From a bacterium (lineage in GTDB: Bacteria; Hinthialibacterota; Hinthialibacteria; Hinthialibacterales; Hinthialibacteraceae), in NCBI GenBank assembly GCA_963662285.2, contig CAXXMV010000001.1:1024001-1088000 (forward strand): a stretch of DNA of 64,000 nt, given 5' to 3'. The notes under the pieces were generated by a model. That model worked only from the letters and a program-made list of their open reading frames with translations, had not been told where the DNA came from and made no database searches. This document shows, piece after piece, positions 1 through 64,000 of the stretch (position 1 is its first letter; each line of letters opens with the position of its first letter). The translations under genes were made by a program, and so were the position numbers.

Positions 1-456
1 AAAATCATGCGTTTTTTAATCAAGCATTTTCAATACGCATAATTTTTTTTGTTATCGCTCCAGTCATACAACAACCGGAACATATTAATTTTTGGTTTAG
101 ATTAATCTTAAAACCCCGGCTAAGAGGCATATATTTCATCTGAAAATCATTAAATTATATTCTCTTATTATAGCAGGACGCATGCCAATTTTGTTATATG
201 TTCTTATCTCCTGTATTTACAGTCTATTATAACAAATATATCTTGAGTGAATATTTCAATTGATTTAAAATCAGCAACAATCAGATGCTGATTTATGAAC
301 ACCAGTTCAAAGAAAGACATTTTAGAGTAGTTTTCATAATTAACTTTATTAGTTACCATAACTTTGAACTACTGCTTAACACATATAAGTATAACAGACA
401 TAACGTGAACACACGTAACTGTGACAATCGTTCTAGATGCATAGCTGGAGAAATGA

Positions 457-1818
457 ATGACTCAAAAATCAAAAGCATCATCATCCAATAAAGGCGCCTC
501 CATTGTAATCGTAGGTCGGCCTAATGTTGGGAAATCAACCTTATTCAATCGAATCATTCGCAGGCGGGACGCCATAGTGGATGATCAACCCGGCGTGACG
601 CGTGATAGTAAATACCGCATAGCCGATTGGAATGGAAAATCGTTTTTCCTGGTTGATACCGGTGGTTTTTTCGGTCCGGATAGCGATCCATTTACCAAAG
701 AAATCCAACAACAAATCGAATTTGCTTCGCGTGACGCCTTGCTTCTGTTGCTCGTCTTGGATGGCTCAGTAGGTCCAACTCCCGCTGATCATGAAGTCGT
801 CGATCTATTGCGCCGTTTACATAAACCAATTTTAGCAGTAGTCAACAAAATCGATTCTCCTAAACGTGAAGAGGAAATGAGCGCTCCATTTTATGAATTA
901 GGCCTGGATTCGCTCCATCCTATTTCCGCAACACAGGGAACCGGGGTGGGCGACCTGCTTGATGAAGTCGTTTCATATATTGCAGACGATGCGCCGGAAC
1001 CTCAACAACTACTGCAAATTCCAAGCATTGCTCTTCTCGGAAGACCCAATGTTGGTAAATCCACTCTCTTAAATGCGCTATGCGGATCAGGTCGCTCTAT
1101 TGTATCCCCTGTTCCAGGAACAACTCGCGACCCGGTAGATACAGAGATTGAAGTAAATGGTAAACATTATTTATTAGTTGATACAGCTGGCGTCCGACGT
1201 CGCGGCAAAACAGGCCAAGGCCTCGAACATTTTACTCTTGTAAGAAGTAAGGCCGCATTAAAACGCTGTGATCTAGCTTTTCTTATGATCGACGGTGAAG
1301 AAGGACTTACCGAAACCGACGCCAAAGTTTTTAGCCTTGCTAATGATTTGGGAAAAGCCGCTATCCTTCTAATGAACAAATGGGATGTTGTGGAGAAAGA
1401 TGAAAAAACTTCCGGCTTATATGTCAAAGCAATTCGCGAGAGAATTCCATTTCTCAAATATGCTCCAATAGAGTTCATCTCCGCCCTGACCCACCAACGA
1501 ATTCATAAAATTTTCCCCCATGTGGAAAAGGTGCTCGAAAACTATAATCACCGCGTCCCCACCGCCGAACTGAACGAACTGTTGTATGGAATCCTCCAAC
1601 ATCATCCACCTCCCGTTCATAAAGGGCGGTCGCCTAGTATATATTATTGGACGCAGGTTTCTGTTGCGCCACCTACATTCGTTGTTTTCACCAACGATAC
1701 CGAAGCGATTCATTTTTCTTATGAACGCTATCTGGTCAATCAGCTTTACGAAAATTTCGATTTTGAAGGAACGCCTATCCGTTTGATCTGGAAGAAAAAG
1801 GGAGCTAGACGAGTCTAA
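457..1818 (+). CDS. der: Ribosome biogenesis GTPase Der (EngA)
   Basis: Two tandem GTPase domains (GRPNVGKS twice, DTGG/DTAG, NKID/NKWD) plus a C-terminal KH-like domain ending FEGTPIRL; GGAG SD upstream. Confidence 0.97.
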   Translation: MTQKSKASSSNKGASIVIVGRPNVGKSTLFNRIIRRRDAIVDDQPGVTRDSKYRIADWNGKSFFLVDTGGFFGPDSDPFTKEIQQQIEFASRDALLLLLVLDGSVGPTPADHEVVDLLRRLHKPILAVVNKIDSPKREEEMSAPFYELGLDSLHPISATQGTGVGDLLDEVVSYIADDAPEPQQLLQIPSIALLGRPNVGKSTLLNALCGSGRSIVSPVPGTTRDPVDTEIEVNGKHYLLVDTAGVRRRGKTGQGLEHFTLVRSKAALKRCDLAFLMIDGEEGLTETDAKVFSLANDLGKAAILLMNKWDVVEKDEKTSGLYVKAIRERIPFLKYAPIEFISALTHQRIHKIFPHVEKVLENYNHRVPTAELNELLYGILQHHPPPVHKGRSPSIYYWTQVSVAPPTFVVFTNDTEAIHFSYERYLVNQLYENFDFEGTPIRLIWKKKGARRV

Positions 1819-2438
1819 TGTGGTGGTTCATCTCACTGGTTCTTGCATATTTACTCGGTTCGATCCCATCGGCTTACTACGCCGTCAAGTGGATCAAAGG
1901 CTCTGATCTGCGTGACTTAGGCAGCGGTAACCTCGGCTTCACTAATTGCGCTCGAGTTATTGGTTGGAAATGCAGCATCCCTATTCTTATTTTTGACATC
2001 CTCAAGGGAGTTGCTGCGGTATCAATCGCCCGCTGCCTGATCCCCGGACAGGAACTGTTAGCTGTTCTTTCCGGACTGGTCGCCATCTTAGGCCACAACT
2101 GGACCATCTTTCTGGGATTCCGCGGCGGTGGAAAAGGCGTGGCAACAACAGCTGGCGTCTTCGCCTCCTTGGCGCCTGTTCCATTCATCATAACTTCGGT
2201 TGTATTTCTAATAACAATAGCCGCCACGCGCTACATGTCATTAGGATCAATACTGCTTGGCATCACCCTCGCCGCATCCAGTTTAACTCTGATAATAATA
2301 CAACACCCGGCAGCCCCTTCATTAGAAGTACTTATTTTTTCTTTGATGGCTGCGGCGCTGATAATCATCCGGCATATTCCCAATATCCGCCGATTATGGC
2401 GGGGAGAAGAATCAAAAATAGGCGCCAAGAAAGACTAA
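1818..2438 (+). CDS. plsY: Glycerol-3-phosphate 1-O-acyltransferase PlsY
   Basis: Motifs YLLGSIP, GSGNLGFTN, GHNW..F.GGKGVAT, IIRHIPNIRRL; coupled to der (TAATG overlap), the usual der-plsY synteny. Confidence 0.95.
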   Translation: MWWFISLVLAYLLGSIPSAYYAVKWIKGSDLRDLGSGNLGFTNCARVIGWKCSIPILIFDILKGVAAVSIARCLIPGQELLAVLSGLVAILGHNWTIFLGFRGGGKGVATTAGVFASLAPVPFIITSVVFLITIAATRYMSLGSILLGITLAASSLTLIIIQHPAAPSLEVLIFSLMAAALIIIRHIPNIRRLWRGEESKIGAKKD

Positions 2439-2465
2439 TTTTTCGCGAAAAGGACAAGTAATTTA

Positions 2466-3206
2466 ATGGATATCATTCCTGCAATCGATCTGCGCGGCGG
2501 TCAGGTAGTACGTCTGCTGCGTGGCGAATATGACAAAGAAACTGTCTACCCCAAGCAACCAGCTGAAATGGCTCAACTTTGGCAACAAGGCGGAGCGAAC
2601 CTGATTCATATAGTTGATCTCGATGGAGCGCGCGATGGCGCCATGCAAAACGCTGACGCGGTTAAATCTATTACCCAAAGCGTATCTATCAAAACAGAGC
2701 TGGGCGGTGGATTGCGCGATATGGAATCAATCGAACGCCTGTTGACCGATCTAGGCGTCAGCCGCGCCATCCTGGGCAGCGTCTTATTGGAAAAACCCGA
2801 ATTAGCTACAGAAGCGGCGACCAAATTCCCCAATCAAATCGTTCTGGGCATCGACGCACGTAATGGAATGGTTGCAACCCGCGGATGGCGTGAAGACAGC
2901 GCAGTTAAAGCCACCGACTTGGTTAAGGAATTCTCTTCCCTGCCTATAGCGGAAGTTATCTATACCGACATCGCCCGCGACGGGACGCTGGAAGGTCCAA
3001 ACCTGGAAGCAACCGCCGAGATGGCTGAAGCCTCTCCCTTCCCCATAGTCGCGTCCGGCGGCATCGGCGACCTCTCCCATATTGAGGCGCTAGTTCAATG
3101 CGCCAAATCACTCAAAAAGGGAAGCATCACCAGCATCATTATCGGCAAGGCGCTCTACGAAAACAAATTCACCCTCGAAGAAGCCATAAGCATCGCCCGT
3201 TCATAA
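2466..3206 (+). CDS. hisA: ProFAR isomerase HisA
   Basis: IIPAIDLRGGQVVRL, HIVDLDGA, GGGLR, YTDIARDGTLEGPN, ASGGIG, IIGKALYE. Confidence 0.96.
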   Translation: MDIIPAIDLRGGQVVRLLRGEYDKETVYPKQPAEMAQLWQQGGANLIHIVDLDGARDGAMQNADAVKSITQSVSIKTELGGGLRDMESIERLLTDLGVSRAILGSVLLEKPELATEAATKFPNQIVLGIDARNGMVATRGWREDSAVKATDLVKEFSSLPIAEVIYTDIARDGTLEGPNLEATAEMAEASPFPIVASGGIGDLSHIEALVQCAKSLKKGSITSIIIGKALYENKFTLEEAISIARS

Positions 3207-3242
3207 AATACCCGAGGCATAGAATTTATGCTGCAAATTGCT

Positions 3243-4529
3243 TCATCCATTATGACTTCCTATCAAGCGTTTTTTCAGTCGAACGATTAAATTCAAGCGA
3301 ATCGTGATCAAGGTTGCCATTGATATAGTCGCACAGAGTATGATGAATCCATAAGGAAAAAAACTGAAATAGGGAATCAAGCCTATAATATCAAGTTCTT
3401 TAAGAACAACCTTAATCAAACCTTCCGTTATAACATCAATGCTTTTGGTAGGGAAAGCATTGACCATTACAACTATGCTAAGCTGATGTTCCGGGAAATA
3501 AACCATGTATACCGTTGATCCAATATTGGCGCCGCCATGTCCAATGGCTTCTTCACCGCAGGAGAACTCACGCTTAAATACTTGCACGCCTAATCCGTAG
3601 GCACTCATATTATAGATATGCTTAGTTTTAACAAATTGCAGCATTTCATCCATTGATTTTTGCTTCAAGACCTTTCCCCCAAATAAAGCATGACACCAAA
3701 GCGCTAAATCTTCAGCCGTCATAAAAAGGCCGCCCGAACCGTATATTATGCTATCATGAGATACTCTGGGTTGGAAAGTTACATCGGAAGTCTTATCTCC
3801 AAACATAAAATTATCGCCATATATATGAGCTTGATTATCCGGGATATCTTCATCGATGGAAAGGTAGGCATTTTTGATGCCTAAGGGCTTCCAGAAATAT
3901 TTGTGAAATTCAGTCGAAAGAGTTGAACCAGTTGCTTTCTTGATGATCATGGCCATCAACAAATAGTTTGTATTGGAATAGTGAAAACCACCCCCAGGCG
4001 CAAAATATGGTTCTTTGATATAATTCAGCACTTCTTCTGGAGTCCATAATTTCGTCATGTCTTTGAGCATATCATCCCAGATTTTCTGATTATCCAGGAA
4101 CTTATAAATTCCACTGGTATGACTCAGCAATTGACGTATCGTTACGATTCCATTGACATGGGGATAAGGTGGAAGCCATTTTGATAAGGGATCATCAAGC
4201 GAAAGCAATCCCTCTTCAGTAAGTTTTAAGGTAAGCGCGGCAACAAAATTCTTGGTTATGCTTCCTATGGCAAAAAGCATATCCGGCTTTATCGAAACAG
4301 TAGCATGGGAAATTCCACTCACGCCAGTCCAGATTTTTCGGTCAGGAAATATAACAGCTGCGGAAACGCCTATGGCATTGTGTTTCTTGAGTCCACTATC
4401 AAGAACTTGTTGCATGTGTTCTTCCAGAGATTCTTGATCCCCACAAGAAAATATGGGAAATAAAAATTGAGTAGAGATAAATAAAGTAAGAGATAAATAG
4501 AACATGAATGTTTTCATGTTTTTATACAC
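3243..4529 (-). CDS. Serine hydrolase, beta-lactamase/peptidase S12 family, with N-terminal signal and C-terminal membrane anchor
   Basis: SITK (SxxK), LLSHTSG, YSN, GHGG motifs; hydrophobic C-terminal helix followed by RLKKR. Start may be the ATG about 12 nt inside the GTG start. Confidence 0.88.
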   Translation of the reverse strand: MYKNMKTFMFYLSLTLFISTQFLFPIFSCGDQESLEEHMQQVLDSGLKKHNAIGVSAAVIFPDRKIWTGVSGISHATVSIKPDMLFAIGSITKNFVAALTLKLTEEGLLSLDDPLSKWLPPYPHVNGIVTIRQLLSHTSGIYKFLDNQKIWDDMLKDMTKLWTPEEVLNYIKEPYFAPGGGFHYSNTNYLLMAMIIKKATGSTLSTEFHKYFWKPLGIKNAYLSIDEDIPDNQAHIYGDNFMFGDKTSDVTFQPRVSHDSIIYGSGGLFMTAEDLALWCHALFGGKVLKQKSMDEMLQFVKTKHIYNMSAYGLGVQVFKREFSCGEEAIGHGGANIGSTVYMVYFPEHQLSIVVMVNAFPTKSIDVITEGLIKVVLKELDIIGLIPYFSFFPYGFIILCATISMATLITIRLNLIVRLKKRLIGSHNG

Positions 4530-4683
4530 CTTTCTTTATGCATATAAAATCAATCCACCATGATCTTATAACTATTCTCCCACGACATCGCTTCAGCGGA
4601 CTCAAGATAAATTGCAATAAATGCTTCCGGGCAAACAGTCAGAGGCGTGTAGCAAAGACATTAAACTGCACCGGTGCATAATT

Positions 4684-6291
4684 TCACTCTTGAGGAAAAT
4701 TCTCGGCTAATTTCACCTGGTTTCGCCCTTCATTCTTGGCAATATATAGCGCCCGATCAGCCGCTTGAATCAGTTCTTCCGGTTGGATATCCCGGTTTGG
4801 AATAATACCGGCAAGGCCGATGCTGAGCGTGACAACATTGCTGCATTCTGACTTAATATGCTCTAATGCCAGGGTTTCTATTTTTTCTCTCATAGAATCG
4901 ACTATAGCGAGCGCATTCTCTGGAGTCGTACCGACCATCAAGATGACAAACTCTTCTCCGCCATACCGCGCAACCAAATCGCCGGGACGTTTCAACTTTT
5001 CATTGAGCGCATGCGCCACTATTCGAAGACACTTATCCCCTTCCTGATGACCATAGGAATCGTTGTATTTCTTGAAAAAGTCAATGTCGCACATCGCTAA
5101 CGAAAGTGATATTGAATTACGAATCGCCCGCCTCCATTCTTCATTATAATGCTCATCGAAATAGCGTCGATTGAAAATTTGGGTTAATCCATCAATGGTT
5201 GAGATCTGCTTGAAATAATCAGATTTTTCCTGTAGTTGACCCTGGGTTTCTTCCAGACGCCCGATCATCTGGTCGAATTTATTAGCCAACACGCCAATCT
5301 CATCGCCACGTTTTATTGATATCCTATTTGTTAAGTTCCCGCTTTCATAGATACTGGAAACATATCTGGTTAATTTTATAATAGGGCCAACTATATATGC
5401 TTGCAGAGAACTAATCATCACTAACAGAATTAACAAACCTAATAAAAGAACAGATATCAAAGCAGAATCCAAAGCGGCATAGCCGATATTCGCTACATGC
5501 CTGGGTATGGTTGCCCGTAATAAAAGCGCGGGGTTTCCTTCTAAATCAGGATAAGTTGTGTATACCCATAATATTTCATTGCTTTGTTCATGAAAATAAT
5601 ATGGATTCTCTTTTGTAATTTGATCCAGTACATATCTTTCATTGGCTGGAATTGAATCATTATTAACCGGTCTAATTTTGATCGGCGTAAGTATCTGGTC
5701 TTCAATTTTTTTTACAAAGATATCATTTACAAAAACCCCCAAAATCATATAACCGCTAATTGAGCCGGTAATTTCAGAATTAAATATCGGACAGGAAACA
5801 ACCAATAAGGGATATTTTTCAGTCAAGAATACGCCGGAAGTAACACTTTGATATGATTGGTGAAATTGAAAAGGATTACCTGAAGGTAATCTATTCCGTG
5901 GAAAATCTTTGAGAAAGATTTCTTCATAATTAACATAATCATAGATTCTTCCATACTGTACCTCATTTTTAATATTAACAATATATAACAGATTTACCTT
6001 ATCGTTTGCAAAAGACTCGTCCTTTAAATATTTCCCGATATATTCATCAAGATTACCAGAAACAAATTCCGCAGTTTCACTCCATGAAGACCATTCTATA
6101 TCTGTTAAACTCAGGTAATTGATTACCCGCTTAATGGCTGCTTGACAACGTTCCATATCCTTTATAGATTCATTCCGTTCCAAAACATGAAAACTTGGAG
6201 ATAAAATAAAGAAATGAACGCCGTAATGCAAAATCATATTCAATACAATGATGAGCGAAAAGACTAATATGCTTTTGTATTTAAGAGACAT
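4684..6291 (-). CDS. Membrane-bound diguanylate cyclase (CHASE4-like sensor, HAMP, GGDEF)
   Basis: Two TM segments flanking a periplasmic domain, HAMP (RGDEIGVLANKFDQM), DIDFFKKYNDSYGHQEGD, intact RPGD I-site and GGEEF. Confidence 0.92.
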   Translation of the reverse strand: MSLKYKSILVFSLIIVLNMILHYGVHFFILSPSFHVLERNESIKDMERCQAAIKRVINYLSLTDIEWSSWSETAEFVSGNLDEYIGKYLKDESFANDKVNLLYIVNIKNEVQYGRIYDYVNYEEIFLKDFPRNRLPSGNPFQFHQSYQSVTSGVFLTEKYPLLVVSCPIFNSEITGSISGYMILGVFVNDIFVKKIEDQILTPIKIRPVNNDSIPANERYVLDQITKENPYYFHEQSNEILWVYTTYPDLEGNPALLLRATIPRHVANIGYAALDSALISVLLLGLLILLVMISSLQAYIVGPIIKLTRYVSSIYESGNLTNRISIKRGDEIGVLANKFDQMIGRLEETQGQLQEKSDYFKQISTIDGLTQIFNRRYFDEHYNEEWRRAIRNSISLSLAMCDIDFFKKYNDSYGHQEGDKCLRIVAHALNEKLKRPGDLVARYGGEEFVILMVGTTPENALAIVDSMREKIETLALEHIKSECSNVVTLSIGLAGIIPNRDIQPEELIQAADRALYIAKNEGRNQVKLAENFPQE

Positions 6292-6439
6292 GATAATTTA
6301 TATTCCTATCGAACTCATTGAATAAAATAGTGCGCTATCTAGTAAGTTTATTTCTTAAACTGCGCTTAGTAACAGAAATTTTATTAAACACAAAAAGGTT
6401 CTATAGTAAATATGTTTTGTAACCAGGCGCCTCTAATCA

Positions 6440-6895
6440 TAATGGTTTTTGAGCCTATCAAGCGTTGTATTTACGTCTAAGCCGAACTATTAGATTTACA
6501 CGACGCTTGATTAAGGATGTCATTATTGCGGTAACACCGATGATAATCAATCCATAAGGGAAAAAACCGAAATAGGGAATCAGGCCTATAACATCAAGTT
6601 CTTTTTCGAGACGGACTTGGTTTTGACGAATTGCTGCATCTGATCCATTGATTGTGTTGTAGAACTTTTACTTCAAAGAGAGCATGACGCCAACGGGCTA
6701 AATCTTTAGCCATCATAAAGAGGCCGCCCGAAATGAAAACCCTGTCCAGGCTCAAAATAAGGTTGCTTGATGTAGTTCAAAGCTTCTTAAGGAGTCCATA
6801 CTTTGGTCATGTCTTTTAGCATGTCATCCCAGATTTTTTGGTCGGGAAATATTATTGCGGTTGAGACGCCTCTGGCATTGTGTTTTAAGTTCATC
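6440..6895 (-). pseudogene. Degenerate, multiply deleted paralog of the S12 serine hydrolase at 3243-4529
   Basis: Nucleotide blocks align by eye: about 6440-6604 to 3250-3401, 6616-6732 to 3621-3738, 6733-6837 to 3981-4085, 6829-6890 to 4329-4390; TAA at 6788-6790 where the intact gene has GAA. Confidence 0.88.
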
Positions 6896-7007
6896 ACCAA
6901 CATATGATTTAAAGATATAAACAAAACACCTACCCGTCAAGCATAAAGGCGGAACTAAACCACCCTCGACTGAAGGTCTAGGGGTTCGGTTTGCGAATAA
7001 ATTCGCC

Positions 7008-7439
7008 TTAAGTCTTGCTTATTCTAAAGTCATCATCTCTTTCTTGGTCTTGGTTCTCTATGTACATCTTTATTACCTCATCCGTCACATTTCCGCTACT
7101 TACCGCAAAATATCCTCTCGCCCATAAGTGACGTCCCCAAAACGTTTTATTCAATCCCTTATATTCCTTTAACAGCTTTCTTGATGAGGCTCCTTTTATA
7201 TATTTCATCATCTTGCTGACCGATAGATGAGGAGGCATCGATACCAACAGGTGTACACGATCCTTCGCCACATGTCCTTTGAGTATTTCTACATCATTCC
7301 TTTTGCATATCTCACGGATATTTTTTCGAACACTTAACGCTATTTCTCCCGTGAGTACTTTTTTTCTATATTTCGTAACCCATACTACATGGACATGTAG
7401 GCTATATTTGCTATGAGATGATGTTCTATAATCGTTCAT
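7008..7439 (-). CDS. tnpA: IS200-family Y1 transposase TnpA, HUH motif altered to RVH
   Basis: LHVHVVWVTKYRKKVL, KGASSR, LWARGYF, catalytic Y in IKMYIENQ; D-R-V-H instead of D-H-V-H. Confidence 0.93.
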   Translation of the reverse strand: MNDYRTSSHSKYSLHVHVVWVTKYRKKVLTGEIALSVRKNIREICKRNDVEILKGHVAKDRVHLLVSMPPHLSVSKMMKYIKGASSRKLLKEYKGLNKTFWGRHLWARGYFAVSSGNVTDEVIKMYIENQDQERDDDFRISKT

Positions 7440-7441
7440 TC

Positions 7442-7462
7442 CTTTAGTTTATCAAACTAAAG
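7442..7462 (-). promoter_or_regulatory. Hairpin overlapping the tnpA ribosome-binding site
   Basis: Perfect ctttagttt/aaactaaag stem immediately before the AAGGA-ATG of tnpA; RBS occlusion is a known IS200 trait. Confidence 0.6.
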
Positions 7463-7582
7463 TCTTCGCCTGAAGGCGAGGGTTTTTCTCCCAGAAAGTG
7501 ACAATTACAGGAGGTTATTTTTGCACACACATAAAATACACAAAAATGGGTATAAGAACCAGAGTATAAACTTTTGACAAGG

Positions 7583-8743
7583 TTAATACGCTGCCCAATG
7601 TTTCGCTTGGGATTGGGAATCCCATGGCGCTGATCCAGGAAAGAGGATTGGCGCTAATTTCAAAAAGAAATTAGTGCTCATGCTAATATCATCTTCATCC
7701 AGGCGATTTATGTTGATAATGATGACCGCGTCTTTGGGTGGGTAATAGAACATTTCTGAACTGAAGCCGAAGATGGTTCCGTTATGTCCCCAAAAGCCGC
7801 CCAAATCCAGTATCCCGCTTCCATAGCGAATCCATTCAGGATTTCCATCAAATGCATTTGCATCCAATTGTTTAGCATGGGTTTCGGAGGAAAGAAGAAC
7901 GCCTTGATATAAGGCTTTAGCGTATACTTTCATATCTTGTAAGGTTGAAATCATGGCTCCGGCGCCATTGGCCCACGAACCGGACATCACTTCGGTTTTA
8001 TCTTCATACTGGTTTGATGCTGCATTCCAAGAGTAACCTCTGAGATCACCGGGCAACTGTTCATCAGTAGCATAAATGGTATTAGTTAAACCAAGAGGAG
8101 TAGAAATCCGATCCTGGATTACCTGGCCTAATGAATCACCAGTCACCTTCTCGACAATATCACCCAGCATAGTAAAATTCATATTGCAGTATTCGGACTT
8201 TTGATCTGGAGACTCAAATAAACTGGATTTATTGGCGGAAAATTCCAACAATTCATCAAAGGTAAATTCCAGCAAAGTATTTTGATAGATTTTATGCAGA
8301 AAATCATGAGACGCATAATCCACGATACCACTGCGCATTTCGAGCAGGTTCTGTATCGTGATTAAATCCGCATTTGGGAAATCTGGATACCATTTATCAA
8401 TGGTATTATCCCATTCGAGCAAACCATCATCAATAAGCGTCAAAACAACCAAGCCGGTAAATGTCTTAGTGATGCTGGCGATTCGAAATGGTTGTTCGGT
8501 AGTACGCGGTTCCAGAGTTTCCAGATTGGCGTATCCCTTCGCGACGGTATATTCACCTTCACCTGGAATCCATATTCCCACTATAAGACTTGGTAAGTTT
8601 TTCTCTTGCATTTCTGTATCGATTAGTGCATCTATTTGGCTAATAATATCTTCTGGCAGAGTTGATGGAGCACTCTGTAAAGAGAGAATCACTACAAACA
8701 AAAATCCAAAAGCAATATGAAGAGGACGCATAATATACTCCAT
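7583..8743 (-). CDS. Secreted serine hydrolase, beta-lactamase/peptidase S12 family
   Basis: Signal peptide; RIASITKT (SxxK), YCN, GHNG; C-terminal tail SQAKHWAAY. Confidence 0.88.
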   Translation of the reverse strand: MEYIMRPLHIAFGFLFVVILSLQSAPSTLPEDIISQIDALIDTEMQEKNLPSLIVGIWIPGEGEYTVAKGYANLETLEPRTTEQPFRIASITKTFTGLVVLTLIDDGLLEWDNTIDKWYPDFPNADLITIQNLLEMRSGIVDYASHDFLHKIYQNTLLEFTFDELLEFSANKSSLFESPDQKSEYCNMNFTMLGDIVEKVTGDSLGQVIQDRISTPLGLTNTIYATDEQLPGDLRGYSWNAASNQYEDKTEVMSGSWANGAGAMISTLQDMKVYAKALYQGVLLSSETHAKQLDANAFDGNPEWIRYGSGILDLGGFWGHNGTIFGFSSEMFYYPPKDAVIIININRLDEDDISMSTNFFLKLAPILFPGSAPWDSQSQAKHWAAY

Positions 8744-8911
8744 AATAATATCTTCGAGGATGTCCCAACACCTGATTTAAGTTAACAATTATCAAAACAT
8801 TAGTCAAGTAAGGAATATATTGAACAATATTGTTCCTACAAAGATAAACCTACGACTTGCAACGGCTATAATACTGGTCAAGAGCAAATCCACCCGATAG
8901 CAGGTTATTTA

Positions 8912-10384
8912 ATGAAATTCTGGGACCATGTCGCGCAAGAGCAGCATTACCTTACTTTTAATCAATCCAACCAGGGACCGGTCGGCTTAATATATCCAAA
9001 CGCCTACACCGTTGGCATGGCCAGTCTGGGCTTTCAACAAATATACCGTCTGTTTCGGGAATCGGGCATTGCTGTGGAGCGGGTCTTCTTCGATAAAAAG
9101 GGACGCGAAACGCGCAGCATCGAGAACCACACTCCCCTTTTTCGCTTTCCGGTTCTTGCAGCCTCCTACACCTATGAACTGGATATCGTAAATCTTTTGA
9201 AGATGCTGCTCTGCGGTGGAGTCGAGCCATTATCTGAATTGCGTCAGGATGGCGCCCCTGTTATTATTATTGGCGGTCAGGCGGCCACCGCCAATCCAGC
9301 GCTATTGCAGCCATTCGCGGATGCGGTGGTTCTGGGTGAGGGAGAAGAGACTATTGCCAAAATCTCAGCCGCCCTTATTGCAACCAGCGATAAATCCCGC
9401 GACGCCATCCTGCAAGCCATTGCTGAAATCCCGCATATATACGTTCCCCGGATTCATGGCGCATACTCACGCGACCAATTCACCCGCAATGTGATTGATC
9501 CCCTGGAGCAATACCCCTGTCATTCAGTTATCCGGGCGGACAACGATGAATTCGGTGGATCATTTCTGCTGGAGGTATCGCGAGGCTGCAATTATCAATG
9601 TAAATTCTGCATCGTTCATTATCAGAACGGCTCATCGCGATACCGAAGTTTTGATTCACTCATCGGCATACTCGATCAACATCAGAACCAATTTCAAAAA
9701 GTCGGCCTGCTCGGAGCGGCGGTGGCCGACCATCCCCGGATCGAAGATATAACCGAATGGCTGGTGCAACACGGTAAACAGGCGGGAACCTCATCCCTTC
9801 GGGCGGAAAGAGTGACAGAACGGTTCTTGGACCTGCTCAAACTCGGCGGACAGCAAACCTTGACCATCGCTCCAGAAACCGGATCGTTGGCCAACCGTAA
9901 GACATTGCTTAAAGGGGTGAAGGATGAAAAGTATTTCCAACTGGCTGAATGGATGGGACAACGCCGCTTTCCATATCTGAAACTCTATTTCCTGATCGGC
10001 ATCCCCGGAGCTGATCCAATACAGGAAGCCAATGACATAATCGGATTCAGCGAGACAATAGGCGACATCTTCTGCAAAGCGGGGGGAAGCAAAGTCACTG
10101 TAGCCGTATCTCCATTCGTGCCCAAACCGTCAACGCCCTGGGAAAACGAACCGCTATGGGAACCGAAAAAGATCAAGAAAGCCTCCCGGATTATCCGCAA
10201 GCAATTGGCTTTTCGCGGCAACATGAAGGTTCCGCCAGTCAATGTAAAAGAAGCGCGTATCGAAACAATCCTATCCCGTTTCGGCGCTGAATTGAGTGAC
10301 GAGTTACTGCAACTGGCGCATGGAGAATCTACTATAGAAAACGCCTTCAATAGCATCAATATCGGTGGAACTAGAGAAATATAA
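8912..10384 (+). CDS. Radical SAM protein (B12-binding-like N-terminus, TIGR03960-like)
   Basis: YPNAYTVGMASLG N-terminus, GEGEE, EVSRGCNYQCKFC (CxxxCxxC), TIAPETGS, LYFLIGIP, FVPKPSTP. Confidence 0.85.
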   Translation: MKFWDHVAQEQHYLTFNQSNQGPVGLIYPNAYTVGMASLGFQQIYRLFRESGIAVERVFFDKKGRETRSIENHTPLFRFPVLAASYTYELDIVNLLKMLLCGGVEPLSELRQDGAPVIIIGGQAATANPALLQPFADAVVLGEGEETIAKISAALIATSDKSRDAILQAIAEIPHIYVPRIHGAYSRDQFTRNVIDPLEQYPCHSVIRADNDEFGGSFLLEVSRGCNYQCKFCIVHYQNGSSRYRSFDSLIGILDQHQNQFQKVGLLGAAVADHPRIEDITEWLVQHGKQAGTSSLRAERVTERFLDLLKLGGQQTLTIAPETGSLANRKTLLKGVKDEKYFQLAEWMGQRRFPYLKLYFLIGIPGADPIQEANDIIGFSETIGDIFCKAGGSKVTVAVSPFVPKPSTPWENEPLWEPKKIKKASRIIRKQLAFRGNMKVPPVNVKEARIETILSRFGAELSDELLQLAHGESTIENAFNSINIGGTREI

Positions 10385-10403
10385 CCAGGTTGACCAATCT
10401 ACT

Positions 10404-11141
10404 CTAAGAGGCCATCACCCGGCCATCTTTCATGACGGGGACAATATCAGTAGTATCGATTCTGACGCATTCTGGCAGATCATCGCCCAACCCTATATCT
10501 TGCAAAAATCTGCCATGAAAACACTGCCGGATCATATCGGGCAGACAATCCTGGTATAAGTGGTATAGATCAACCGCTGATCGGGCGGCGTCTGAAATTT
10601 GATAATCATGTCCAGGCGGTTCCAGCAGCATCGATAGCACTCCACCGATGCAAACCATATCTTCCAGGCAGTAACGACCCTCACGACCGGATACCACGCC
10701 AATAACGCTCTCCACCGAGTCATCCAGGTTGCGCAATTTTTCGGCTACCGCAGAAATATTGGCGAACGAGACAATAATAGTTTCTTTGGCTGGTGAGGAC
10801 GCCACCAGGGCGCGGGTTCCATTGGTGGTAAGTTGGATAAGCGTTTTATCTTTGACCACTAATTCAGTGAATTCGAGCGGTGAATTACCATAATCGTATC
10901 CTTCACGCTTAAAGCCCTCCTTCTCTCCACAAAGCAAGACCGGCGCTCCCTGTTCCATCAAAACGGTATATAAGTTACGGGCGTTCTGATCGCTCTCCTG
11001 TGGTAAAATAACTTTCGCTCCATGCGATAACGCCGTAGTCATCACCGTCGTGGCCCGCAGAATGTCAGCCACAACCACGACAGAGTTACTCAAATCCCGT
11101 TCTTTAAGTTCGGTCCAGATTAACGCCGCATCTAATTGCAT
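10404..11141 (-). CDS. comB: 2-phosphosulfolactate phosphatase family protein (ComB)
   Basis: VVVADILRATT, GEKEG..GYDYGNSP, TTNGTRAL, LEDMVCIG; start moved to the ATG at 11141 (MQLDA), which has a GAGG SD and avoids overlapping the divergent gene. Confidence 0.85.
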   Translation of the reverse strand: MQLDAALIWTELKERDLSNSVVVVADILRATTVMTTALSHGAKVILPQESDQNARNLYTVLMEQGAPVLLCGEKEGFKREGYDYGNSPLEFTELVVKDKTLIQLTTNGTRALVASSPAKETIIVSFANISAVAEKLRNLDDSVESVIGVVSGREGRYCLEDMVCIGGVLSMLLEPPGHDYQISDAARSAVDLYHLYQDCLPDMIRQCFHGRFLQDIGLGDDLPECVRIDTTDIVPVMKDGRVMAS

Positions 11142-11319
11142 GTTACTATACCTCATCTTTTTTATGACTATTTGACTCAAACGGGCAAGAGAGCATCGCC
11201 ATAACAGCCTGATTCTCTTGCGGAACAACGCTATTTCAGTATAACCTATCATAAGTTTGATTAAAGCGGCTGCAATAGCTGACCACAATATTTCATCATG
11301 ATGAAATCGAGAGTCTTTC

Positions 11320-14300
11320 ATGATTCCTTTGCAACTTAAATTACGCAATTTCCTATCCTATGGCGAAGATGCGCCTACATTGGATTTCACCTCTTTCAAA
11401 CTGGCTTGCCTTACCGGTCGCAATGGGCACGGTAAATCGGCTTTGCTGGACGCTATTACATGGGCGGTCTGGGGAGAAGCGCGCAAAGCCAATTACAGCC
11501 GCAAGCCTCATAACGATCTTTTACGCCAAAACGCCGAAGAGATGTCAGTTGAATTTACTTTCATGCTCAACGACCGCGAATACCAGGTCTTCCGCGAATT
11601 CAACTGCAAGAAGCGTTCGCCCAAATTAGAGTTTCGCGCCAGAGAAAACCGCGATGATAATTTTATTGTGTTAACCAGTGGTAAGATCACTGAAACCCAA
11701 CAGCGCATCATTGATACGCTGGGGCTGGATTACAAAACTTTCATTAACTCATCTTTTCTTCAACAAGGCAAAGCTGACGAGTTCACCCGCCAGCAACCCA
11801 AAGACCGCAAGGAAATCCTTTGCAATATTCTGGGATTGGATAAATACGATAAACTGCTGGTTGAGGCGAAACGGCGCCTCAGCGACGCGAAAGCCATGCG
11901 TAAAACGCTGACCGAATCGCTGGATTCAATCCAGACCGAACTTGAGCAAGAGAAACTTATAGCCGCACAAGAGAAACAACTCGGCCAAGACCTGTCAAAA
12001 AAAGAAGCCGAACTGGATTCATTACGTGAGGATGCTAAAAAAATACAAGAGAACATCACCCGTCTGGAACGCATCCACCATCAAATCAAACAAGGCGAAC
12101 AAGAAGAGAAGCGCCTTAGATCTAGCATGCAGGAAAAAGAAGAACGAGGAAAGAAACTTAGTAAAGATAAATCCGAATTCTGTCAATTAATTGAACGTGA
12201 AGAAGAAATCACCAAACAGCATCAGCGCTACAATCAAATAGGCGACGAATTAACCCGGTTATTGGATGTAGACGACAAGAGAAAACGTTTAGACGCCCAA
12301 AAACAAGCCATAGAACGTACTATTGAAGAGCAAAAGTCAGCACTGAACGTCAGAATGGCTTCTCTTAATAGCGAACTTGATCAAATCAGGAAACGCCAAA
12401 AAGATAGCCAACCCATGATTGACGCCCAAACTGAAATAGAAAAAAACTACGCTCTGTTCCAGGCGACGGAAAAAGAGAACGCCCGGCTTGAATCCATTCG
12501 ACCTGCTTTTGATAAAAAACATCAGCAACTTAAAGACGCCGAAACGGCCATCGATAAACAACGCCAGCAAATTACCGTACAAATCGCCGAACTGCGCGGC
12601 GTCACCAAACCCATCGCCGCCTTGGCTAAAGAGATTCAAAACGATCATGAGAAACTCAAACAACAGCCAGCCGTTCAAGAAGCCGTCACTAAGATCAAAA
12701 AAGAGTTGGAGCAATTGGTTGAACAAGGCAACAATAACAACCAACAAAAGGAAAGAGCATCCAGCAATCTCGAACAGTGCAGGAATGCCATCCGCCAAAT
12801 CGAAGAAAAATTAGACCTCCTACAAAAAGGCCAATCACATAACTGCCCTGTGTGCGACAGCGATCTGGATCAACATAAACGCGATAATCTCATTGCCAAA
12901 TTTAATGCAGAACTTTCTGCACTACAAAACAAAATCCCAGAATTAGATAAAGAAATTTCTGATCGTGAAAAGAACAGAATAGATTTACTTAAGCGACATC
13001 AAGCCGCCGATAAAATCCGCGCCCAGCAGGAAAATGAACTGAGCAGATTAGCTGTTTTACAAAATGACGTCAAGAACCGTCAGGATGACCTCGACCAGAA
13101 ACTTGCGCAACAGGAAACTCTTATACAACTAGAAGAAAAACTGAAGCAAAATAATTTTGCAGACGACATTCGCAAACAAGCAGAACTGTTGCGTGAAGAG
13201 ATCAAGCAATCCGGTTATAACCCTGAGACTCATGCCCAAACCGCAAAGTCACTTAACCAGCAACGCTCTCACGAACACCGCTGGAACCAGCTGCAAGACA
13301 TATTAAAAAACCAAATCGAATGGATCAAACAACAAAAGATTCTCGACCAGGACATCGCTGCCATCCAAACCAAGATAAATTCCGGCGACTATGCCATTGA
13401 ACAAAAAAAACATCTGCAAACAATAATAGATGATATCGCGCCGTTGCAAAAAGAACTCGACCAACGCCCGGAGCTGCACCAGGAGCAAACCAAACTCAAC
13501 AACGCCCCGGCTGAATGGAGCCGTCTTTCTATGGCAAAAGAAAGACTCCCGGAAATCAATCAGGAATTGCTCCGCTTGAAGCAGGATGTCGAGGAACATC
13601 AAAGCAGGCTAAAAGCCATAGAAGAAGAACGTAAGCAGAGCATTCCCGCTCTTGAAGAGCTCGATCAATTCAAGCGAAAAATGGCTGACAACGAATCTCA
13701 GCAAAAAGAACTTGACCAACAGCGCGGCGCAATCCAAATGGAACTGGGCGGCGTCAGACAAAAACTAAAACATCTTGATAAACTCAAACAGGATATAGAA
13801 GATAAAAGCAAACAATTACTCAATACCCAACAGGATGAGCGCCATTATCAGGCTTTATCCGTGGCCTTCAGCCGCAACGGCATACCCGCAATGATCGTGG
13901 ATCAATCTCTGCCCGAACTGGAAAACGACGCCAACCAATTACTACAACGACTCACTAATGGCCGCTGTTCCCTGGCCCTGGAATCTCAACGCGAAACCAA
14001 AACTGGCGGAATCAGCGAAACGCTTGATATAAAAGTCAGCGATGAGATGGGAACCCGCGACTATGAAATGTTCAGCGGCGGCGAAGCCTTCCGCACCGAT
14101 CTGGCGCTGCGCATTGCTCTTTCAAAACTGCTCTGCCGCCGCGCCGGGAGCAAACTGCAACTTCTGGTTATCGACGAAGGCTTCGGCACGCAGGACAACG
14201 AAGGCCTCAGCGCCATCATCGATTCCATCAATGAAATCCAGGATGAATTTGAAAAAATCATAGTTGTCACTCACCTTGAGGAACTTAAGGAAATGTTTCA

Positions 14301-14367
14301 AGCCCGTATAGAAGTCGTTAAAGAATTGGGGATCGGGTCGCGTTTTGAAGTAATCCATTCGATGTAA
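11320..14367 (+). CDS. sbcC: SbcC/Rad50-type SMC ATPase
   Basis: MIPLQLKLRNFLSY start, Walker A GRNGHGKS, Q-loop LQQG, long coiled coil with central CPVC zinc hook, FSGGE signature, Walker B LLVIDEGFG, VVTH. Confidence 0.9.
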   Translation: MIPLQLKLRNFLSYGEDAPTLDFTSFKLACLTGRNGHGKSALLDAITWAVWGEARKANYSRKPHNDLLRQNAEEMSVEFTFMLNDREYQVFREFNCKKRSPKLEFRARENRDDNFIVLTSGKITETQQRIIDTLGLDYKTFINSSFLQQGKADEFTRQQPKDRKEILCNILGLDKYDKLLVEAKRRLSDAKAMRKTLTESLDSIQTELEQEKLIAAQEKQLGQDLSKKEAELDSLREDAKKIQENITRLERIHHQIKQGEQEEKRLRSSMQEKEERGKKLSKDKSEFCQLIEREEEITKQHQRYNQIGDELTRLLDVDDKRKRLDAQKQAIERTIEEQKSALNVRMASLNSELDQIRKRQKDSQPMIDAQTEIEKNYALFQATEKENARLESIRPAFDKKHQQLKDAETAIDKQRQQITVQIAELRGVTKPIAALAKEIQNDHEKLKQQPAVQEAVTKIKKELEQLVEQGNNNNQQKERASSNLEQCRNAIRQIEEKLDLLQKGQSHNCPVCDSDLDQHKRDNLIAKFNAELSALQNKIPELDKEISDREKNRIDLLKRHQAADKIRAQQENELSRLAVLQNDVKNRQDDLDQKLAQQETLIQLEEKLKQNNFADDIRKQAELLREEIKQSGYNPETHAQTAKSLNQQRSHEHRWNQLQDILKNQIEWIKQQKILDQDIAAIQTKINSGDYAIEQKKHLQTIIDDIAPLQKELDQRPELHQEQTKLNNAPAEWSRLSMAKERLPEINQELLRLKQDVEEHQSRLKAIEEERKQSIPALEELDQFKRKMADNESQQKELDQQRGAIQMELGGVRQKLKHLDKLKQDIEDKSKQLLNTQQDERHYQALSVAFSRNGIPAMIVDQSLPELENDANQLLQRLTNGRCSLALESQRETKTGGISETLDIKVSDEMGTRDYEMFSGGEAFRTDLALRIALSKLLCRRAGSKLQLLVIDEGFGTQDNEGLSAIIDSINEIQDEFEKIIVVTHLEELKEMFQARIEVVKELGIGSRFEVIHSM

Positions 14368-14413
14368 ATCTGCATCGATGTTTTATAAACGCTAAAATAC
14401 TGGGAGAATAAAA

Positions 14414-15697
14414 ATGACGAAAACATCACAATGGCTTAAATGTATTCTATTAACAGGCGTATTGATGTTAGGTATGGGGATTACCGATGGACATGCACTA
14501 GCAAAAATCAAAGTGTTAGTATTCACCGGAGGACATGATTTCCATCCCACATTCTTCAATATTTTCGAACACGCAGACATTGAATACAAGCACGTCGAAC
14601 ACCCCAAGGCTAATCAGGTTTTCACTGATGGCACAGCTATGAAATACGACGCTATCGTACTATACGATATGTGGCAAGATATTACCGAAGATCAAAAGCG
14701 GGGGCTTCTGAAATATCTTCAAGCTGGAAAGGGACTGGTCTCATTACATCACAGCATCGCCAATTACCAAGCCTGGGATGAATATCTCGATATCACAGGA
14801 ACTTCATACGTCACCGATGCCAAAGGACGCACTATCCGGGGAAAAGAATATCCCCAATCAACATACAAGCATGATGAATGGATGAACATACAAATCGCCG
14901 ATCAAGATCATCCCATAACCAAAGGTCTGGGGAATTTCAAAATCTTTGATGAAACCTATAAGGGTTATTATTGCAGCCCGGATGTCCATCTTCTGCTAAC
15001 CACCGATCATAAATTAAACGACAAGACAATCGCCTGGACTAAAAAATACGAAAACAACGAAATCGTATATATCCAATTGGGACACGGTAAAGAAGCTTTT
15101 GCTAATCCTAATTTCCGCCACCTGGTCGCCCAGGCTATTCGCTGGACGGCAAAACGCCCCACCGCTCAACCACTGATAACCTCCAACGGTCTGTCTGATT
15201 TTGAAACCGAAGGCAACGCTGTTTGGAAAGTGGAAGATGGAATTTTGTCAGGACGCCAGGGCGCCAATATGGCTCCAGGCGACCTGTTCACCAAGCAGAG
15301 TTATACTGATTTTACGCTTAATCTGGAATTCAAAGTACAGTGGCCCGCCAACAGCGGAGTCTGGTTCCGTTATCAGAATGCACAAACAGCTTATCAAGCC
15401 GACATCCTCGAATACAAGAATCCCCTATGCTGGTCGGGTTCATTGTATTGCCCCAAGAACGGACCGTTCATCGCTATGAATAAAGACGCCTCCCTTATCG
15501 ATAAAAAAGGCTGGAATGATTTCGTCATTACCTGCAAAGGCGAAAATCTGGTCATCACATTAAACGGAAAGAAAGTCGCTGATGTCAATGATACTACCAG
15601 CGACAAGGGCAAACTGGGATTACAGGTTCATGCTGGAGAAGAATTCAAGAATATGTTGATAGAAATCCGAAATGCATTTGTACTGCCATTGGAATAA
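14414..15697 (+). CDS. Secreted ThuA-like domain plus DUF1080 (3-keto-disaccharide hydrolase) fusion
   Basis: Signal peptide; ThuA features (TGGHDF, GKGLVSLHHS, HPITKGL, YIQLGH); DUF1080 features (WKVEDG, NSGVWFR, YQADI, WNDF, GLQVH). Confidence 0.85.
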   Translation: MTKTSQWLKCILLTGVLMLGMGITDGHALAKIKVLVFTGGHDFHPTFFNIFEHADIEYKHVEHPKANQVFTDGTAMKYDAIVLYDMWQDITEDQKRGLLKYLQAGKGLVSLHHSIANYQAWDEYLDITGTSYVTDAKGRTIRGKEYPQSTYKHDEWMNIQIADQDHPITKGLGNFKIFDETYKGYYCSPDVHLLLTTDHKLNDKTIAWTKKYENNEIVYIQLGHGKEAFANPNFRHLVAQAIRWTAKRPTAQPLITSNGLSDFETEGNAVWKVEDGILSGRQGANMAPGDLFTKQSYTDFTLNLEFKVQWPANSGVWFRYQNAQTAYQADILEYKNPLCWSGSLYCPKNGPFIAMNKDASLIDKKGWNDFVITCKGENLVITLNGKKVADVNDTTSDKGKLGLQVHAGEEFKNMLIEIRNAFVLPLE

Positions 15698-15725
15698 TGA
15701 ATGTAACTATGCTAATAATCCGTAT

Positions 15726-15763
15726 AAAGCGGCAAGGGTACCAAAAGCCCTTGCCGCTTTTTT
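15726..15763 (+). terminator. Intrinsic terminator
   Basis: aaagcggcaaggg/cccttgccgcttt stem followed by a T-run after the 14414-15697 gene. Confidence 0.85.
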
Positions 15764-15871
15764 ATTTCAAAAATCAATTTTATAGCTTTAAAAAACGCTT
15801 TGATAATAACCAAAAGTAATCAGAAATGTATATATTATCGTCAACTGCTCTAATCACCGATTATACAGGAG

Positions 15872-18619
15872 ATGTATATGAAGAATCAGTTCACTTTTGT
15901 ATTGGGAATGTGTTTAGCAGTAATTGTGTTGGTATTAGTTTTAACAGTATTCTGGGATTACATATTTCTCAATCCCCCTCCCACGCAAACATTAATAACT
16001 GAGACTAATTCCCCGCTTGACGATCAAATAGTATTATCGCCTTTGCCGACGCCAGCACAAGATATTTTAAACGTCGTTTTGCCTGACACAGAATCCATTA
16101 ACGAAGATCACACTACTAATCCAATTCGCCCAGTCGCCGCTCCATCTCAATTTGAGCATGTCCGAATACGTATAGTTGATGCCCTGGGCGACGCTGTACG
16201 TAGCGGCGCCATCGACCTAAATCAAAAAACTTTTAATTTTACTGACGGCGAACTGAATGTATTCGACATTCCTAATGGCGCCTATCAATTAGTTTGTAAT
16301 GCCGATAATTATGCTTCGGCAACAAACACTATTCAAATTTCAGCTGATAATCGAGAGGCTTTAATTACATTGGAATATCTGTGCGATTACCATATCAATG
16401 TCTTTTTTGGTAATGAGGATGAATTTCAACGGCCAGTATCAGGCGCAGAGGTTTACCTATACAAAGGCCCTGTAGTGCAACGGCCACTTTCTGTCAGCGC
16501 CAGAATACCTTATATGACCTGGCGGGGAACCCGCAATTATGCTCATATCAAACGCAATGATGATATAAAAGTAGTAGGCATAGATAGCGGTGTTGTCGGC
16601 GCACAAGATGCGAATTCAATGGGCGCATCTGATTTTTATATAAACGATAAAATCGCCGGAATATCTGGCTGCATGTGGCATTCAAACTCCCGAATCCACT
16701 TTCCTCATATTAGCGCAGATGCTTATCAACAAGACAATTCACGCAGGTTGCGAATATGGGATGCATTAACCTGCTATACCTCTCCAGATATAAACGCTCA
16801 TTTGTCATCTCCACGTGAACAATATGATTATGTTGATATCAAGCGGGGTCAGTCTGATTTTTTCTGTAAAGTAGGTATACCCGTTTCTAAGAAAATATTA
16901 TCCGCAACCGCCATCACTGATGCAAATGGAAAATGCCAATTTAGAAATCTTCCAGCTGGGACATATATTGCTCAGGCTCATAAAGGTCAATTCCGTTCTT
17001 CCTTCAAGGTTCTTCATCCAGCTGTTCAAAGCAGAAACCTATTTATCTCATCTGCTCGAAACGTCAATATCAACGTAAAACGAGCAGGAGTTGAAGATAA
17101 AGAACTTGCAAATCTTCCAAACGTGGAGGTACTTTTCACCCCTATAGACCAATCTAGTAATTCCGGTTTTTATTCTGGAGAAACCAATCAGTATGGCAAG
17201 ATTAATTTTCACTCCATCCCTTGGGGAACTTACAAATTGAGGATTGTTCCTTCCCCGGTATCGTCTGTTAAACAGAAAACATTAGAAGTTGTAATTGATG
17301 AGCCTGAAGAAAAATTTGTTGTGGAACTAGATTCAACATCTGGATTAACGATTTCGGGAACAGTGATTGATGAAAACACGGGAGCGCCTGTTGAAAATTT
17401 TGGATTAGAGTTAAACCAGCGTAATCCTGTTAGCGGGACGCATAGCCGTACAGTATCCGACCAATCCGGCCGCTTTTCATTTACTTTTTTAGAAAAAGGT
17501 AGATATTGTATATCTCCCATGATGGATAAACGTTATTTTAATGAATATTCGATGTCACCAAGAATGGAGAAATCAACTTATCCTATTCAAGAAACCGATC
17601 AAAGTGAAGAAAGCAATTCAAATAACAAAGATGAATTTGTATTTTCATTTAAGAGTATGAGAAATGATGGTCTTACTGTTTTATTAACTGAAGATATCAA
17701 TGATATGCAGTATTTTGTTGTTTCAGCAGTTAGAACACGATTCCGTGGACAAGTCATAGATACCGAAGGCAGACCTGCCGCAAATGTTCGCGTATCTACA
17801 TCCATTCATTTGCTTACTACTGACGCTATAACAGATGAAGATGGCCGTTTTGAGTTGGTAGCAGTAAGCCGTCCAAGCCAAAGCCGTCACAAGATATCAA
17901 TCACAGCCAAAGTATGCGAGCCTGTTTTCAATCCTCAAGCCGGAACAGTTCCCCGCGTAATAATGCGTGGTTCAACGGATTGTAGGTTTTCAATCGGCGA
18001 AACGATAAACAATATCCAAATAGTCATGGAAAAAATTAACCGCGAGGGGAAACTTAAGGGTCAAGTGATAACAAATGATGATAGGGAAAATTTTGATGGA
18101 TTTAGAATTGTATTGCATCAAAAGTTAGGGCAAATCATACAGGAAATCAAATCGGATGGGTCATTTTTTATCGAAAATATCGAGCCTGGACATGCTGGGT
18201 GTTGGATTATTCCACCGGGGAAGACTATACAACATGCAATATATGGTGAGAGATACATAGAAGAATATTGCCGTGAGTTTTTTGAAGTTACGATACCAGA
18301 AGAGCCGGAACCATTGTCAATAGAAGTCAAAATATATCAAGCAGGTAATATTGCAGGAGTAATTGGAGATGAGGAAGGTAATCCTCTCCCTTTTACGGCA
18401 ATACAATTGCCGCAAATCCCGCAATCCAGTATAAGAAACTCGTATACTGATGAAAATGGTCTGTTTTTTATGTGGGGTCTACGATCAGGCCAAAAATATG
18501 TTATGCAGATAATCCAAAACCACCTTGCAGAGCCTTCTTTGATACTTGAGGATGTAACGGCGCCCAACGAAAATATACAGATTCGTTTAGACTCTTCCCA
18601 GTCATCGAGCAATGATTAA
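15872..18619 (+). CDS. Membrane-anchored extracytoplasmic protein with repeated carboxypeptidase-regulatory/prealbumin-like beta-sandwich domains
   Basis: N-terminal TM helix; repeated G.V.D..G.P / TD..G.F.F..L..G.Y motifs. Confidence 0.7.
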   Translation: MYMKNQFTFVLGMCLAVIVLVLVLTVFWDYIFLNPPPTQTLITETNSPLDDQIVLSPLPTPAQDILNVVLPDTESINEDHTTNPIRPVAAPSQFEHVRIRIVDALGDAVRSGAIDLNQKTFNFTDGELNVFDIPNGAYQLVCNADNYASATNTIQISADNREALITLEYLCDYHINVFFGNEDEFQRPVSGAEVYLYKGPVVQRPLSVSARIPYMTWRGTRNYAHIKRNDDIKVVGIDSGVVGAQDANSMGASDFYINDKIAGISGCMWHSNSRIHFPHISADAYQQDNSRRLRIWDALTCYTSPDINAHLSSPREQYDYVDIKRGQSDFFCKVGIPVSKKILSATAITDANGKCQFRNLPAGTYIAQAHKGQFRSSFKVLHPAVQSRNLFISSARNVNINVKRAGVEDKELANLPNVEVLFTPIDQSSNSGFYSGETNQYGKINFHSIPWGTYKLRIVPSPVSSVKQKTLEVVIDEPEEKFVVELDSTSGLTISGTVIDENTGAPVENFGLELNQRNPVSGTHSRTVSDQSGRFSFTFLEKGRYCISPMMDKRYFNEYSMSPRMEKSTYPIQETDQSEESNSNNKDEFVFSFKSMRNDGLTVLLTEDINDMQYFVVSAVRTRFRGQVIDTEGRPAANVRVSTSIHLLTTDAITDEDGRFELVAVSRPSQSRHKISITAKVCEPVFNPQAGTVPRVIMRGSTDCRFSIGETINNIQIVMEKINREGKLKGQVITNDDRENFDGFRIVLHQKLGQIIQEIKSDGSFFIENIEPGHAGCWIIPPGKTIQHAIYGERYIEEYCREFFEVTIPEEPEPLSIEVKIYQAGNIAGVIGDEEGNPLPFTAIQLPQIPQSSIRNSYTDENGLFFMWGLRSGQKYVMQIIQNHLAEPSLILEDVTAPNENIQIRLDSSQSSSND

Positions 18620-18635
18620 AGTGTTTTACGAAAGT

Positions 18636-18665
18636 AAAAAAGGCGCGATTTCTCGCGCCTTTTTT
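18636..18665. terminator. Bidirectional intrinsic terminator
   Basis: aaaaaaggcgcga-tttc-tcgcgcctttttt between convergent genes. Confidence 0.9.
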
Positions 18666-18691
18666 ATTTGTTTAAATTGATAATAGATTGG

Positions 18692-20005
18692 TTATTGCAT
18701 CAACTCACGATAATAGAGGTTTGTTCGGCTATCTGGTCTAAATCCACGGTCGCCCGGTTTACGTCCCAGGTTGGCGTTCTGAACAGCGTTGAGAGAGCCG
18801 GTGGCATTGGTCAAAGAGGCCTGACGATCCACCCGTAAATATATAGGGACGACGCCGCGGATTTTCCTACTCTCTTCTCTTTGGTTTGCCCATCCTTTAT
18901 ATTCGATCTCAACAATTATCTTGACTGTACCTTCAAATGGCTTGGCCGGGAAGAAATAAACCCGTCCGCCCGCATCATCATAAAAATCATCCAAATCAAT
19001 ACGGCGGTTCATCATGTTTTTCCAGTTCCGGCTGGCCGGCTGGAATCCCTGAATGTAGCCAACGCCCTCAGCTTCACCGCGAGAATCGAGTGTAAACTGT
19101 ATAGTTGCATCTTTATCTATATCAACAATATTGATTTTTTCTCCATTTGATCCGATAACCTGCATATCAAGCGCAATCTGTTTACTACCGCCAGTTGTGT
19201 TTCGAACAGAAAAATCATCCGGTTTTACAATCAGCATCGGAGGATTAGCCACTATCTGAATCGAATCCGCTGTAACGCCTGGAGTCGGAGTCGGGGTGAC
19301 TATTCCAGGAGCAAAAGTAGGCGTCGGAGTTGGATCTTCACCTTTCTCTGTTGGCGTAGGGGTTGGTTCTGCAATCGTCGGGGTCGGCGTGGGATTATTA
19401 TCATTGCCGCCAATATGAGGAACCAATTGCACATTATCAATATAAGCCGGAGCAGCGCCATCATAAACAAATTCTATTTTTTTCTCGCTGTCTGTGGCGC
19501 CAGCGCCCAGATTCATATTCAATGTCAGAGTAGTTTCATTAAATAATCCCTGGCCAGTTTCAACAGGTATACCGGCAATCAGCATCCCACCAACAAAAAC
19601 ACGAATCTGTCCGCCCGGTGGAACTGCCGTACAGAATGTCAAATCAAACCGCACATAATTACCTTCTGTTTTGGGAACCGCAGCAATAGACGTCCCTGGT
19701 TCTAACGACAGGAAATAATTCTCGGCGCCTGAGGGGAGAACCTCTTTACGCAGCACAGGAGAAATTTCGCCCGGCAGCCAGCCAATCATTGGAGGAGCGC
19801 CGACAATGAGCGATCCCTGCTGAAAATCTCCATTGGTTATCAGGTTTTTTTCCGCATCAATCACCTTTTCGGTACAGCCTGTTTGAAAAGGCACAGCTGT
19901 AGGAGCTGGCGTAGGCGTTTGAGTTTGCGTATAACCTGGAGGCGCTGTATAAAACACTATACCAGCCGCTATCAAACTATAAATCAACCATCTTGTGGAT
20001 TTCAT
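18692..20005 (-). CDS. Secreted two-domain protein with Pro/Thr linkers; N-terminal CBM-like jelly-roll; last gene of the pseudopilin operon
   Basis: Signal peptide; NLITNGDF...YIDNVQL bounded domain; PTPTPT linkers; co-oriented downstream of the 2129-aa gene. Confidence 0.7.
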   Translation of the reverse strand: MKSTRWLIYSLIAAGIVFYTAPPGYTQTQTPTPAPTAVPFQTGCTEKVIDAEKNLITNGDFQQGSLIVGAPPMIGWLPGEISPVLRKEVLPSGAENYFLSLEPGTSIAAVPKTEGNYVRFDLTFCTAVPPGGQIRVFVGGMLIAGIPVETGQGLFNETTLTLNMNLGAGATDSEKKIEFVYDGAAPAYIDNVQLVPHIGGNDNNPTPTPTIAEPTPTPTEKGEDPTPTPTFAPGIVTPTPTPGVTADSIQIVANPPMLIVKPDDFSVRNTTGGSKQIALDMQVIGSNGEKINIVDIDKDATIQFTLDSRGEAEGVGYIQGFQPASRNWKNMMNRRIDLDDFYDDAGGRVYFFPAKPFEGTVKIIVEIEYKGWANQREESRKIRGVVPIYLRVDRQASLTNATGSLNAVQNANLGRKPGDRGFRPDSRTNLYYRELMQ

Positions 20006-20117
20006 GATTTTGATCCTTCCAAGCGATTCATCAAATTTATTTCCTCAAAATCAGCCGCTATAACCAAGAGTATCAAAAAAATCAGCGGACATCATATAAT
20101 TTATTAAAAAAAACAAA

Positions 20118-23100
20118 TTATCGTTGATAAATCGCCTCCAGCTTACGCTGGGCGGTAATATTTCCTTCGCTATCGAATATGCGTCCACGCGTAAGAATAG
20201 AAAACGCGCGCGAACGAACTGTAATCAGGCTTGAGATGCGGTTCATGACGGCTTCCATTTCCTCAGTTGTGAGAGGATCGTTGGTTCCAATATTTATCCT
20301 TTCGCGCAAGTCGCCCGGATAATCCTTCAGCAGATCTAACGTACGGTCATAGCGCACCCTCACCAAGTCAGCGAATCTATCTCGGCGCTTGAGGTGCATA
20401 ATCTGCGATAACAGAGTACCGGTATCCGAAAAAGGACCATCATCCGGATCGCTGACCTCAGTGGATAGATGAACATTGTTTCTGAGGTTACTAGCTTTGT
20501 CGCCTTTAACATTCTCAATATTCAGGCCCATACGATCAAAGCGTTGACTCTCGATATCTTTTAAATCTTTAAATGCGCGATAATCTCGTCCCACAGTCCT
20601 TAATTTATAATCAGTCATGGTATCGACTAATGTACGCGCATAACCAATCCGACTAAGGAAATCATCATCATCCAGGTTGTGAATTCCAAAATGCATATCA
20701 TGACCACCCGGTTGGCGTCCTTCAATAATATAATCGGCGCACAATGTGTTGAATTTATGGCGCGAGGGAATATCCTTCAAGCGACCGACGCTTTCCAATG
20801 GACAAAACGGAAGCGCGACCAGAACTTCACGCGGCGCAGTATTTATATTGATTGCTCCTGGAACAATGCCCTGAACAGCCGTGGTAATCATATTATAAAT
20901 CTGGGTATATTGGTTCTCCCATTGATCCAACCGTTCACGTTGCACCAGCATTTTGCGGAACTCCGGAGCGGCGCCAGCAATGCGTTGAACGATATCCGGC
21001 GTTGATAGTATTCTATTCCGAATCGCAGTAGCAATATCTTCGACTCGTTGAGGGATAATCGGCGTATTAATCGTCTCAAAACGATTGCCTGTAAACAGAC
21101 GGGATATCTCGCCCACTGTCGCCAACGGGCCATTCTTGACGTAAGCAGTATTATCGATAATATCCAGTTCATCACGCTGTTGGCCGGTCATATCCAAACG
21201 TCTTCTTGGATATGCTGGAACGTAGCCCGTGTTATCCCGGCCAGGCGTTCCTGCGAGAAGTACGCGACGCGCGATAGTATCGACGCTGTCTGTATCGCCT
21301 ACGCGTCCACGGCCAAATAACTCGATTCCCTTAAAGAAATAATTATCATCACCCATATTACCAACGTAAACGCCAGCGCCAGTTACATAATCTCCATTAG
21401 CTTGTGGATCCAAAGGCAATGGCAGTAGAAGTAAATCAGGACGGGTTTGTGCGGTAATAGTAGAATTATTGTTTAGCAAGCCCTGATCGCGGGTGCTCTT
21501 GCGCATAATGATCGTAATATCGATCTTGGCTTCTTCAAGCGATGATCCTATCAAATCCTGGCTCAGGTCTCTGAACCTCTCACGAAGATCAATGCTGAAT
21601 GCGGTGTCACCATTGCGCAGTTTAGAAAATACCGGTCGATGGACTCCATACAGAAAATTCTTATTGGCAGTATTGAGAACTTCACGTTTGGCTTTATCGT
21701 CGATATTGTTCAATCCTGGGTCCAAGGTAACAACAGCTGGATTAACCAGAACTTCACCAACCGGCAAATCGATTTCATAATTATCATCGTTCGGGCTAAT
21801 CGCCTTACGGCCAATCATCCTGATTGTCAGTTGATCATCAACATCGGGGTCATAACCGGCGCGAATCAGTTCGCGAACGCCCATACGCCATGTAAAGGCT
21901 GTATAACGGATCTGATTAGGCGAGATAACATCAGTCATGTTCTCAAACCCGCCGATCATGGAATAAAATTTGTTCTTTCCTATAACCGGAGACACGGCTT
22001 CTCTGGCGAAGGTATTGCTATCTTCAAATCGCTTGAATTGATTAGCGCCAGACATTTCATGAGGATACTGATAGAAATCGCCAATAAAATCCCACCCATT
22101 CCAGTGGGCGTCGTTTTCGGGGAAAGTATTACGATCCACGAATCTTGGTAAACGCAGACTGGGATTTTCGCTGTCGGTATCGCTTCCTTTGGAGGAAAGG
22201 ATATAACCACCAATTTGAGTTCGCTGAAAATCAGCGGTTGGATCAAGATCGAACACAATGGCATTATCAACATCTAACTTAATAGATGATGGAACCGTAC
22301 GTTCGCCTTCAACCGTTCCACTAACAACTTTCATCTGTGTATCAAAATGAGTCGGATCAGCGCGTTCAAAACTCTCCATGCCGCGATAACCGGGTAAAGC
22401 AATCAGATCAAAGTCCGTATCATTTCCAGGAATATCCACGATCACGTTATTAAAAGTAGTACGGTATTTAAAGGAATCTATGTAACCACCCGCCGGATCA
22501 TACAAAGTTACATATTTATCTTCGGGATTGTTGGTCAGAATATCTTCCTGAATATCCACTAATCTAAATCGAAGGTCGCTTAGTTGGGCTTTATTCAAAG
22601 GACCCACGCCATTTACGCTACTACGTATCAAAGCCTCTTCATTTTGCGCAATTACCGGCATCACAACGCGATTGGCGATGTCGGGAACATCAGGATAATT
22701 ATCCTTGATAAACGAAATCAAAGCATCTTTATCGTTGGCCAATAACAACTTGTTATCTTCCAATAACAGATCGGTCGTCGCGATCGTTCCGCCCGGATTT
22801 TTCAGATTATCCTTAGTAAGCAGAGGTTCAAAGGGAACGCCATTTCCCGGCAACCCGATGTTTGGCGTGATATCCCGACCGTCGTCATCTTCATAAGATG
22901 GTTTCATGCGACCGATGACAGTATCCTTTGGAAGAATGTAATGTCCATAAGGCGTATTGACCTGCCATCCGGAAAGGTCTATATCTTCAGTTGTCAGATT
23001 TACCAATTCGGTATACTGCACTGATGTGTTGATTAATTCGATGCGGTCAAAGGAAGTTTCATAAAAATCGCCTGATCCCTGTCCGCCAATAGGTGCGCCA

Positions 23101-26100
23101 GCGGTGATAGTAATCTTTAATTCACCATCGTTACGAACTTCAACGCGTTGATCAGTGTTAAAAGAATAAGGAGTTAAACGGTAATCCAAAGCCAATAACT
23201 GGTCATTGTAGATGGGCAGTACAGCTGTATCGCGTTTTATAAATTCTCTCTGAACTGGATCGAGAAACGGTCCGGTATTCGGCAGGACATCGCCATAAGT
23301 CGTATCGGATTTGAAAGTTATTTCTTCATCATTAAATTCATATCGCACTTCCGGTCGATATTTGTGATTGGGATGCAAATACAATACAACATAATAGAAG
23401 CCGGAAGGAATATTTTCGAAAGTCCAACTGGCTTTTTCAACCGGCTGCGTCCCGACCATCGTGGTCTGAGCTTGTGCAGGCGTCGCGACATTAGTTACGC
23501 CAAAGATAAATGCTGGCGCCATACTATCCATATTCACGACAGGCAATATTGGATTAAAAGTATTCTGGAAGCCCTCAGGCAAATAGGAATATCCCGGTAA
23601 AGATATACCACTGCCATCAGCATGAGGCGAAACAGCGCCCCAATTGGAATCGATCACGTTAGTAGTCAAGAATTTACCATCATCTCCAGCGCCGCCTTCT
23701 ACCTTAAATGATGCAGGAGAATAAGTAATTATAGTAGGATAAGGATTGGTCGGATCAGTATCGTTGAATTGGATGCTATCCAGCACTTCTTCCGCTTCCA
23801 AACGGATAACCGGCTTGGCCATAACTTCATTTATGCGAATCGCCTCAACCCCCTCAAACTTAACTGCCATTCCAATCTGAGCGGGATTGGGAAGAAGAAA
23901 GCGCATCTGCTCGGCGAACTCCTGCCGATCCTGCGCACTTCGGTTAGGCCCGGAAAATAAGCGGGGATGCATACGAAAAGCACGCTGACGGGTAGTATAA
24001 AGCGTAAACTCACGCATAGTGACCGGATCAGATAATACTGGATCATCTTTGGACCTACCCAATATCCTTCTTACATCAGAGTCTTCGCTAACCGGATATG
24101 GCGCCCATGCGTCAATATAATCAATCAGGTTCAGGGCTATCTGGAATTCAGGCGGATCTTCATCATAACGTCCGTCTTCATCATCATCATAAATTGCTAT
24201 ATAGCGCTCGCCAATTTCATCAACTTCGCCGTCGCTGTCGTTATCAACCCCGTCCCATTCCGGCGCGAACATCGCCGCTAGAACCTGGGGATCATAAAAA
24301 TCGGCGTATCCGTCAAAATCATCATCCGCCAAGCTGGAAAGCAACAAAGGATCAGTAATATCCGGTTTTTGAACTATGCGGCCTTCTTTTGTATCTTTAT
24401 CCGCTTCAGGATTACCGCCAAGACCGGGATAACCGTCTCCGCTCAGGTCGCCCCAGGCATCTTCACTGACATGCCATTCAGGATCATAAGCCAAAGATGC
24501 GTCACCATTGAAATCGCCGGTATCGTCGACCAATAGGTCTCCATCATCATCCTGTCCATTACCTTCGATCACCATGCCATAAATAATATCGGTATAGTTT
24601 TCATCCAGCGTTACAGCATCCCAACGCCGGGGAGAGAAATCTGCACCCTTTATATCCTTATCCCAACCGAGAATCCTCTGATTTTGATAAACCCGGTCGC
24701 CACTGGGGCTTAGTTTATCTTGCGGACCGAAGTCCCGGTCATAATCGCTGCCAGAGTCAAATGCCGGGGCGCCAACATCAGGTTCCCCGAATCCATCGAA
24801 ATCTCCACTAGCGTAATTGTTGCCATCCCAGTCATCGGAAGGTTCGTCAACCAGTCCATCGCCATCATCATCTATTCCATTGATAGTATTAGCTTCGGCT
24901 TCAGACTGCCAGTCGCCGTCATTATCAACCTGAAGCGCCAAGAGGTCTTCTATGTGAACTTTAGGGCCGTATTGAAAATCAGCCCGGTTCGCTGTTGGTT
25001 TGCTCAACGTCCAAACATCGGCGGCAAGCCAATTGCTGCTTAGATTAGGATTAATTTTGGCTACTTCGCTGCCTTTTGCGGAGAGCGGTCCTGATATCTC
25101 ATCGGATTGACTATAGATAGTGATCTCATCGCTCAGCATATCAAAGAAAGTCGGCTTTAACGCTGTATTGAGGTTCAATACGCCAACCATGCGTAAATCT
25201 TCTATAGTAGAAAACGGACGATCATCACCTTTAGGCTGAAAAACATCGAATTCGCTGGGATCGTCTGTACCTTCATCTTTTTCATCAATAAAACCGTCGC
25301 CATCATTATCGATTTTGTCGCCGGGTCGGTAATTGTCAGCATTATCGTGATCGAACGCTTTGGTAAGCGGTGAACCACTGGAGTTTTCCGTACTCGGTCC
25401 GATGTAGCGCTCGTCTTCTTCATTCATCAGGCTGTCGCCATCATCATCATAGCTGTTGCCTACAATTACATAAGGTTGACCGTCAAATTGAGTTAAATCG
25501 TTGAAAGCGTTGCTATATTTCTGAATTTTGACAATCTGTGGATTACCGTTATTGTTATCGTCTTGGTTATCTATTCCAGGTTGTTTAGTGGTTCCGCCGC
25601 CATTGGCGACATCACCATATCTATAGTTAACAATGGCTTTGGCCAAAGATTCGGCTGCAGTGGAGCTAAAATCACCCCGCACGATGCGGTTGAATAAAAA
25701 CAGAGGCAAATCCAGTTCTGAAGAGGACACGCCCAGATTATAAACCTGGCCATTCCCAACACCGATGTTATTTCCGGCGAAGTTGACATTGATCTTGGCG
25801 CTTTCATCGAATACGCCTAAACGGTCTCCATCAAGATCATAACCGGAACCAGCAGGGAAAAAGCCGTTGTCCCGCCGTTGGTCAAGTCCATCTTCATCAA
25901 TGCGGTAATCTTCATCATCATCGTTAGCATATTGATTACTATTGGCGCCGGCATCCACCTCGCCATCAAGGTCATCATCCACACCCATTAGCCCTGGCGC
26001 TTTATCACCTTGGCCTTGGCGCATAACACCGCGCATGCCGGTTACATCACCCGGAGGATCCTCGTCAACGCCTAATGGAATCGGCGTGGGGATAAAGCGC

Positions 26101-26507
26101 ATGCCTTTTCTTTCAAGCACTGAAGAAGGCCGCACATCCAACATATGACTGCGGGCGTCATAGGTTACATTATTGCCAACCCGGCCAGCGTATCCCACCG
26201 CCCATGGATCAAGCAGCGAAGTATATTTCGGCTGCGAACGCCCAAGCACGTAATGGGCTTTATCAGGATCCAAATCACGCGCCAATTGCGCCAATGCACC
26301 CTGAATGGCAGCTTCGGTAGACTCCTGGACGTTCGCGCTGGCTACATATTGCTGGAGGGTATTTTCTTCCATACGTATGGTATAGGTAAAACCAGCCAGC
26401 ACTACGGCGAAGATTGACAGTAAAGCCAGTACGGTCAGAAGCGCCACGCCGGACTCTTTAGCCCGTGCGGTACATGTGATTCGATGAGTATCCAGTTTAT
26501 TATTCAT
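20118..26507 (-). CDS. Giant GspK/PilX-like minor pseudopilin (2129 aa) with Asp-rich repeats and a lamin-tail-like domain
   Basis: ESG|VALLTVL prepilin site lacking Glu5; GspK-type motifs DESAKINVN, RPFSTIEDL, IALNLIDYID, ININTAPREVLVALP, ITVRSRAFSI..GR..RKLEAIYQR; LTD-like IRINEVM...ELVNL..IDLSGW. Confidence 0.8.
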   Translation of the reverse strand: MNNKLDTHRITCTARAKESGVALLTVLALLSIFAVVLAGFTYTIRMEENTLQQYVASANVQESTEAAIQGALAQLARDLDPDKAHYVLGRSQPKYTSLLDPWAVGYAGRVGNNVTYDARSHMLDVRPSSVLERKGMRFIPTPIPLGVDEDPPGDVTGMRGVMRQGQGDKAPGLMGVDDDLDGEVDAGANSNQYANDDDEDYRIDEDGLDQRRDNGFFPAGSGYDLDGDRLGVFDESAKINVNFAGNNIGVGNGQVYNLGVSSSELDLPLFLFNRIVRGDFSSTAAESLAKAIVNYRYGDVANGGGTTKQPGIDNQDDNNNGNPQIVKIQKYSNAFNDLTQFDGQPYVIVGNSYDDDGDSLMNEEDERYIGPSTENSSGSPLTKAFDHDNADNYRPGDKIDNDGDGFIDEKDEGTDDPSEFDVFQPKGDDRPFSTIEDLRMVGVLNLNTALKPTFFDMLSDEITIYSQSDEISGPLSAKGSEVAKINPNLSSNWLAADVWTLSKPTANRADFQYGPKVHIEDLLALQVDNDGDWQSEAEANTINGIDDDGDGLVDEPSDDWDGNNYASGDFDGFGEPDVGAPAFDSGSDYDRDFGPQDKLSPSGDRVYQNQRILGWDKDIKGADFSPRRWDAVTLDENYTDIIYGMVIEGNGQDDDGDLLVDDTGDFNGDASLAYDPEWHVSEDAWGDLSGDGYPGLGGNPEADKDTKEGRIVQKPDITDPLLLSSLADDDFDGYADFYDPQVLAAMFAPEWDGVDNDSDGEVDEIGERYIAIYDDDEDGRYDEDPPEFQIALNLIDYIDAWAPYPVSEDSDVRRILGRSKDDPVLSDPVTMREFTLYTTRQRAFRMHPRLFSGPNRSAQDRQEFAEQMRFLLPNPAQIGMAVKFEGVEAIRINEVMAKPVIRLEAEEVLDSIQFNDTDPTNPYPTIITYSPASFKVEGGAGDDGKFLTTNVIDSNWGAVSPHADGSGISLPGYSYLPEGFQNTFNPILPVVNMDSMAPAFIFGVTNVATPAQAQTTMVGTQPVEKASWTFENIPSGFYYVVLYLHPNHKYRPEVRYEFNDEEITFKSDTTYGDVLPNTGPFLDPVQREFIKRDTAVLPIYNDQLLALDYRLTPYSFNTDQRVEVRNDGELKITITAGAPIGGQGSGDFYETSFDRIELINTSVQYTELVNLTTEDIDLSGWQVNTPYGHYILPKDTVIGRMKPSYEDDDGRDITPNIGLPGNGVPFEPLLTKDNLKNPGGTIATTDLLLEDNKLLLANDKDALISFIKDNYPDVPDIANRVVMPVIAQNEEALIRSSVNGVGPLNKAQLSDLRFRLVDIQEDILTNNPEDKYVTLYDPAGGYIDSFKYRTTFNNVIVDIPGNDTDFDLIALPGYRGMESFERADPTHFDTQMKVVSGTVEGERTVPSSIKLDVDNAIVFDLDPTADFQRTQIGGYILSSKGSDTDSENPSLRLPRFVDRNTFPENDAHWNGWDFIGDFYQYPHEMSGANQFKRFEDSNTFAREAVSPVIGKNKFYSMIGGFENMTDVISPNQIRYTAFTWRMGVRELIRAGYDPDVDDQLTIRMIGRKAISPNDDNYEIDLPVGEVLVNPAVVTLDPGLNNIDDKAKREVLNTANKNFLYGVHRPVFSKLRNGDTAFSIDLRERFRDLSQDLIGSSLEEAKIDITIIMRKSTRDQGLLNNNSTITAQTRPDLLLLPLPLDPQANGDYVTGAGVYVGNMGDDNYFFKGIELFGRGRVGDTDSVDTIARRVLLAGTPGRDNTGYVPAYPRRRLDMTGQQRDELDIIDNTAYVKNGPLATVGEISRLFTGNRFETINTPIIPQRVEDIATAIRNRILSTPDIVQRIAGAAPEFRKMLVQRERLDQWENQYTQIYNMITTAVQGIVPGAININTAPREVLVALPFCPLESVGRLKDIPSRHKFNTLCADYIIEGRQPGGHDMHFGIHNLDDDDFLSRIGYARTLVDTMTDYKLRTVGRDYRAFKDLKDIESQRFDRMGLNIENVKGDKASNLRNNVHLSTEVSDPDDGPFSDTGTLLSQIMHLKRRDRFADLVRVRYDRTLDLLKDYPGDLRERINIGTNDPLTTEEMEAVMNRISSLITVRSRAFSILTRGRIFDSEGNITAQRKLEAIYQR

Positions 26508-26543
26508 AATTCCACTCTATTTATGCGTCGTTATATGCTTGCG

Positions 26544-27920
26544 CTACAGATTACCTATGCTCCGATAGTTATTCGGCAAAAATACTCTTGTTGAATATTG
26601 CTTAGGACTGTTTTCACGATCTTTATCTTGCACATAAATGGTGATTTCCACCATGTTGGGCAATCCATCTGTTTTTTGAGCTATGCGCTGATATACATCT
26701 ATAAACTGACTGTTCTGTGCATTCCTGACGCTGTTTCTCAGTTGACGGGGATCTTTAATCAGGAAATCCATCAGAACCCCCTGTCCACCGCCAGGTATCC
26801 GGGGATACATATCTTCTGGTTCATTTACAATCAATTTAGTAAAAAGGTCTTCTCGTACGTTATTTGAGGTTGGATCATATTCGCTGTTGCTGCTGCGAGC
26901 TAATTTGTTAAACAGCAACTCATCAGGACTGACCAGCGCTGTTTCGCGGGACGAATCCCACTCTTGAACCATGCGCCAGCCTCCCCGGTTGTAATCATAA
27001 TACCAATACCGGAAGCGCAATCCGCGAATATCATAAGACAACACCTGGAATATATGGCCGGGATTCTGATTAGTCGAATTTATTTCGCCAATGGCGCCGT
27101 CTTCCGCTCCATCATCCCAATAAAGTTCGGCTTGTTGAACAAAACTTTTTCTCATTATCTGCCCAATTGGAACAGGTTGAGCAACAAGAGGTTTGAGGGA
27201 AGCATCGTCAATGAACTGTCCAAAATCCAGCAGTTGGGTTTTCGTACTCGCTTGATTATTTAGGTTTAATACTTGACCGCGTCGAACCAGGCGTGTTCCA
27301 GATGGATCCAATCCATAAGAAATCTCTTGCAGAATAATATCGCCCGAACTCTCCACAGCACTGACAAAATGCAAAATATCGCTGGGAAAAAGACCAATGT
27401 CTTCATCTATGCAAGCCGAATCACCCGGATCACAGCCCAGCGGATCAGCGCCAGGGCTTTCTCCGCGCAATGCTTGTTGAGCACCGCCAGCATAATCCCC
27501 GTCAAATCCATCAAGCACCTCTTCATCGATCAAGCCATCGCCATCATCGTCTTTCCCTGCGCCAGGGACGCTGGAATCCGGCTCGACGACAATATCGCGT
27601 GAAATGCCTGCGAATCGTAACCGCGGACCTGTATTTTGCGATCCAAAACCACCAACGACAACAGGTTTTACCGAATCGGGCGTCAAATAAGCCGCCCGTA
27701 GTTCAGACGACATAAAATCTAACGCCGCACGCGCGGTCTCGTTAACTTCTAACCGGCGAACGGCTATATCCCGTGCAGTCATTACCGCGCGAAATGTTTG
27801 AGCCGCCATGCCCGCCAACATAGTAATCACGGCGACCGAGATCATTAATTCCACTAAGGTAAAACCGCTCTCTTGTCTTACCGGTTGCAATCGCGAAGCG
27901 GTCTGATCTTGAGCAACCAT
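26544..27920 (-). CDS. GspJ/PilW-like minor pseudopilin with an Asp-rich insert
   Basis: ESG|FTLVELM, ARAALDFMSSELRAA, LRFRYW...WDS, LPNMVEITI; GKDDDGDGLIDEE insert. Confidence 0.82.
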   Translation of the reverse strand: MVAQDQTASRLQPVRQESGFTLVELMISVAVITMLAGMAAQTFRAVMTARDIAVRRLEVNETARAALDFMSSELRAAYLTPDSVKPVVVGGFGSQNTGPRLRFAGISRDIVVEPDSSVPGAGKDDDGDGLIDEEVLDGFDGDYAGGAQQALRGESPGADPLGCDPGDSACIDEDIGLFPSDILHFVSAVESSGDIILQEISYGLDPSGTRLVRRGQVLNLNNQASTKTQLLDFGQFIDDASLKPLVAQPVPIGQIMRKSFVQQAELYWDDGAEDGAIGEINSTNQNPGHIFQVLSYDIRGLRFRYWYYDYNRGGWRMVQEWDSSRETALVSPDELLFNKLARSSNSEYDPTSNNVREDLFTKLIVNEPEDMYPRIPGGGQGVLMDFLIKDPRQLRNSVRNAQNSQFIDVYQRIAQKTDGLPNMVEITIYVQDKDRENSPKQYSTRVFLPNNYRSIGNL

Positions 27921-27982
27921 TGTTTTCGCCTTTCTTTCAAACCATCCTTATTTCAGAAGGTTCGATCTGCTTCAATTGCCAA

Positions 27983-29509
27983 CTACATACTCGACACAGG
28001 CCGTGACTGAAGCCCGCGCGGCTGTCCGCCGCTTAATATAAAGCCCTGGCTTGGATCTTTAAGATTAATAAATCCAACCAGTGTATATTCAAATTTATAA
28101 CAGTCCTCATCAATCTCGCCATCAAAATCGTTATCCAGGCCGTCTAATTTCTCTTCATCCACGCCCCAACTTATAGAACCATAGGATAAACGTTGACGAC
28201 GTATCACTCTTGGGTCATTTGGCACCAGATCATCACTGGCTTGTTTATCAATTTTTTTACTATCCCCATCGGTATCTTCACCATCACCGCCCCAGACAAT
28301 CAAAATCTCTATCCGACGCCAATTAGGCAATGGCGCAGCCACGCAATCTTCGTCTACCAAGCCATCCCGTCTTTTGGGAACTTGCGAGTATCCCCGCAAA
28401 AACGCCAAGCCGCGTCTTGTGCCTGAAGGAACAGGAAAATCGTAATCCAGGCCGTCAGGAATCTCTTCATCGATGAATCCATCTCCATCATCATCAATTC
28501 CATTGCCCAGGTCAGGCGAACCATCGCCATTTATATCGGTTATACCGAAACGGCCATCATTAGGTATGCGTCCAACTCGTATTTGCCAGGAATACTTTTC
28601 GAATGGCGCAGGAAAAGGGCAAGGGGCGAATGGAAAACAGGAAAGATCACAATCTTCATCAATAAGGCCATCGTGGTCATTATCAATGCCATCCCATATT
28701 TCCTCATCAATGCCCTCGTCGATTCGGCCATCGCCATTATTGTCTATACCATCTTTAACGGCAGGCAATCCCTGACGATCCGGCTCAAATTCTCCATCTC
28801 CGTCATTATCATATTTATCTCCCGCTAAAAGAGGCAACATGAAAAACTGCGATCCCATTACGCGCACTGAAGGCAAACGGCAATCCTCATCAATGAAACC
28901 ATCTTTGTCATCATCAATTCCGTTGGCAAACTCTTCATCCGTATTAGGTTCAGGATCATAATTATAATCGCCATCTGGAGCATCAGTAGCGAATCTGCGT
29001 GGGATATCCGTTAAACGCCTACTTGAACTATCGCCATCATCATCGACGACGCCATCGCCATCATCATCCAGACCATTAGGTTGAATACCAGAGAACCTTA
29101 AACCATCCGCTTCCGGCAGCCCATCATAATCATCATCGCTGGCGCGGTTATAATTCAAGTCATATTGAGGATTTGCACGAGAAAAGATACGATCCTGATT
29201 GAACATGATATCGTCGGTGTCATCATCATAACAATTGCCGGGAATAGGAATAATTATATTTGGACCCCCGGGAAGGATCGGGAAGTTTATCGGGTCCATC
29301 TTTAAACCCTCAAACATACTTTGCGCCAAAAGCGACGCCTTCGTCATATGCTCAGCTCTATAGCTAACTTCGATGCCATAGGGAAACACCTTCACTATAG
29401 ACAATAGCCCAATCCCCAGGATTGCAGCGGCGATAATTACCTCAAGCAGCGAAAAACCTGCTTGGCGGTAGTTTCTTTTATGTTTCTCTTGGCGGTTCGT
29501 GCCAGTCAT
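27983..29509 (-). CDS. GspI/PilV-like minor pseudopilin (508 aa) made mostly of Asp-rich repeats
   Basis: QAG|FSLLEVIIA, ASLLAQSMFE, KYSWQIRV, RRIEILIVW; many DG.D.D.DG..DE(DC) repeats. Confidence 0.82.
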   Translation of the reverse strand: MTGTNRQEKHKRNYRQAGFSLLEVIIAAAILGIGLLSIVKVFPYGIEVSYRAEHMTKASLLAQSMFEGLKMDPINFPILPGGPNIIIPIPGNCYDDDTDDIMFNQDRIFSRANPQYDLNYNRASDDDYDGLPEADGLRFSGIQPNGLDDDGDGVVDDDGDSSSRRLTDIPRRFATDAPDGDYNYDPEPNTDEEFANGIDDDKDGFIDEDCRLPSVRVMGSQFFMLPLLAGDKYDNDGDGEFEPDRQGLPAVKDGIDNNGDGRIDEGIDEEIWDGIDNDHDGLIDEDCDLSCFPFAPCPFPAPFEKYSWQIRVGRIPNDGRFGITDINGDGSPDLGNGIDDDGDGFIDEEIPDGLDYDFPVPSGTRRGLAFLRGYSQVPKRRDGLVDEDCVAAPLPNWRRIEILIVWGGDGEDTDGDSKKIDKQASDDLVPNDPRVIRRQRLSYGSISWGVDEEKLDGLDNDFDGEIDEDCYKFEYTLVGFINLKDPSQGFILSGGQPRGLQSRPVSSM

Positions 29510-29527
29510 TTTTCTCTCCCAGGCGCT

Positions 29528-30334
29528 TTACTTAAACAACTCATCCATGGGCCATGGATTCATAATAGCGTAATCATAGATGCGAGTTTTACCTGTAAGT
29601 CTAACAGCTTCAATTGTTTGCACTTTATAACGTTCTTGGTTAAGTTCGGATGGCGGATCAACCCATTTCATTTTGCTGGTACTGAAAGCGCCGATATTTT
29701 TAATATAATCGCCATTTTCGCCATTTATCATGAATATCTCGCTATCACGAGCCAAATGAATCACTGGAGCAATTTGGTTCGATAGCGTTTGCTGCTCTTT
29801 TCCATCAAAATAAACTTTGGCGATTGCTCCACGGGCATTAAACTCGACATAAAAAATTTGCGCGTGATCATCTAATCCCGGGATAAAGCCATCCACATCC
29901 GCAACCATGACTCCATCAGGTAAAGTCTGTGGATCGTTTAATGGATTCGCATTGAAAATATCCGTACTATTACCCTTACATAAGGCCTTAACTTCATAAG
30001 GATACTCCTCGCAAACTTTACCTTCGATCCAGATTTGAGCTGGCTCGGTGCGTGATCCGGATAAAGTATTTGGAAGACCATCCAGATGCCCCGAATCGAT
30101 TACCACCCGGCGATTTTTCCGCATTGCAATCGCGCTTTGCCGGGCTTGTTTGAAACTTGAATTCAACATTTGAATCCCGGCATCCACCCGGCTGCTAGCC
30201 ACCTGCGTCATGTAACTCATCGTCCCAAAGCCAGCCAGAATGCCGATAATCCCGATAACCATCAGCATCTCAAGCATAGAAAAACCGGCCTGTCTTGAAC
30301 GACGATCATTAACGTTAATTTTATTAACTTTCAT
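29528..30334 (-). CDS. GspH/FimT-like minor pseudopilin
   Basis: QAG|FSMLEMLMV, FKQARQSAI..RRVVID, VEFNARG, IEAVRLTGKTRI. Confidence 0.82.
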   Translation of the reverse strand: MKVNKINVNDRRSRQAGFSMLEMLMVIGIIGILAGFGTMSYMTQVASSRVDAGIQMLNSSFKQARQSAIAMRKNRRVVIDSGHLDGLPNTLSGSRTEPAQIWIEGKVCEEYPYEVKALCKGNSTDIFNANPLNDPQTLPDGVMVADVDGFIPGLDDHAQIFYVEFNARGAIAKVYFDGKEQQTLSNQIAPVIHLARDSEIFMINGENGDYIKNIGAFSTSKMKWVDPPSELNQERYKVQTIEAVRLTGKTRIYDYAIMNPWPMDELFK

Positions 30335-30885
30335 GGTATCAGACCCTTATATATATCTTCAAGATAAAACTCCAGCCAGATCACAGCCTGAATCTTATCT
30401 CATCAAACTTAACAATATCACGCATCTGAACTTTGGGTCAGATAAATCTTTTGGCTTCCCTAAGCCATCCCTGCGTCAATTCCGTCCCTCGTGACCCATC
30501 ACACTAACAAATCAACTTAAAAATTGGAAATATATGGAATGCACATTATATCTATTGAATGGAAGCCCCATAGGGTTGAACCGCATCATCGGTTTATTCC
30601 ATTCAAAATTCAAATTGACTGGGGAAATGAGCGTCCCCTTTATTCAGCCCCAAAAACAAAAATAAATCATTGCATATCAGATATTTACTAAGCTTCGGTT
30701 GTTCCACCACTCTAAACTATATCATGCACCTTCAAAACCATCAAATTAAATGTAACGTTTTTTGTAATTTAAATTGTGGGTCATGCGTTACACCTATATT
30801 TCTTATTGAACATTATTTCAATAAGAAATATTCAAATTTACATTTGATAGGTTACATAATATTCTTCATTCATGCAGAAAATACT

Positions 30886-32020
30886 CTAAATATCTATTTT
30901 CACATCAGCAGCAGGTTCGCCGCCTCGTAAATCAAAACGTAGAAATGCGCTTATAAAATCATCTAATTCGCCATCCATCACCGGCTGAACATCGCCGCGC
31001 TCAAAGCCGGTGCGATGATCTTTAATCATGTTATAGGGGTGAAATACATAAGAGCGGATCTGGTTGCCCCAGGCAATATCACGTTTTTCTCCGGACAGTT
31101 CTTCAACTCTTTCGGCATGTTCGGTCTGCATCATTTGAAACAACCGGGAAGTTAGTATCTTCATAGCAGTCATACGGTTTTGTCGTTGAGACCGTTCATT
31201 TTGACATGAAACCACTATCCTGGTTGGCAGGTGAGTTATACGGATAGCAGAATCGGTAGTGTTGACATGCTGACCGCCTTTACCTGAAGCACGAAAGGTA
31301 TCGATGCGAAGGTCTTTTTCATCAATGTCCACATCTATGCTGTCATCAATCACAGGCATTACATGAACCGCAGCGAACGAGGTATGACGCCGGGAATTCG
31401 AGTCGAATGGAGAAATTCTCACCAAGCGGTGGATGCCATTCTCTGCATGAATATACCCATAAGCGTAACTGCCTTTAACCATAATAGTTACGTTTTTTAA
31501 GCCCGCTTCATCGCCTTCCTGATAATCCACAACATCCGCTTCCCAACCCTGGCGTTCGATATACCTCATGTACATGCGAAACAGCATGGCGGCCCAATCA
31601 CATGATTCGGTTCCACCAGCGCCGGGATGAATATTTAGAAAACAGTCGCCAGAATCAAAATCACCACTGAGAGTACAATGGATTTCAAATTTATCAAATT
31701 CTGTCTTGATATCGGAAAGTTCTTCGGAGAATTCTTCTTCATGAGAAGAGTCATTTTCTTCCTGGACCATCTCAAGCATAATTTCCAGATCAGATATGCG
31801 AGATTCAAGAGAACCATAATTATCGACAATATCTTTAAGTATCTTGATCTGTTTGCCATGTTCCTGTGCAACTTTGGGATTATCCCAAAAGCCGGAAGCG
31901 TTCATCTCTTCTTCAAGTCGGGAAATAACGGCTTGTTTGGCGCCTACGTCAAAGATGGCCTCCCAACTCTTCGAGACGTTCATGCATGGAGCTCAACTCC
32001 ACTTGTATTTCATCGTACAT
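30886..32020 (-). CDS. prfB: Peptide chain release factor 2 with programmed +1 frameshift
   Basis: GAGGTES, RISPF (SPF), GGQ motifs; real start ATG at 32020 (MYDEIQVE...), 23 codons to CTT-TGA-C, then +1 shift into the 30886-31983 frame. Confidence 0.96.
31948..31964 (-). promoter_or_regulatory. prfB +1 frameshift site with internal Shine-Dalgarno
   Basis: Minus strand reads GGGAGG-CCAT-CTT-TGA-C, matching the canonical RF2 autoregulatory signal. Confidence 0.95.
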
Positions 32021-32392
32021 AAAACTCACCTTTTTCCGATTAGAATAAATTTTTTAGAGTGTTTTGCATAATTGAGCGATTATCAAAATAATATTTATTT
32101 ATTATCACATTTGATTTTCGAAAAAGCCAATCTGTTATGGCTTTTTCGAATCGCGCATCAGAACATTATTACGAAAACCACTCTAATATGCTTATTGTTA
32201 TGGTAATCACTTATAGAATTATCTCTTCAAAGACGCGCATAACAAGGGGCTGCCCAAGGCAGTAAATCAAAGAGTATTAAAATTTTAGCTTCACAGGCAA
32301 GTATAGATGTTGTATTCTTAAAAAGGTTTGAAGAAAAACGTTCTTATTTTATTTTGGTTGTTTATTAAAAAAATAAAAAATATTGGCAGTTT

Positions 32393-33199
32393 ATGGCTCT
32401 ACATCTCTACCCTGTTACTATTCGAAGCGTCAGTCCTCCTATCCAATGTCTGTTATCCAGACCGACAACGGAATTTCGCTGTTTGCATACCATTATCTAT
32501 TTACATGGCTTGAATGGCAGTCGCAACCAGATATTCCAAGACCGCTATATGGAGTTCGCGGAAGCCATCCAGAAGCTGGGCTGCAATCTTATATCTATCG
32601 AATTGCCATTTCATGGAGAGCGCCGCCAAAACAAAGAACAACCCGCCATCCAGAATATGATCAAATCAATGGGACATAAAGAAAATAATCCCTTTGATTC
32701 TTTCATCAATGATATCAAGAAAACTGTTGATTTCATTATAGAAAAGAAGATAACGCGACCGGGAGAGATTGGAGTGGCCGGATTGGCATGGGGCGCCACC
32801 CATGCATTCTATGCCTTAAAAAATGAGCGCCGCATCCGGTGCGGCGTTGTTCTACTGCCAGTATGTAAGATATCCAACCTTATAGAATTCAAGCAACTAA
32901 AAGGACAACCGATTATAGAACAATACGAACCGCTTAATTATGTTGAGAAAATAGCGCCAAAACCACTCCTCTTCGTAACTGGAGAAAACGACGTACGCGC
33001 CGATCCTGTTTTCGCTAATGAGTTATACAACAAATTATTGCCGGAATACCAGGAAACCGATGATCAACAAAAACTGGCCTACACCATGTTGCTCGATACG
33101 GGCCATGCTTATGATTCACAAATGACTCAATTGACTGTAGATTGGTGCAAGGAACACTTGCTGGGGAAAAACAGCGGACCTTCCCTTTCGGGCGATTAG
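32393..33199 (+). CDS. Alpha/beta hydrolase-fold protein (esterase/S9-like), nucleophile Ser replaced by Ala
   Basis: YLHGLNG, ELPFHGER, nucleophile elbow G-L-A-W-G, APKPLLFVTGEND, TGH. Confidence 0.8.
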   Translation: MALHLYPVTIRSVSPPIQCLLSRPTTEFRCLHTIIYLHGLNGSRNQIFQDRYMEFAEAIQKLGCNLISIELPFHGERRQNKEQPAIQNMIKSMGHKENNPFDSFINDIKKTVDFIIEKKITRPGEIGVAGLAWGATHAFYALKNERRIRCGVVLLPVCKISNLIEFKQLKGQPIIEQYEPLNYVEKIAPKPLLFVTGENDVRADPVFANELYNKLLPEYQETDDQQKLAYTMLLDTGHAYDSQMTQLTVDWCKEHLLGKNSGPSLSGD

Positions 33200-33215
33200 A
33201 GAGATTTGTCTATAA

Positions 33216-33539
33216 TTAATCCATTCTCTCCAATACAACCGCTGTTCCATAGACGAACAATTCAGCTGCATTAGTTGCTACAGATGACGTAGTAAATCGA
33301 ATGCAGACAATACCATTGGCGCCGACGGACTCAGCGTGATCAATCATACGGTCCATAGCCTGCTCACGCGCTTCGGCCAGTAATTTGGTATATTCGGTAA
33401 CTTCGCCGCCAACCAGATTGCGTAATCCAGCCAGGATATCTTTACCAATATGACGCGTTCGCACCGTGCTGCCGCGTACGATTCCTTTATAGTCAACAAT
33501 CTGATAACCAGACAGTTCATCCTGCGTTGTAATAAGCAT
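33216..33539 (-). CDS. YbjQ/UPF0145 family protein
   Basis: MLITTQD..GY.I....GIVRG, DILAGLRNLVGGE, AREQA..RM, GANGI, YGTAV. Confidence 0.92.
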   Translation of the reverse strand: MLITTQDELSGYQIVDYKGIVRGSTVRTRHIGKDILAGLRNLVGGEVTEYTKLLAEAREQAMDRMIDHAESVGANGIVCIRFTTSSVATNAAELFVYGTAVVLERMD

Positions 33540-33676
33540 AGTAAACTCCCTTGTTTATGATGAGTCGACAAAAAGTGGATGGAGGACAAAACTCACACTA
33601 TATCTTGTATGATTCAACCTTATATATCCACAAATTGTTGTAGTTACGAATACAGTTTTGACTTTTTACCGTTTCG

Positions 33677-33880
33677 TCATTTATCCACATTTTTAGAATA
33701 ATAGTCGTCTTCTTTACTATCCAACCGCTCGACCAGCACTTTCATCAACAAAAAACCGAATCCCACAATTCCGATCAAACCAATAATGCCAAAAGGAAAA
33801 GCCATTATCATGCCAAAAAGCATCAAGCCAAACCAACATAAAGCCACAATACCGATTAGAATATAACCTATAGATTCCAT
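33677..33880 (-). CDS. Small two-TM membrane protein
   Basis: GGAGG SD; two hydrophobic helices; acidic tail ERLDSKEDDYYSKNVDK. Confidence 0.75.
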   Translation of the reverse strand: MESIGYILIGIVALCWFGLMLFGMIMAFPFGIIGLIGIVGFGFLLMKVLVERLDSKEDDYYSKNVDK

Positions 33881-34127
33881 GGCGACTCGCCTCCCAGGCT
33901 TTTTGCATTATATTATATTGTATATTGCAAACCAGCAATTACGAATTATATATGATAATACGAATATTTTTTCAAAATAATTCATGCGGGGAAGATAATT
34001 TCATTAGAATATGGCAAACTAGAGAGGTTATTGAAATAAAGAACGAATAATCGTTAGATTTCAAATCACGTATACTTTTATATAATTGAATAAGCATCAC
34101 ATGAATTGCGTCGACAAGGAAGACGAA

Positions 34128-34835
34128 ATGGATATTCTAACTTCTTTATACGGTTTCGGCTTCTGCCTTGAAATTTTCGCTGTCGCAGCGTTGTTACTGT
34201 TTCTAATCAACAGCGTCAACCGGATGCGACGCGATGAGCAAACCTTGAACCGCAAACGCACCCGGAAATTCGGGAGAGACGCGTTTCTCTTTTTTGTATC
34301 ATTGATCCTATTTTTCGCAGGATTTGCCTTTATAAATTTCGCTCTGTTTATTCAAGCCTACCGTACATACGCCATTGGCGAACCTATAGCTAAAGTAACT
34401 ATCAGTTCCAGAAGCAGCGTGCAGGAATTCTCAGTACGTATAAATGAGTTAGGCAAGCCATTAACCGAAGAGTCCGCTCCAATGGACGAAACTTTCAGGA
34501 TAAAGGGCGACCGCTGGATGCTGGAAGGTCATATCATCCGCTTCCAACCCTGGCTCAGTTTTCTGGGATTAAAACCTATTTATCAACTTACCCGCATCCA
34601 GGGCAGCTATTACTCCATCGAAGAAGAACGCAACAGCGAACGGACGGTCTACTCGCTGGTAGATAATTCAGAAGAAGAATGGTGGAAATGGTTGTATCAA
34701 AAAGCCGACTCAATCCCCTTTATGGAAATGGCCTATGGTTCAGCCATATCTCAAGACGCGCAAAAGGGGAGCCAGTATATTGTCACTGTGCTCCCCTCTG
34801 GTTTCTCGCTGCAAAAAAGCGATGTCGATTATTAA
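34128..34835 (+). CDS. Hypothetical membrane protein (two TM helices plus soluble domain)
   Basis: Start set at the ATG with AAGGA SD (34128); IKGDRWMLEG..RF.PW..LG..YQL.RI.G.Y pattern; function unknown. Confidence 0.7.
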   Translation: MDILTSLYGFGFCLEIFAVAALLLFLINSVNRMRRDEQTLNRKRTRKFGRDAFLFFVSLILFFAGFAFINFALFIQAYRTYAIGEPIAKVTISSRSSVQEFSVRINELGKPLTEESAPMDETFRIKGDRWMLEGHIIRFQPWLSFLGLKPIYQLTRIQGSYYSIEEERNSERTVYSLVDNSEEEWWKWLYQKADSIPFMEMAYGSAISQDAQKGSQYIVTVLPSGFSLQKSDVDY

Positions 34836-34870
34836 GATATTCTCAAAAACTTTGATCGCATAAAACAAAA

Positions 34871-37261
34871 TCAACTTTTCACTATTATGTTATACGTTTT
34901 CCCTGGAGATGCATCAAACTCAACCACGCCGTCTTCCGTGATAATGAAATCAACTTTCTGACCATCCGACATCACGTTAACCGACGCATGAGCGCGGACT
35001 TTGCATTTCCCACCGAGGATGGCATGAATGGTTGAGTTAGTTAGTTTTCCATCGCTCCATTCGCAATCCACCTCAAAGCCCCCGCGTGCGCGCAGACCGC
35101 TTACCGAACCTTGCGGCCATACCGATGGTAACGCTGGAAGCAGGTTAATTTCACCTTCATGACTTTGCAGCAGCATTTCAGCGATTCCAGCAGTCGCTCC
35201 GAAATTGCCATCGATTTGGAATGGTGGATGGGCATCGAACAGGTTAAGGTAGACGCCTCCGCTTTGATAGTTGGTTTTGTTGGTTCCAACTACAGTAAGC
35301 AGGTTGCTGAGCAGTTTATAGGCGCGGTCGCCATCAAGCAGCCTGGCCCAGAAATTGATCTTCCACGCCAAACTCCAACCGGTGCCGCCATCGCCCCGGC
35401 CAATCAATGTTTTTTTAGCCGCTTCAAACAACTCAGGCGTCCTGGTTCTTGTTATCTGGCGTCCGGGATGCAGACCATATAGCGGCGATACATGACGATG
35501 ATTTGGTTCGGGTTCTTCAAATTCCTCAGTCCATTCCATTAGCCGTCCATCGGAGCCAATCTGGGGAATAGCTAGATTCTCTCTGGTAGATGCTACTTGT
35601 GTCACAAAATCATCTTTGATCCCCAAGATGCTGGCGGCGTCAAGACAATTGGTGAATATATCCCAGACAATTTCCTGATCCATGGCGCATCCCATATTCA
35701 GCACGGCAACCTGACCGTCTTTAGTCTTAAAACGGTTTTCGGGTGATGTCGACGGCCCGGAGACTAACTTACCGGTCTTGGGGTCTTTGGTAAGAAAATC
35801 AAGAAAGAATTCGGCTGATTCTTTCATGATGGGGTAGCCGCGTTCACGCAGAAATTTCTCATCTCCAGTAAAGAGATAATGCTCCCATAAATGCTGGCAA
35901 CTCCAGGCGGCGCCAAGCGGCCACATGCCATAAACCACATTGCCTATGGGTGATGTCCAATGCCATGCGTCACTGGTATGATGAGCAGTGAATCCACGGC
36001 AGCCGTAGACGTCACGCGCCGTCTTGCGTCCCGCAGGACGCAGGTTGTCGATAAACTCCAGGAACGGTTCATGCAGTTCGGAAAGGTTGCAGACTTCCGC
36101 CAGCCAATAGTTCATTTGGATATTGATATTGATATGGTAATCGCAATTCCAGGGCGCCTCGATATGCTCGTTCCACAGTCCCTGCAAATTAGACGGCATA
36201 CAGCCGGGACGCGAACAACTGATTAAAAGATAGCGGCCATATTGAAAGAATAGTTCGGCTAATTGCGGATCATCCCGATTATCAGCAAAAGCGGCCAAAC
36301 GTTTATCAGTTGGTAATTTTTCAGCACTGGATCGACCCAAATCCAGATCGACGCGCCGGAATAAACGTTGATGTTCGGCGATGTGATCATTCTTTATATC
36401 GGCAATTTGTTTTTGCGACGCTTTATCGATGATTGAACAGCACTTGGTAACCGGATCATTATCTTTATAAGTTGTAGCCGCCGTCAGCAGGATAGTCACC
36501 GCATCGGCTTTGACGATGCTTATGGCTTTTTGGTTTCGGGAAACCAGCGACTCACCGCCATCTGTAATCACTTGCAAGCGGCATTCAAAACTGACGCCTT
36601 CAGTATCTTTTCCTTGATCCACCTTGCCGCGCATCACTAGTTGATTATTGCCGAATGCTTCGACTTCAGCATTTTCTGAACGACCCAGTTTGAGGTTAAG
36701 TGAAAGTTCACCTGTCTTGCTGCACGATAAACGGACTACTATCACATCATCAACCGGGCTGGAAAAAATTTCCCGCGTATAGACGACATCTCCAACACTG
36801 TAGGTTACGCAGGCAAGCGCTGTATCGAGATTTAATTCCCGCTGGTAATTGGTTATGTTAGTACCATGATCAAAAGCCAGTTCCAGGTTACCCAGGGTTT
36901 GATAACTGAGAGGAGCGATGCGTTCTCCCATAAATTGTTCTTGCATCACCTTCTGGCCTTCAAGATACTTGCCATCGAATATCAGGTTGCGCGCTTCTTC
37001 TAAATATTTAAAAGCGCCAACGCGATCACGGTTTTTGGTGGTTTTCGCCCAAACCGTATCTTCATTCAGCTGGATTATTTCATGACCAACGCGGCCATAT
37101 ACCATGCAACCCAAATGACCATTACCGAGGGGAAGGGCTTCTTCCCATTTCTGCGCTGGTTGCTCATACCACAAACGCAGATCGCTGCTTCCACAGACGG
37201 CAGCGTTAACAAATAGCAGTAAAAACAAAACAGGTAAAAGCATATTTCTAAATTGCTTCAT
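34871..37261 (-). CDS. Glycoside hydrolase family 95 (alpha-L-fucosidase-like), secreted
   Basis: [64 protein letters not shown]. Confidence 0.95.
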
Positions 37262-37263
37262 TA

Positions 37264-38871
37264 TTAATTTCCTCTTTTCTTATGAACTAACTGGCTTTTT
37301 TTCAAAGTAATTTTGTGAATTAACTGGTTGTAGATGTTGTAAATTTCATAAGCAACCGTTGGATCGGATTGCGCCGTATCAAAGGTCAACAATCCAAAAG
37401 AACAGGTATCGTTATAGCCGAATATTGATCCAGACATGATGCCATGGGTATGAATGTTGGATATCTTGGAACTTTCAAATTCGTATAGGTCGTAACCATT
37501 TTCGCGTTCTATCTTCCACGCATCAGAGCGATGCCGATCTGCGGATATCAAGATAACTCCATCAATACTATTTTCTTCAAGAAACGAGAATATCTTCTCC
37601 CGTTCAGCCTTATATCCCTGCCATGGATCAAGGCTGCCCGGTTTGGCGCCATAGGACCAGGGAACCGGAGAAGCAATCACCTTGAACGTTGCTTTCGATT
37701 GCTTCAACGCTTTTAGGAGCCACTCCATTTGCACAGGCCCAAGCATTAATGGATTATCAACTTTGGGATCAGTGCGGTAATATCGTCCATCCAGCATGAA
37801 AAAATCCACATCCCCGATGGAAAAATCATACCAACATCCAGGCTGCGACTCCCCGCCTCCATAGGCAGGATTATTCCAATTGTTTTTATACAAACGCCAT
37901 ACGGGGATTTTCCATGCAGGATCATTGATCTCCGGCCCGCCCCATTGGTCATTGATGGTAAAATCATGATCATCCCATATTGAGAAGACCGATGTGGATG
38001 CAGCGAATCTGCGGAACTCTTCTCGCGACTGTCTGCGGTAATAACAATAACGCTGCACATCCGGGCGGGTGGGATTATCTATATATACATTGTCTCCCAA
38101 CAGAAGAAATGCCAGGGGATTATGCGAGTGGATAGTATTCCACATCCGCTCATATTTCGGCGTATAACCAGCGCCTCCACCAAAGCCAACCTGGAACCGG
38201 GAATGCCCGCCCGTTTGGGGAAACGTTTTAAAAGACCATTGGCCATCCTGTTGCTGATCATTAATATTGATTGAGTAGAAATATTCAGTTTCCGGTTCCA
38301 AACCATCAACCATTGCTATTGCGGTATAGTCGTTCTCTTTTTGGGTACGCACCTTATGCGAAACAATAGAATCTTCCATATTCGAAGATTTACTGATTTG
38401 CACTGCAAAATCAGCTTCCTGGGCCGTGCGAATCCAAAATCGGGCGCTGTCATGCGTTACGCAGCCAACTGTAGGACCATGCACAAACAGCGAATCAAAT
38501 TTTTCCGCATAGGCCTGGAACTCTGGACTAGTAGTTAACGGTTTAAGCAGTTCTCGCGGCCCCGCGATAAAACGGGCGAAAGGCAAGCCTGAGTCAACCG
38601 CCTGCTTCACGTATTCCATCGACTTGGCGATATCATTCTTTCGCGCATAGCCAACCGCAAGCACAAACATCGATTCAAGATCGCCGGAATTCTCATACAA
38701 ATAGTCAGTAAACAACTGGATGGTTTCATCGTATTTGCCATCAACAATATCGCTGATTCCATCACGGGATATTTTCTTATACTGCTGTTCAGCTGCATCA
38801 GAGGGATGCAGCCAAATCATGGTTCCAATGCCAATGATCAATAATACAAACAGTTTTCTTATCATGTTCAT
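37264..38871 (-). CDS. phoD: PhoD-family alkaline phosphatase with N-terminal TPR-like helical region
   Basis: Signal peptide; [27 protein letters not shown] motifs. Confidence 0.85.
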
Positions 38872-38914
38872 CTCCCCACTATATAAAACGGTTGGCGTAC
38901 TGATAACAAAATCC

Positions 38915-38954
38915 AGGTGGGTTGCAATACGCGATTATGCAGCGCAACCCACCT
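38915..38954. repeat. REP-like intergenic palindrome
   Basis: 11-bp perfect stem aggtgggttgc/gcaacccacct with an 18-nt loop and no T-tract, between co-oriented genes. Confidence 0.55.
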
Positions 38955-38967
38955 CGTGATGAAATTC

Positions 38968-40050
38968 TTAAATCTTACTGGTAATCCGCACTGCTTGAGT
39001 CTGCGCTTCTAAACTGACTCTAGCCGTCATAAATGCATGTTCCTGAGTCATGGCGTTTTCCGTACCGTCAAGGCAATCGCGAATCAATTGTCCAAAGTAT
39101 GGAAAACCAACTGTTCCGGCAGCCTGAATATGCTGTTCTTTCTCTTGATCAACCAGATAAATATGGTCTCCCTGGTTGTCCCGCGCCACGTCGATATATT
39201 TACGGATTTCGATAGAACCCTCGGTTCCCATGATGAAGGTACGCCCGTCGCCCCAGGCGCCCATCCCATCCGGCGTAAACCAATCAACCCGGAAATACAT
39301 AGTTGCGCCATTATCGGCCACCAACACTGCGTCGCCGAAATCCTCTAAACCGGGGTAATCAGGATTATTGAAATTGGCAATCTGACTATGAACCACCTTG
39401 GCGTCTTTGGCATCGGCGTAATACAGGAATTGTTCAATCTGATGGCTGCCCAGGTCGCAAATAATTCCGCCGTACTGTTCACGGTTGAAGAACCAGTCAG
39501 GACGGCTGGGCAGATTCAAGCGATGAGGAGCCAGGTTGGTTACTTGTAGGACCTTGCCAATGGCGCCGTTTTTAATTAATTGTCCAGCGTATACGGCGCT
39601 CTCAACATGAAGCCGCTCGCTATAATAGACCGCCCATTTCAAACCAGTCTCAGCAACTTTGGCGCGAGCCTTATCTAGTTGATCAAAAGTCGTGAAAGGC
39701 GCTTTGTCGCAGAAGTAATGCTTCTTGTGATCCATAACCTTCAAGCCGAACGGGCCGCGCTCTGAAGTAATCTTGGCGCTGGCTATCATGTGCAGCGACT
39801 CATCGGACAGGGCTTCTTCTTCACTGCCCGCGGGTTTTACTCCGGGATATGTTTCGCAAAACTTTTTGAGTTTCTCCGCATCGGGATCATAAGCCCAAAC
39901 CAGTTCGCCTCCAGCCTCGGTCAGACCGTTGGACATGCCATAAATGTGACCATGATCCAAACCTACTGCGGCAAAGCGAAAGTCTCCTTTTTCGCAGACC
40001 ACCTCAGATTTACCCTTCGGGGCGTACATCATTCCATCTGCTTTTTGCAT
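38968..40050 (-). CDS. Gfo/Idh/MocA family oxidoreductase
   Basis: GLDHGHIYGM, CDKAP, YSERL, GGIICDLGSHQ, VDWFTPDG..WGDGR. Confidence 0.9.
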   Translation of the reverse strand: MQKADGMMYAPKGKSEVVCEKGDFRFAAVGLDHGHIYGMSNGLTEAGGELVWAYDPDAEKLKKFCETYPGVKPAGSEEEALSDESLHMIASAKITSERGPFGLKVMDHKKHYFCDKAPFTTFDQLDKARAKVAETGLKWAVYYSERLHVESAVYAGQLIKNGAIGKVLQVTNLAPHRLNLPSRPDWFFNREQYGGIICDLGSHQIEQFLYYADAKDAKVVHSQIANFNNPDYPGLEDFGDAVLVADNGATMYFRVDWFTPDGMGAWGDGRTFIMGTEGSIEIRKYIDVARDNQGDHIYLVDQEKEQHIQAAGTVGFPYFGQLIRDCLDGTENAMTQEHAFMTARVSLEAQTQAVRITSKI

Positions 40051-40075
40051 TATATATCTCCTTAAGATTTGATTA

Positions 40076-41236
40076 TTATTTTTGATCCGAACTAGATCCG
40101 ACGATTATATTATCATCATCAAAGTTATCTATTGACTCGCCTTTTTCATAAAAATGAATGGCGTTTTCTTTGATCTTCTCAGCGCTGTAAAAGGGGCTGC
40201 TTTGATCCATAGGCAGTTTAACCGTCTGATCCAAAGTGGCCGCCTGGTAAATCGACATCACTAATTCCAGCGTCTTGCGTCCTTCATTGCCGTCTACCAG
40301 AACCTTGCCGCCCGTCTCTATAGCGGTCAAGACATCGTCGAACTCGCCATCATATAATTCGTATTGCAGGTTTGGAACTTGCTGGTAAATCTGCTCGATC
40401 TCATTTTCCAACTCTACGTTCTGATCGGGGAACCCATTACTGCGCGGGGTGGAAGCATAGACTTTCCAGGGGAAAGAGATACGCGCTTTCTCGGCTTGAA
40501 ACACTATCTGCTGTTCTTCGCCATGATGCACCACCGAACTGGTTATCTGAGCCAGGGCGCCATTGTTATATTTCAACAGGCCGATAGAGAGGTCTTCGAC
40601 TTCGGCGTTGTCGTGGGCGGTGTTGCTCATTACCGCGCGGATTTCTGATGGCATCCCCATCATCCATTGGAACATATCGATATGATGAACGGCGTGATTG
40701 AGAGTGCAGCCGCCGCCTTCTTTCTCCCATGTGCCGCGCCACCATAAATCGTAGTAACTATGCCCGCGCCACCAGAAGGATTCGACTTGGGCATGAAGCA
40801 CTTTGCCTGCAATTCCTGAATCGATTACCGCTTTCAATTTTTGGATGGGATCGCGGAAGCGGTTCTGAGCGATAATAGCCAGTTTCTTACCGCTCTGTTC
40901 GCTGGCGACTATCATAGCGTCGCATTCAGCCAGAGACGGCGCCATAGGCTTTTCGCAGATCACATGCTTGCCTGCGTTTAAGCAATCAATGCTGATCTGC
41001 GCATGGGTATATGGCGGCGTACAGACTGAAACCAGTTGGATTTGTGGATCATCCAATATTTTTTTATAATCCTCATATATGGGGACGGATAAACCGAATT
41101 CCTCGATCTTTTTAAGAGCTTTGTCGGGATAAGTATCTGAACAGGCGACAATCTCGCAACGTTCTGGAAACTTTTGATAGGTTTCTATATGGGTGCGTGA
41201 TATACCGCCCAAACCGATAATGGCTATTTTTATCAT
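40076..41236 (-). CDS. Gfo/Idh/MocA family oxidoreductase
   Basis: IIGLGGI, GKHVICEKPMA, AQNRF, EGGGCTLNHAVHHID. Confidence 0.92.
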   Translation of the reverse strand: MIKIAIIGLGGISRTHIETYQKFPERCEIVACSDTYPDKALKKIEEFGLSVPIYEDYKKILDDPQIQLVSVCTPPYTHAQISIDCLNAGKHVICEKPMAPSLAECDAMIVASEQSGKKLAIIAQNRFRDPIQKLKAVIDSGIAGKVLHAQVESFWWRGHSYYDLWWRGTWEKEGGGCTLNHAVHHIDMFQWMMGMPSEIRAVMSNTAHDNAEVEDLSIGLLKYNNGALAQITSSVVHHGEEQQIVFQAEKARISFPWKVYASTPRSNGFPDQNVELENEIEQIYQQVPNLQYELYDGEFDDVLTAIETGGKVLVDGNEGRKTLELVMSIYQAATLDQTVKLPMDQSSPFYSAEKIKENAIHFYEKGESIDNFDDDNIIVGSSSDQK

Positions 41237-41412
41237 TTCGCTAAATCCTTTTATTGTGTACAGTATGTTAAGAGATATATATTACCATAGTCCTTATCCA
41301 ATGAAAAACCTTATTCATTGAATATTGAGCCTGGACAATCACTTGACGCAGCCAATTTGACGTAAGATACTTCTTGCATTACAAAAATAAAATCATTTAC
41401 CACGGGATAGCA

Positions 41413-42579
41413 ATGACCAAACATGAATGGATTAAAGCAGTTTTGAATGGCAATAAAGACGTCCCCGTCCCCCAACACTGGATGTCTTTTTTTAACGGTG
41501 AAGTCGCCAAAAAACTAAGCCCTGAGGAATGTCATTACGCACCCATGTGGATGTATGACGCTCCTGAACATTTTGATATGACGGCCATGGGACCTGATGC
41601 GCTGGATAAGATGATCCAATTCAATAATTATACCGGGCGTTGTTTTTCATGCTTGGGCAAAGGCGCCAATATCAGCTGGGGGCATGGCGGTCCGGGCGAA
41701 TTCTTTTGCAAATTAATCAGCCGCAGTGAAAATGAATTAATCGCTGAATATGAAACCGGCGTCCGGGCCAAAGTTCAGTTTAATCCCCATTTTTATCATA
41801 ATTACGACCACCCGGTTAAGACGCTCGATGACCTGGATAATCTTCAGTTGCCCGATCCAAACGACCCACAACGATACCTAGGCTTCGCCGAAGATGTGCG
41901 CTATTTGAAATCCAAGGGCGAATATGTGGTCGGCTCGCTTAACGGCTTCTTTTCCGGCATTCATTATTTTTTGATGGAATATACCGAGACGCTGATGGCG
42001 CTGATCGATAACCAAGAACTGATTACCGCCCTGCTGGACCGTTTGGGCGAATGGAATATCACCGCAGCCAAAAAGATGATCGAATGTGGCGCCGACTGCG
42101 TTTGCCTTTGTGATGACCTGGGATCAAAAACCTCCCTGCTGATGAGGCCAGCGCTTTACCGGGAATTCTTCAAGCCCTGGCATAAAAAACTGTGCGATGA
42201 AGTTCACACGCTCGGCGGCGACATCCATCTACACAGCCATGGCGCAATCGCCAAGATTCTTGATGACCTGGTTGAATGCGGTTTCGATTTCATCAATCCC
42301 TTCGATCCTGAAGAGAAAAACGATATCAACCTGCTGATGGAAAAGTATTCGCCCCATTTTGTAGTCGTAGGAGGCTTCCCCGCCAGCTTCTGGGAATGGG
42401 AAAACCGGGAACAGGAAGATTATCTCAAACGCATCGCTGATCTAGGGAAAAAACATGGGCGCCTGATATTTATGGATTCCGGAGGCATCCCTGAAAATGT
42501 ATCGCCTGAAGATTTCGCACGAGTAAGCCAGATAAGCCGCCAATTCCGGGGAGTGGACGAACATCCCGGTTTGATTTGA
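41413..42579 (+). CDS. Uroporphyrinogen decarboxylase/MtaA-CmuA superfamily protein
   Basis: LPDP..RY, CDDLGSK..LMRPALYREFFKPW, HLHSHG, GFDFINP; start set at the ATG at 41413. Confidence 0.8.
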   Translation: MTKHEWIKAVLNGNKDVPVPQHWMSFFNGEVAKKLSPEECHYAPMWMYDAPEHFDMTAMGPDALDKMIQFNNYTGRCFSCLGKGANISWGHGGPGEFFCKLISRSENELIAEYETGVRAKVQFNPHFYHNYDHPVKTLDDLDNLQLPDPNDPQRYLGFAEDVRYLKSKGEYVVGSLNGFFSGIHYFLMEYTETLMALIDNQELITALLDRLGEWNITAAKKMIECGADCVCLCDDLGSKTSLLMRPALYREFFKPWHKKLCDEVHTLGGDIHLHSHGAIAKILDDLVECGFDFINPFDPEEKNDINLLMEKYSPHFVVVGGFPASFWEWENREQEDYLKRIADLGKKHGRLIFMDSGGIPENVSPEDFARVSQISRQFRGVDEHPGLI

Positions 42580-42598
42580 TGTTGATGAGTCATAGAAA

Positions 42599-42757
42599 GG
42601 GTGCCAAGGGCAGTGTATTTTCTGCCCTTGATTGAATCACACTTATATATTTTCAAAATTCCTACCAAGAATCCACACGAAAAACAGAATCATTGGATTG
42701 ACTTGGTTTATCAAAGGTTGTCCGTCAAGGGCAGACAGGACACTGCCCTTGGCACCC
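42599..42757. mobile_element. 159-bp MITE/REPIN-like element with 33-bp terminal inverted repeats
   Basis: Left gggtgccaagggcagtgtattttctgcccttga versus reverse complement of right end gggtgccaagggcagtgtcctgtctgcccttga; each arm is itself palindromic. Confidence 0.7.
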
Positions 42758-42799
42758 AAATATCACATTATTTAAAGAATCGATAAAATCGCAACAGGT

Positions 42800-42842
42800 G
42801 GATTCCAAGGGCAAGACCGCATAGCGGTCAGCCCTTGAAACC
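42800..42842. repeat. Third related palindrome (caagggc...gcccttg core)
   Basis: ggattccaagggcaagaccgcatagcggtcagcccttgaaacc folds as a long hairpin sharing the core of the adjacent element. Confidence 0.6.
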
Positions 42843-42890
42843 ATCCGCTTCAATTCTATAACCCCATATCCAGGTATAATTTGACCGTGC

Positions 42891-44138
42891 TTAAATCTTA
42901 GGCAACTCCCACGGCGAGCGGCGGTCGCGGTCAATATAGGTATTAGCGTCTTTGTCGCCGACGAATACTTCTTTATTTGGATCCCATTGCAATTTACGCT
43001 GCGTCCAGCGCGCAATGTTTATCAGATGGCATACCGTAGTTGATCGATGCGCCTCTTCAACATCGGCGATAGGCAACTCGCGGCTGCGTACGCAATCCAG
43101 GAAATTCTGCTGATGGTTATGACTGACGGGCAGTTTTATCTTGGTTTCTACTTTACCTAATTCTTCCGGATCAACTTTATACTTACCACGGTCAACCAAA
43201 ATAGAACCTTTTTCACCGACGAACAGGCCGCCGCCTTGTGGTCCCTTGTTATCCAATTTCAACAGGACGCCGTTGGCGTATTTCATGTTGACCACTTTAT
43301 CAAGAATCAGGGGATTACCTTCAGCCCATATTTCGACAGGGCCGGTTTTTTCCATTCCCAGCGCCCATTGAATCATATCCAGGCCATGCGCTCCCCAGCC
43401 GGTTACCTCGCCGCCCGAGTATGGCAGGATGGAAATCCAACCCGGCTTGGCGCGAGGCGTGTAGAGATCAGTGTGATATCCCCGTTTTTCGCATGGTCCA
43501 AGCCATCTATCCCAATCGAGACCTTCAGGCGTGGGTTGAGATGGGAAGGGTTGCTCCCAGGGGCTGGGGTAGTTGGCGCCATGCACCGTATGAATTTTGC
43601 CGACAACCTCGTTACGCACCAGCTCGCAACCGATACGGCTTTTTGCGTCTGATCTTTGTTGGCTGCCGCATTGAACAATGCATTTATATTTTCGCGCTGC
43701 ATCAGACATGGCGCGTCCTTCGGTGATGGTCAACGTCATAGGTTTTTCGACGTAGACGTCTTTTTTCGCCATACAGGCGTAGATGGAACATAAGGCATGC
43801 CAATGATCCGGGGTGGCGATGATGACTGCATCGACGTCTTTCGATTCAAGCAGCTGGCGGAAATCCTGATATTTCGCCCATTTCTTGCCTTGCGCGACCT
43901 TATCCATCCGGTCTTTATTCACATCGCTGATAGCGACGTATTGAAAGCCTTTAAGACGCTGAAAGTCTCCCATCAACTGGCCGCCGCGACGTCCAGGACC
44001 AATAACGCCCATACCAATAGTATCATTAGCGCCAAAAACTTTGGATGATACAATCATCGGCGCGGCCAATGCGACGGCGCTGGCGCTGCTCCCATTCTTT
44101 AGAAAACTTCTTCGAGAAACCTGTTTCGTGGTTTTCAT
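42891..44138 (-). CDS. Tat-exported Gfo/Idh/MocA oxidoreductase
   Basis: SRRSFLK twin-arginine signal; IATPDHWH, VYVEKP, GSQQRS, WGAHGLD. Confidence 0.92.
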   Translation of the reverse strand: MKTTKQVSRRSFLKNGSSASAVALAAPMIVSSKVFGANDTIGMGVIGPGRRGGQLMGDFQRLKGFQYVAISDVNKDRMDKVAQGKKWAKYQDFRQLLESKDVDAVIIATPDHWHALCSIYACMAKKDVYVEKPMTLTITEGRAMSDAARKYKCIVQCGSQQRSDAKSRIGCELVRNEVVGKIHTVHGANYPSPWEQPFPSQPTPEGLDWDRWLGPCEKRGYHTDLYTPRAKPGWISILPYSGGEVTGWGAHGLDMIQWALGMEKTGPVEIWAEGNPLILDKVVNMKYANGVLLKLDNKGPQGGGLFVGEKGSILVDRGKYKVDPEELGKVETKIKLPVSHNHQQNFLDCVRSRELPIADVEEAHRSTTVCHLINIARWTQRKLQWDPNKEVFVGDKDANTYIDRDRRSPWELPKI

Positions 44139-44181
44139 GGTTGTCTCCTTATAATCAAATCATTTTATTAAAACAGAATTA

Positions 44182-45252
44182 CTATTCATTCTCAATTATT
44201 TGCATGGCGCCTTTTATATAACCTATGGCATAAGCCATCCCCGCATGCCAGGGAGCATTACATATCATTTGCGGAGTGTGGTCAGGTATCAAGACGCCGT
44301 TGTAACCGTTCTTATGTAGAATCCTCAGAATCTTCACCATATCAATATCGCCTTCATCAATGAAGACTTCACGATAGTCTGGAACTTTACCTTTTACATT
44401 ACGGAAATGCACATAGGCAAGAGCATTTTGTTTGCTGTAGATATCAGTGGTTTCATAGATATCGCCCTGCGACATCTCTTGCAGAGTACCCAGGCAAAAC
44501 TCCAATGCATTGTAGTGACTGGGGTACGCGTCCAATATTTTTTGATATAAATGCGGCTGATTCACTAACCTACCGTGACCGCGTAATGTCGGGGTGGGTG
44601 GATCATCCGGATGGGCGGCCAGCCGGACGCCGGATGCTTCAGCTACGGGAACAACCTCTTTCAAAAAGGCTGCATGGCGCCGCCATAATTCCTCAGATGA
44701 TACAGGCGCAACCTGCCCCGTTTCAGCGTCGGGATCATATACCATGTTCCATATTTGACCATTGGGAATCGGCGTTTCTTTAGGACCTTGAGCGCCGAGA
44801 AAACCAACTGACTCGGCGCCGCCTCTGGCGTAGGGGCCGTTCACATGCCCCCAAACTCCAGCGATGCTGAAATTATATCCCATGACAGGGATGCCGATCT
44901 TCCCCATACGCATGATAATAGTCTTAATATTCTCGATCTGCTCAACACGTTTGGGGCCATCAAGCAGAATATCATACCAATGAGATGGATCAAAATTTTC
45001 TATCGCTTCTAATTCCAGACCTTCATTGTTGATGCGGGTTTTGATATCGAGCAGTTCTTCTTCAGACCAGAGGTTATCCTGATTATTACTTATTCCCCAG
45101 GTACGGATTTCATCGGTTCCATGCAGCAGTTCACCAGCAAAATAGTTCACCATGTGCGCGATGATATGGGTGCAGCCCGCTTGTCTGGCGAAGCGGAAGT
45201 TATCCGTAGTCAACATGTGACGGTATAAACCCAAACCAATCTTCATTGTCAT
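44182..45252 (-). CDS. uxuA: Mannonate dehydratase (UxuA family)
   Basis: GYNF, VRLAAHPDDPP, FCLGT, VHFRNVKG, FIDEGDIDM, PDHTP, YAIGYIKG; start moved to 45252 (or 45246), downstream of the SDR stop. Confidence 0.85.
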   Translation of the reverse strand: MTMKIGLGLYRHMLTTDNFRFARQAGCTHIIAHMVNYFAGELLHGTDEIRTWGISNNQDNLWSEEELLDIKTRINNEGLELEAIENFDPSHWYDILLDGPKRVEQIENIKTIIMRMGKIGIPVMGYNFSIAGVWGHVNGPYARGGAESVGFLGAQGPKETPIPNGQIWNMVYDPDAETGQVAPVSSEELWRRHAAFLKEVVPVAEASGVRLAAHPDDPPTPTLRGHGRLVNQPHLYQKILDAYPSHYNALEFCLGTLQEMSQGDIYETTDIYSKQNALAYVHFRNVKGKVPDYREVFIDEGDIDMVKILRILHKNGYNGVLIPDHTPQMICNAPWHAGMAYAIGYIKGAMQIIENE

Positions 45253-45272
45253 CAGAAGCAATCCCTTCCAAC

Positions 45273-46031
45273 CTAAAAACCAATATTGGTTCCACCATCT
45301 ACGGGCAGCACGACGCCTGTTATATATTTCGCAACAGGGGAGCATAGATACGCAGCGGCGTAACCGACATCTTCCGCTTCACCCATGCGATCCATGGGAG
45401 TGCGCTCCAACGCATGATGCATCCGTTTGGAATCATCGGCTGACTGGCTTTGACCATCGTCGGTTATCAAGCCCGGAGCAATAGCATTCACCCGGACATT
45501 CTGAGGAGAAAACTCGGTTGACAAAGTACGCACCAGTCCGGTCTGAGCCGATTTGGCAGCTGCATAAGCCATTGGTTGAGGAAGCCCGAACATAGGCGAC
45601 ATCGCAACTATAAATATGATGGAACCATGCTTACGTTCGAGCATAGCCGGGGCGACAGCTCTGGTTAGAGCAAATGAACTCGTGACATGAGTATTTAAAA
45701 TATCAAACAATTCTTTATCGGTCGTGTCCAGCGATGGTTTTCTTAAATCAATGCCTGAATTGTTGATCAATATTGTCGGCGCTCCGATTTCATCCTTTAT
45801 ACGGCTAATAAAACCGGTGAATTTATCTGATTCAGTTATGTCAAACTCATAAGAAGAGGCTAGTGAGCCAATTTCTTGAACAGCTTGTTTTCCAACTGAT
45901 TTACTGAACTCAGCGATGACAACTTTGGCGCCCATTTGAGAGAGGCATTTCGATATCGCGAGACCAAGGCCGCTGCCTCCATCAGTAATTAATGCGATCT
46001 CACCGTCTAATGAAAATGGATATTGCTTCAT
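45273..46031 (-). CDS. SDR family oxidoreductase (gluconate 5-dehydrogenase-like) with degenerate motifs
   Basis: ITDGGSGLG, INNSG, YAAAK, VRVNAIAPG, YITGVVLPVDGG. Confidence 0.85.
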   Translation of the reverse strand: MKQYPFSLDGEIALITDGGSGLGLAISKCLSQMGAKVVIAEFSKSVGKQAVQEIGSLASSYEFDITESDKFTGFISRIKDEIGAPTILINNSGIDLRKPSLDTTDKELFDILNTHVTSSFALTRAVAPAMLERKHGSIIFIVAMSPMFGLPQPMAYAAAKSAQTGLVRTLSTEFSPQNVRVNAIAPGLITDDGQSQSADDSKRMHHALERTPMDRMGEAEDVGYAAAYLCSPVAKYITGVVLPVDGGTNIGF

Positions 46032-46090
46032 GCGTTATCGGTTACTCCGTGAATCAAATTTTTTTATCTATGCCATCAAGCCTTCGTTAT

Positions 46091-47233
46091 TTATGTCTGC
46101 ACCGAAATGTTCTCAAGTTTTTGTATATTCAAAATAGCGGCGCCTGTCGATTGGCGTTCAATCAGTTTTGTCCCTAGCAAAACGGTTTCCTGAGCTTTTT
46201 TAGGATGCCGTAAACGTTCCAGAAGGATTTGTAACGCCCTGATTCCCATATCCTGCTTTTCAATATGCACTGTAGTTAACGATGGCCGGCAGTTCTCTGC
46301 GATTGTAACATTATCAATACCGCAAACGCTTATCTTTTCAGGGATGCGGATGCCGCAATCCTGCAACTCATTCATGGCGCCAATCGCCATCATATCGTTG
46401 CCCGCCGCCACCGCTGTGAATGGTATATTCTTACGCAACGCTTTTTGAATCATATCCCTTCCAGACTGCGATTGCTTACCGCCTTTAAGAATATGAATCT
46501 GGTTGTCGCTATCCCGGCAGTAGATTTCCTGAAAACCAGACAACCTCTCTTCATAAGCGATATTATCTGGCTCTCCACTCAGATACAGGCATTGCTTATG
46601 ACCTTGCTCCATCAAATGCCTAGCCACTTTGCCGCCAATCTCTTTTTGATTGGAGGTCACGCAGTCGAAAGGATATTGTGATGATCTAAAGTTTATTAAT
46701 ACGCAGGGTAAATGAATTTTAACCAGATAATCCAGAAAAGCCGACGGCATTTGACCCGCCACAATGATTCCCGAGAGGTTTTTTAATATTGAATAGCGTT
46801 TAACAATCTGTAATTCGGAACTAATATTTTCGCCTTTAATGAAAGCGAGGTGAACCTGCCGGTTTTGAGCGGCTTGAGTAACGCCCATTAATATCTGAGA
46901 ATAAAATGGGTCTTCTTCAATGAATCTCTCCGGGCGTAACGCAAAGCCAATGGAATATTTTATATTATCGCTGGGTTCGTTGGCTACTACAAATGTACCT
47001 CTGCCGCGCACCGCTTCAACCATTCCCAATTGGTTTAATTTTTCCAGTGCTTTTCTAACTGTCATACGGCTTAAACCCGACATGTCGCAGATTTCTTTTT
47101 CGGTCGGGAGAAATCCACCAATTATAATCTGCCCACTTTGCACCAAACTAACGATTTGGTCGGTCAACTGCTGATAAGTGGGTATTGGAGAATTTCGGTC
47201 AATAACAAAAGCGAAATTATTTTGATCTTTCAA
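46091..47233 (-). CDS. GntR wHTH plus LacI-type sugar-binding regulator (AraR-like architecture)
   Basis: LPTEKE...SRMTVRKAL...RGRGTFV N-terminus; NDMMAIG, IPEKISVCGIDN, PSLTTV, LIERQST C-terminus. Confidence 0.9.
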   Translation of the reverse strand: MKDQNNFAFVIDRNSPIPTYQQLTDQIVSLVQSGQIIIGGFLPTEKEICDMSGLSRMTVRKALEKLNQLGMVEAVRGRGTFVVANEPSDNIKYSIGFALRPERFIEEDPFYSQILMGVTQAAQNRQVHLAFIKGENISSELQIVKRYSILKNLSGIIVAGQMPSAFLDYLVKIHLPCVLINFRSSQYPFDCVTSNQKEIGGKVARHLMEQGHKQCLYLSGEPDNIAYEERLSGFQEIYCRDSDNQIHILKGGKQSQSGRDMIQKALRKNIPFTAVAAGNDMMAIGAMNELQDCGIRIPEKISVCGIDNVTIAENCRPSLTTVHIEKQDMGIRALQILLERLRHPKKAQETVLLGTKLIERQSTGAAILNIQKLENISVQT

Positions 47234-47431
47234 TTATTCATCCTTTGCTATGAGTTTAATAAGAGATCAAATCGATCAAAAGATTGCTCAACTTATATTG
47301 ATACCATATACAAATAAAAAACGCAAGCAGCTGACTTATTTCAAAGATTTTTTATTTTCAATGAGCAGCACAACCAGTAACTTATATCATAACAGCATGT
47401 TACAGACAATTACACAATTACTAAACCATGG

Positions 47432-47460
47432 TTGACATATTTAACTGAGTATGATATTTT
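47432..47460 (+). promoter_or_regulatory. Sigma70-type promoter for the 47517 gene
   Basis: TTGACA (47432-47437), 17-bp spacer, TGnTATTTT extended -10. Confidence 0.6.
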
Positions 47461-47475
47461 ATCCAAAATCACAAC

Positions 47476-47491
47476 ATTTGTATATACATAT
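47476..47491. promoter_or_regulatory. Candidate operator for the divergent GntR-LacI regulator
   Basis: ATTTGTATATACATAT, a palindromic TGTA-TA-TACA core just downstream of the promoter, resembling AraR/HutC-type GntR boxes. Confidence 0.55.
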
Positions 47492-47516
47492 CCAAAGAAA
47501 CAGGAGAACTTTTCAC

Positions 47517-48428
47517 ATGACGCTCATTAAAAGATATTGTTTACTACTCAGTTGCATAGCCTTGCTGTCCGTTAGTTACGCAGCCGCTCAGGATGATTTA
47601 ACATTACGCGCCGAAACCAAAGATAGCGGCGTCTCCATATATGTCGGCGATAAACTGTTTACTCATTATAGAACATTACCTGATTGGAAATATCCCTATT
47701 TCTATCCAGTTAACGGTCCGTCATCCAACCAAAGCCTAACAACAGAAACATCTGAACCATACCCGCATCATCACTCCCTGTTTTTTGGATGCGATAAAGT
47801 CAATGGCGGCAACTATTGGCAGGAAGGTTTAGAGCGCGGTCAAATACTATCAAAGAAAATCAACTTAATTAAAAAAGAAGGCGCTCAGATTATTTTTGAA
47901 GACCAATGCCGTTGGGAACGCCCCGGCGCCGAACCTCCCATCGAAGACGCCCGCAAGATAATCATCAGCGCTCCTTCTAAAGATATCAGACTTATCGATT
48001 TCACCATCTCCCTCAAGGCTTTGATGGACGTGAAAATCGAGAAAACCAATCATTCCCTATTCTCCGCCAGAATGAAACCTGAATTATCCGTTCAACAAGG
48101 CGGAACCTTGATCAATGCCGATGGCCTGACATCAGAAAAGGGAACTTTTGGACAAGCCTCTCCCTGGTGCGACTATTCAGGCAAGCGGGATGGCAAAATT
48201 GAAGGACTGGCTATTTTATCCCATCCCAGCAACCGTTGGTTCCCTGAAAAATGGTTCACCCGCGATTACGGTTTCTTCTCACCAACTCCAATGTATTGGC
48301 CTGAAGGCGATCACACCGCCATCAAAAAAGGCGAAATCATCACATTACGCTATCGCGTCGTAGCTCATAGTGGAAACTCCGAGAGCGCGAAAATCCAATC
48401 AATTTATGAACAATGGAAAACTCGATAA
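47517..48428 (+). CDS. Secreted PmoA-like/DUF6807 family protein (carbohydrate-associated, not methane monooxygenase)
   Basis: AGGAG SD before 47517; signal peptide; YPYFYPVNGP, HHHSLFF, WCDYSG, HPSN..WFTRDYG. Confidence 0.8.
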   Translation: MTLIKRYCLLLSCIALLSVSYAAAQDDLTLRAETKDSGVSIYVGDKLFTHYRTLPDWKYPYFYPVNGPSSNQSLTTETSEPYPHHHSLFFGCDKVNGGNYWQEGLERGQILSKKINLIKKEGAQIIFEDQCRWERPGAEPPIEDARKIIISAPSKDIRLIDFTISLKALMDVKIEKTNHSLFSARMKPELSVQQGGTLINADGLTSEKGTFGQASPWCDYSGKRDGKIEGLAILSHPSNRWFPEKWFTRDYGFFSPTPMYWPEGDHTAIKKGEIITLRYRVVAHSGNSESAKIQSIYEQWKTR

Positions 48429-48636
48429 CATTAATTTTTATTATAATTTGAAAGGAGGTGAATATCTGCAAAGAGCAAATCACAATCTTATTGTTGCAGA
48501 GATTAACTAAGAAATGCAAAAAATAAGACAACATTGAATTCTAATTGAGTAACAAATTAAATCATCCAGTTTGCCGGGAATGGATTACTCTTGCTGATAC
48601 AACGGAGAGAAACTGGACAATAGGGAGGTTTGATTT

Positions 48637-50445
48637 ATGTTATTACATCGAAAAATCGGATTATTGTTATTTATCATTTTGATTGCTTTCAATGCCAGTG
48701 CTCAGGATATCACGTTCTACTTTTCTGCAGGAGATTTTAGCGGTGAACCTGATCGTTTTGGAAATACGCACAAAGTTGTTCCTGAAGATGCTATCGACCC
48801 ACGTTTATTTGGAAATGAAGAATTACTGGATGTATATTTCGATGAAGACAACCTTTGGTTGAAATATCAAGAAGCGGGTAATGTGCTTTTGGTTTCCCAT
48901 GGACCCGGATTTTGGGAAGATGCGCCGGAATTGACTATGGAAATAACTCTGGCCCTGGCTGGGAAATACGAAGTTATTTTCAATTTCCTCGACTCCGATG
49001 AATTTCCAGATACCGGCCCTATCCAGGCAGCGCTGGAGGATGAGGAACTGGTTTTATATTCTCATTCAAACTCTATCGAAGCAACTGGCGGAACAAGGCC
49101 TGGTTATCCGACCGTAGGCAACGAGACATCAGGGAGTATGTTTTGGCATTCCGTAGTATTAGGAGAAGTTGAAGTTGATGCAGGCGGAGTTGTAAAAGTC
49201 CGGGTTGATGATACGCCCGGCGATGATTTCAATCTTCCATCAGAAGGATACGTCACATCCACCTTTCAAGGCGTTACTCTTAGAGTGATTGAATTGAGCG
49301 GTGGATTATCGGAAGTGCAAGTCAGCCCCGGCGCCACTGAATGGACCACAGACGTCAGCGGCAACCAGTTCCGCACCTGGGCGCAGGATGAAGCGGCTTA
49401 TCCAAATTTAGAGGACTGGTTGACCGTCAACGCAAATTCCAATTCTGACAGTTTATGGAATATCCGCGAAGGACTTGGACCATATGGACCGATTATCGAA
49501 TCTTTCCCCCCAGGCGGAGATGATGCTCCTCCTCTGCGAACATCTGTAATTTTCGCCCAAGGCGGAACCTATAAAGTATTCTTAAATATCGGTGATACTG
49601 GCGCCTCCGACCCAGTCGAAAACCTTGAAAGTCCAACCCCGCTCTTGTTTGGATTCGAAGGAGAAGAATTAGCCACCTATCATGCCAACGATGGCGAATT
49701 CAAAGGCACTCCCGGATACAATGACTATGAGATGAGTCTTGGTGAAATCACTGTTCAAGATGGTGAGGAGCGACATTTCATTATTGACGACGCAGTTGAA
49801 TATGAAAATGTACAGCGCACCGTCTACCTCGGTATGCGGTTTGAGTTGCAAGCGGATATTGTACTGGATGAATTCCAGGTCAGCCCCGGCGTTACTGAAC
49901 TTTATACTGACCTCGGTGGTAATCAGTACATGACGTGGCCGCTTGATGAAGCAGCTTATCCCAATCTAGAAGATTGGCTCACAATCAACGCCAGTTCCAA
50001 CTCAGATAGTTTGTGGAATATCCGCGAAGGACTCGGACCTTATGGCCCGATTCTGGAATCTTTCCCTCCAGGTGGAGACGATGCACCCACACTAAAAACC
50101 AGGGTTATTTTCTCCAGAGCGGGAACCTATGATGTATTCCTTAACGTCGGAGACATAGCCGCCTCTGAACCTGAAGAAAACCTCACAAATCCAACACCGC
50201 TTATGTTTGGATTCGAAGGCGGAGAGATGACAACCTATCATCCTAATGATGGCGTATTCAATGGTACGCCCGGCTATAACGACTATGAAATGAGCATCGG
50301 CCAAATCACTGTCGAAGCGGGTGAAGAACACGGCTTTCTAATCGATGACGCAATTGATTATGAAAATGTACAGCGCTCAGTGTATTTAGGCATGCGCTTC
50401 GTCATTGCAGAAGGGACAGCAGTTGACAGTTGGTCGCTTTATTAA
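48637..50445 (+). CDS. Secreted acidic three-domain repeat protein with C-terminal W-x-x-Y tail
   Basis: GGAGG SD; signal peptide ending ASA; 186-aa tandem duplication plus a diverged first copy; ends TAVDSWSLY. Confidence 0.8.
   Translation: MLLHRKIGLLLFIILIAFNASAQDITFYFSAGDFSGEPDRFGNTHKVVPEDAIDPRLFGNEELLDVYFDEDNLWLKYQEAGNVLLVSHGPGFWEDAPELTMEITLALAGKYEVIFNFLDSDEFPDTGPIQAALEDEELVLYSHSNSIEATGGTRPGYPTVGNETSGSMFWHSVVLGEVEVDAGGVVKVRVDDTPGDDFNLPSEGYVTSTFQGVTLRVIELSGGLSEVQVSPGATEWTTDVSGNQFRTWAQDEAAYPNLEDWLTVNANSNSDSLWNIREGLGPYGPIIESFPPGGDDAPPLRTSVIFAQGGTYKVFLNIGDTGASDPVENLESPTPLLFGFEGEELATYHANDGEFKGTPGYNDYEMSLGEITVQDGEERHFIIDDAVEYENVQRTVYLGMRFELQADIVLDEFQVSPGVTELYTDLGGNQYMTWPLDEAAYPNLEDWLTINASSNSDSLWNIREGLGPYGPILESFPPGGDDAPTLKTRVIFSRAGTYDVFLNVGDIAASEPEENLTNPTPLMFGFEGGEMTTYHPNDGVFNGTPGYNDYEMSIGQITVEAGEEHGFLIDDAIDYENVQRSVYLGMRFVIAEGTAVDSWSLY
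49310..50400 (+). repeat. Intragenic tandem duplication, period 558 nt
   Basis: gtcagccccggcg at 49321 and 49879; shared peptides AAYPNLEDWLT, DSLWNIREGLGPYGPI, GTPGYNDYEMS, YLGMRF. Confidence 0.9.
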
Positions 50446-50490
50446 GGAAATAAAATGATAGCCTTAGCAATATATTAACCTTAATGAATT

Positions 50491-50526
50491 AGGGGAGGAG
50501 GTGTATATTTCCTCCTCCCCTTCTTT
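50491..50526 (+). terminator. Intrinsic terminator-like hairpin
   Basis: aggggaggagg/cctcctcccct stem followed by tcttt. Confidence 0.75.
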
Positions 50527-50542
50527 ATAATGGAGAAATTCC

Positions 50543-51190
50543 ATGAAGCGCCGAAACGGATTTACGCTGATAGAATTGCTGATCGTTGTTGCCATCATTG
50601 GGATTCTGGCCGCTATTGCAGTTCCAAACTTTCTCAATGCCCGCACCCGCGCCATTATTTCCCGTGGAATGGCGGATATGAAGAATCTAGGAACTGCTAT
50701 CGAACAGTTTCGTTTGGATCATAATTATTTGCTGATAGACTTTTGGGATGATGACACCCCTCAAGGCATCGAACGAATAGAAATACTTGGGATTCTACCA
50801 TACAACAACGGCCCGGATCGAACCATGATTCAGATTCTCGGTCCACTAACCACACCAGTATCATATATGTCAACCATACCGAAGGATCCATTTAATGTTC
50901 CCACCTCAGCCAAAGATACTGAGGCTTATGTCAAATACGCCAATGGGACTTATATTTACGGCGATAATGAACCTTATTATCCCGGAGAGAATCACGGCAT
51001 CAGCGCCCTACAGACTGCCAACGCCCAAGAGTCAAAACAACGCCCTCTCGCCAAAAACGAATGGGCGCTAATGGGCGTAGGTCCCGATGGCCTATGGCAA
51101 AACACCATGCGGGGTCTTCCCTACAATTCGTCTAACGGATTAGTTAGTTTAGGAGATATTGTCATTAGACAAGGCGGCGGGGGACAATAA
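50543..51190 (+). CDS. Stand-alone GspG-like prepilin (type IV pilin N-methylation domain)
   Basis: RNG|FTLIELLIVVAIIGILAAIAVPNF; TTPVSY..IPKDPF; GVGPDG; YNSSNGLVSLGDI. Confidence 0.88.
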   Translation: MKRRNGFTLIELLIVVAIIGILAAIAVPNFLNARTRAIISRGMADMKNLGTAIEQFRLDHNYLLIDFWDDDTPQGIERIEILGILPYNNGPDRTMIQILGPLTTPVSYMSTIPKDPFNVPTSAKDTEAYVKYANGTYIYGDNEPYYPGENHGISALQTANAQESKQRPLAKNEWALMGVGPDGLWQNTMRGLPYNSSNGLVSLGDIVIRQGGGGQ

Positions 51191-51227
51191 ACAGTTTTAT
51201 CTACAATTTTTTGAAGGAGCGCCAATT

Positions 51228-52694
51228 ATGAACGAACATGAATCTCACCATACAGGTTGCAGTTGTGGACGCCGCAGTTTTGTGGCGACAATGGGCGCCA
51301 GTCTTGGAACGCTTGCCTTTCAATCTGTCGCTGCACAACCCGCATTCAGCCAAACCAATTCAAAAGAGCCAGCAACAATACTAGGAGCATTCCTCTATCC
51401 CCCGTCAGACACATTAAGGAAAAAAGGCCAGTGGTGGAGTTGGCCGGGAAACGATTTTGACGCTGAAGGCCGCCAAAAGCAGTATATGAAGGAACTTAGA
51501 AAAATTGAGCAAAAACTGAATATCCGCTTAACTATAACTGATCAACCGATTGCTGATCAACAAAGCGCTGATCAATTTATTAATCGCGCCCAACAATCCA
51601 ATCCCGATGGAATATTACTCATTCCCTTTTTCAATGGCCATTTCAACCTGCTCGACCATATCCTAAATTCAACATCTCTTAAGCCTGAGTTAATTAAATC
51701 CAATTCCTATATACCTGCCATAGTGTTCTGCTGCCTGGGAGTTCATCACGGCTCTATCATTAAATATCAACGCCAAGGCGTACACTACATTCAATCGCTG
51801 GACAATATGGAAGCAATTGAATACGGCCTGAAAATGATTCAAACCAAAAAATTCATGCAAAACAGCCGCATCATAAGCGTAGCTGGCGCAGAAGATGGTA
51901 AAGAAGCAACCATCCCGTTTTGGGGAACTAAAATAAGAAAAATATCTCTCAAGCGATTTGAAGAAGAAGTAAATAAAACCAAGATAGATGATGCAGTAAA
52001 AAAATTGGCGCGCTCATATAAAAGAAACGCCAAACAAACCATGGAACCAGCCGATCCGGAAATACTCCAGGCGGCCAGAGTTCACTTCGCCAATAAGCGA
52101 ATCCTCGCATCAGAACAGGGCGACGCTATGATGATGGATTGCCTGCGCCGGGGAGAATTAATGCCATGCATGAGTTTCATGACCCTACGAGATGAAGGCA
52201 TCGCCGCTGGATGTGAAAATGATCTAGGCCCGACCTTGACCTTGATGCTGGCCCAACAATTATTCAACCGGCCGGGATTTCAACATAATCCCTGCTTCGA
52301 GACGGAAAGCAACCATTACTTCGCCTCCCATTGCACTTCAGGATCAAAACTATTTGGCATAGATAAACCACAGGAGAAATATATCTTAAGAAACTATGGC
52401 CACACCAACGACCCGACTTGCTGCCCCCAGGTTTTATGGCGCGAAGGAGAAGAGGTTACCATGGCCCGATACATTCCCGGCGCTAATCCAGAGATGCTGG
52501 TCTATTCAGGCAAAGTGATGAAATCCTACGATATGCCTCCAGTAGGCGGATGCCGCACCAGCGTCGAGATATCAATTAATGAATTAGAGGACGCTTGCGG
52601 CGTAAAAGGTCACCATAATGTTATGTTCTATGGAAATTATGCAAGACGCTTAAAGCAGTTCTCAAGGTTATTCGGCATTTCAGTTATCACATAA
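51228..52694 (+). CDS. Tat-exported L-fucose/L-arabinose isomerase-like protein
   Basis: AAGGAG SD before 51228; GRRSFVA twin-arginine signal; PC..F.TL.DEGI.AGCEND, FASHCT, GCRTSV, GHHNVMFYG. Confidence 0.7.
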   Translation: MNEHESHHTGCSCGRRSFVATMGASLGTLAFQSVAAQPAFSQTNSKEPATILGAFLYPPSDTLRKKGQWWSWPGNDFDAEGRQKQYMKELRKIEQKLNIRLTITDQPIADQQSADQFINRAQQSNPDGILLIPFFNGHFNLLDHILNSTSLKPELIKSNSYIPAIVFCCLGVHHGSIIKYQRQGVHYIQSLDNMEAIEYGLKMIQTKKFMQNSRIISVAGAEDGKEATIPFWGTKIRKISLKRFEEEVNKTKIDDAVKKLARSYKRNAKQTMEPADPEILQAARVHFANKRILASEQGDAMMMDCLRRGELMPCMSFMTLRDEGIAAGCENDLGPTLTLMLAQQLFNRPGFQHNPCFETESNHYFASHCTSGSKLFGIDKPQEKYILRNYGHTNDPTCCPQVLWREGEEVTMARYIPGANPEMLVYSGKVMKSYDMPPVGGCRTSVEISINELEDACGVKGHHNVMFYGNYARRLKQFSRLFGISVIT

Positions 52695-52759
52695 CGCCAA
52701 CATTGATAATAAACGGACCTTTTTGATAATCGACCGAGAAACGCAAACTATATAATAGG

Positions 52760-52792
52760 TAGGGATATGGAATAACATATCCCTATTTCTTT
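52760..52792 (+). terminator. Intrinsic terminator
   Basis: tagggatatg/catatcccta stem followed by tttcttt. Confidence 0.7.
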
Positions 52793-52963
52793 GATCTTCC
52801 TTATCCCAAATCGCACTATCCCAAAACCAGCATATTTTTCCATTATCTCATCAGTCATAGGCACTCAAATTGTAAATATTAATTAAAAAGATAAAATTTA
52901 ATTACAATACAGCAATACGGTGATACAATATATACAAACATATACTTATATAAAACTATACAA

Positions 52964-54961
52964 ATGATTAAAATGCCCAACAATCCAAGTCATTCCGTAA
53001 ATAACATCCCTCTGCGAAAATCTAAAACTGATTCCGCAGTAATTTTGGTTCTATTGATCTCATTTTGTCTCTTCACCATCTCTGTATCTATCATGATCTA
53101 CAATACTTGGGAAAAGAGTACAAAGGAAACGATCCTTTTAAATCCCGATTATGAAATTCTAGAGAATGAAACATCCATGTTTTCGTGGCAAAACGAAATA
53201 AGCGCCCCAGTACAATTTCAAAAGAGCAATAATCCAGATAAAGACAGTGGTATGGTTTTTTTAGTCGAAAAGGAAGCAAGCCCAGGTTGGTCAGGAATCG
53301 GAAAACCATTAAATCTAAATAGGCCTCCTTTAAATACCGATAGTCTTATTATAAACATAAAAAACCTTGAATCATCATTATCATTTTTAATTTCAGTTAA
53401 AGAAAAAAAATCACCAGACAATCCGTTTCCTGAATCTTGGGATAAAGAATTGGCATTAAATGACAATGAATGGCATTCAATAAAATTACCGCTGTCTTCT
53501 CTTCAATTTAAAAAATACTATCAACCGGAAGGCCAAGTAGGCAACCGCAAACTTGATCTCAATCTATTAGAACAAATTGCATTGGATTTCCCACCCGATC
53601 AACCAATCCGTCTCCTTCTAGGCTCCATTCATCTTGAGACAAAGCATTATTCCGGCATTTCCACAATTTGTCTTATTCTTAACCTATTTTGGTTGATACA
53701 TCTAATTCAATATGTGATTAAATACGAAATTTTGCGCTCAGACAGGCAATTATTTATTGAATTAGCAAAATTTATGACCTATCAAGTGGTGTTGATTCTC
53801 ACGCCACGTCATTTTGAAACCGGAATTGCTATCAACATTTTACTGGGGATTTCCTTGGTTGAGTCAATTTATATTCTGAATAGGAAACGAGAATGTTGCC
53901 TGTGCTGTTTTGTTATCCTGGGCAGCCCCCTACTGGCAAATATGATCTTGCTTAATTATGCAGAAAATTGGATCATGATCCCCATACTACTTGCAGCACA
54001 TTCATATCACATTATCAATCATTCAAAAATCCAGGGATTTAAATGGAGTATCATTTATTTTGCGTTAATTCTTCTCTTTAACTATTTTGTAATGGGTATG
54101 GATTTTCACATCATTCCTATTTCAGGAGGACTGGCCAGCCTGTTAATCATTTATTCTATGGTTCAAGAACAGAAAAAATACTTAAATCGAGAAAAGGAAC
54201 AACAAAACATTCAAATTTTATTTGAACAACAAGTGTTACATTCTCAAAAGATGGAAGCAATAAGTCAATTTTCACGCGGGATGGCTCATGAATTCAATAA
54301 TCTGCTGACTGGCATCATTGGTAATTTAAACCTTATTAAACTGAAAAATCACCCGGATATCTCAGATTATGTTGAAAATGCCAGTCAAGCTGCGACGCGG
54401 GCAGCCGAACAAATACGCCAGTTGAATTTATTCAGCCAGTTATCAAAAACCCAGCCTCAATCATTTCAATTAGAAGATGTTGTTAAAAACACGCTGAATG
54501 CATTCCAGAAAAACCTACATAAACATATTATTCTTAACACCCATATTCCAAATGATATTCCTCCAATAAATGCCGATCCGGTGCGCTTAAAAATGGTTTT
54601 AATGAATTTATTAATCAATGCCAGAGACGCCATTGATCAAGCAAAAAGTGAATTAATGGAAAAGCAATTCATAATCAACCTTGAAATAAAGTTAATCGAT
54701 ATAGAACTCAATCCAAAAACAATTGATATCAAACCAGGGAAATACGTAGTACTCATTCTATCTGATAATGGTATTGGCATCGATGATGAAACACGGAAGC
54801 ATATCTTCGATCCTTTTTATTCAACCAAAGAAGTTGGAATGGGAGTAGGATTGGGATTAACCAGTGCGTATGGCATAATTAAAGAATTTCAGGGCTGGAT
54901 TGATGTAGAAAGTGAACTCCATAAAGGAACTACTTTCAGTATCTATCTACCATTAAAGTAG
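52964..54961 (+). CDS. Membrane sensor histidine kinase with an extracytoplasmic CBM11/CIA30-like domain
   Basis: H-box GMAHEFNNLL, N-box MNLLINARDA, DNGIGI, FDPFYSTK, GVGLGL; several TM helices; sensor motif W..IKLPLSSL....YQP......KLDL. Confidence 0.85.
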   Translation: MIKMPNNPSHSVNNIPLRKSKTDSAVILVLLISFCLFTISVSIMIYNTWEKSTKETILLNPDYEILENETSMFSWQNEISAPVQFQKSNNPDKDSGMVFLVEKEASPGWSGIGKPLNLNRPPLNTDSLIINIKNLESSLSFLISVKEKKSPDNPFPESWDKELALNDNEWHSIKLPLSSLQFKKYYQPEGQVGNRKLDLNLLEQIALDFPPDQPIRLLLGSIHLETKHYSGISTICLILNLFWLIHLIQYVIKYEILRSDRQLFIELAKFMTYQVVLILTPRHFETGIAINILLGISLVESIYILNRKRECCLCCFVILGSPLLANMILLNYAENWIMIPILLAAHSYHIINHSKIQGFKWSIIYFALILLFNYFVMGMDFHIIPISGGLASLLIIYSMVQEQKKYLNREKEQQNIQILFEQQVLHSQKMEAISQFSRGMAHEFNNLLTGIIGNLNLIKLKNHPDISDYVENASQAATRAAEQIRQLNLFSQLSKTQPQSFQLEDVVKNTLNAFQKNLHKHIILNTHIPNDIPPINADPVRLKMVLMNLLINARDAIDQAKSELMEKQFIINLEIKLIDIELNPKTIDIKPGKYVVLILSDNGIGIDDETRKHIFDPFYSTKEVGMGVGLGLTSAYGIIKEFQGWIDVESELHKGTTFSIYLPLK

Positions 54962-54994
54962 TTGTCAAAATAATGTTATGATTGGCGATTCTCT

Positions 54995-57900
54995 CTATCT
55001 AGAAAATCTCTGTATAAACCACCAAAGAACAAGCGCCACTAAAGCCAGAATAGAGATGGCGGCGCCACGCCCTATGGATTCCGGCCAGTATACCAGTTCG
55101 ATTTCATGTCTGCCTTCTTTAACCTCTATCCCCCTGAAGTAATAGTTTATCTGTTTAATGGATTTTAGAACGCCATCAACATACGCCTTCCAACCGGGAT
55201 AGAATATCTCGCTGATAAATAACAGTTCATCACCATCACTTTTGCCAGTTAGCCGAAGATGGCTGGGCGATATCTCTTCTACCCCCCAGGGATCAATAGA
55301 ATCTGGTGGAGTGGGATATTGAGTATCACAGGCTATTCTTTCAATCTCATCCATTGGATTTTCAGGGATAAATTGTTCAACGGAAGAATTTAGTTCTGCA
55401 TGACTCAGCGCCGGACCTCCAGGATAACGGGTGTATATGAAAGCATCCTTCTCTTGGCCTCCTATCTCAATAAAATGAGAAGCGCCTTTGACGGCGATGA
55501 AGGCATGTGAATTATGCTTTCGCATATCAGGTGGTTCGATGGAAAGGATGAATTCCGAACCAAGTTCATGCAACACATCGCGCGTTGCGCGGGTCATTAA
55601 ATCAGTGCCATCATCGCGTATGGCACCGAAGATATAATTACCCTCTTCTACCGAATTGATAAACTCGCGCATACGGCGGTTTTCCATTGGAGTTAAACTT
55701 AAATCACCGGACTCTCCAATAGAAGGGTCAAAATCCTTTAACAAATCAAACGAGTCGCTGGCGATAACATTAAATTTTTCCGGCTCCGCCACAACCAGGT
55801 TATAACCTCGTTTATTCAACGCAAATTCCCGCCCCCCGATTAGGATGCTGGCCGAATCGGTAGCAGGGATTTCTCCAGTTTTTTTGGGAGCGGAGAATAT
55901 CATCACCGGCGCGGCAAATTGCATGGCTCCAGTGGCGCCAAGTATATTAGCGCTGATATCAAAACGCCAATCATGGGGACGCATTTCGTTTATTTCAGTA
56001 TAGAATCTGCGCCATTCTATTGATTTATCCTCCGACGCAATAGCTATCGGTTGAGGCTTAGGCGCCAGGAAGCCATTCATATAAAATGACTTTTCAGTTT
56101 GCAAAACCAATGCTTCCGTAGCGCTGTAAATCTCCAATGCAGAACCTATCGGGGCGCCTTTTCTACCGACTATAGCATGAGCCAACTGGTATTCACCTCT
56201 AACATCCAATGAAGCGCCAATTGATCGTAATGCAGCCAAACCTATGGGAAGCAAATTATTAGTCGCGTTATCCTTAATAGCTGCAAATACAAATTTCCCA
56301 TCAGGGATATCACTGAAAAATTTCAGCATACGCTGATGCATTAATCGCTCAGCATCCAGGATGCCTTTCATTAAGTTAAATCCCTTTACATCCTCAACTT
56401 CTCCAGTTAATTGATCCGCAACTGCAAAATAATATCCAGGCTCATCATTATTGATCCCTTCGAAATAGTTCTTGCCATTAATTACCAGGAAAGCATTCTT
56501 TTCAGTTGCCTGAGCTGAACAACTGGCTAAAAGAAATGGTAGGGGAAATAAAGCATTATCTGGAATTTCCGGATGATCATCGCTGGATTCTTCATCTGTT
56601 AAAATCACTTGCCGAAACGGGAAGGATTGCAATATCAAAAGACGCCGTTGTAGTAATTGCTCTGCATGAAAACGCTCAGACGTACTCCATGCACGGGGCA
56701 TTTGATTATTGATGAAATGCAGCCGTTCAGTTTGCCGTGTTATTTGCAGTGGAAATTCGTCCAGATCAGTAAGAATCGCGCCAGTTCCCAATAACCGCAG
56801 TAGAGATAGATTTGGCTTTGATGGAAACGGGATATTTACGTCATCACGCAATTCTAAATGTATACGCGGAGTTAATGGAGATTGCCCATCGAATTCATAG
56901 AAATCCTGAGCGGCGCCATGATATAAAGTACGGTTTCCCCCCGCCGCAAACAAGACTTTGGTTCTATGGTTCCAAGTTGATTGATGCAGTATGTCAACTT
57001 CATCATCAATCGAATAGCCCCCCGGTCCAGGCGCAAGGTCGAATGTCCTGAAATGGGTTCCCAAATCAAACCAACATAAAACTATAGCCGAAATAGCGAA
57101 GACAACTGGTCTAATACGCTGTTGCGCCGCAGCATGAAATAATGCCAGAAACACCCCGCCAAACATCACCATGTACAAAAACGAGCGTAACAATGATTGA
57201 TGTAGTTGCGACTGCACCTCTTTGGCAGCATTAAATCCGGTAGAAATTACCGCCCAAAGCAGCGTGATAACCAATAATCCGACAATACACCAGACGATCT
57301 TCCAAAACATTGGCGCCAGCGCCTTCCGCGCAGCGGACTGGTTTTGACGCAGGAAATAATCCAACTCGCGACCAGCAGCCAAAGCTAACGGCAGGCTGGC
57401 GAAATATATCCACCGACTCGGCGCCCGCACCCATGCCGCTCCGGGAACCAGTAGATATGAAATATCGTAAGCAAAGAGATGTTCCCCAAGCGACAAAGTT
57501 ACAGCAACTATAAAAACGCCTAAAAGATACTTAAAAAGAGGATCCAGTTTGCCGCGTATCAGAGTATGCAAAGCCAACAATAATGGAATTAACCCCCAAT
57601 AGAAGACTTCATTCTGTGAAATAAACCTCATGGCTTCTGGAAGAAAGGCTTCTACTAATTCCAAAGGAGGCAGCGAAAACTCCACGCTGCTTTGAAATAC
57701 ATCCGCATTGGAGCGCGCGCTTTCCCGGATAAGTTCCATGGTCGGGTAAAGTTGAATCGCCGCCAAGGTCGGCGCTAAAACCAGAACCGCAAGGATAGGC
57801 AAAACTCTTGTAGTAAAGATACTTTTATTGAGAACCGTTGAATTATGCTTTTCATAAACGCCGTAAACCAAACGCGCGGTTAATAGAAGAGTAATATAAA

Positions 57901-58549
57901 GCGATGACTGCGGGTGCCCCGCCAGATAGGCCAAGGCCATTAACAACGACAAACCCATCAAACATTGTATTCTGTCTTCACGAATCCAGCGTTCCGCCAG
58001 AAGAAGCATCCATGGAAACCATACAATAGTAAAAAGCATGTTGGTATGTTGCTTATGAGCGCAATGAAATCCACAGAAGGTAAAAGCGATAGCCGATAAT
58101 CCAGCGCTCAGTGGAGATAATCCAATGTAACGCGCCAAACGGTATGCTCCCAGACCGGCAATAAAGAAATGCAGCAGAACCAACCACTGAGTGACCTGAA
58201 AAGCGCTTTCAGGCGAATTAGAAAATGGAATCAATACCCAATTGAATGGATACAGCAAACCTGCTTCACAATTGGCAAAGCCCGGCCAGCCGCCAAATTG
58301 ATACGGATCCCATAGTGGAATAAATCCATTGAGCAACTGCCGGAATAAACCAATTCGCGTAGGATAATCTTTGACGAAAATATCACCAGAAAAATGCATA
58401 CTGTCGGCCAGAGATGGAATCCAGATCCGCCACCAAAACAGAAGAATTAACGCCGCCAGAATCAATATGACTATGCCGTATTCTCTGATTGGACCAGTTG
58501 TGCGTGAAGAATTTGGTTGATTCATTTTGTAACCTGTTAATAAGAACAT
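54995..58549 (-). CDS. YfhO-family (GT-C-like) multi-TM protein with two inserted ILEI/GG-type domains
   Basis: IPLWDPYQFGGWP, YPFNW, AGHPQ, RAPSRW, SEIFYPGWKAYVDG..G.H.IEL.Y.P; two inserts with GY...V.D....F...IP/VEEG..F.AI.D. Start may be 58525. Confidence 0.8.
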   Translation of the reverse strand: MFLLTGYKMNQPNSSRTTGPIREYGIVILILAALILLFWWRIWIPSLADSMHFSGDIFVKDYPTRIGLFRQLLNGFIPLWDPYQFGGWPGFANCEAGLLYPFNWVLIPFSNSPESAFQVTQWLVLLHFFIAGLGAYRLARYIGLSPLSAGLSAIAFTFCGFHCAHKQHTNMLFTIVWFPWMLLLAERWIREDRIQCLMGLSLLMALAYLAGHPQSSLYITLLLTARLVYGVYEKHNSTVLNKSIFTTRVLPILAVLVLAPTLAAIQLYPTMELIRESARSNADVFQSSVEFSLPPLELVEAFLPEAMRFISQNEVFYWGLIPLLLALHTLIRGKLDPLFKYLLGVFIVAVTLSLGEHLFAYDISYLLVPGAAWVRAPSRWIYFASLPLALAAGRELDYFLRQNQSAARKALAPMFWKIVWCIVGLLVITLLWAVISTGFNAAKEVQSQLHQSLLRSFLYMVMFGGVFLALFHAAAQQRIRPVVFAISAIVLCWFDLGTHFRTFDLAPGPGGYSIDDEVDILHQSTWNHRTKVLFAAGGNRTLYHGAAQDFYEFDGQSPLTPRIHLELRDDVNIPFPSKPNLSLLRLLGTGAILTDLDEFPLQITRQTERLHFINNQMPRAWSTSERFHAEQLLQRRLLILQSFPFRQVILTDEESSDDHPEIPDNALFPLPFLLASCSAQATEKNAFLVINGKNYFEGINNDEPGYYFAVADQLTGEVEDVKGFNLMKGILDAERLMHQRMLKFFSDIPDGKFVFAAIKDNATNNLLPIGLAALRSIGASLDVRGEYQLAHAIVGRKGAPIGSALEIYSATEALVLQTEKSFYMNGFLAPKPQPIAIASEDKSIEWRRFYTEINEMRPHDWRFDISANILGATGAMQFAAPVMIFSAPKKTGEIPATDSASILIGGREFALNKRGYNLVVAEPEKFNVIASDSFDLLKDFDPSIGESGDLSLTPMENRRMREFINSVEEGNYIFGAIRDDGTDLMTRATRDVLHELGSEFILSIEPPDMRKHNSHAFIAVKGASHFIEIGGQEKDAFIYTRYPGGPALSHAELNSSVEQFIPENPMDEIERIACDTQYPTPPDSIDPWGVEEISPSHLRLTGKSDGDELLFISEIFYPGWKAYVDGVLKSIKQINYYFRGIEVKEGRHEIELVYWPESIGRGAAISILALVALVLWWFIQRFSR

Positions 58550-58871
58550 TATTTCAATAATCGCTTTAGCATATCAGAACTCTGTTTTTTGGGCTATGAG
58601 TTATAATACTAAAAACTCACATTATATTTTTATCTTGTCATCTGTTTCATTCCCACCAAACTTTCCAAACAAAAAAAATTCTCTCCATGAACGCTCAACC
58701 ATCCTTCATGATCAAAAAAATGCGGCTAGGGTATTCATTTAATTCGACATGTGTTCTAATTATGCTTTAACTATACTATGCAGGATGGATGCTATTCTCA
58801 GGGCGTTATAACTACTCGTCCATGATGATTCATCTTTGTGATTTCATATTAATATATTAATCAGGGATTTT

Positions 58872-60224
58872 ATGTTCAATTTTCTAAAAAAAGATAGAAT
58901 TATAGCCGAACCTAGTTATAACCGTTGGTTGGTTCCACCCGCTGCATTATGCATCCATTTATCCATCGGGCAAGTTTACGCCTTCAGCGTCTTCAATCTA
59001 CCCTTAACCCGCGTCATAGGGATTACTGAATCCACTCAGCAAGATTGGAAATTAACTACCTTAGGGTGGATTTTTAGTATTGCCATTGTGTTTCTTGGAT
59101 TATCCGCCGCAATTCTCGGAAAATGGGTTGAATCCGGCGGCCCGCGCCGTGCGGCATTCTGGTCAGCCTTTTGTTTCGGGGGAGGCTTTTTAGTTGCGGC
59201 CTTGGGTGTACATATCCACAATATCTGGTTGGTATATCTGGGATATGGCGTTTTAGGAGGCATCGGTTTGGGATTGGGATATATCTCTCCGGTCTCCACC
59301 CTGATTAAATGGTTCCCCGATCGCCCAGGCATGGCGACAGGCATGGCCATTATGGGCTTTGGCGGCGGCGCCATGATTGGCGCTCCCCTGTCTGTAAAAC
59401 TAATGAATTATTTTGCTTCAGCAGATTCGGTTGGAGTTAAAGAAACTTTTATCGTTATGGGGCTAATGTATTTATGCGTTATGCTGGTCGGGGCTGCGTT
59501 TTTCCGCATTCCCCCGCGAGGCTGGAAGCCGAAGGGATATAAAGCGCCCAAAAAACCAAAAGATTTAGTAACCAGCGCACACGTTCATGCGGATACAGCC
59601 ATTCGGACTCCTCAATTCTATCTGCTGTGGATCGTTTTATGCATGAATGTTACAGCGGGAATCGGCGTATTAGGCCAAGCCTCGGCTATGAGTCAGGAAA
59701 TGTTTCCGGGCGTTATCAGCGCCAGCGCGGCGGCGGGTTTCGTGGGCTTGTTAAGTCTGGGCAATATGGTGGGACGCTTTATATGGTCCAGCGCCTCTGA
59801 TTATCTGGGCAGAAAAACGACCTATGCCATCTACTTTATTCTAGGCATTGTTCTCTACGCATTTATACCATCCACCGGAAAAATGAACAGCGTCGCCTTG
59901 TTTGTGATCTGCTACGTCATAATCATCAGCATGTATGGCGGAGGATTCGCTACCATACCGGCCTACTTACGCGACATTTTCGGAACCATGCACGTGGGGG
60001 CTATTCATGGCCGATTGTTGACCGCCTGGTCTACCGCCGGAATTTTCGGCCCGGTATTGGTAAACTATATCCGCCAGTATCAAATAGACCATGGCGTCGC
60101 CAAGGCTGAAGCCTATACGGTGACAATGTACATTATGGCCGCTTTGCTGGTTATCGGATTACTCTGCAACCGGGCCATGAAGGCCGTTGATGCCAGGCAT
60201 CACATGAAGAAGGAGATAATATGA
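58872..60224 (+). CDS. MFS transporter, oxalate/formate antiporter (OFA) family
   Basis: RWLVPPAALCIHLSIGQVYAFSVF, KWFPDRPGMATG, YGGGFATIPAYL.D.FG..HVGAIHGRLLTAWS. Confidence 0.92.
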   Translation: MFNFLKKDRIIAEPSYNRWLVPPAALCIHLSIGQVYAFSVFNLPLTRVIGITESTQQDWKLTTLGWIFSIAIVFLGLSAAILGKWVESGGPRRAAFWSAFCFGGGFLVAALGVHIHNIWLVYLGYGVLGGIGLGLGYISPVSTLIKWFPDRPGMATGMAIMGFGGGAMIGAPLSVKLMNYFASADSVGVKETFIVMGLMYLCVMLVGAAFFRIPPRGWKPKGYKAPKKPKDLVTSAHVHADTAIRTPQFYLLWIVLCMNVTAGIGVLGQASAMSQEMFPGVISASAAAGFVGLLSLGNMVGRFIWSSASDYLGRKTTYAIYFILGIVLYAFIPSTGKMNSVALFVICYVIIISMYGGGFATIPAYLRDIFGTMHVGAIHGRLLTAWSTAGIFGPVLVNYIRQYQIDHGVAKAEAYTVTMYIMAALLVIGLLCNRAMKAVDARHHMKKEII

Positions 60225-60427
60225 ATAATATATCAGAAGCGCAGCGCATCTTAAAAGAGAAGCAACTAGAAGTCGAAGCCAATATTGAAGAAACCATGGA
60301 ACACCTCAATGAAGTGGAGGTTGATTCGGCTATAGTAAAACTACTTTTATTCTGGAGTTTTGTCGGCATTCCATTATTTTGGGGCGTAATGCAAACTTTC
60401 GACAAGGCCTTGCAGTTATTCAAGTAA
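60221..60427 (+). CDS. Small membrane protein associated with OFA transporters (MFS small subunit)
   Basis: ATGA overlap with the transporter; LFWSFVGIPLFWGVMQT...ALQLF motif. Confidence 0.75.
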   Translation: MNNISEAQRILKEKQLEVEANIEETMEHLNEVEVDSAIVKLLLFWSFVGIPLFWGVMQTFDKALQLFK

Positions 60428-60610
60428 ACTTTTTGTAAAAATGTCACAGCGAAGACTGCGAAACACTTTAGTAGATAGTCTTTTGAGATGTAGCACGGAT
60501 ATATCTAAAATCAAAATAATCCTCGATAAATTTGATTATCCTGTATTAATTACGGGATTATTAGTTTATAGTATTTTACATAATAAATTTTTCAAAATGG
60601 GAGCGAGGGA

Positions 60611-61069
60611 ATGAATCACACATTCCTTTTTAAAGAAGGATACTGGCAGTCGTCTGGAACTTATACAGATTCAGATAATAAAACCAATAATGCTGAAGGC
60701 TTTTCAAATATTATCCATAACGAAGACAAGTGGATTTTGAACGGATCGCTGCAAGTGATTGATGGTGATAATTCCAGAGAAATCAATAATTTGTATGAGA
60801 TTACTCCGGTTGATAAAGAGTGTCACACGGCTTCATGGTTCGCAGAAAATCCATCTATTGGAAAGTTGAACGGGCTTTTTGCGATTATAGGAGATGTAAT
60901 TCTCTCCACTTTTTCATCAGAAGAAAAACAATACTCCGGCGTCGAATGCATTATCAGGATTGATGATGATAACTACAGTATTCGTGGAATATTACTCCAG
61001 GAAGAGAGGAAAATCTCTTCCTGGTCAACCAACTTGAAAAGAGTAGAGCAAAACACTGCTCCTGCATGA
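60611..61069 (+). CDS. Hypothetical beta-rich protein
   Basis: GAGG SD; 152-aa ORF with HTFL..GYW..G and NPSIGKLNG motifs; function unknown. Confidence 0.7.
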   Translation: MNHTFLFKEGYWQSSGTYTDSDNKTNNAEGFSNIIHNEDKWILNGSLQVIDGDNSREINNLYEITPVDKECHTASWFAENPSIGKLNGLFAIIGDVILSTFSSEEKQYSGVECIIRIDDDNYSIRGILLQEERKISSWSTNLKRVEQNTAPA

Positions 61070-61083
61070 TTTATAATAAAAAT

Positions 61084-61121
61084 AAAACGCGCTGACCAGT
61101 TCAATGGTTGCAGCGCGTTTT
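61084..61121. terminator. Bidirectional terminator
   Basis: aaaacgcgctg/cagcgcgtttt stem between convergent genes. Confidence 0.8.
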
Positions 61122-61151
61122 GAGTAATCTTAAAGTATGAATAATCAAAAA

Positions 61152-62621
61152 TCATAGAGGACGCATAAGTGGAAAATATACTGTACTCTTGATATTTTCT
61201 TCGTTGGTAAACAGGGCCGCCAAGCGGTCAATTCCCATACCCCAGCCTGAGATAGGCGGCATGCCGTATTCCATGCAATGAACATAATCTTCATCAAATT
61301 CCATCGCTTCATCATCGCCCGCATCGCGCAGGTTTTGCTGCTTCATCAGGCGTTGACGCTGATCGACGGGATCAACCAGTTCTGAATAGGCATTGACGAT
61401 CTCCATACCAGCCACAACAACCTGGAAGCGGTCTGTGATGGAGGGATCTTCATCGTTGGCTCTGGCAAGGGGCGACAACTCTGTAGGATGAGATGTGAGG
61501 AACATTGGCGACACTATTTTCGGACGGCAGGCTTTTTTGTATACCGTATCGATTAATGCTCCCCAGCCCAACGCATTAATGTTCACATCAGAAAGATCAA
61601 TACCTTTATCTTTAACGCATGCCAGCAGCGATTCGCGGTCATTAACTGTGTTAATATCAATATCAGCGCCTTCCAGCAAGACGTCACGCAGGCTTTTGCG
61701 CGGCCATGACGCTGAGAAATCAATGGTTTGTTCCATATATTCAAAGGATAATGAACCAAGGGTTGATTCGATAACCGATTTAAGCATTTTCTCGGTATAG
61801 TCCATATTATCCTGATAATTCCAATAGGCCGCGTAATATTCCAGCATCAGGAATTCCTGCAAGTGAGCCGTGGAGATTCCCTCATTACGGAAACAGCGCG
61901 CAAATTCATATACCCGGTCATATCCACCCACGATCAACCGTTTCAAATAGGTCTCAGGGGCAATCCGCATATAAACGTCTAAATCCATCGAGTTATGGTG
62001 GGTAATAAATGGTTTGGCCAATGCTCCAGATGGTTTGGATTGCAGAATCGGCGTCTCTACTTCAACGAAGCCATTGTCTTCCAGGTGATTACGCACATTA
62101 CGGATAAGATTCCGTCGAACATCAAAACGGCGCCGGGAATCCTCGTTCATAATAAGATCAAGATAACGCTGGCGGTAACATGATTCCTGGTCGGTCAGGC
62201 CATGCCATTTCTCAGGTAGAGTAAGCAAAGCTTTTGATAGTAATTGATAAGAACTTACTCTAAGCGTCTTTTCTCCCGTCTTGGTTATGAAAAGAGAACC
62301 TTCCACGCCGATAAAATCGCCGATGTTAATATTTTTCTTAAAAAAAGCATACCCCTCTTTACCCAGATCATCCTGAGTCAAACAAATCTGCATTTTACCC
62401 TGAGCGTCTTGAATATGAGTAAAACTGAGTTTGCCCATTTTGCGGATGGCGATAATTCTTCCCGCAATACGAATGTCTTTGGAATCTTCAGGCAATTCCA
62501 GGGCTTCGTGTAATCGGTGGGTTCGTTCGTAGCGATCAGGAAAAGGATTAACGCCCTCTTCCCGCAGATGCTGGATCATCTCGATCCGTTCGTCGCGCAG
62601 CGTCTTCTTAGGTTCAGACAT
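61152..62621 (-). CDS. lysS: Lysine--tRNA ligase (class II)
   Basis: OB-fold AGRII..RKMGK, YRQRYLDLI, VETPILQ, RIAPETYLKRL, FRNEG, EYGMPP..GMGIDRL. Confidence 0.97.
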   Translation of the reverse strand: MSEPKKTLRDERIEMIQHLREEGVNPFPDRYERTHRLHEALELPEDSKDIRIAGRIIAIRKMGKLSFTHIQDAQGKMQICLTQDDLGKEGYAFFKKNINIGDFIGVEGSLFITKTGEKTLRVSSYQLLSKALLTLPEKWHGLTDQESCYRQRYLDLIMNEDSRRRFDVRRNLIRNVRNHLEDNGFVEVETPILQSKPSGALAKPFITHHNSMDLDVYMRIAPETYLKRLIVGGYDRVYEFARCFRNEGISTAHLQEFLMLEYYAAYWNYQDNMDYTEKMLKSVIESTLGSLSFEYMEQTIDFSASWPRKSLRDVLLEGADIDINTVNDRESLLACVKDKGIDLSDVNINALGWGALIDTVYKKACRPKIVSPMFLTSHPTELSPLARANDEDPSITDRFQVVVAGMEIVNAYSELVDPVDQRQRLMKQQNLRDAGDDEAMEFDEDYVHCMEYGMPPISGWGMGIDRLAALFTNEENIKSTVYFPLMRPL

Positions 62622-62647
62622 AGTTCAGAGAATCCTTATACAATAAT

Positions 62648-62674
62648 AACACCCCGATTGAATACCGGGGTGTT
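62648..62674 (-). terminator. Terminator-like hairpin after the 62748 prepilin gene
   Basis: aacaccccg/cggggtgtt stem followed by a T-rich tract on the minus strand. Confidence 0.6.
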
Positions 62675-62747
62675 TATAACAGACTAATTATAGAATGCGG
62701 AATAGAATCTATACAGGGATATCTAACGCTGCATCAATTAGGAAATA

Positions 62748-63350
62748 TTAAGCGCCTGATCCTCCACCATAGGGACGTGTGATATTACCTGGTCCAAAAC
62801 GGTTGATATCGCCATTGCTATTCAGCCCGTTAGAAGATTCATAGGGCATGCCATATTCGTTGTAGTGGTTTGGACCGATACTGCGAATTTGGTACCGTAC
62901 GACTCCCGCCATTGTTTGATCGTTGCTTCCGCCCGTCCATTGGTTGGGATAACCAGTCCAGATGTTGAAATCAGCGATAAGGCTTTGATTAAGCGGCTGT
63001 ACGTCAGGCTGGGTCGTAATAAAATAGAATGGATCGTAGGCATGTATAAAATTAAATCGTCCAAGAACAGCAGGAGCAAAGGGATCGGGATTAAGAGATG
63101 CTATATAAGAAACCGGAGTAGTGATGCGCCAGATTTGATCCTGTAGAGGGAAATGTCCTCCACTATCCATTTCATACATATCCATTGCCGTTGAATAGGC
63201 GTTCTGATCAGATTGCACGCGAGCGATTTTTGCCCGGATTTGCGCATTAAGAAAATTGGGCACAGCTATGGCGGCCAGGATGCCTATGATTGCCACGACG
63301 ATTAATAACTCGATTAGCGTAAAAGCTTTTGTTCTGTTATTTCTTTTCAT
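62748..63350 (-). CDS. Stand-alone GspG-like prepilin
   Basis: TKA|FTLIELLIVVAIIGILAAIAVPNF; TTPVSY..LNPDPF; SIGPN; YESSNGLNSNGDI; start taken as MKRNN (63350), alternative 63371. Confidence 0.88.
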   Translation of the reverse strand: MKRNNRTKAFTLIELLIVVAIIGILAAIAVPNFLNAQIRAKIARVQSDQNAYSTAMDMYEMDSGGHFPLQDQIWRITTPVSYIASLNPDPFAPAVLGRFNFIHAYDPFYFITTQPDVQPLNQSLIADFNIWTGYPNQWTGGSNDQTMAGVVRYQIRSIGPNHYNEYGMPYESSNGLNSNGDINRFGPGNITRPYGGGSGA

Positions 63351-63571
63351 TTTACCCTTTTTACCTTCCATATATTAATATAATAAGAAATACAAATTAA
63401 TATTATGATAATTGTATAATAACTCACATAATAATTTGAGGCGTCTCTATCAATTACCTGATATTATTATAGGTAACTTGGAATTATTTTACAGACTGAT
63501 TAATAACAAGCCGATCATAAATAAAAAGGAATTATATCCATTTAACAAGATAGAAACAAAAAGGAATAAAA

Positions 63572-64000
63572 ATGAGTAATTCACACGCTAAACAATTGAT
63601 AACACTAATAATTCTGCTGATTATACCTATTGCGTCTTCAGGCGCCCACGAAACAGATAAAGTAGTTTCAGCAACACCGGTAATTCAAGCAACTCAGCAG
63701 GATCAAAACGTTTACTATCTACAAATTCGCGTTATCTTCGCAGGCAAGACGGGAATCTATGGCAACGTAGTCCGTGAACTACGTGATATGAAAACAATAC
63801 TTACCAAGTATTTCAAGTATCCATCATACGAACTATCCAACAACATCCGCCTCAGCCTTTTCGGCGATGAAGAAGCCGCCGCGCTGGTCTTCCCGGATCA
63901 TTATCTCCGCATCATCCCCAAAGGAACAGCTAAAGGTGATAAGCTGAAAGCCAAAGTGGAGTTGTATCACGTCTCATCTGAACGCGATTCACGAACCAGG
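63572..64000 (+). CDS. Secreted hypothetical protein, truncated by the window end
   Basis: Not in the ORF track; AAGGA SD, ATG at 63572, open to 64000 (MSNSHAKQLITLIILLIIPIASSGAHET...) with a signal-peptide-like start. Confidence 0.75.
   Translation, partial: MSNSHAKQLITLIILLIIPIASSGAHETDKVVSATPVIQATQQDQNVYYLQIRVIFAGKTGIYGNVVRELRDMKTILTKYFKYPSYELSNNIRLSLFGDEEAAALVFPDHYLRIIPKGTAKGDKLKAKVELYHVSSERDSRTR

What the first reader, a model, noticed from the sequence alone, without database searches (positions are those of the whole stretch)
18692..30334. Minor pseudopilin operon (H-I-J-K) inflated with shared Asp-rich metal-binding-like repeats: candidate novel T2SS/T4P tip complex
Seen: four consecutive prepilin-site genes in GspH/FimT, GspI/PilV, GspJ/PilW, GspK/PilX order, of 268, 508, 458 and 2129 aa; the K subunit lacks Glu5 as expected. 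Established: canonical GspI, J and K are roughly 120, 200 and 320 aa and form the pilus tip trimer; DxDxDG loops typically bind Ca2+. Here exactly the three tip subunits, and not H, carry inserts of one motif, [ND]G-x-D-[DN]-D-x-D-G-x-[IV]-D-E (e.g. NGIDDDGDGLVDE, DGIDNDHDGLIDEDC, GKDDDGDGLIDEE). It resembles the MopE-related putative metal-binding repeat without its internal Cys. No ATPase, platform, secretin or major pilin gene is in the operon. Inference: a very large, strongly anionic, metal-loaded pilus tip for substrate recognition, mineral or polysaccharide adhesion, or cation capture.
Basis: partly seen in the sequence, partly recalled or inferred. Interest (0 to 1): 0.88.

Follow-up and report, generated by a model that had tools for sequence, protein, structure and literature searches.

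The report
Giant calcium-loop pilus tip operon
An uncultured polysaccharide-degrading bacterial lineage carries a conserved five-gene operon for the tip of a pilus-like filament whose subunits are several times normal size and packed with calcium-loop-like acidic repeats, an undescribed variant of a well-known machine part.

Summary
Four consecutive minus-strand genes encode prepilin-type proteins in GspH/I/J/K order, of 268, 508, 458 and 2129 aa. K has Thr, not Glu, at +5.

One acidic motif, consensus xGxDDDGDGxxDE, occurs about 10 times in I, 6-12 times in K, 1-2 times in J and never in H. Genome-wide (7.3 Mb) the strict motif hits only 6 ORFs, three of them I, J and K.

It encodes a secreted protein with a nearly invariant C-terminal tail.

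The cassette is single-copy and syntenic in 24 loci. It is present in every genome of one order of the candidate phylum Hinthialibacterota/OLB16 (26 of 35 phylum genomes). A diverged version with a 1756-aa K exists in the rest of the class.

- I has a GspI-like core.
- An I-J complex gets weak support.
- K aligns to bona fide GspK at its N-terminal helix and last helix-hairpin-helix motif.
- The repeat profile hits almost only EF-hand loops in the PDB, but weakly.

Best reading: this is the initiation/tip complex of a type IV filament, with the adhesin fused into K. It is a new variant of a known kind. The partner machine and the ligand are not determined.

The parts
29528..30334 (-). Gene H: GspH/FimU-like minor pseudopilin, 268 aa, with no acidic repeats
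   Evidence: One search gives the translation. PF07963 scores 26.8 bits against a 21.2 cut-off. TIGR01708 gspH gives E 1.9e-8 but only 34.5 bits, below the 80-bit cut-off, and matches the N-terminal part only. It has 0 motif hits. Homologues of 214-288 aa occur in 16 loci.
27983..29509 (-). Gene I: GspI/PilV-like minor pseudopilin, 508 aa, pI 4.1, net charge -60. A pilin core (helix 21-71 and four strands at 290-298, 307-316, 393-406, 473-482) is interrupted by three acidic repeat inserts (about 83-288, 317-392, 407-472).
   Evidence: TIGR02523 PilV gives E 2.9e-10, 40.8 bits against a 52.2 cut-off. The model has core pLDDT of 62-78 and inserts below 50. In one search the top hits among 48,161 chains are XcpV 5bw0_B (Z 7.1, rmsd 2.4, 87 of 89 residues) and EpsI 2ret_A (Z 6.8, 84 of 84). 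The acidic positions are invariant in 15 sequences.
26544..27920 (-). Gene J: GspJ/PilW-like minor pseudopilin, 458 aa, with one full acidic repeat (residue 124) plus partial copies within residues 119-182
   Evidence: only N-terminal matches, to gspJ (E 0.001) and Verru_Chthon C (E 2.5e-6), both far below their cut-offs. Alignment A5 of 17 sequences is. The chain reached pLDDT of about 73 in the I-J complex runs.
26178..26507 (-). K residues 1-110: prepilin-like leader, hydrophobic helix without Glu5, GspK-like N-terminus
   Evidence: NF037980 T2SS_GspK gives E 1.4e-5 for residues 19-104, 24.8 bits against a 130 cut-off. hhalign against this genome's own three GspK paralogues gives probability 85.6%, E 5.6e-6, for residues 10-78.
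24108..26117 (-). K residues 131-800: Asp-rich region (17.3% D, net charge -107) with 6-12 copies of the shared repeat
   Evidence: Many invariant D and G columns appear in 15 sequences. There is no Pfam match at E<=10.
21288..24107 (-). K residues 801-1740: beta-rich central region with an LTD-like segment (1164-1198) and two beta-sandwich-like parts (about 930-1165 and 1406-1736)
   Evidence: PF00932 LTD gives E 7.2e-4, 20.3 bits against a 34.3 cut-off. PF00932 is precomputed on 9 of 34 homologues. The model is poor, mean pLDDT 43.3. Weak CBM/jelly-roll matches reach Z 5-6.6. Atlas leads are LTD clusters at 0.81 and 0.78.
20121..21287 (-). K residues 1741-2129: helical region with the 'ININTAPREVL' helix-hairpin-helix motif (1884-1900) and a terminal beta-hairpin. 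This is the GspK-like C-terminal module.
   Evidence: hhalign against own GspK gives probability 71%, E 3.7e-5, for residues 1866-1902. Profile A7 retrieves GspK-family proteins P0067 and P0073 at E of about 1e-6 to 1e-5. Those two match NF037980 at E 1.3e-19 and 1.2e-29. Secondary structure is, at low confidence.
18692..20005 (-). Gene 5: secreted 437-aa protein. It has a signal peptide, an 'NGDFE...W...IDNVQL' N-terminal domain, a Pro/Thr linker, a second domain, and a nearly invariant C-terminal tail GDRGFRPDxRTNLYFRER.
   Evidence: alignment A4 of 17 sequences has its invariant columns concentrated in the last 18 residues. There is no Pfam or NCBIfam hit. Atlas leads to CBM-cenC, CBM_4_9 and DUF642 clusters score 0.76-0.80, which is weak. 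It was detected downstream of K in 17 of 19 loci with enough sequence.
18632..18669 (.). 17-bp-stem hairpin flanked by an A-run and a T-run, between gene 5 and the convergent gene: a likely bidirectional terminator closing the operon
30335..30885 (-). 551-bp intergenic region upstream of H, the presumed promoter region. It holds one sigma-70-like site at 30744-30716.
   Evidence: Promoter-like sites are not enriched over shuffles (32 against 27.2 +/- 5.1), so this is only a candidate.

Best explanation
The operon encodes the initiation/tip complex of a type IV filament, most likely a surface pilus rather than a periplasmic T2SS pseudopilus.

Proposed sequence of events:
1. H, I, J and K are inserted in the inner membrane by their class-III signal and processed by a prepilin peptidase.
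2. I and J pair.
3. K, a GspK homologue, caps them. About 1,800 residues have been inserted between its N-terminal helix and its C-terminal helix-hairpin-helix/beta-hairpin module.
4. H links the cap to the major pilin.
5. Polymerisation of major pilin underneath then carries the cap outward.

The cap is a strongly anionic assembly (net charge about -240 for I+J+K). It carries about 20 EF-hand-like Dx[DN]xDG loops that probably bind Ca2+ and rigidify otherwise disordered inserts.

K's beta-sandwich/LTD-like central domains serve as the adhesin, so the PilY1/MshQ-type function is fused into K in cis. The secreted gene-5 protein probably contributes too, and may dock through its conserved C-terminal tail.

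The likely ligand is polysaccharide or particulate organic matter.

Shown:
- gene order
- prepilin signals
- missing Glu5 in K
- shared repeat
- conservation and synteny
- GspI-like core of I
- collinear GspK anchors in K
- machinery present in the genome

Inferred:
- assembly into a filament
- Ca2+ binding
- the partner machine
- the ligand
- the role of gene 5
For: Signals and order:
- N_methyl is above its cut-off in H, I and J. Weak best matches run gspH, PilV, gspJ, GspK, in that order.
- K lacks Glu5 in 15 of 15 sequences.

Fold of I:
- Despite a poor overall model (mean pLDDT 44.7), the core has pLDDT 62-78.
- The 8 best of 48,161 PDB chains are all pilins or pseudopilins. They are led by XcpV (Z 7.1, 87 of 89 residues aligned) and EpsI (Z 6.8, 84 of 84).

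I-J complex:
- Verdict: weak support.
- ipSAE 0.59 against a best control of 0.01.
- Runs agree in at least 62% of contacts. Partner pLDDT is at least 72.
- That mark was reached by 58 of 80 solved complexes and 2 of 110 mismatched pairs. Scores of 0.60 or below were reached by only 7 of those 80 and by both passing mismatches.
- GspI-GspJ complexes are already solved, so this shows likeness, not binding.

K compared with GspK:
- hhalign gives 85.6% for the N-terminal helix and 71% for the last HhH motif, in collinear order.
- The K C-terminal profile finds GspK-family proteins among 1.84 billion representatives.

Repeat:
- It is nearly confined to I, J and K in the genome.
- Its profile matches 29 PDB sequences at E<=10, of which 26 are EF-hand proteins. 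The best E is only 0.023.
- Dx[DN]xDG loops bind Ca2+ in at least twelve families (PMC3123361, abstract seen in a search listing).

Conservation:
- 24 loci were found, always in H-I-J-K order, with gene 5 following K wherever it was detected.
- Subunit sizes are conserved.
- The cassette is in 26 of 35 phylum genomes, which is every genome of one order, at one copy each.
- A diverged H-I(540 aa, 8 repeats)-J-K(1756 aa, 9 repeats) cassette occurs in another family.

Machinery in the genome:
- The three T2SS loci each have their own GspK.
- The MSHA-like locus has its own minor pilins plus a DUF6701 protein.
- A dispersed T4aP-like set has no adjacent minor pilins. It consists of a PilM-PilN fusion plus a TPR-secretin, PilB/PilT/MshE-type ATPases, and an orphan platform gene.

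Precedent: large tip proteins attach through, or complete, the K-subunit beta-sheet. PilC/PilY1 and MshQ do so in trans; GspK and CpaL do so in cis (PMC13533445, abstract and section 10 read).
Against: - No family-specific HMM reaches its curated cut-off: gspH 34.5 of 80 bits, PilV 40.8 of 52.2, gspJ 18.9 of 64.85, GspK 24.8 of 130. All matches cover mainly the N-terminal helix.
- The K C-terminal profile has no significant PDB sequence match.
- Both AlphaFold models are poor (mean pLDDT 43.3 and 44.7, from 15-row alignments). Fold matches have Z below 8, a range the tool says can be a common arrangement.
- The I-J result is only 'weak support'.
- No assembly gene is linked to the cassette in any of 24 loci.
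- The candidate T4aP partner does not discriminate. Its PilMN gene is in 35 of 35 phylum genomes, including the 9 where the order-type K was not found at E<=1e-20.
- Ca2+ binding, surface exposure and ligand are untested.
- A cap of about 3,000 residues would have to pass a secretin.
- Gene 5 was not detected downstream of K in 2 of 19 loci (L037, L039). The 649-aa gene that follows K in the diverged cassette has a different C-terminal sequence.
Confidence: 0.65

Rival explanations
1. The cassette is the pseudopilus tip of a type II secretion system. It stays periplasmic and recognises or gates particular exoproteins, such as glycoside hydrolases, rather than forming a surface adhesin.
For: - K's N-terminus matches T2SS GspK best.
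- K appears to supply its own C-terminal hairpin in cis, as T2SS GspK does (PMC13533445 abstract).
- The genome holds several T2SS-type loci and many secreted CAZyme-like genes.
Against: - All three recognisable T2SS loci already encode their own GspK of 428-463 aa next to their pseudopilins.
- I matches PilV better than XpsI (E 2.9e-10 against 7.7e-5).
- A 2129-aa cap with adhesin-like beta-sandwich domains plus a secreted partner fits an exposed tip better.
- Cis-type K subunits also occur in some T4P (PMC13533445, section 10).
Confidence: 0.15
2. The proteins do not prime a filament. The prepilin-like N-termini serve only as membrane anchors or export signals for a large anionic envelope complex, in line with the roughly 129 prepilin-like genes in this genome.
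For: - The genome has a huge expansion of solitary prepilin-like ORFs of about 200 aa. About 129 were found by a regex heuristic.
- The cassette is never linked to machinery.
- Family HMMs match only the N-terminal helices.
Against: - The strict H-I-J-K order is conserved across the class.
- K specifically lacks Glu5.
- I has a GspI-like core.
- The I-J pairing signal is 0.59 against 0.01.
- K has GspK anchors at both ends.
- All of these are features of an initiation complex, not of generic anchors.
Confidence: 0.1
3. The primary function is cation handling: capture or buffering of Ca2+, lanthanides or other metals, or binding to mineral surfaces. The repeats would be the functional payload rather than structural stabilisers.
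For: - I, J and K carry extreme negative charge (net -60, -22 and -156).
- EF-hand-like loops are present, and lanmodulin is among the weak PDB matches at E 2.5.
- There is sub-threshold similarity to the PF11617 'Cu-binding_MopE' repeat. Three PF11617-bearing proteins appear among the hits found with I.
Against: - All these matches are weak.
- PF11617 is below its cut-off, and the Cys residues recalled as conserved in that motif are absent.
- No metal-uptake or redox genes are in the operon or conserved beside it.
- Two thirds of K is non-repeat domain conserved as strongly as the repeats.
- Ca2+ sites in pilus-tip proteins such as PilY1 are described as needed for pilus function (PMC8833165 and PMC3248442, abstracts in a search listing).
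Confidence: 0.07
4. It is a DNA-uptake (competence) pilus tip, comparable to the large ComZ minor pilin of Thermus.
For: - ComZ (6qvi_A) is among the fold matches of I at Z 5.3.
- K carries helix-hairpin-helix motifs.
Against: - The HhH motifs are those of ordinary GspK.
- A net charge of about -240 would repel DNA.
- No competence genes are linked.
- The ComZ match reflects only the shared pilin core.
Confidence: 0.03

Closest known systems
GspH-GspI-GspJ-GspK / FimU-PilV-PilW-PilX core minor (pseudo)pilin set of type II secretion systems and type IVa pili
   Same: - Four consecutive prepilin-type genes in the same order.
- Glu5 is present in H, I and J and absent in K.
- I has a GspI-like helix-plus-four-strand core.
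- An I-J pairing signal is seen.
- K shares the GspK N-terminal helix and the last HhH motif.
- The operon is free-standing, as fimU-pilVWXY1E is (recalled).
   Different: - The subunits are 508, 458 and 2129 aa.
- One EF-hand-like acidic repeat is shared by all three tip subunits.
- No family HMM reaches its cut-off.
- An extra secreted gene takes the position where PilY1 is encoded.
Large tip-associated proteins PilC/PilY1, MshQ (in trans) and CpaL/TadG, ComZ (in cis)
   Same: - A big adhesin-type mass is carried on the K position of the tip.
- CpaL has a pilin-like N-terminal domain, a dispensable middle of about 470 residues, and a C-terminal strand that completes the sheet (PMC13533445, section 10). 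K here has the same layout.
- PilY1 function depends on Ca2+ (PMC8833165, abstract).
   Different: - K's insert is about 1,800 residues, roughly four times that of CpaL.
- The Pfam-A scan of K and gene 5 listed no PilY1 family and no DUF6701 at E<=0.1.
- The Ca-type loops are spread over three subunits rather than one.
- Whether gene 5 docks by its tail, as PilY1 and MshQ do, is untested.
TIGRFAM 'Verru_Chthon cassette' proteins D, B, C, A (TIGR02596, TIGR02598, TIGR02599, TIGR02600). An uncharacterised four-gene cassette of Verrucomicrobia with a model of about 1300 positions for protein A. The description is recalled.
   Same: - It has prepilin-type small proteins plus a very large A protein.
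- H, I, J and K each give their D, B, C and A counterpart as a weak N-terminal match.
   Different: - Scores are far below the cut-offs: 26.7 of 70, 14.6 of 51.4, 27.0 of 256.5 and 11.1 of 332.3 bits.
- The phylum is different.
- No information was found on acidic repeats in that cassette.
- A full-text search for the name found 0 papers.
Dx[DN]xDG calcium-binding loops (EF-hand and related) and the PF11617 'Cu-binding_MopE' putative metal-binding repeat
   Same: - The consensus xGxDDDGDGxxDE fits the D1-x-D3-x-D5-G6-x-I8 loop pattern.
- 26 of 29 weak PDB matches are EF-hand proteins.
- The two best PF11617 matches in the genome lie in gene I.
   Different: - The loops are not flanked by EF-hand helices.
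- The Glu at loop position 12 is not conserved; Asp-Glu at positions 9-10 is conserved instead.
- The repeat lacks the Cys residues recalled for the PF11617 motif and scores 15.8 bits against 27.
- There is no Pfam match at all at E<=10 in a direct scan.

Membership tests
Core minor (pseudo)pilins GspH/I/J/K = FimU/PilV/W/X | Class-III signal (prepilin cleavage/methylation motif) followed by a hydrophobic helix | tested here: met
   PF07963 is above its cut-off in H, I and J (26.8, 29.5 and 28.9 bits against 21.2). K has G|VALLTVLALL and a GspK-like helix.
Core minor (pseudo)pilins GspH/I/J/K = FimU/PilV/W/X | Glu5 present in H, I and J and absent in the K subunit; gene order H-I-J-K | tested here: met
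   Thr at +5 is invariant in 15 of 15 K sequences. The same order is seen in all loci with flanks and in the diverged cassette.
Core minor (pseudo)pilins GspH/I/J/K = FimU/PilV/W/X | Score above the curated cut-off of the family models (TIGR01708, TIGR02523/NF047828, TIGR01711, NF037980) | tested here: not met
   Scores are 34.5 of 80, 40.8 of 52.2, 18.9 of 64.85 and 24.8 of 130 bits. Matches cover N-terminal parts only.
Core minor (pseudo)pilins GspH/I/J/K = FimU/PilV/W/X | Pilin fold of the globular part (helix packed on an antiparallel sheet) | tested here: inconclusive
   - I: top matches are XcpV at Z 7.1 and EpsI at Z 6.8 with full target coverage, but Z is below 8 and the overall model is poor.
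- J: not modelled alone. Only its pLDDT of about 73 in the complex runs is known.
- K: the model is too poor to judge.
Core minor (pseudo)pilins GspH/I/J/K = FimU/PilV/W/X | I-J heterodimer | tested here: inconclusive
   The verdict was weak support: ipSAE 0.59 against a best control of 0.01. The result may reflect memory of solved GspI-GspJ complexes.
GspK/PilX (K subunit) | Helical domain with helix-hairpin-helix motifs inserted in the pilin fold | tested here: inconclusive
   - PF03934 scores 13.5 bits against 24.2 at residues 1886-1899.
- hhalign against own GspK gives 71% for residues 1866-1902.
- The A7 profile retrieves GspK-family proteins.
- PF21687 does not match K in the genome scan.
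Type IV filament system (whole) | Prepilin peptidase, assembly ATPase, platform protein and secretin encoded in the genome | tested here: met
   The genome gives 2 Peptidase_A24, 11 T2SSE, 16 T2SSF-domain and 8 secretin matches. None is linked to the cassette.
Verru_Chthon cassette (TIGR02596/98/99/2600) | Scores above the subfamily cut-offs for proteins D, B, C and A | tested here: not met
   Scores are 26.7 of 70, 14.6 of 51.4, 27.0 of 256.5 and 11.1 of 332.3 bits.
PF11617 Cu-binding_MopE repeat | Match to the 30-position model above 27 bits, with its Cys residues | tested here: not met
   The best matches are 15.8 and 11.7 bits, both in gene I and covering model positions 15-30 only. A direct scan gave no hit. 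The residue between DND and DG is G, H, K, F or S, not Cys.
Dx[DN]xDG calcium-binding loop | Linear motif D-x-[DN]-x-D-G with a hydrophobic residue at position 8 and distal acidic ligands | tested here: met
   16 units are aligned in A6, with D6, D10 and G11 invariant. The profile matches EF-hand loops.
Dx[DN]xDG calcium-binding loop | Actual Ca2+ binding | not testable with these tools
   This needs ITC, 45Ca overlay or Tb3+ luminescence on repeat fragments.
PilC/PilY1 or MshQ tip adhesins (for K's insert or gene 5) | PilY1 beta-propeller or DUF6701 domain; C-terminal strand that adds to the K subunit's sheet | tested here: inconclusive
   The Pfam-A scan of K and gene 5 listed no PilY1 family and no DUF6701 at E<=0.1. 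Gene 5 does have a nearly invariant C-terminal tail. Docking was not modelled, because K's pilin core is split between its two ends and exceeds the size limit.
Lamin tail domain (PF00932) in K | Score above 34.3 bits | tested here: inconclusive
   The window's K scores 20.3 bits, E 7.2e-4. 9 of 34 homologues carry a precomputed PF00932 hit. Atlas leads point to LTD clusters at 0.81 and 0.78.

The most novel reading that the evidence does not exclude
This would be a new class of type IV filament tip, found throughout the sampled Hinthialibacterota.

- The adhesin is fused in cis into a giant GspK.
- All three cap subunits are threaded with about 20 EF-hand-like loops.
- The loops stay disordered at low Ca2+ and fold on export, so that a cap of about 3,000 residues can pass the secretin and then rigidify outside.
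- A secreted CBM-like protein (gene 5) clips on through its invariant C-terminal tail.
- The result is a calcium-switched grappling hook for polysaccharide particles.
Probability: 0.25. Interest if true: 0.8.

Novelty: new variant of a known kind. Interest (0 to 1): 0.6.

Why it matters
Minor-pilin caps decide whether a type IV filament is built and what it sticks to. Known caps are small, and any large adhesin is usually a separate protein.

Here an entire uncultured lineage keeps one single-copy cassette in which I, J and K are 2-7 times the normal size and share a calcium-loop repeat. The lineage has been inferred to degrade complex and sulfated polysaccharides (PMC9324843, passages read).

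If the reading holds, three things follow:
- It extends the recently proposed 'beta-strand addition' logic of tip complexes (PMC13533445) to an extreme cis-fused case.
- It gives a handle on how these bacteria attach to particles.
- It offers a natural test of how large a cargo a secretin-dependent filament can carry.

The repeat itself has no Pfam match and may deserve its own family model.

Tried and rejected
- AlphaFold2 of K residues 930-2129 gave mean pLDDT 43.3. AlphaFold2 of I gave 44.7. Both used alignments of only 15 rows. Only I's core and the secondary-structure pattern of K were used. The CBM-like matches of K (Z 5-6.6) are leads only.
- PDB sequence searches gave nothing at E<=1 for the full-length K profile and nothing at E<=10 for I. 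The K C-terminal profile gave one chance-level hit.
- The direct Pfam scan of the acidic regions gave nothing at E<=10.
- TSP_3 (PF02412) has no match in the cassette.
- Paralogues of the five proteins in the own genome: none at E<=1e-3, apart from short helix or Pro/Thr-linker matches.
- Phylogenetic profile of the PilM-PilN fusion: it is present in 35 of 35 phylum genomes, so it does not discriminate a partner machine.
- The greedy hhalign run aligns further GspK motifs to K's N-terminal 500 residues and C-terminal strands. The probabilities of the extra alignments are 0.1-33%, so it is not used as evidence.
- The promoter scan showed no enrichment over shuffles.
- Expression: no RNA holder was listed.
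- Taxon names of the second-tier giant K-like proteins could not be obtained. Whether such giants exist outside this phylum is therefore open.
- A K-gene-5 docking model was not attempted. K's pilin core lies at its two ends, sequences may not be joined, and the tool takes at most 1000 residues.
- Supplements are closed. The supplementary figures of PMC13533445 (tip-complex models) and the gene tables of PMC9324843 might mention related proteins, and I could not see them.
- In-print check: searches for 'Hinthialibacterota' (5 papers), 'Verru_Chthon cassette' (0), 'OLB16'+'pili' (3) and minor pilin/GspK/tip complex/large/insertion (59, of which 20 were listed) showed no description of this cassette in what I read: titles, abstract starts, and passages of PMC9324843.

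Full report
**What is there.** Five tightly spaced minus-strand genes lie between a release-factor gene (PCRF+RF-1 domains, 30886-31983) and a convergent gene:
- 29528-30334, 268 aa (H)
- 27983-29509, 508 aa (I)
- 26544-27920, 458 aa (J)
- 20118-26507, 2129 aa (K)
- 18692-20005, 437 aa (gene 5)

The gaps between them are 18, 62, 36 and 112 nt. A hairpin with a 17-bp stem, flanked by an A-run and a T-run (18632-18669), closes the unit.

**Prepilin character and order.** H, I and J carry Pfam N_methyl above its cut-off and read G|F..E. K reads G|VALLT, and Thr at +5 is invariant in 15 of 15 homologues. NCBIfam gives weak matches, mostly to the N-terminal helix, in the expected order:
- gspH for H (E 1.9e-8)
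- PilV for I (2.9e-10)
- gspJ for J (1e-3)
- GspK for K (1.4e-5)

All are below the curated cut-offs. The same four proteins also touch the 'Verru_Chthon cassette' models D, B, C and A, far below cut-off.

**The repeat.** The D.D.DG core occurs 7 times in I, 6 times in K and once in J. It is absent from H and gene 5.
- A tight pattern hits only 6 ORFs in the 7.29-Mb genome. Three of them are I, K and J.
- An HMM built from 16 units ranks I, K and J first genome-wide, with 11, 12 and 2 domains. This is circular for those three, but the next ORF has E 0.013.
- I, J and K have net charges of -60, -22 and -156. K residues 131-800 are 17.3% Asp.
- In alignments of 15-17 homologues the acidic positions are largely invariant. 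The Cys after 'DED' in I is variable.

**What the repeat resembles.**
- Pfam finds nothing at E<=10 in these regions.
- PF11617 (MopE) reaches only 15.8 bits against a 27-bit cut-off, although its best two genome matches lie in gene I. Three of 93 proteins found with I carry PF11617.
- TSP_3 does not match the cassette.
- Against the PDB the repeat profile matches 29 sequences at E<=10, with a best E of 0.023. Of these, 26 are EF-hand proteins, matched at their Ca2+ loops.
- The unit is therefore a Dx[DN]xDG-type loop. That motif binds Ca2+ in at least twelve structural families (PMC3123361, abstract seen in a listing).
- Binding here is inferred, not shown.

**Are they pseudopilins beyond the helix?**

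*I.* The AlphaFold2 model is poor overall (mean pLDDT 44.7). It nevertheless has a confident helix (21-71) and four strands with pLDDT 62-78. The acidic inserts score below 50. Against 48,161 PDB representatives the eight best matches are all pilins or pseudopilins:
- XcpV: Z 7.1, rmsd 2.4, 87 of 89 residues
- GspK: Z 6.9
- EpsI: Z 6.8, 84 of 84 residues

Z below 8 is a range the tool flags as possibly generic.

*I-J complex.* The prediction gave 'weak support'. ipSAE was 0.59 against a best control of 0.01. The runs agreed in at least 62% of contacts, and partner pLDDT was at least 72. Solved GspI-GspJ complexes exist, so this shows likeness rather than binding.

*K.*
- hhalign against this genome's own three GspK paralogues (453, 463 and 428 aa) aligns the N-terminal helix at probability 85.6%, E 5.6e-6.
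- It aligns the last helix-hairpin-helix motif, K 1866-1902, at 71%, E 3.7e-5. The two anchors are collinear.
- A profile of K 1700-2129 searched against 1.84 billion representatives found 82 proteins at E<=0.001.
- Among them are normal-sized GspK-family proteins. P0067 and P0073 match NF037980 at E 1.3e-19 and 1.2e-29.
- There is also a tier of other giants of 1144-1906 aa. Four of the five tested have GspK-like N-termini.
- K is thus best read as a GspK with about 1,800 residues inserted between its two ends.
- The model of K 930-2129 is poor (mean pLDDT 43.3). It suggests beta-rich domains, then a helical region, then a terminal hairpin.
- Matches to carbohydrate-binding jelly-rolls are weak (Z 5-6.6). 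An LTD-like segment is sub-threshold.

**Gene 5.** It has a signal peptide, an 'NGDFE..W..IDNVQL' domain, a Pro/Thr linker and a second domain. Its C-terminal tail, GDRGFRPDxRTNLYFRER, is the most conserved part of the protein. Atlas leads point weakly (0.76-0.80) to CBM-type clusters. Ellison et al. report that PilC/PilY1 and MshQ are predicted to give their last residues as a beta-strand to the K subunit. They report that GspK and CpaL do this in cis (PMC13533445, abstract and section 10). Gene 5's position and tail make it a candidate trans partner, but this is untested.

**Distribution.**
- K has 34 relatives in the 5.8-billion-protein set. All are unnamed or 'hypothetical'. Their records are labelled Ca. 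Hinthialibacter antarcticus, 'Ca. Omnitrophota' or 'bacterium'.
- 24 loci in species-representative genomes show the same gene order. H was detected in 16, I in 18 and J in 19. Gene 5 was detected in 17 of 19 loci with enough downstream sequence; L037 and L039 lack a detectable copy.
- Sizes are conserved: H 214-288, I 471-543, J 410-470, K 2140-2258 and gene 5 409-446 aa.
- In the phylum's 35 genomes the K module is found in 26, at one match per genome except G024, whose two partial matches lie on contig fragments. That is all of families f1-f3 and none of f4-f6 at E<=1e-20.
- All five f4-f6 genomes tested have a diverged match. Four of these lie in open frames of 1278-1777 aa.
- One such locus shows H, I (540 aa, 8 repeats), J, K (1756 aa, 9 repeats, no Glu5), followed by a 649-aa gene with a lipoprotein-like signal and a different C-terminus.
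- The only paper on this phylum that I read in part mentions flagella and Tad pili. No other pilus system or pseudopilin appeared in the passages shown, which were 12 of 25 places.

**Machinery.** The genome has 11 T2SSE, 16 T2SSF-domain, 8 secretin and 2 prepilin-peptidase matches.
- Three T2SS loci each have their own GspK.
- An MSHA-like locus (PilM/N, secretin, ATPase, platform) has its own small pilins and a DUF6701 protein.
- A Tad-like locus is also present, judged from gene sizes and adjacency.
- A dispersed T4aP-like set has no adjacent minor pilins. It comprises a PilM-PilN fusion with a TPR-secretin, PilB, PilT and MshE-type ATPases, two further PilT paralogues and an orphan platform gene. 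It is the most economical partner.
- Its PilMN gene is in 35 of 35 phylum genomes, so the profile does not discriminate.
- No machinery lies within up to 10 kb of any of the 24 loci.

It needs these corrections:
- J barely carries the repeat.
- Most of K is non-repeat domain.
- A fifth gene belongs to the unit.
- The repeat is EF-hand-like more than MopE-like.
- The system is a variant of the known 'large tip protein' theme (PilY1, MshQ, CpaL, ComZ) rather than a new category.

Still open:
- metal binding
- the ligand
- the partner machine
- how such a cap is exported

Noticed in passing
window 50543-51190 (+) and 62748-63371 (-); genome-wide: Two solitary prepilin-like genes of about 210 aa with the '[GA]FTLIELL' signature lie in the window. 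A regex heuristic finds about 129 prepilin-like ORFs in the genome, most of them this solitary type of about 200 aa. This resembles (from recall) the expansions seen in Planctomycetes and Verrucomicrobia.
   Followed up: partly
G000 C2:3068-9559 (L044:3068-9559, minus strand): A second giant ORF of 2163 aa has no Pfam match at E<=0.001 and carries two copies of the acidic motif. It is not similar to K by tblastn.
   Followed up: partly
G000 C8:420000-432000 (L048): A PilM-PilN fusion protein (693 aa) lies next to a 1057-aa secretin with N-terminal TPR repeats. Two cohesin-domain proteins (620 and 530 aa) lie directly upstream.
   Followed up: partly
G000 C1:1214000-1231000 (L041): An MSHA-like pilus locus holds PilM/N, a secretin, an ATPase and a platform gene. 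A divergent set of small pilins plus a 489-aa DUF6701 protein lies alongside, followed by a response-regulator/SpoIIE phosphatase/HATPase protein.
   Followed up: partly
L037:1246-2874 and L030:9980-16511: In two homologous loci a cassette gene is interrupted. The I gene of L037 has an internal stop. The K gene of L030 is split, with an ORF of 1114 aa and two tblastn pieces. Whether these are assembly errors or real breaks was not examined.
   Followed up: no
window 15872-18619 (+): A 915-aa protein made of CarboxypepD_reg/transthyretin-like repeats has a Por_Secre_tail match at residues 59-150, an unusual N-terminal position. It is convergent with the operon.
   Followed up: no
window 14414-15697 (+) and loci L018, L021, L022, L024, L030, L035: A ThuA plus 3-keto-disaccharide-hydrolase fusion gene lies downstream of the cassette, on the opposite strand, in the window and in 6 of the related loci. 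It is the only flanking gene found conserved.
   Followed up: partly
window 12001-14000: There is a very strong AT skew (0.387) over the SbcC/Rad50-like gene at 11320-14367.
   Followed up: no
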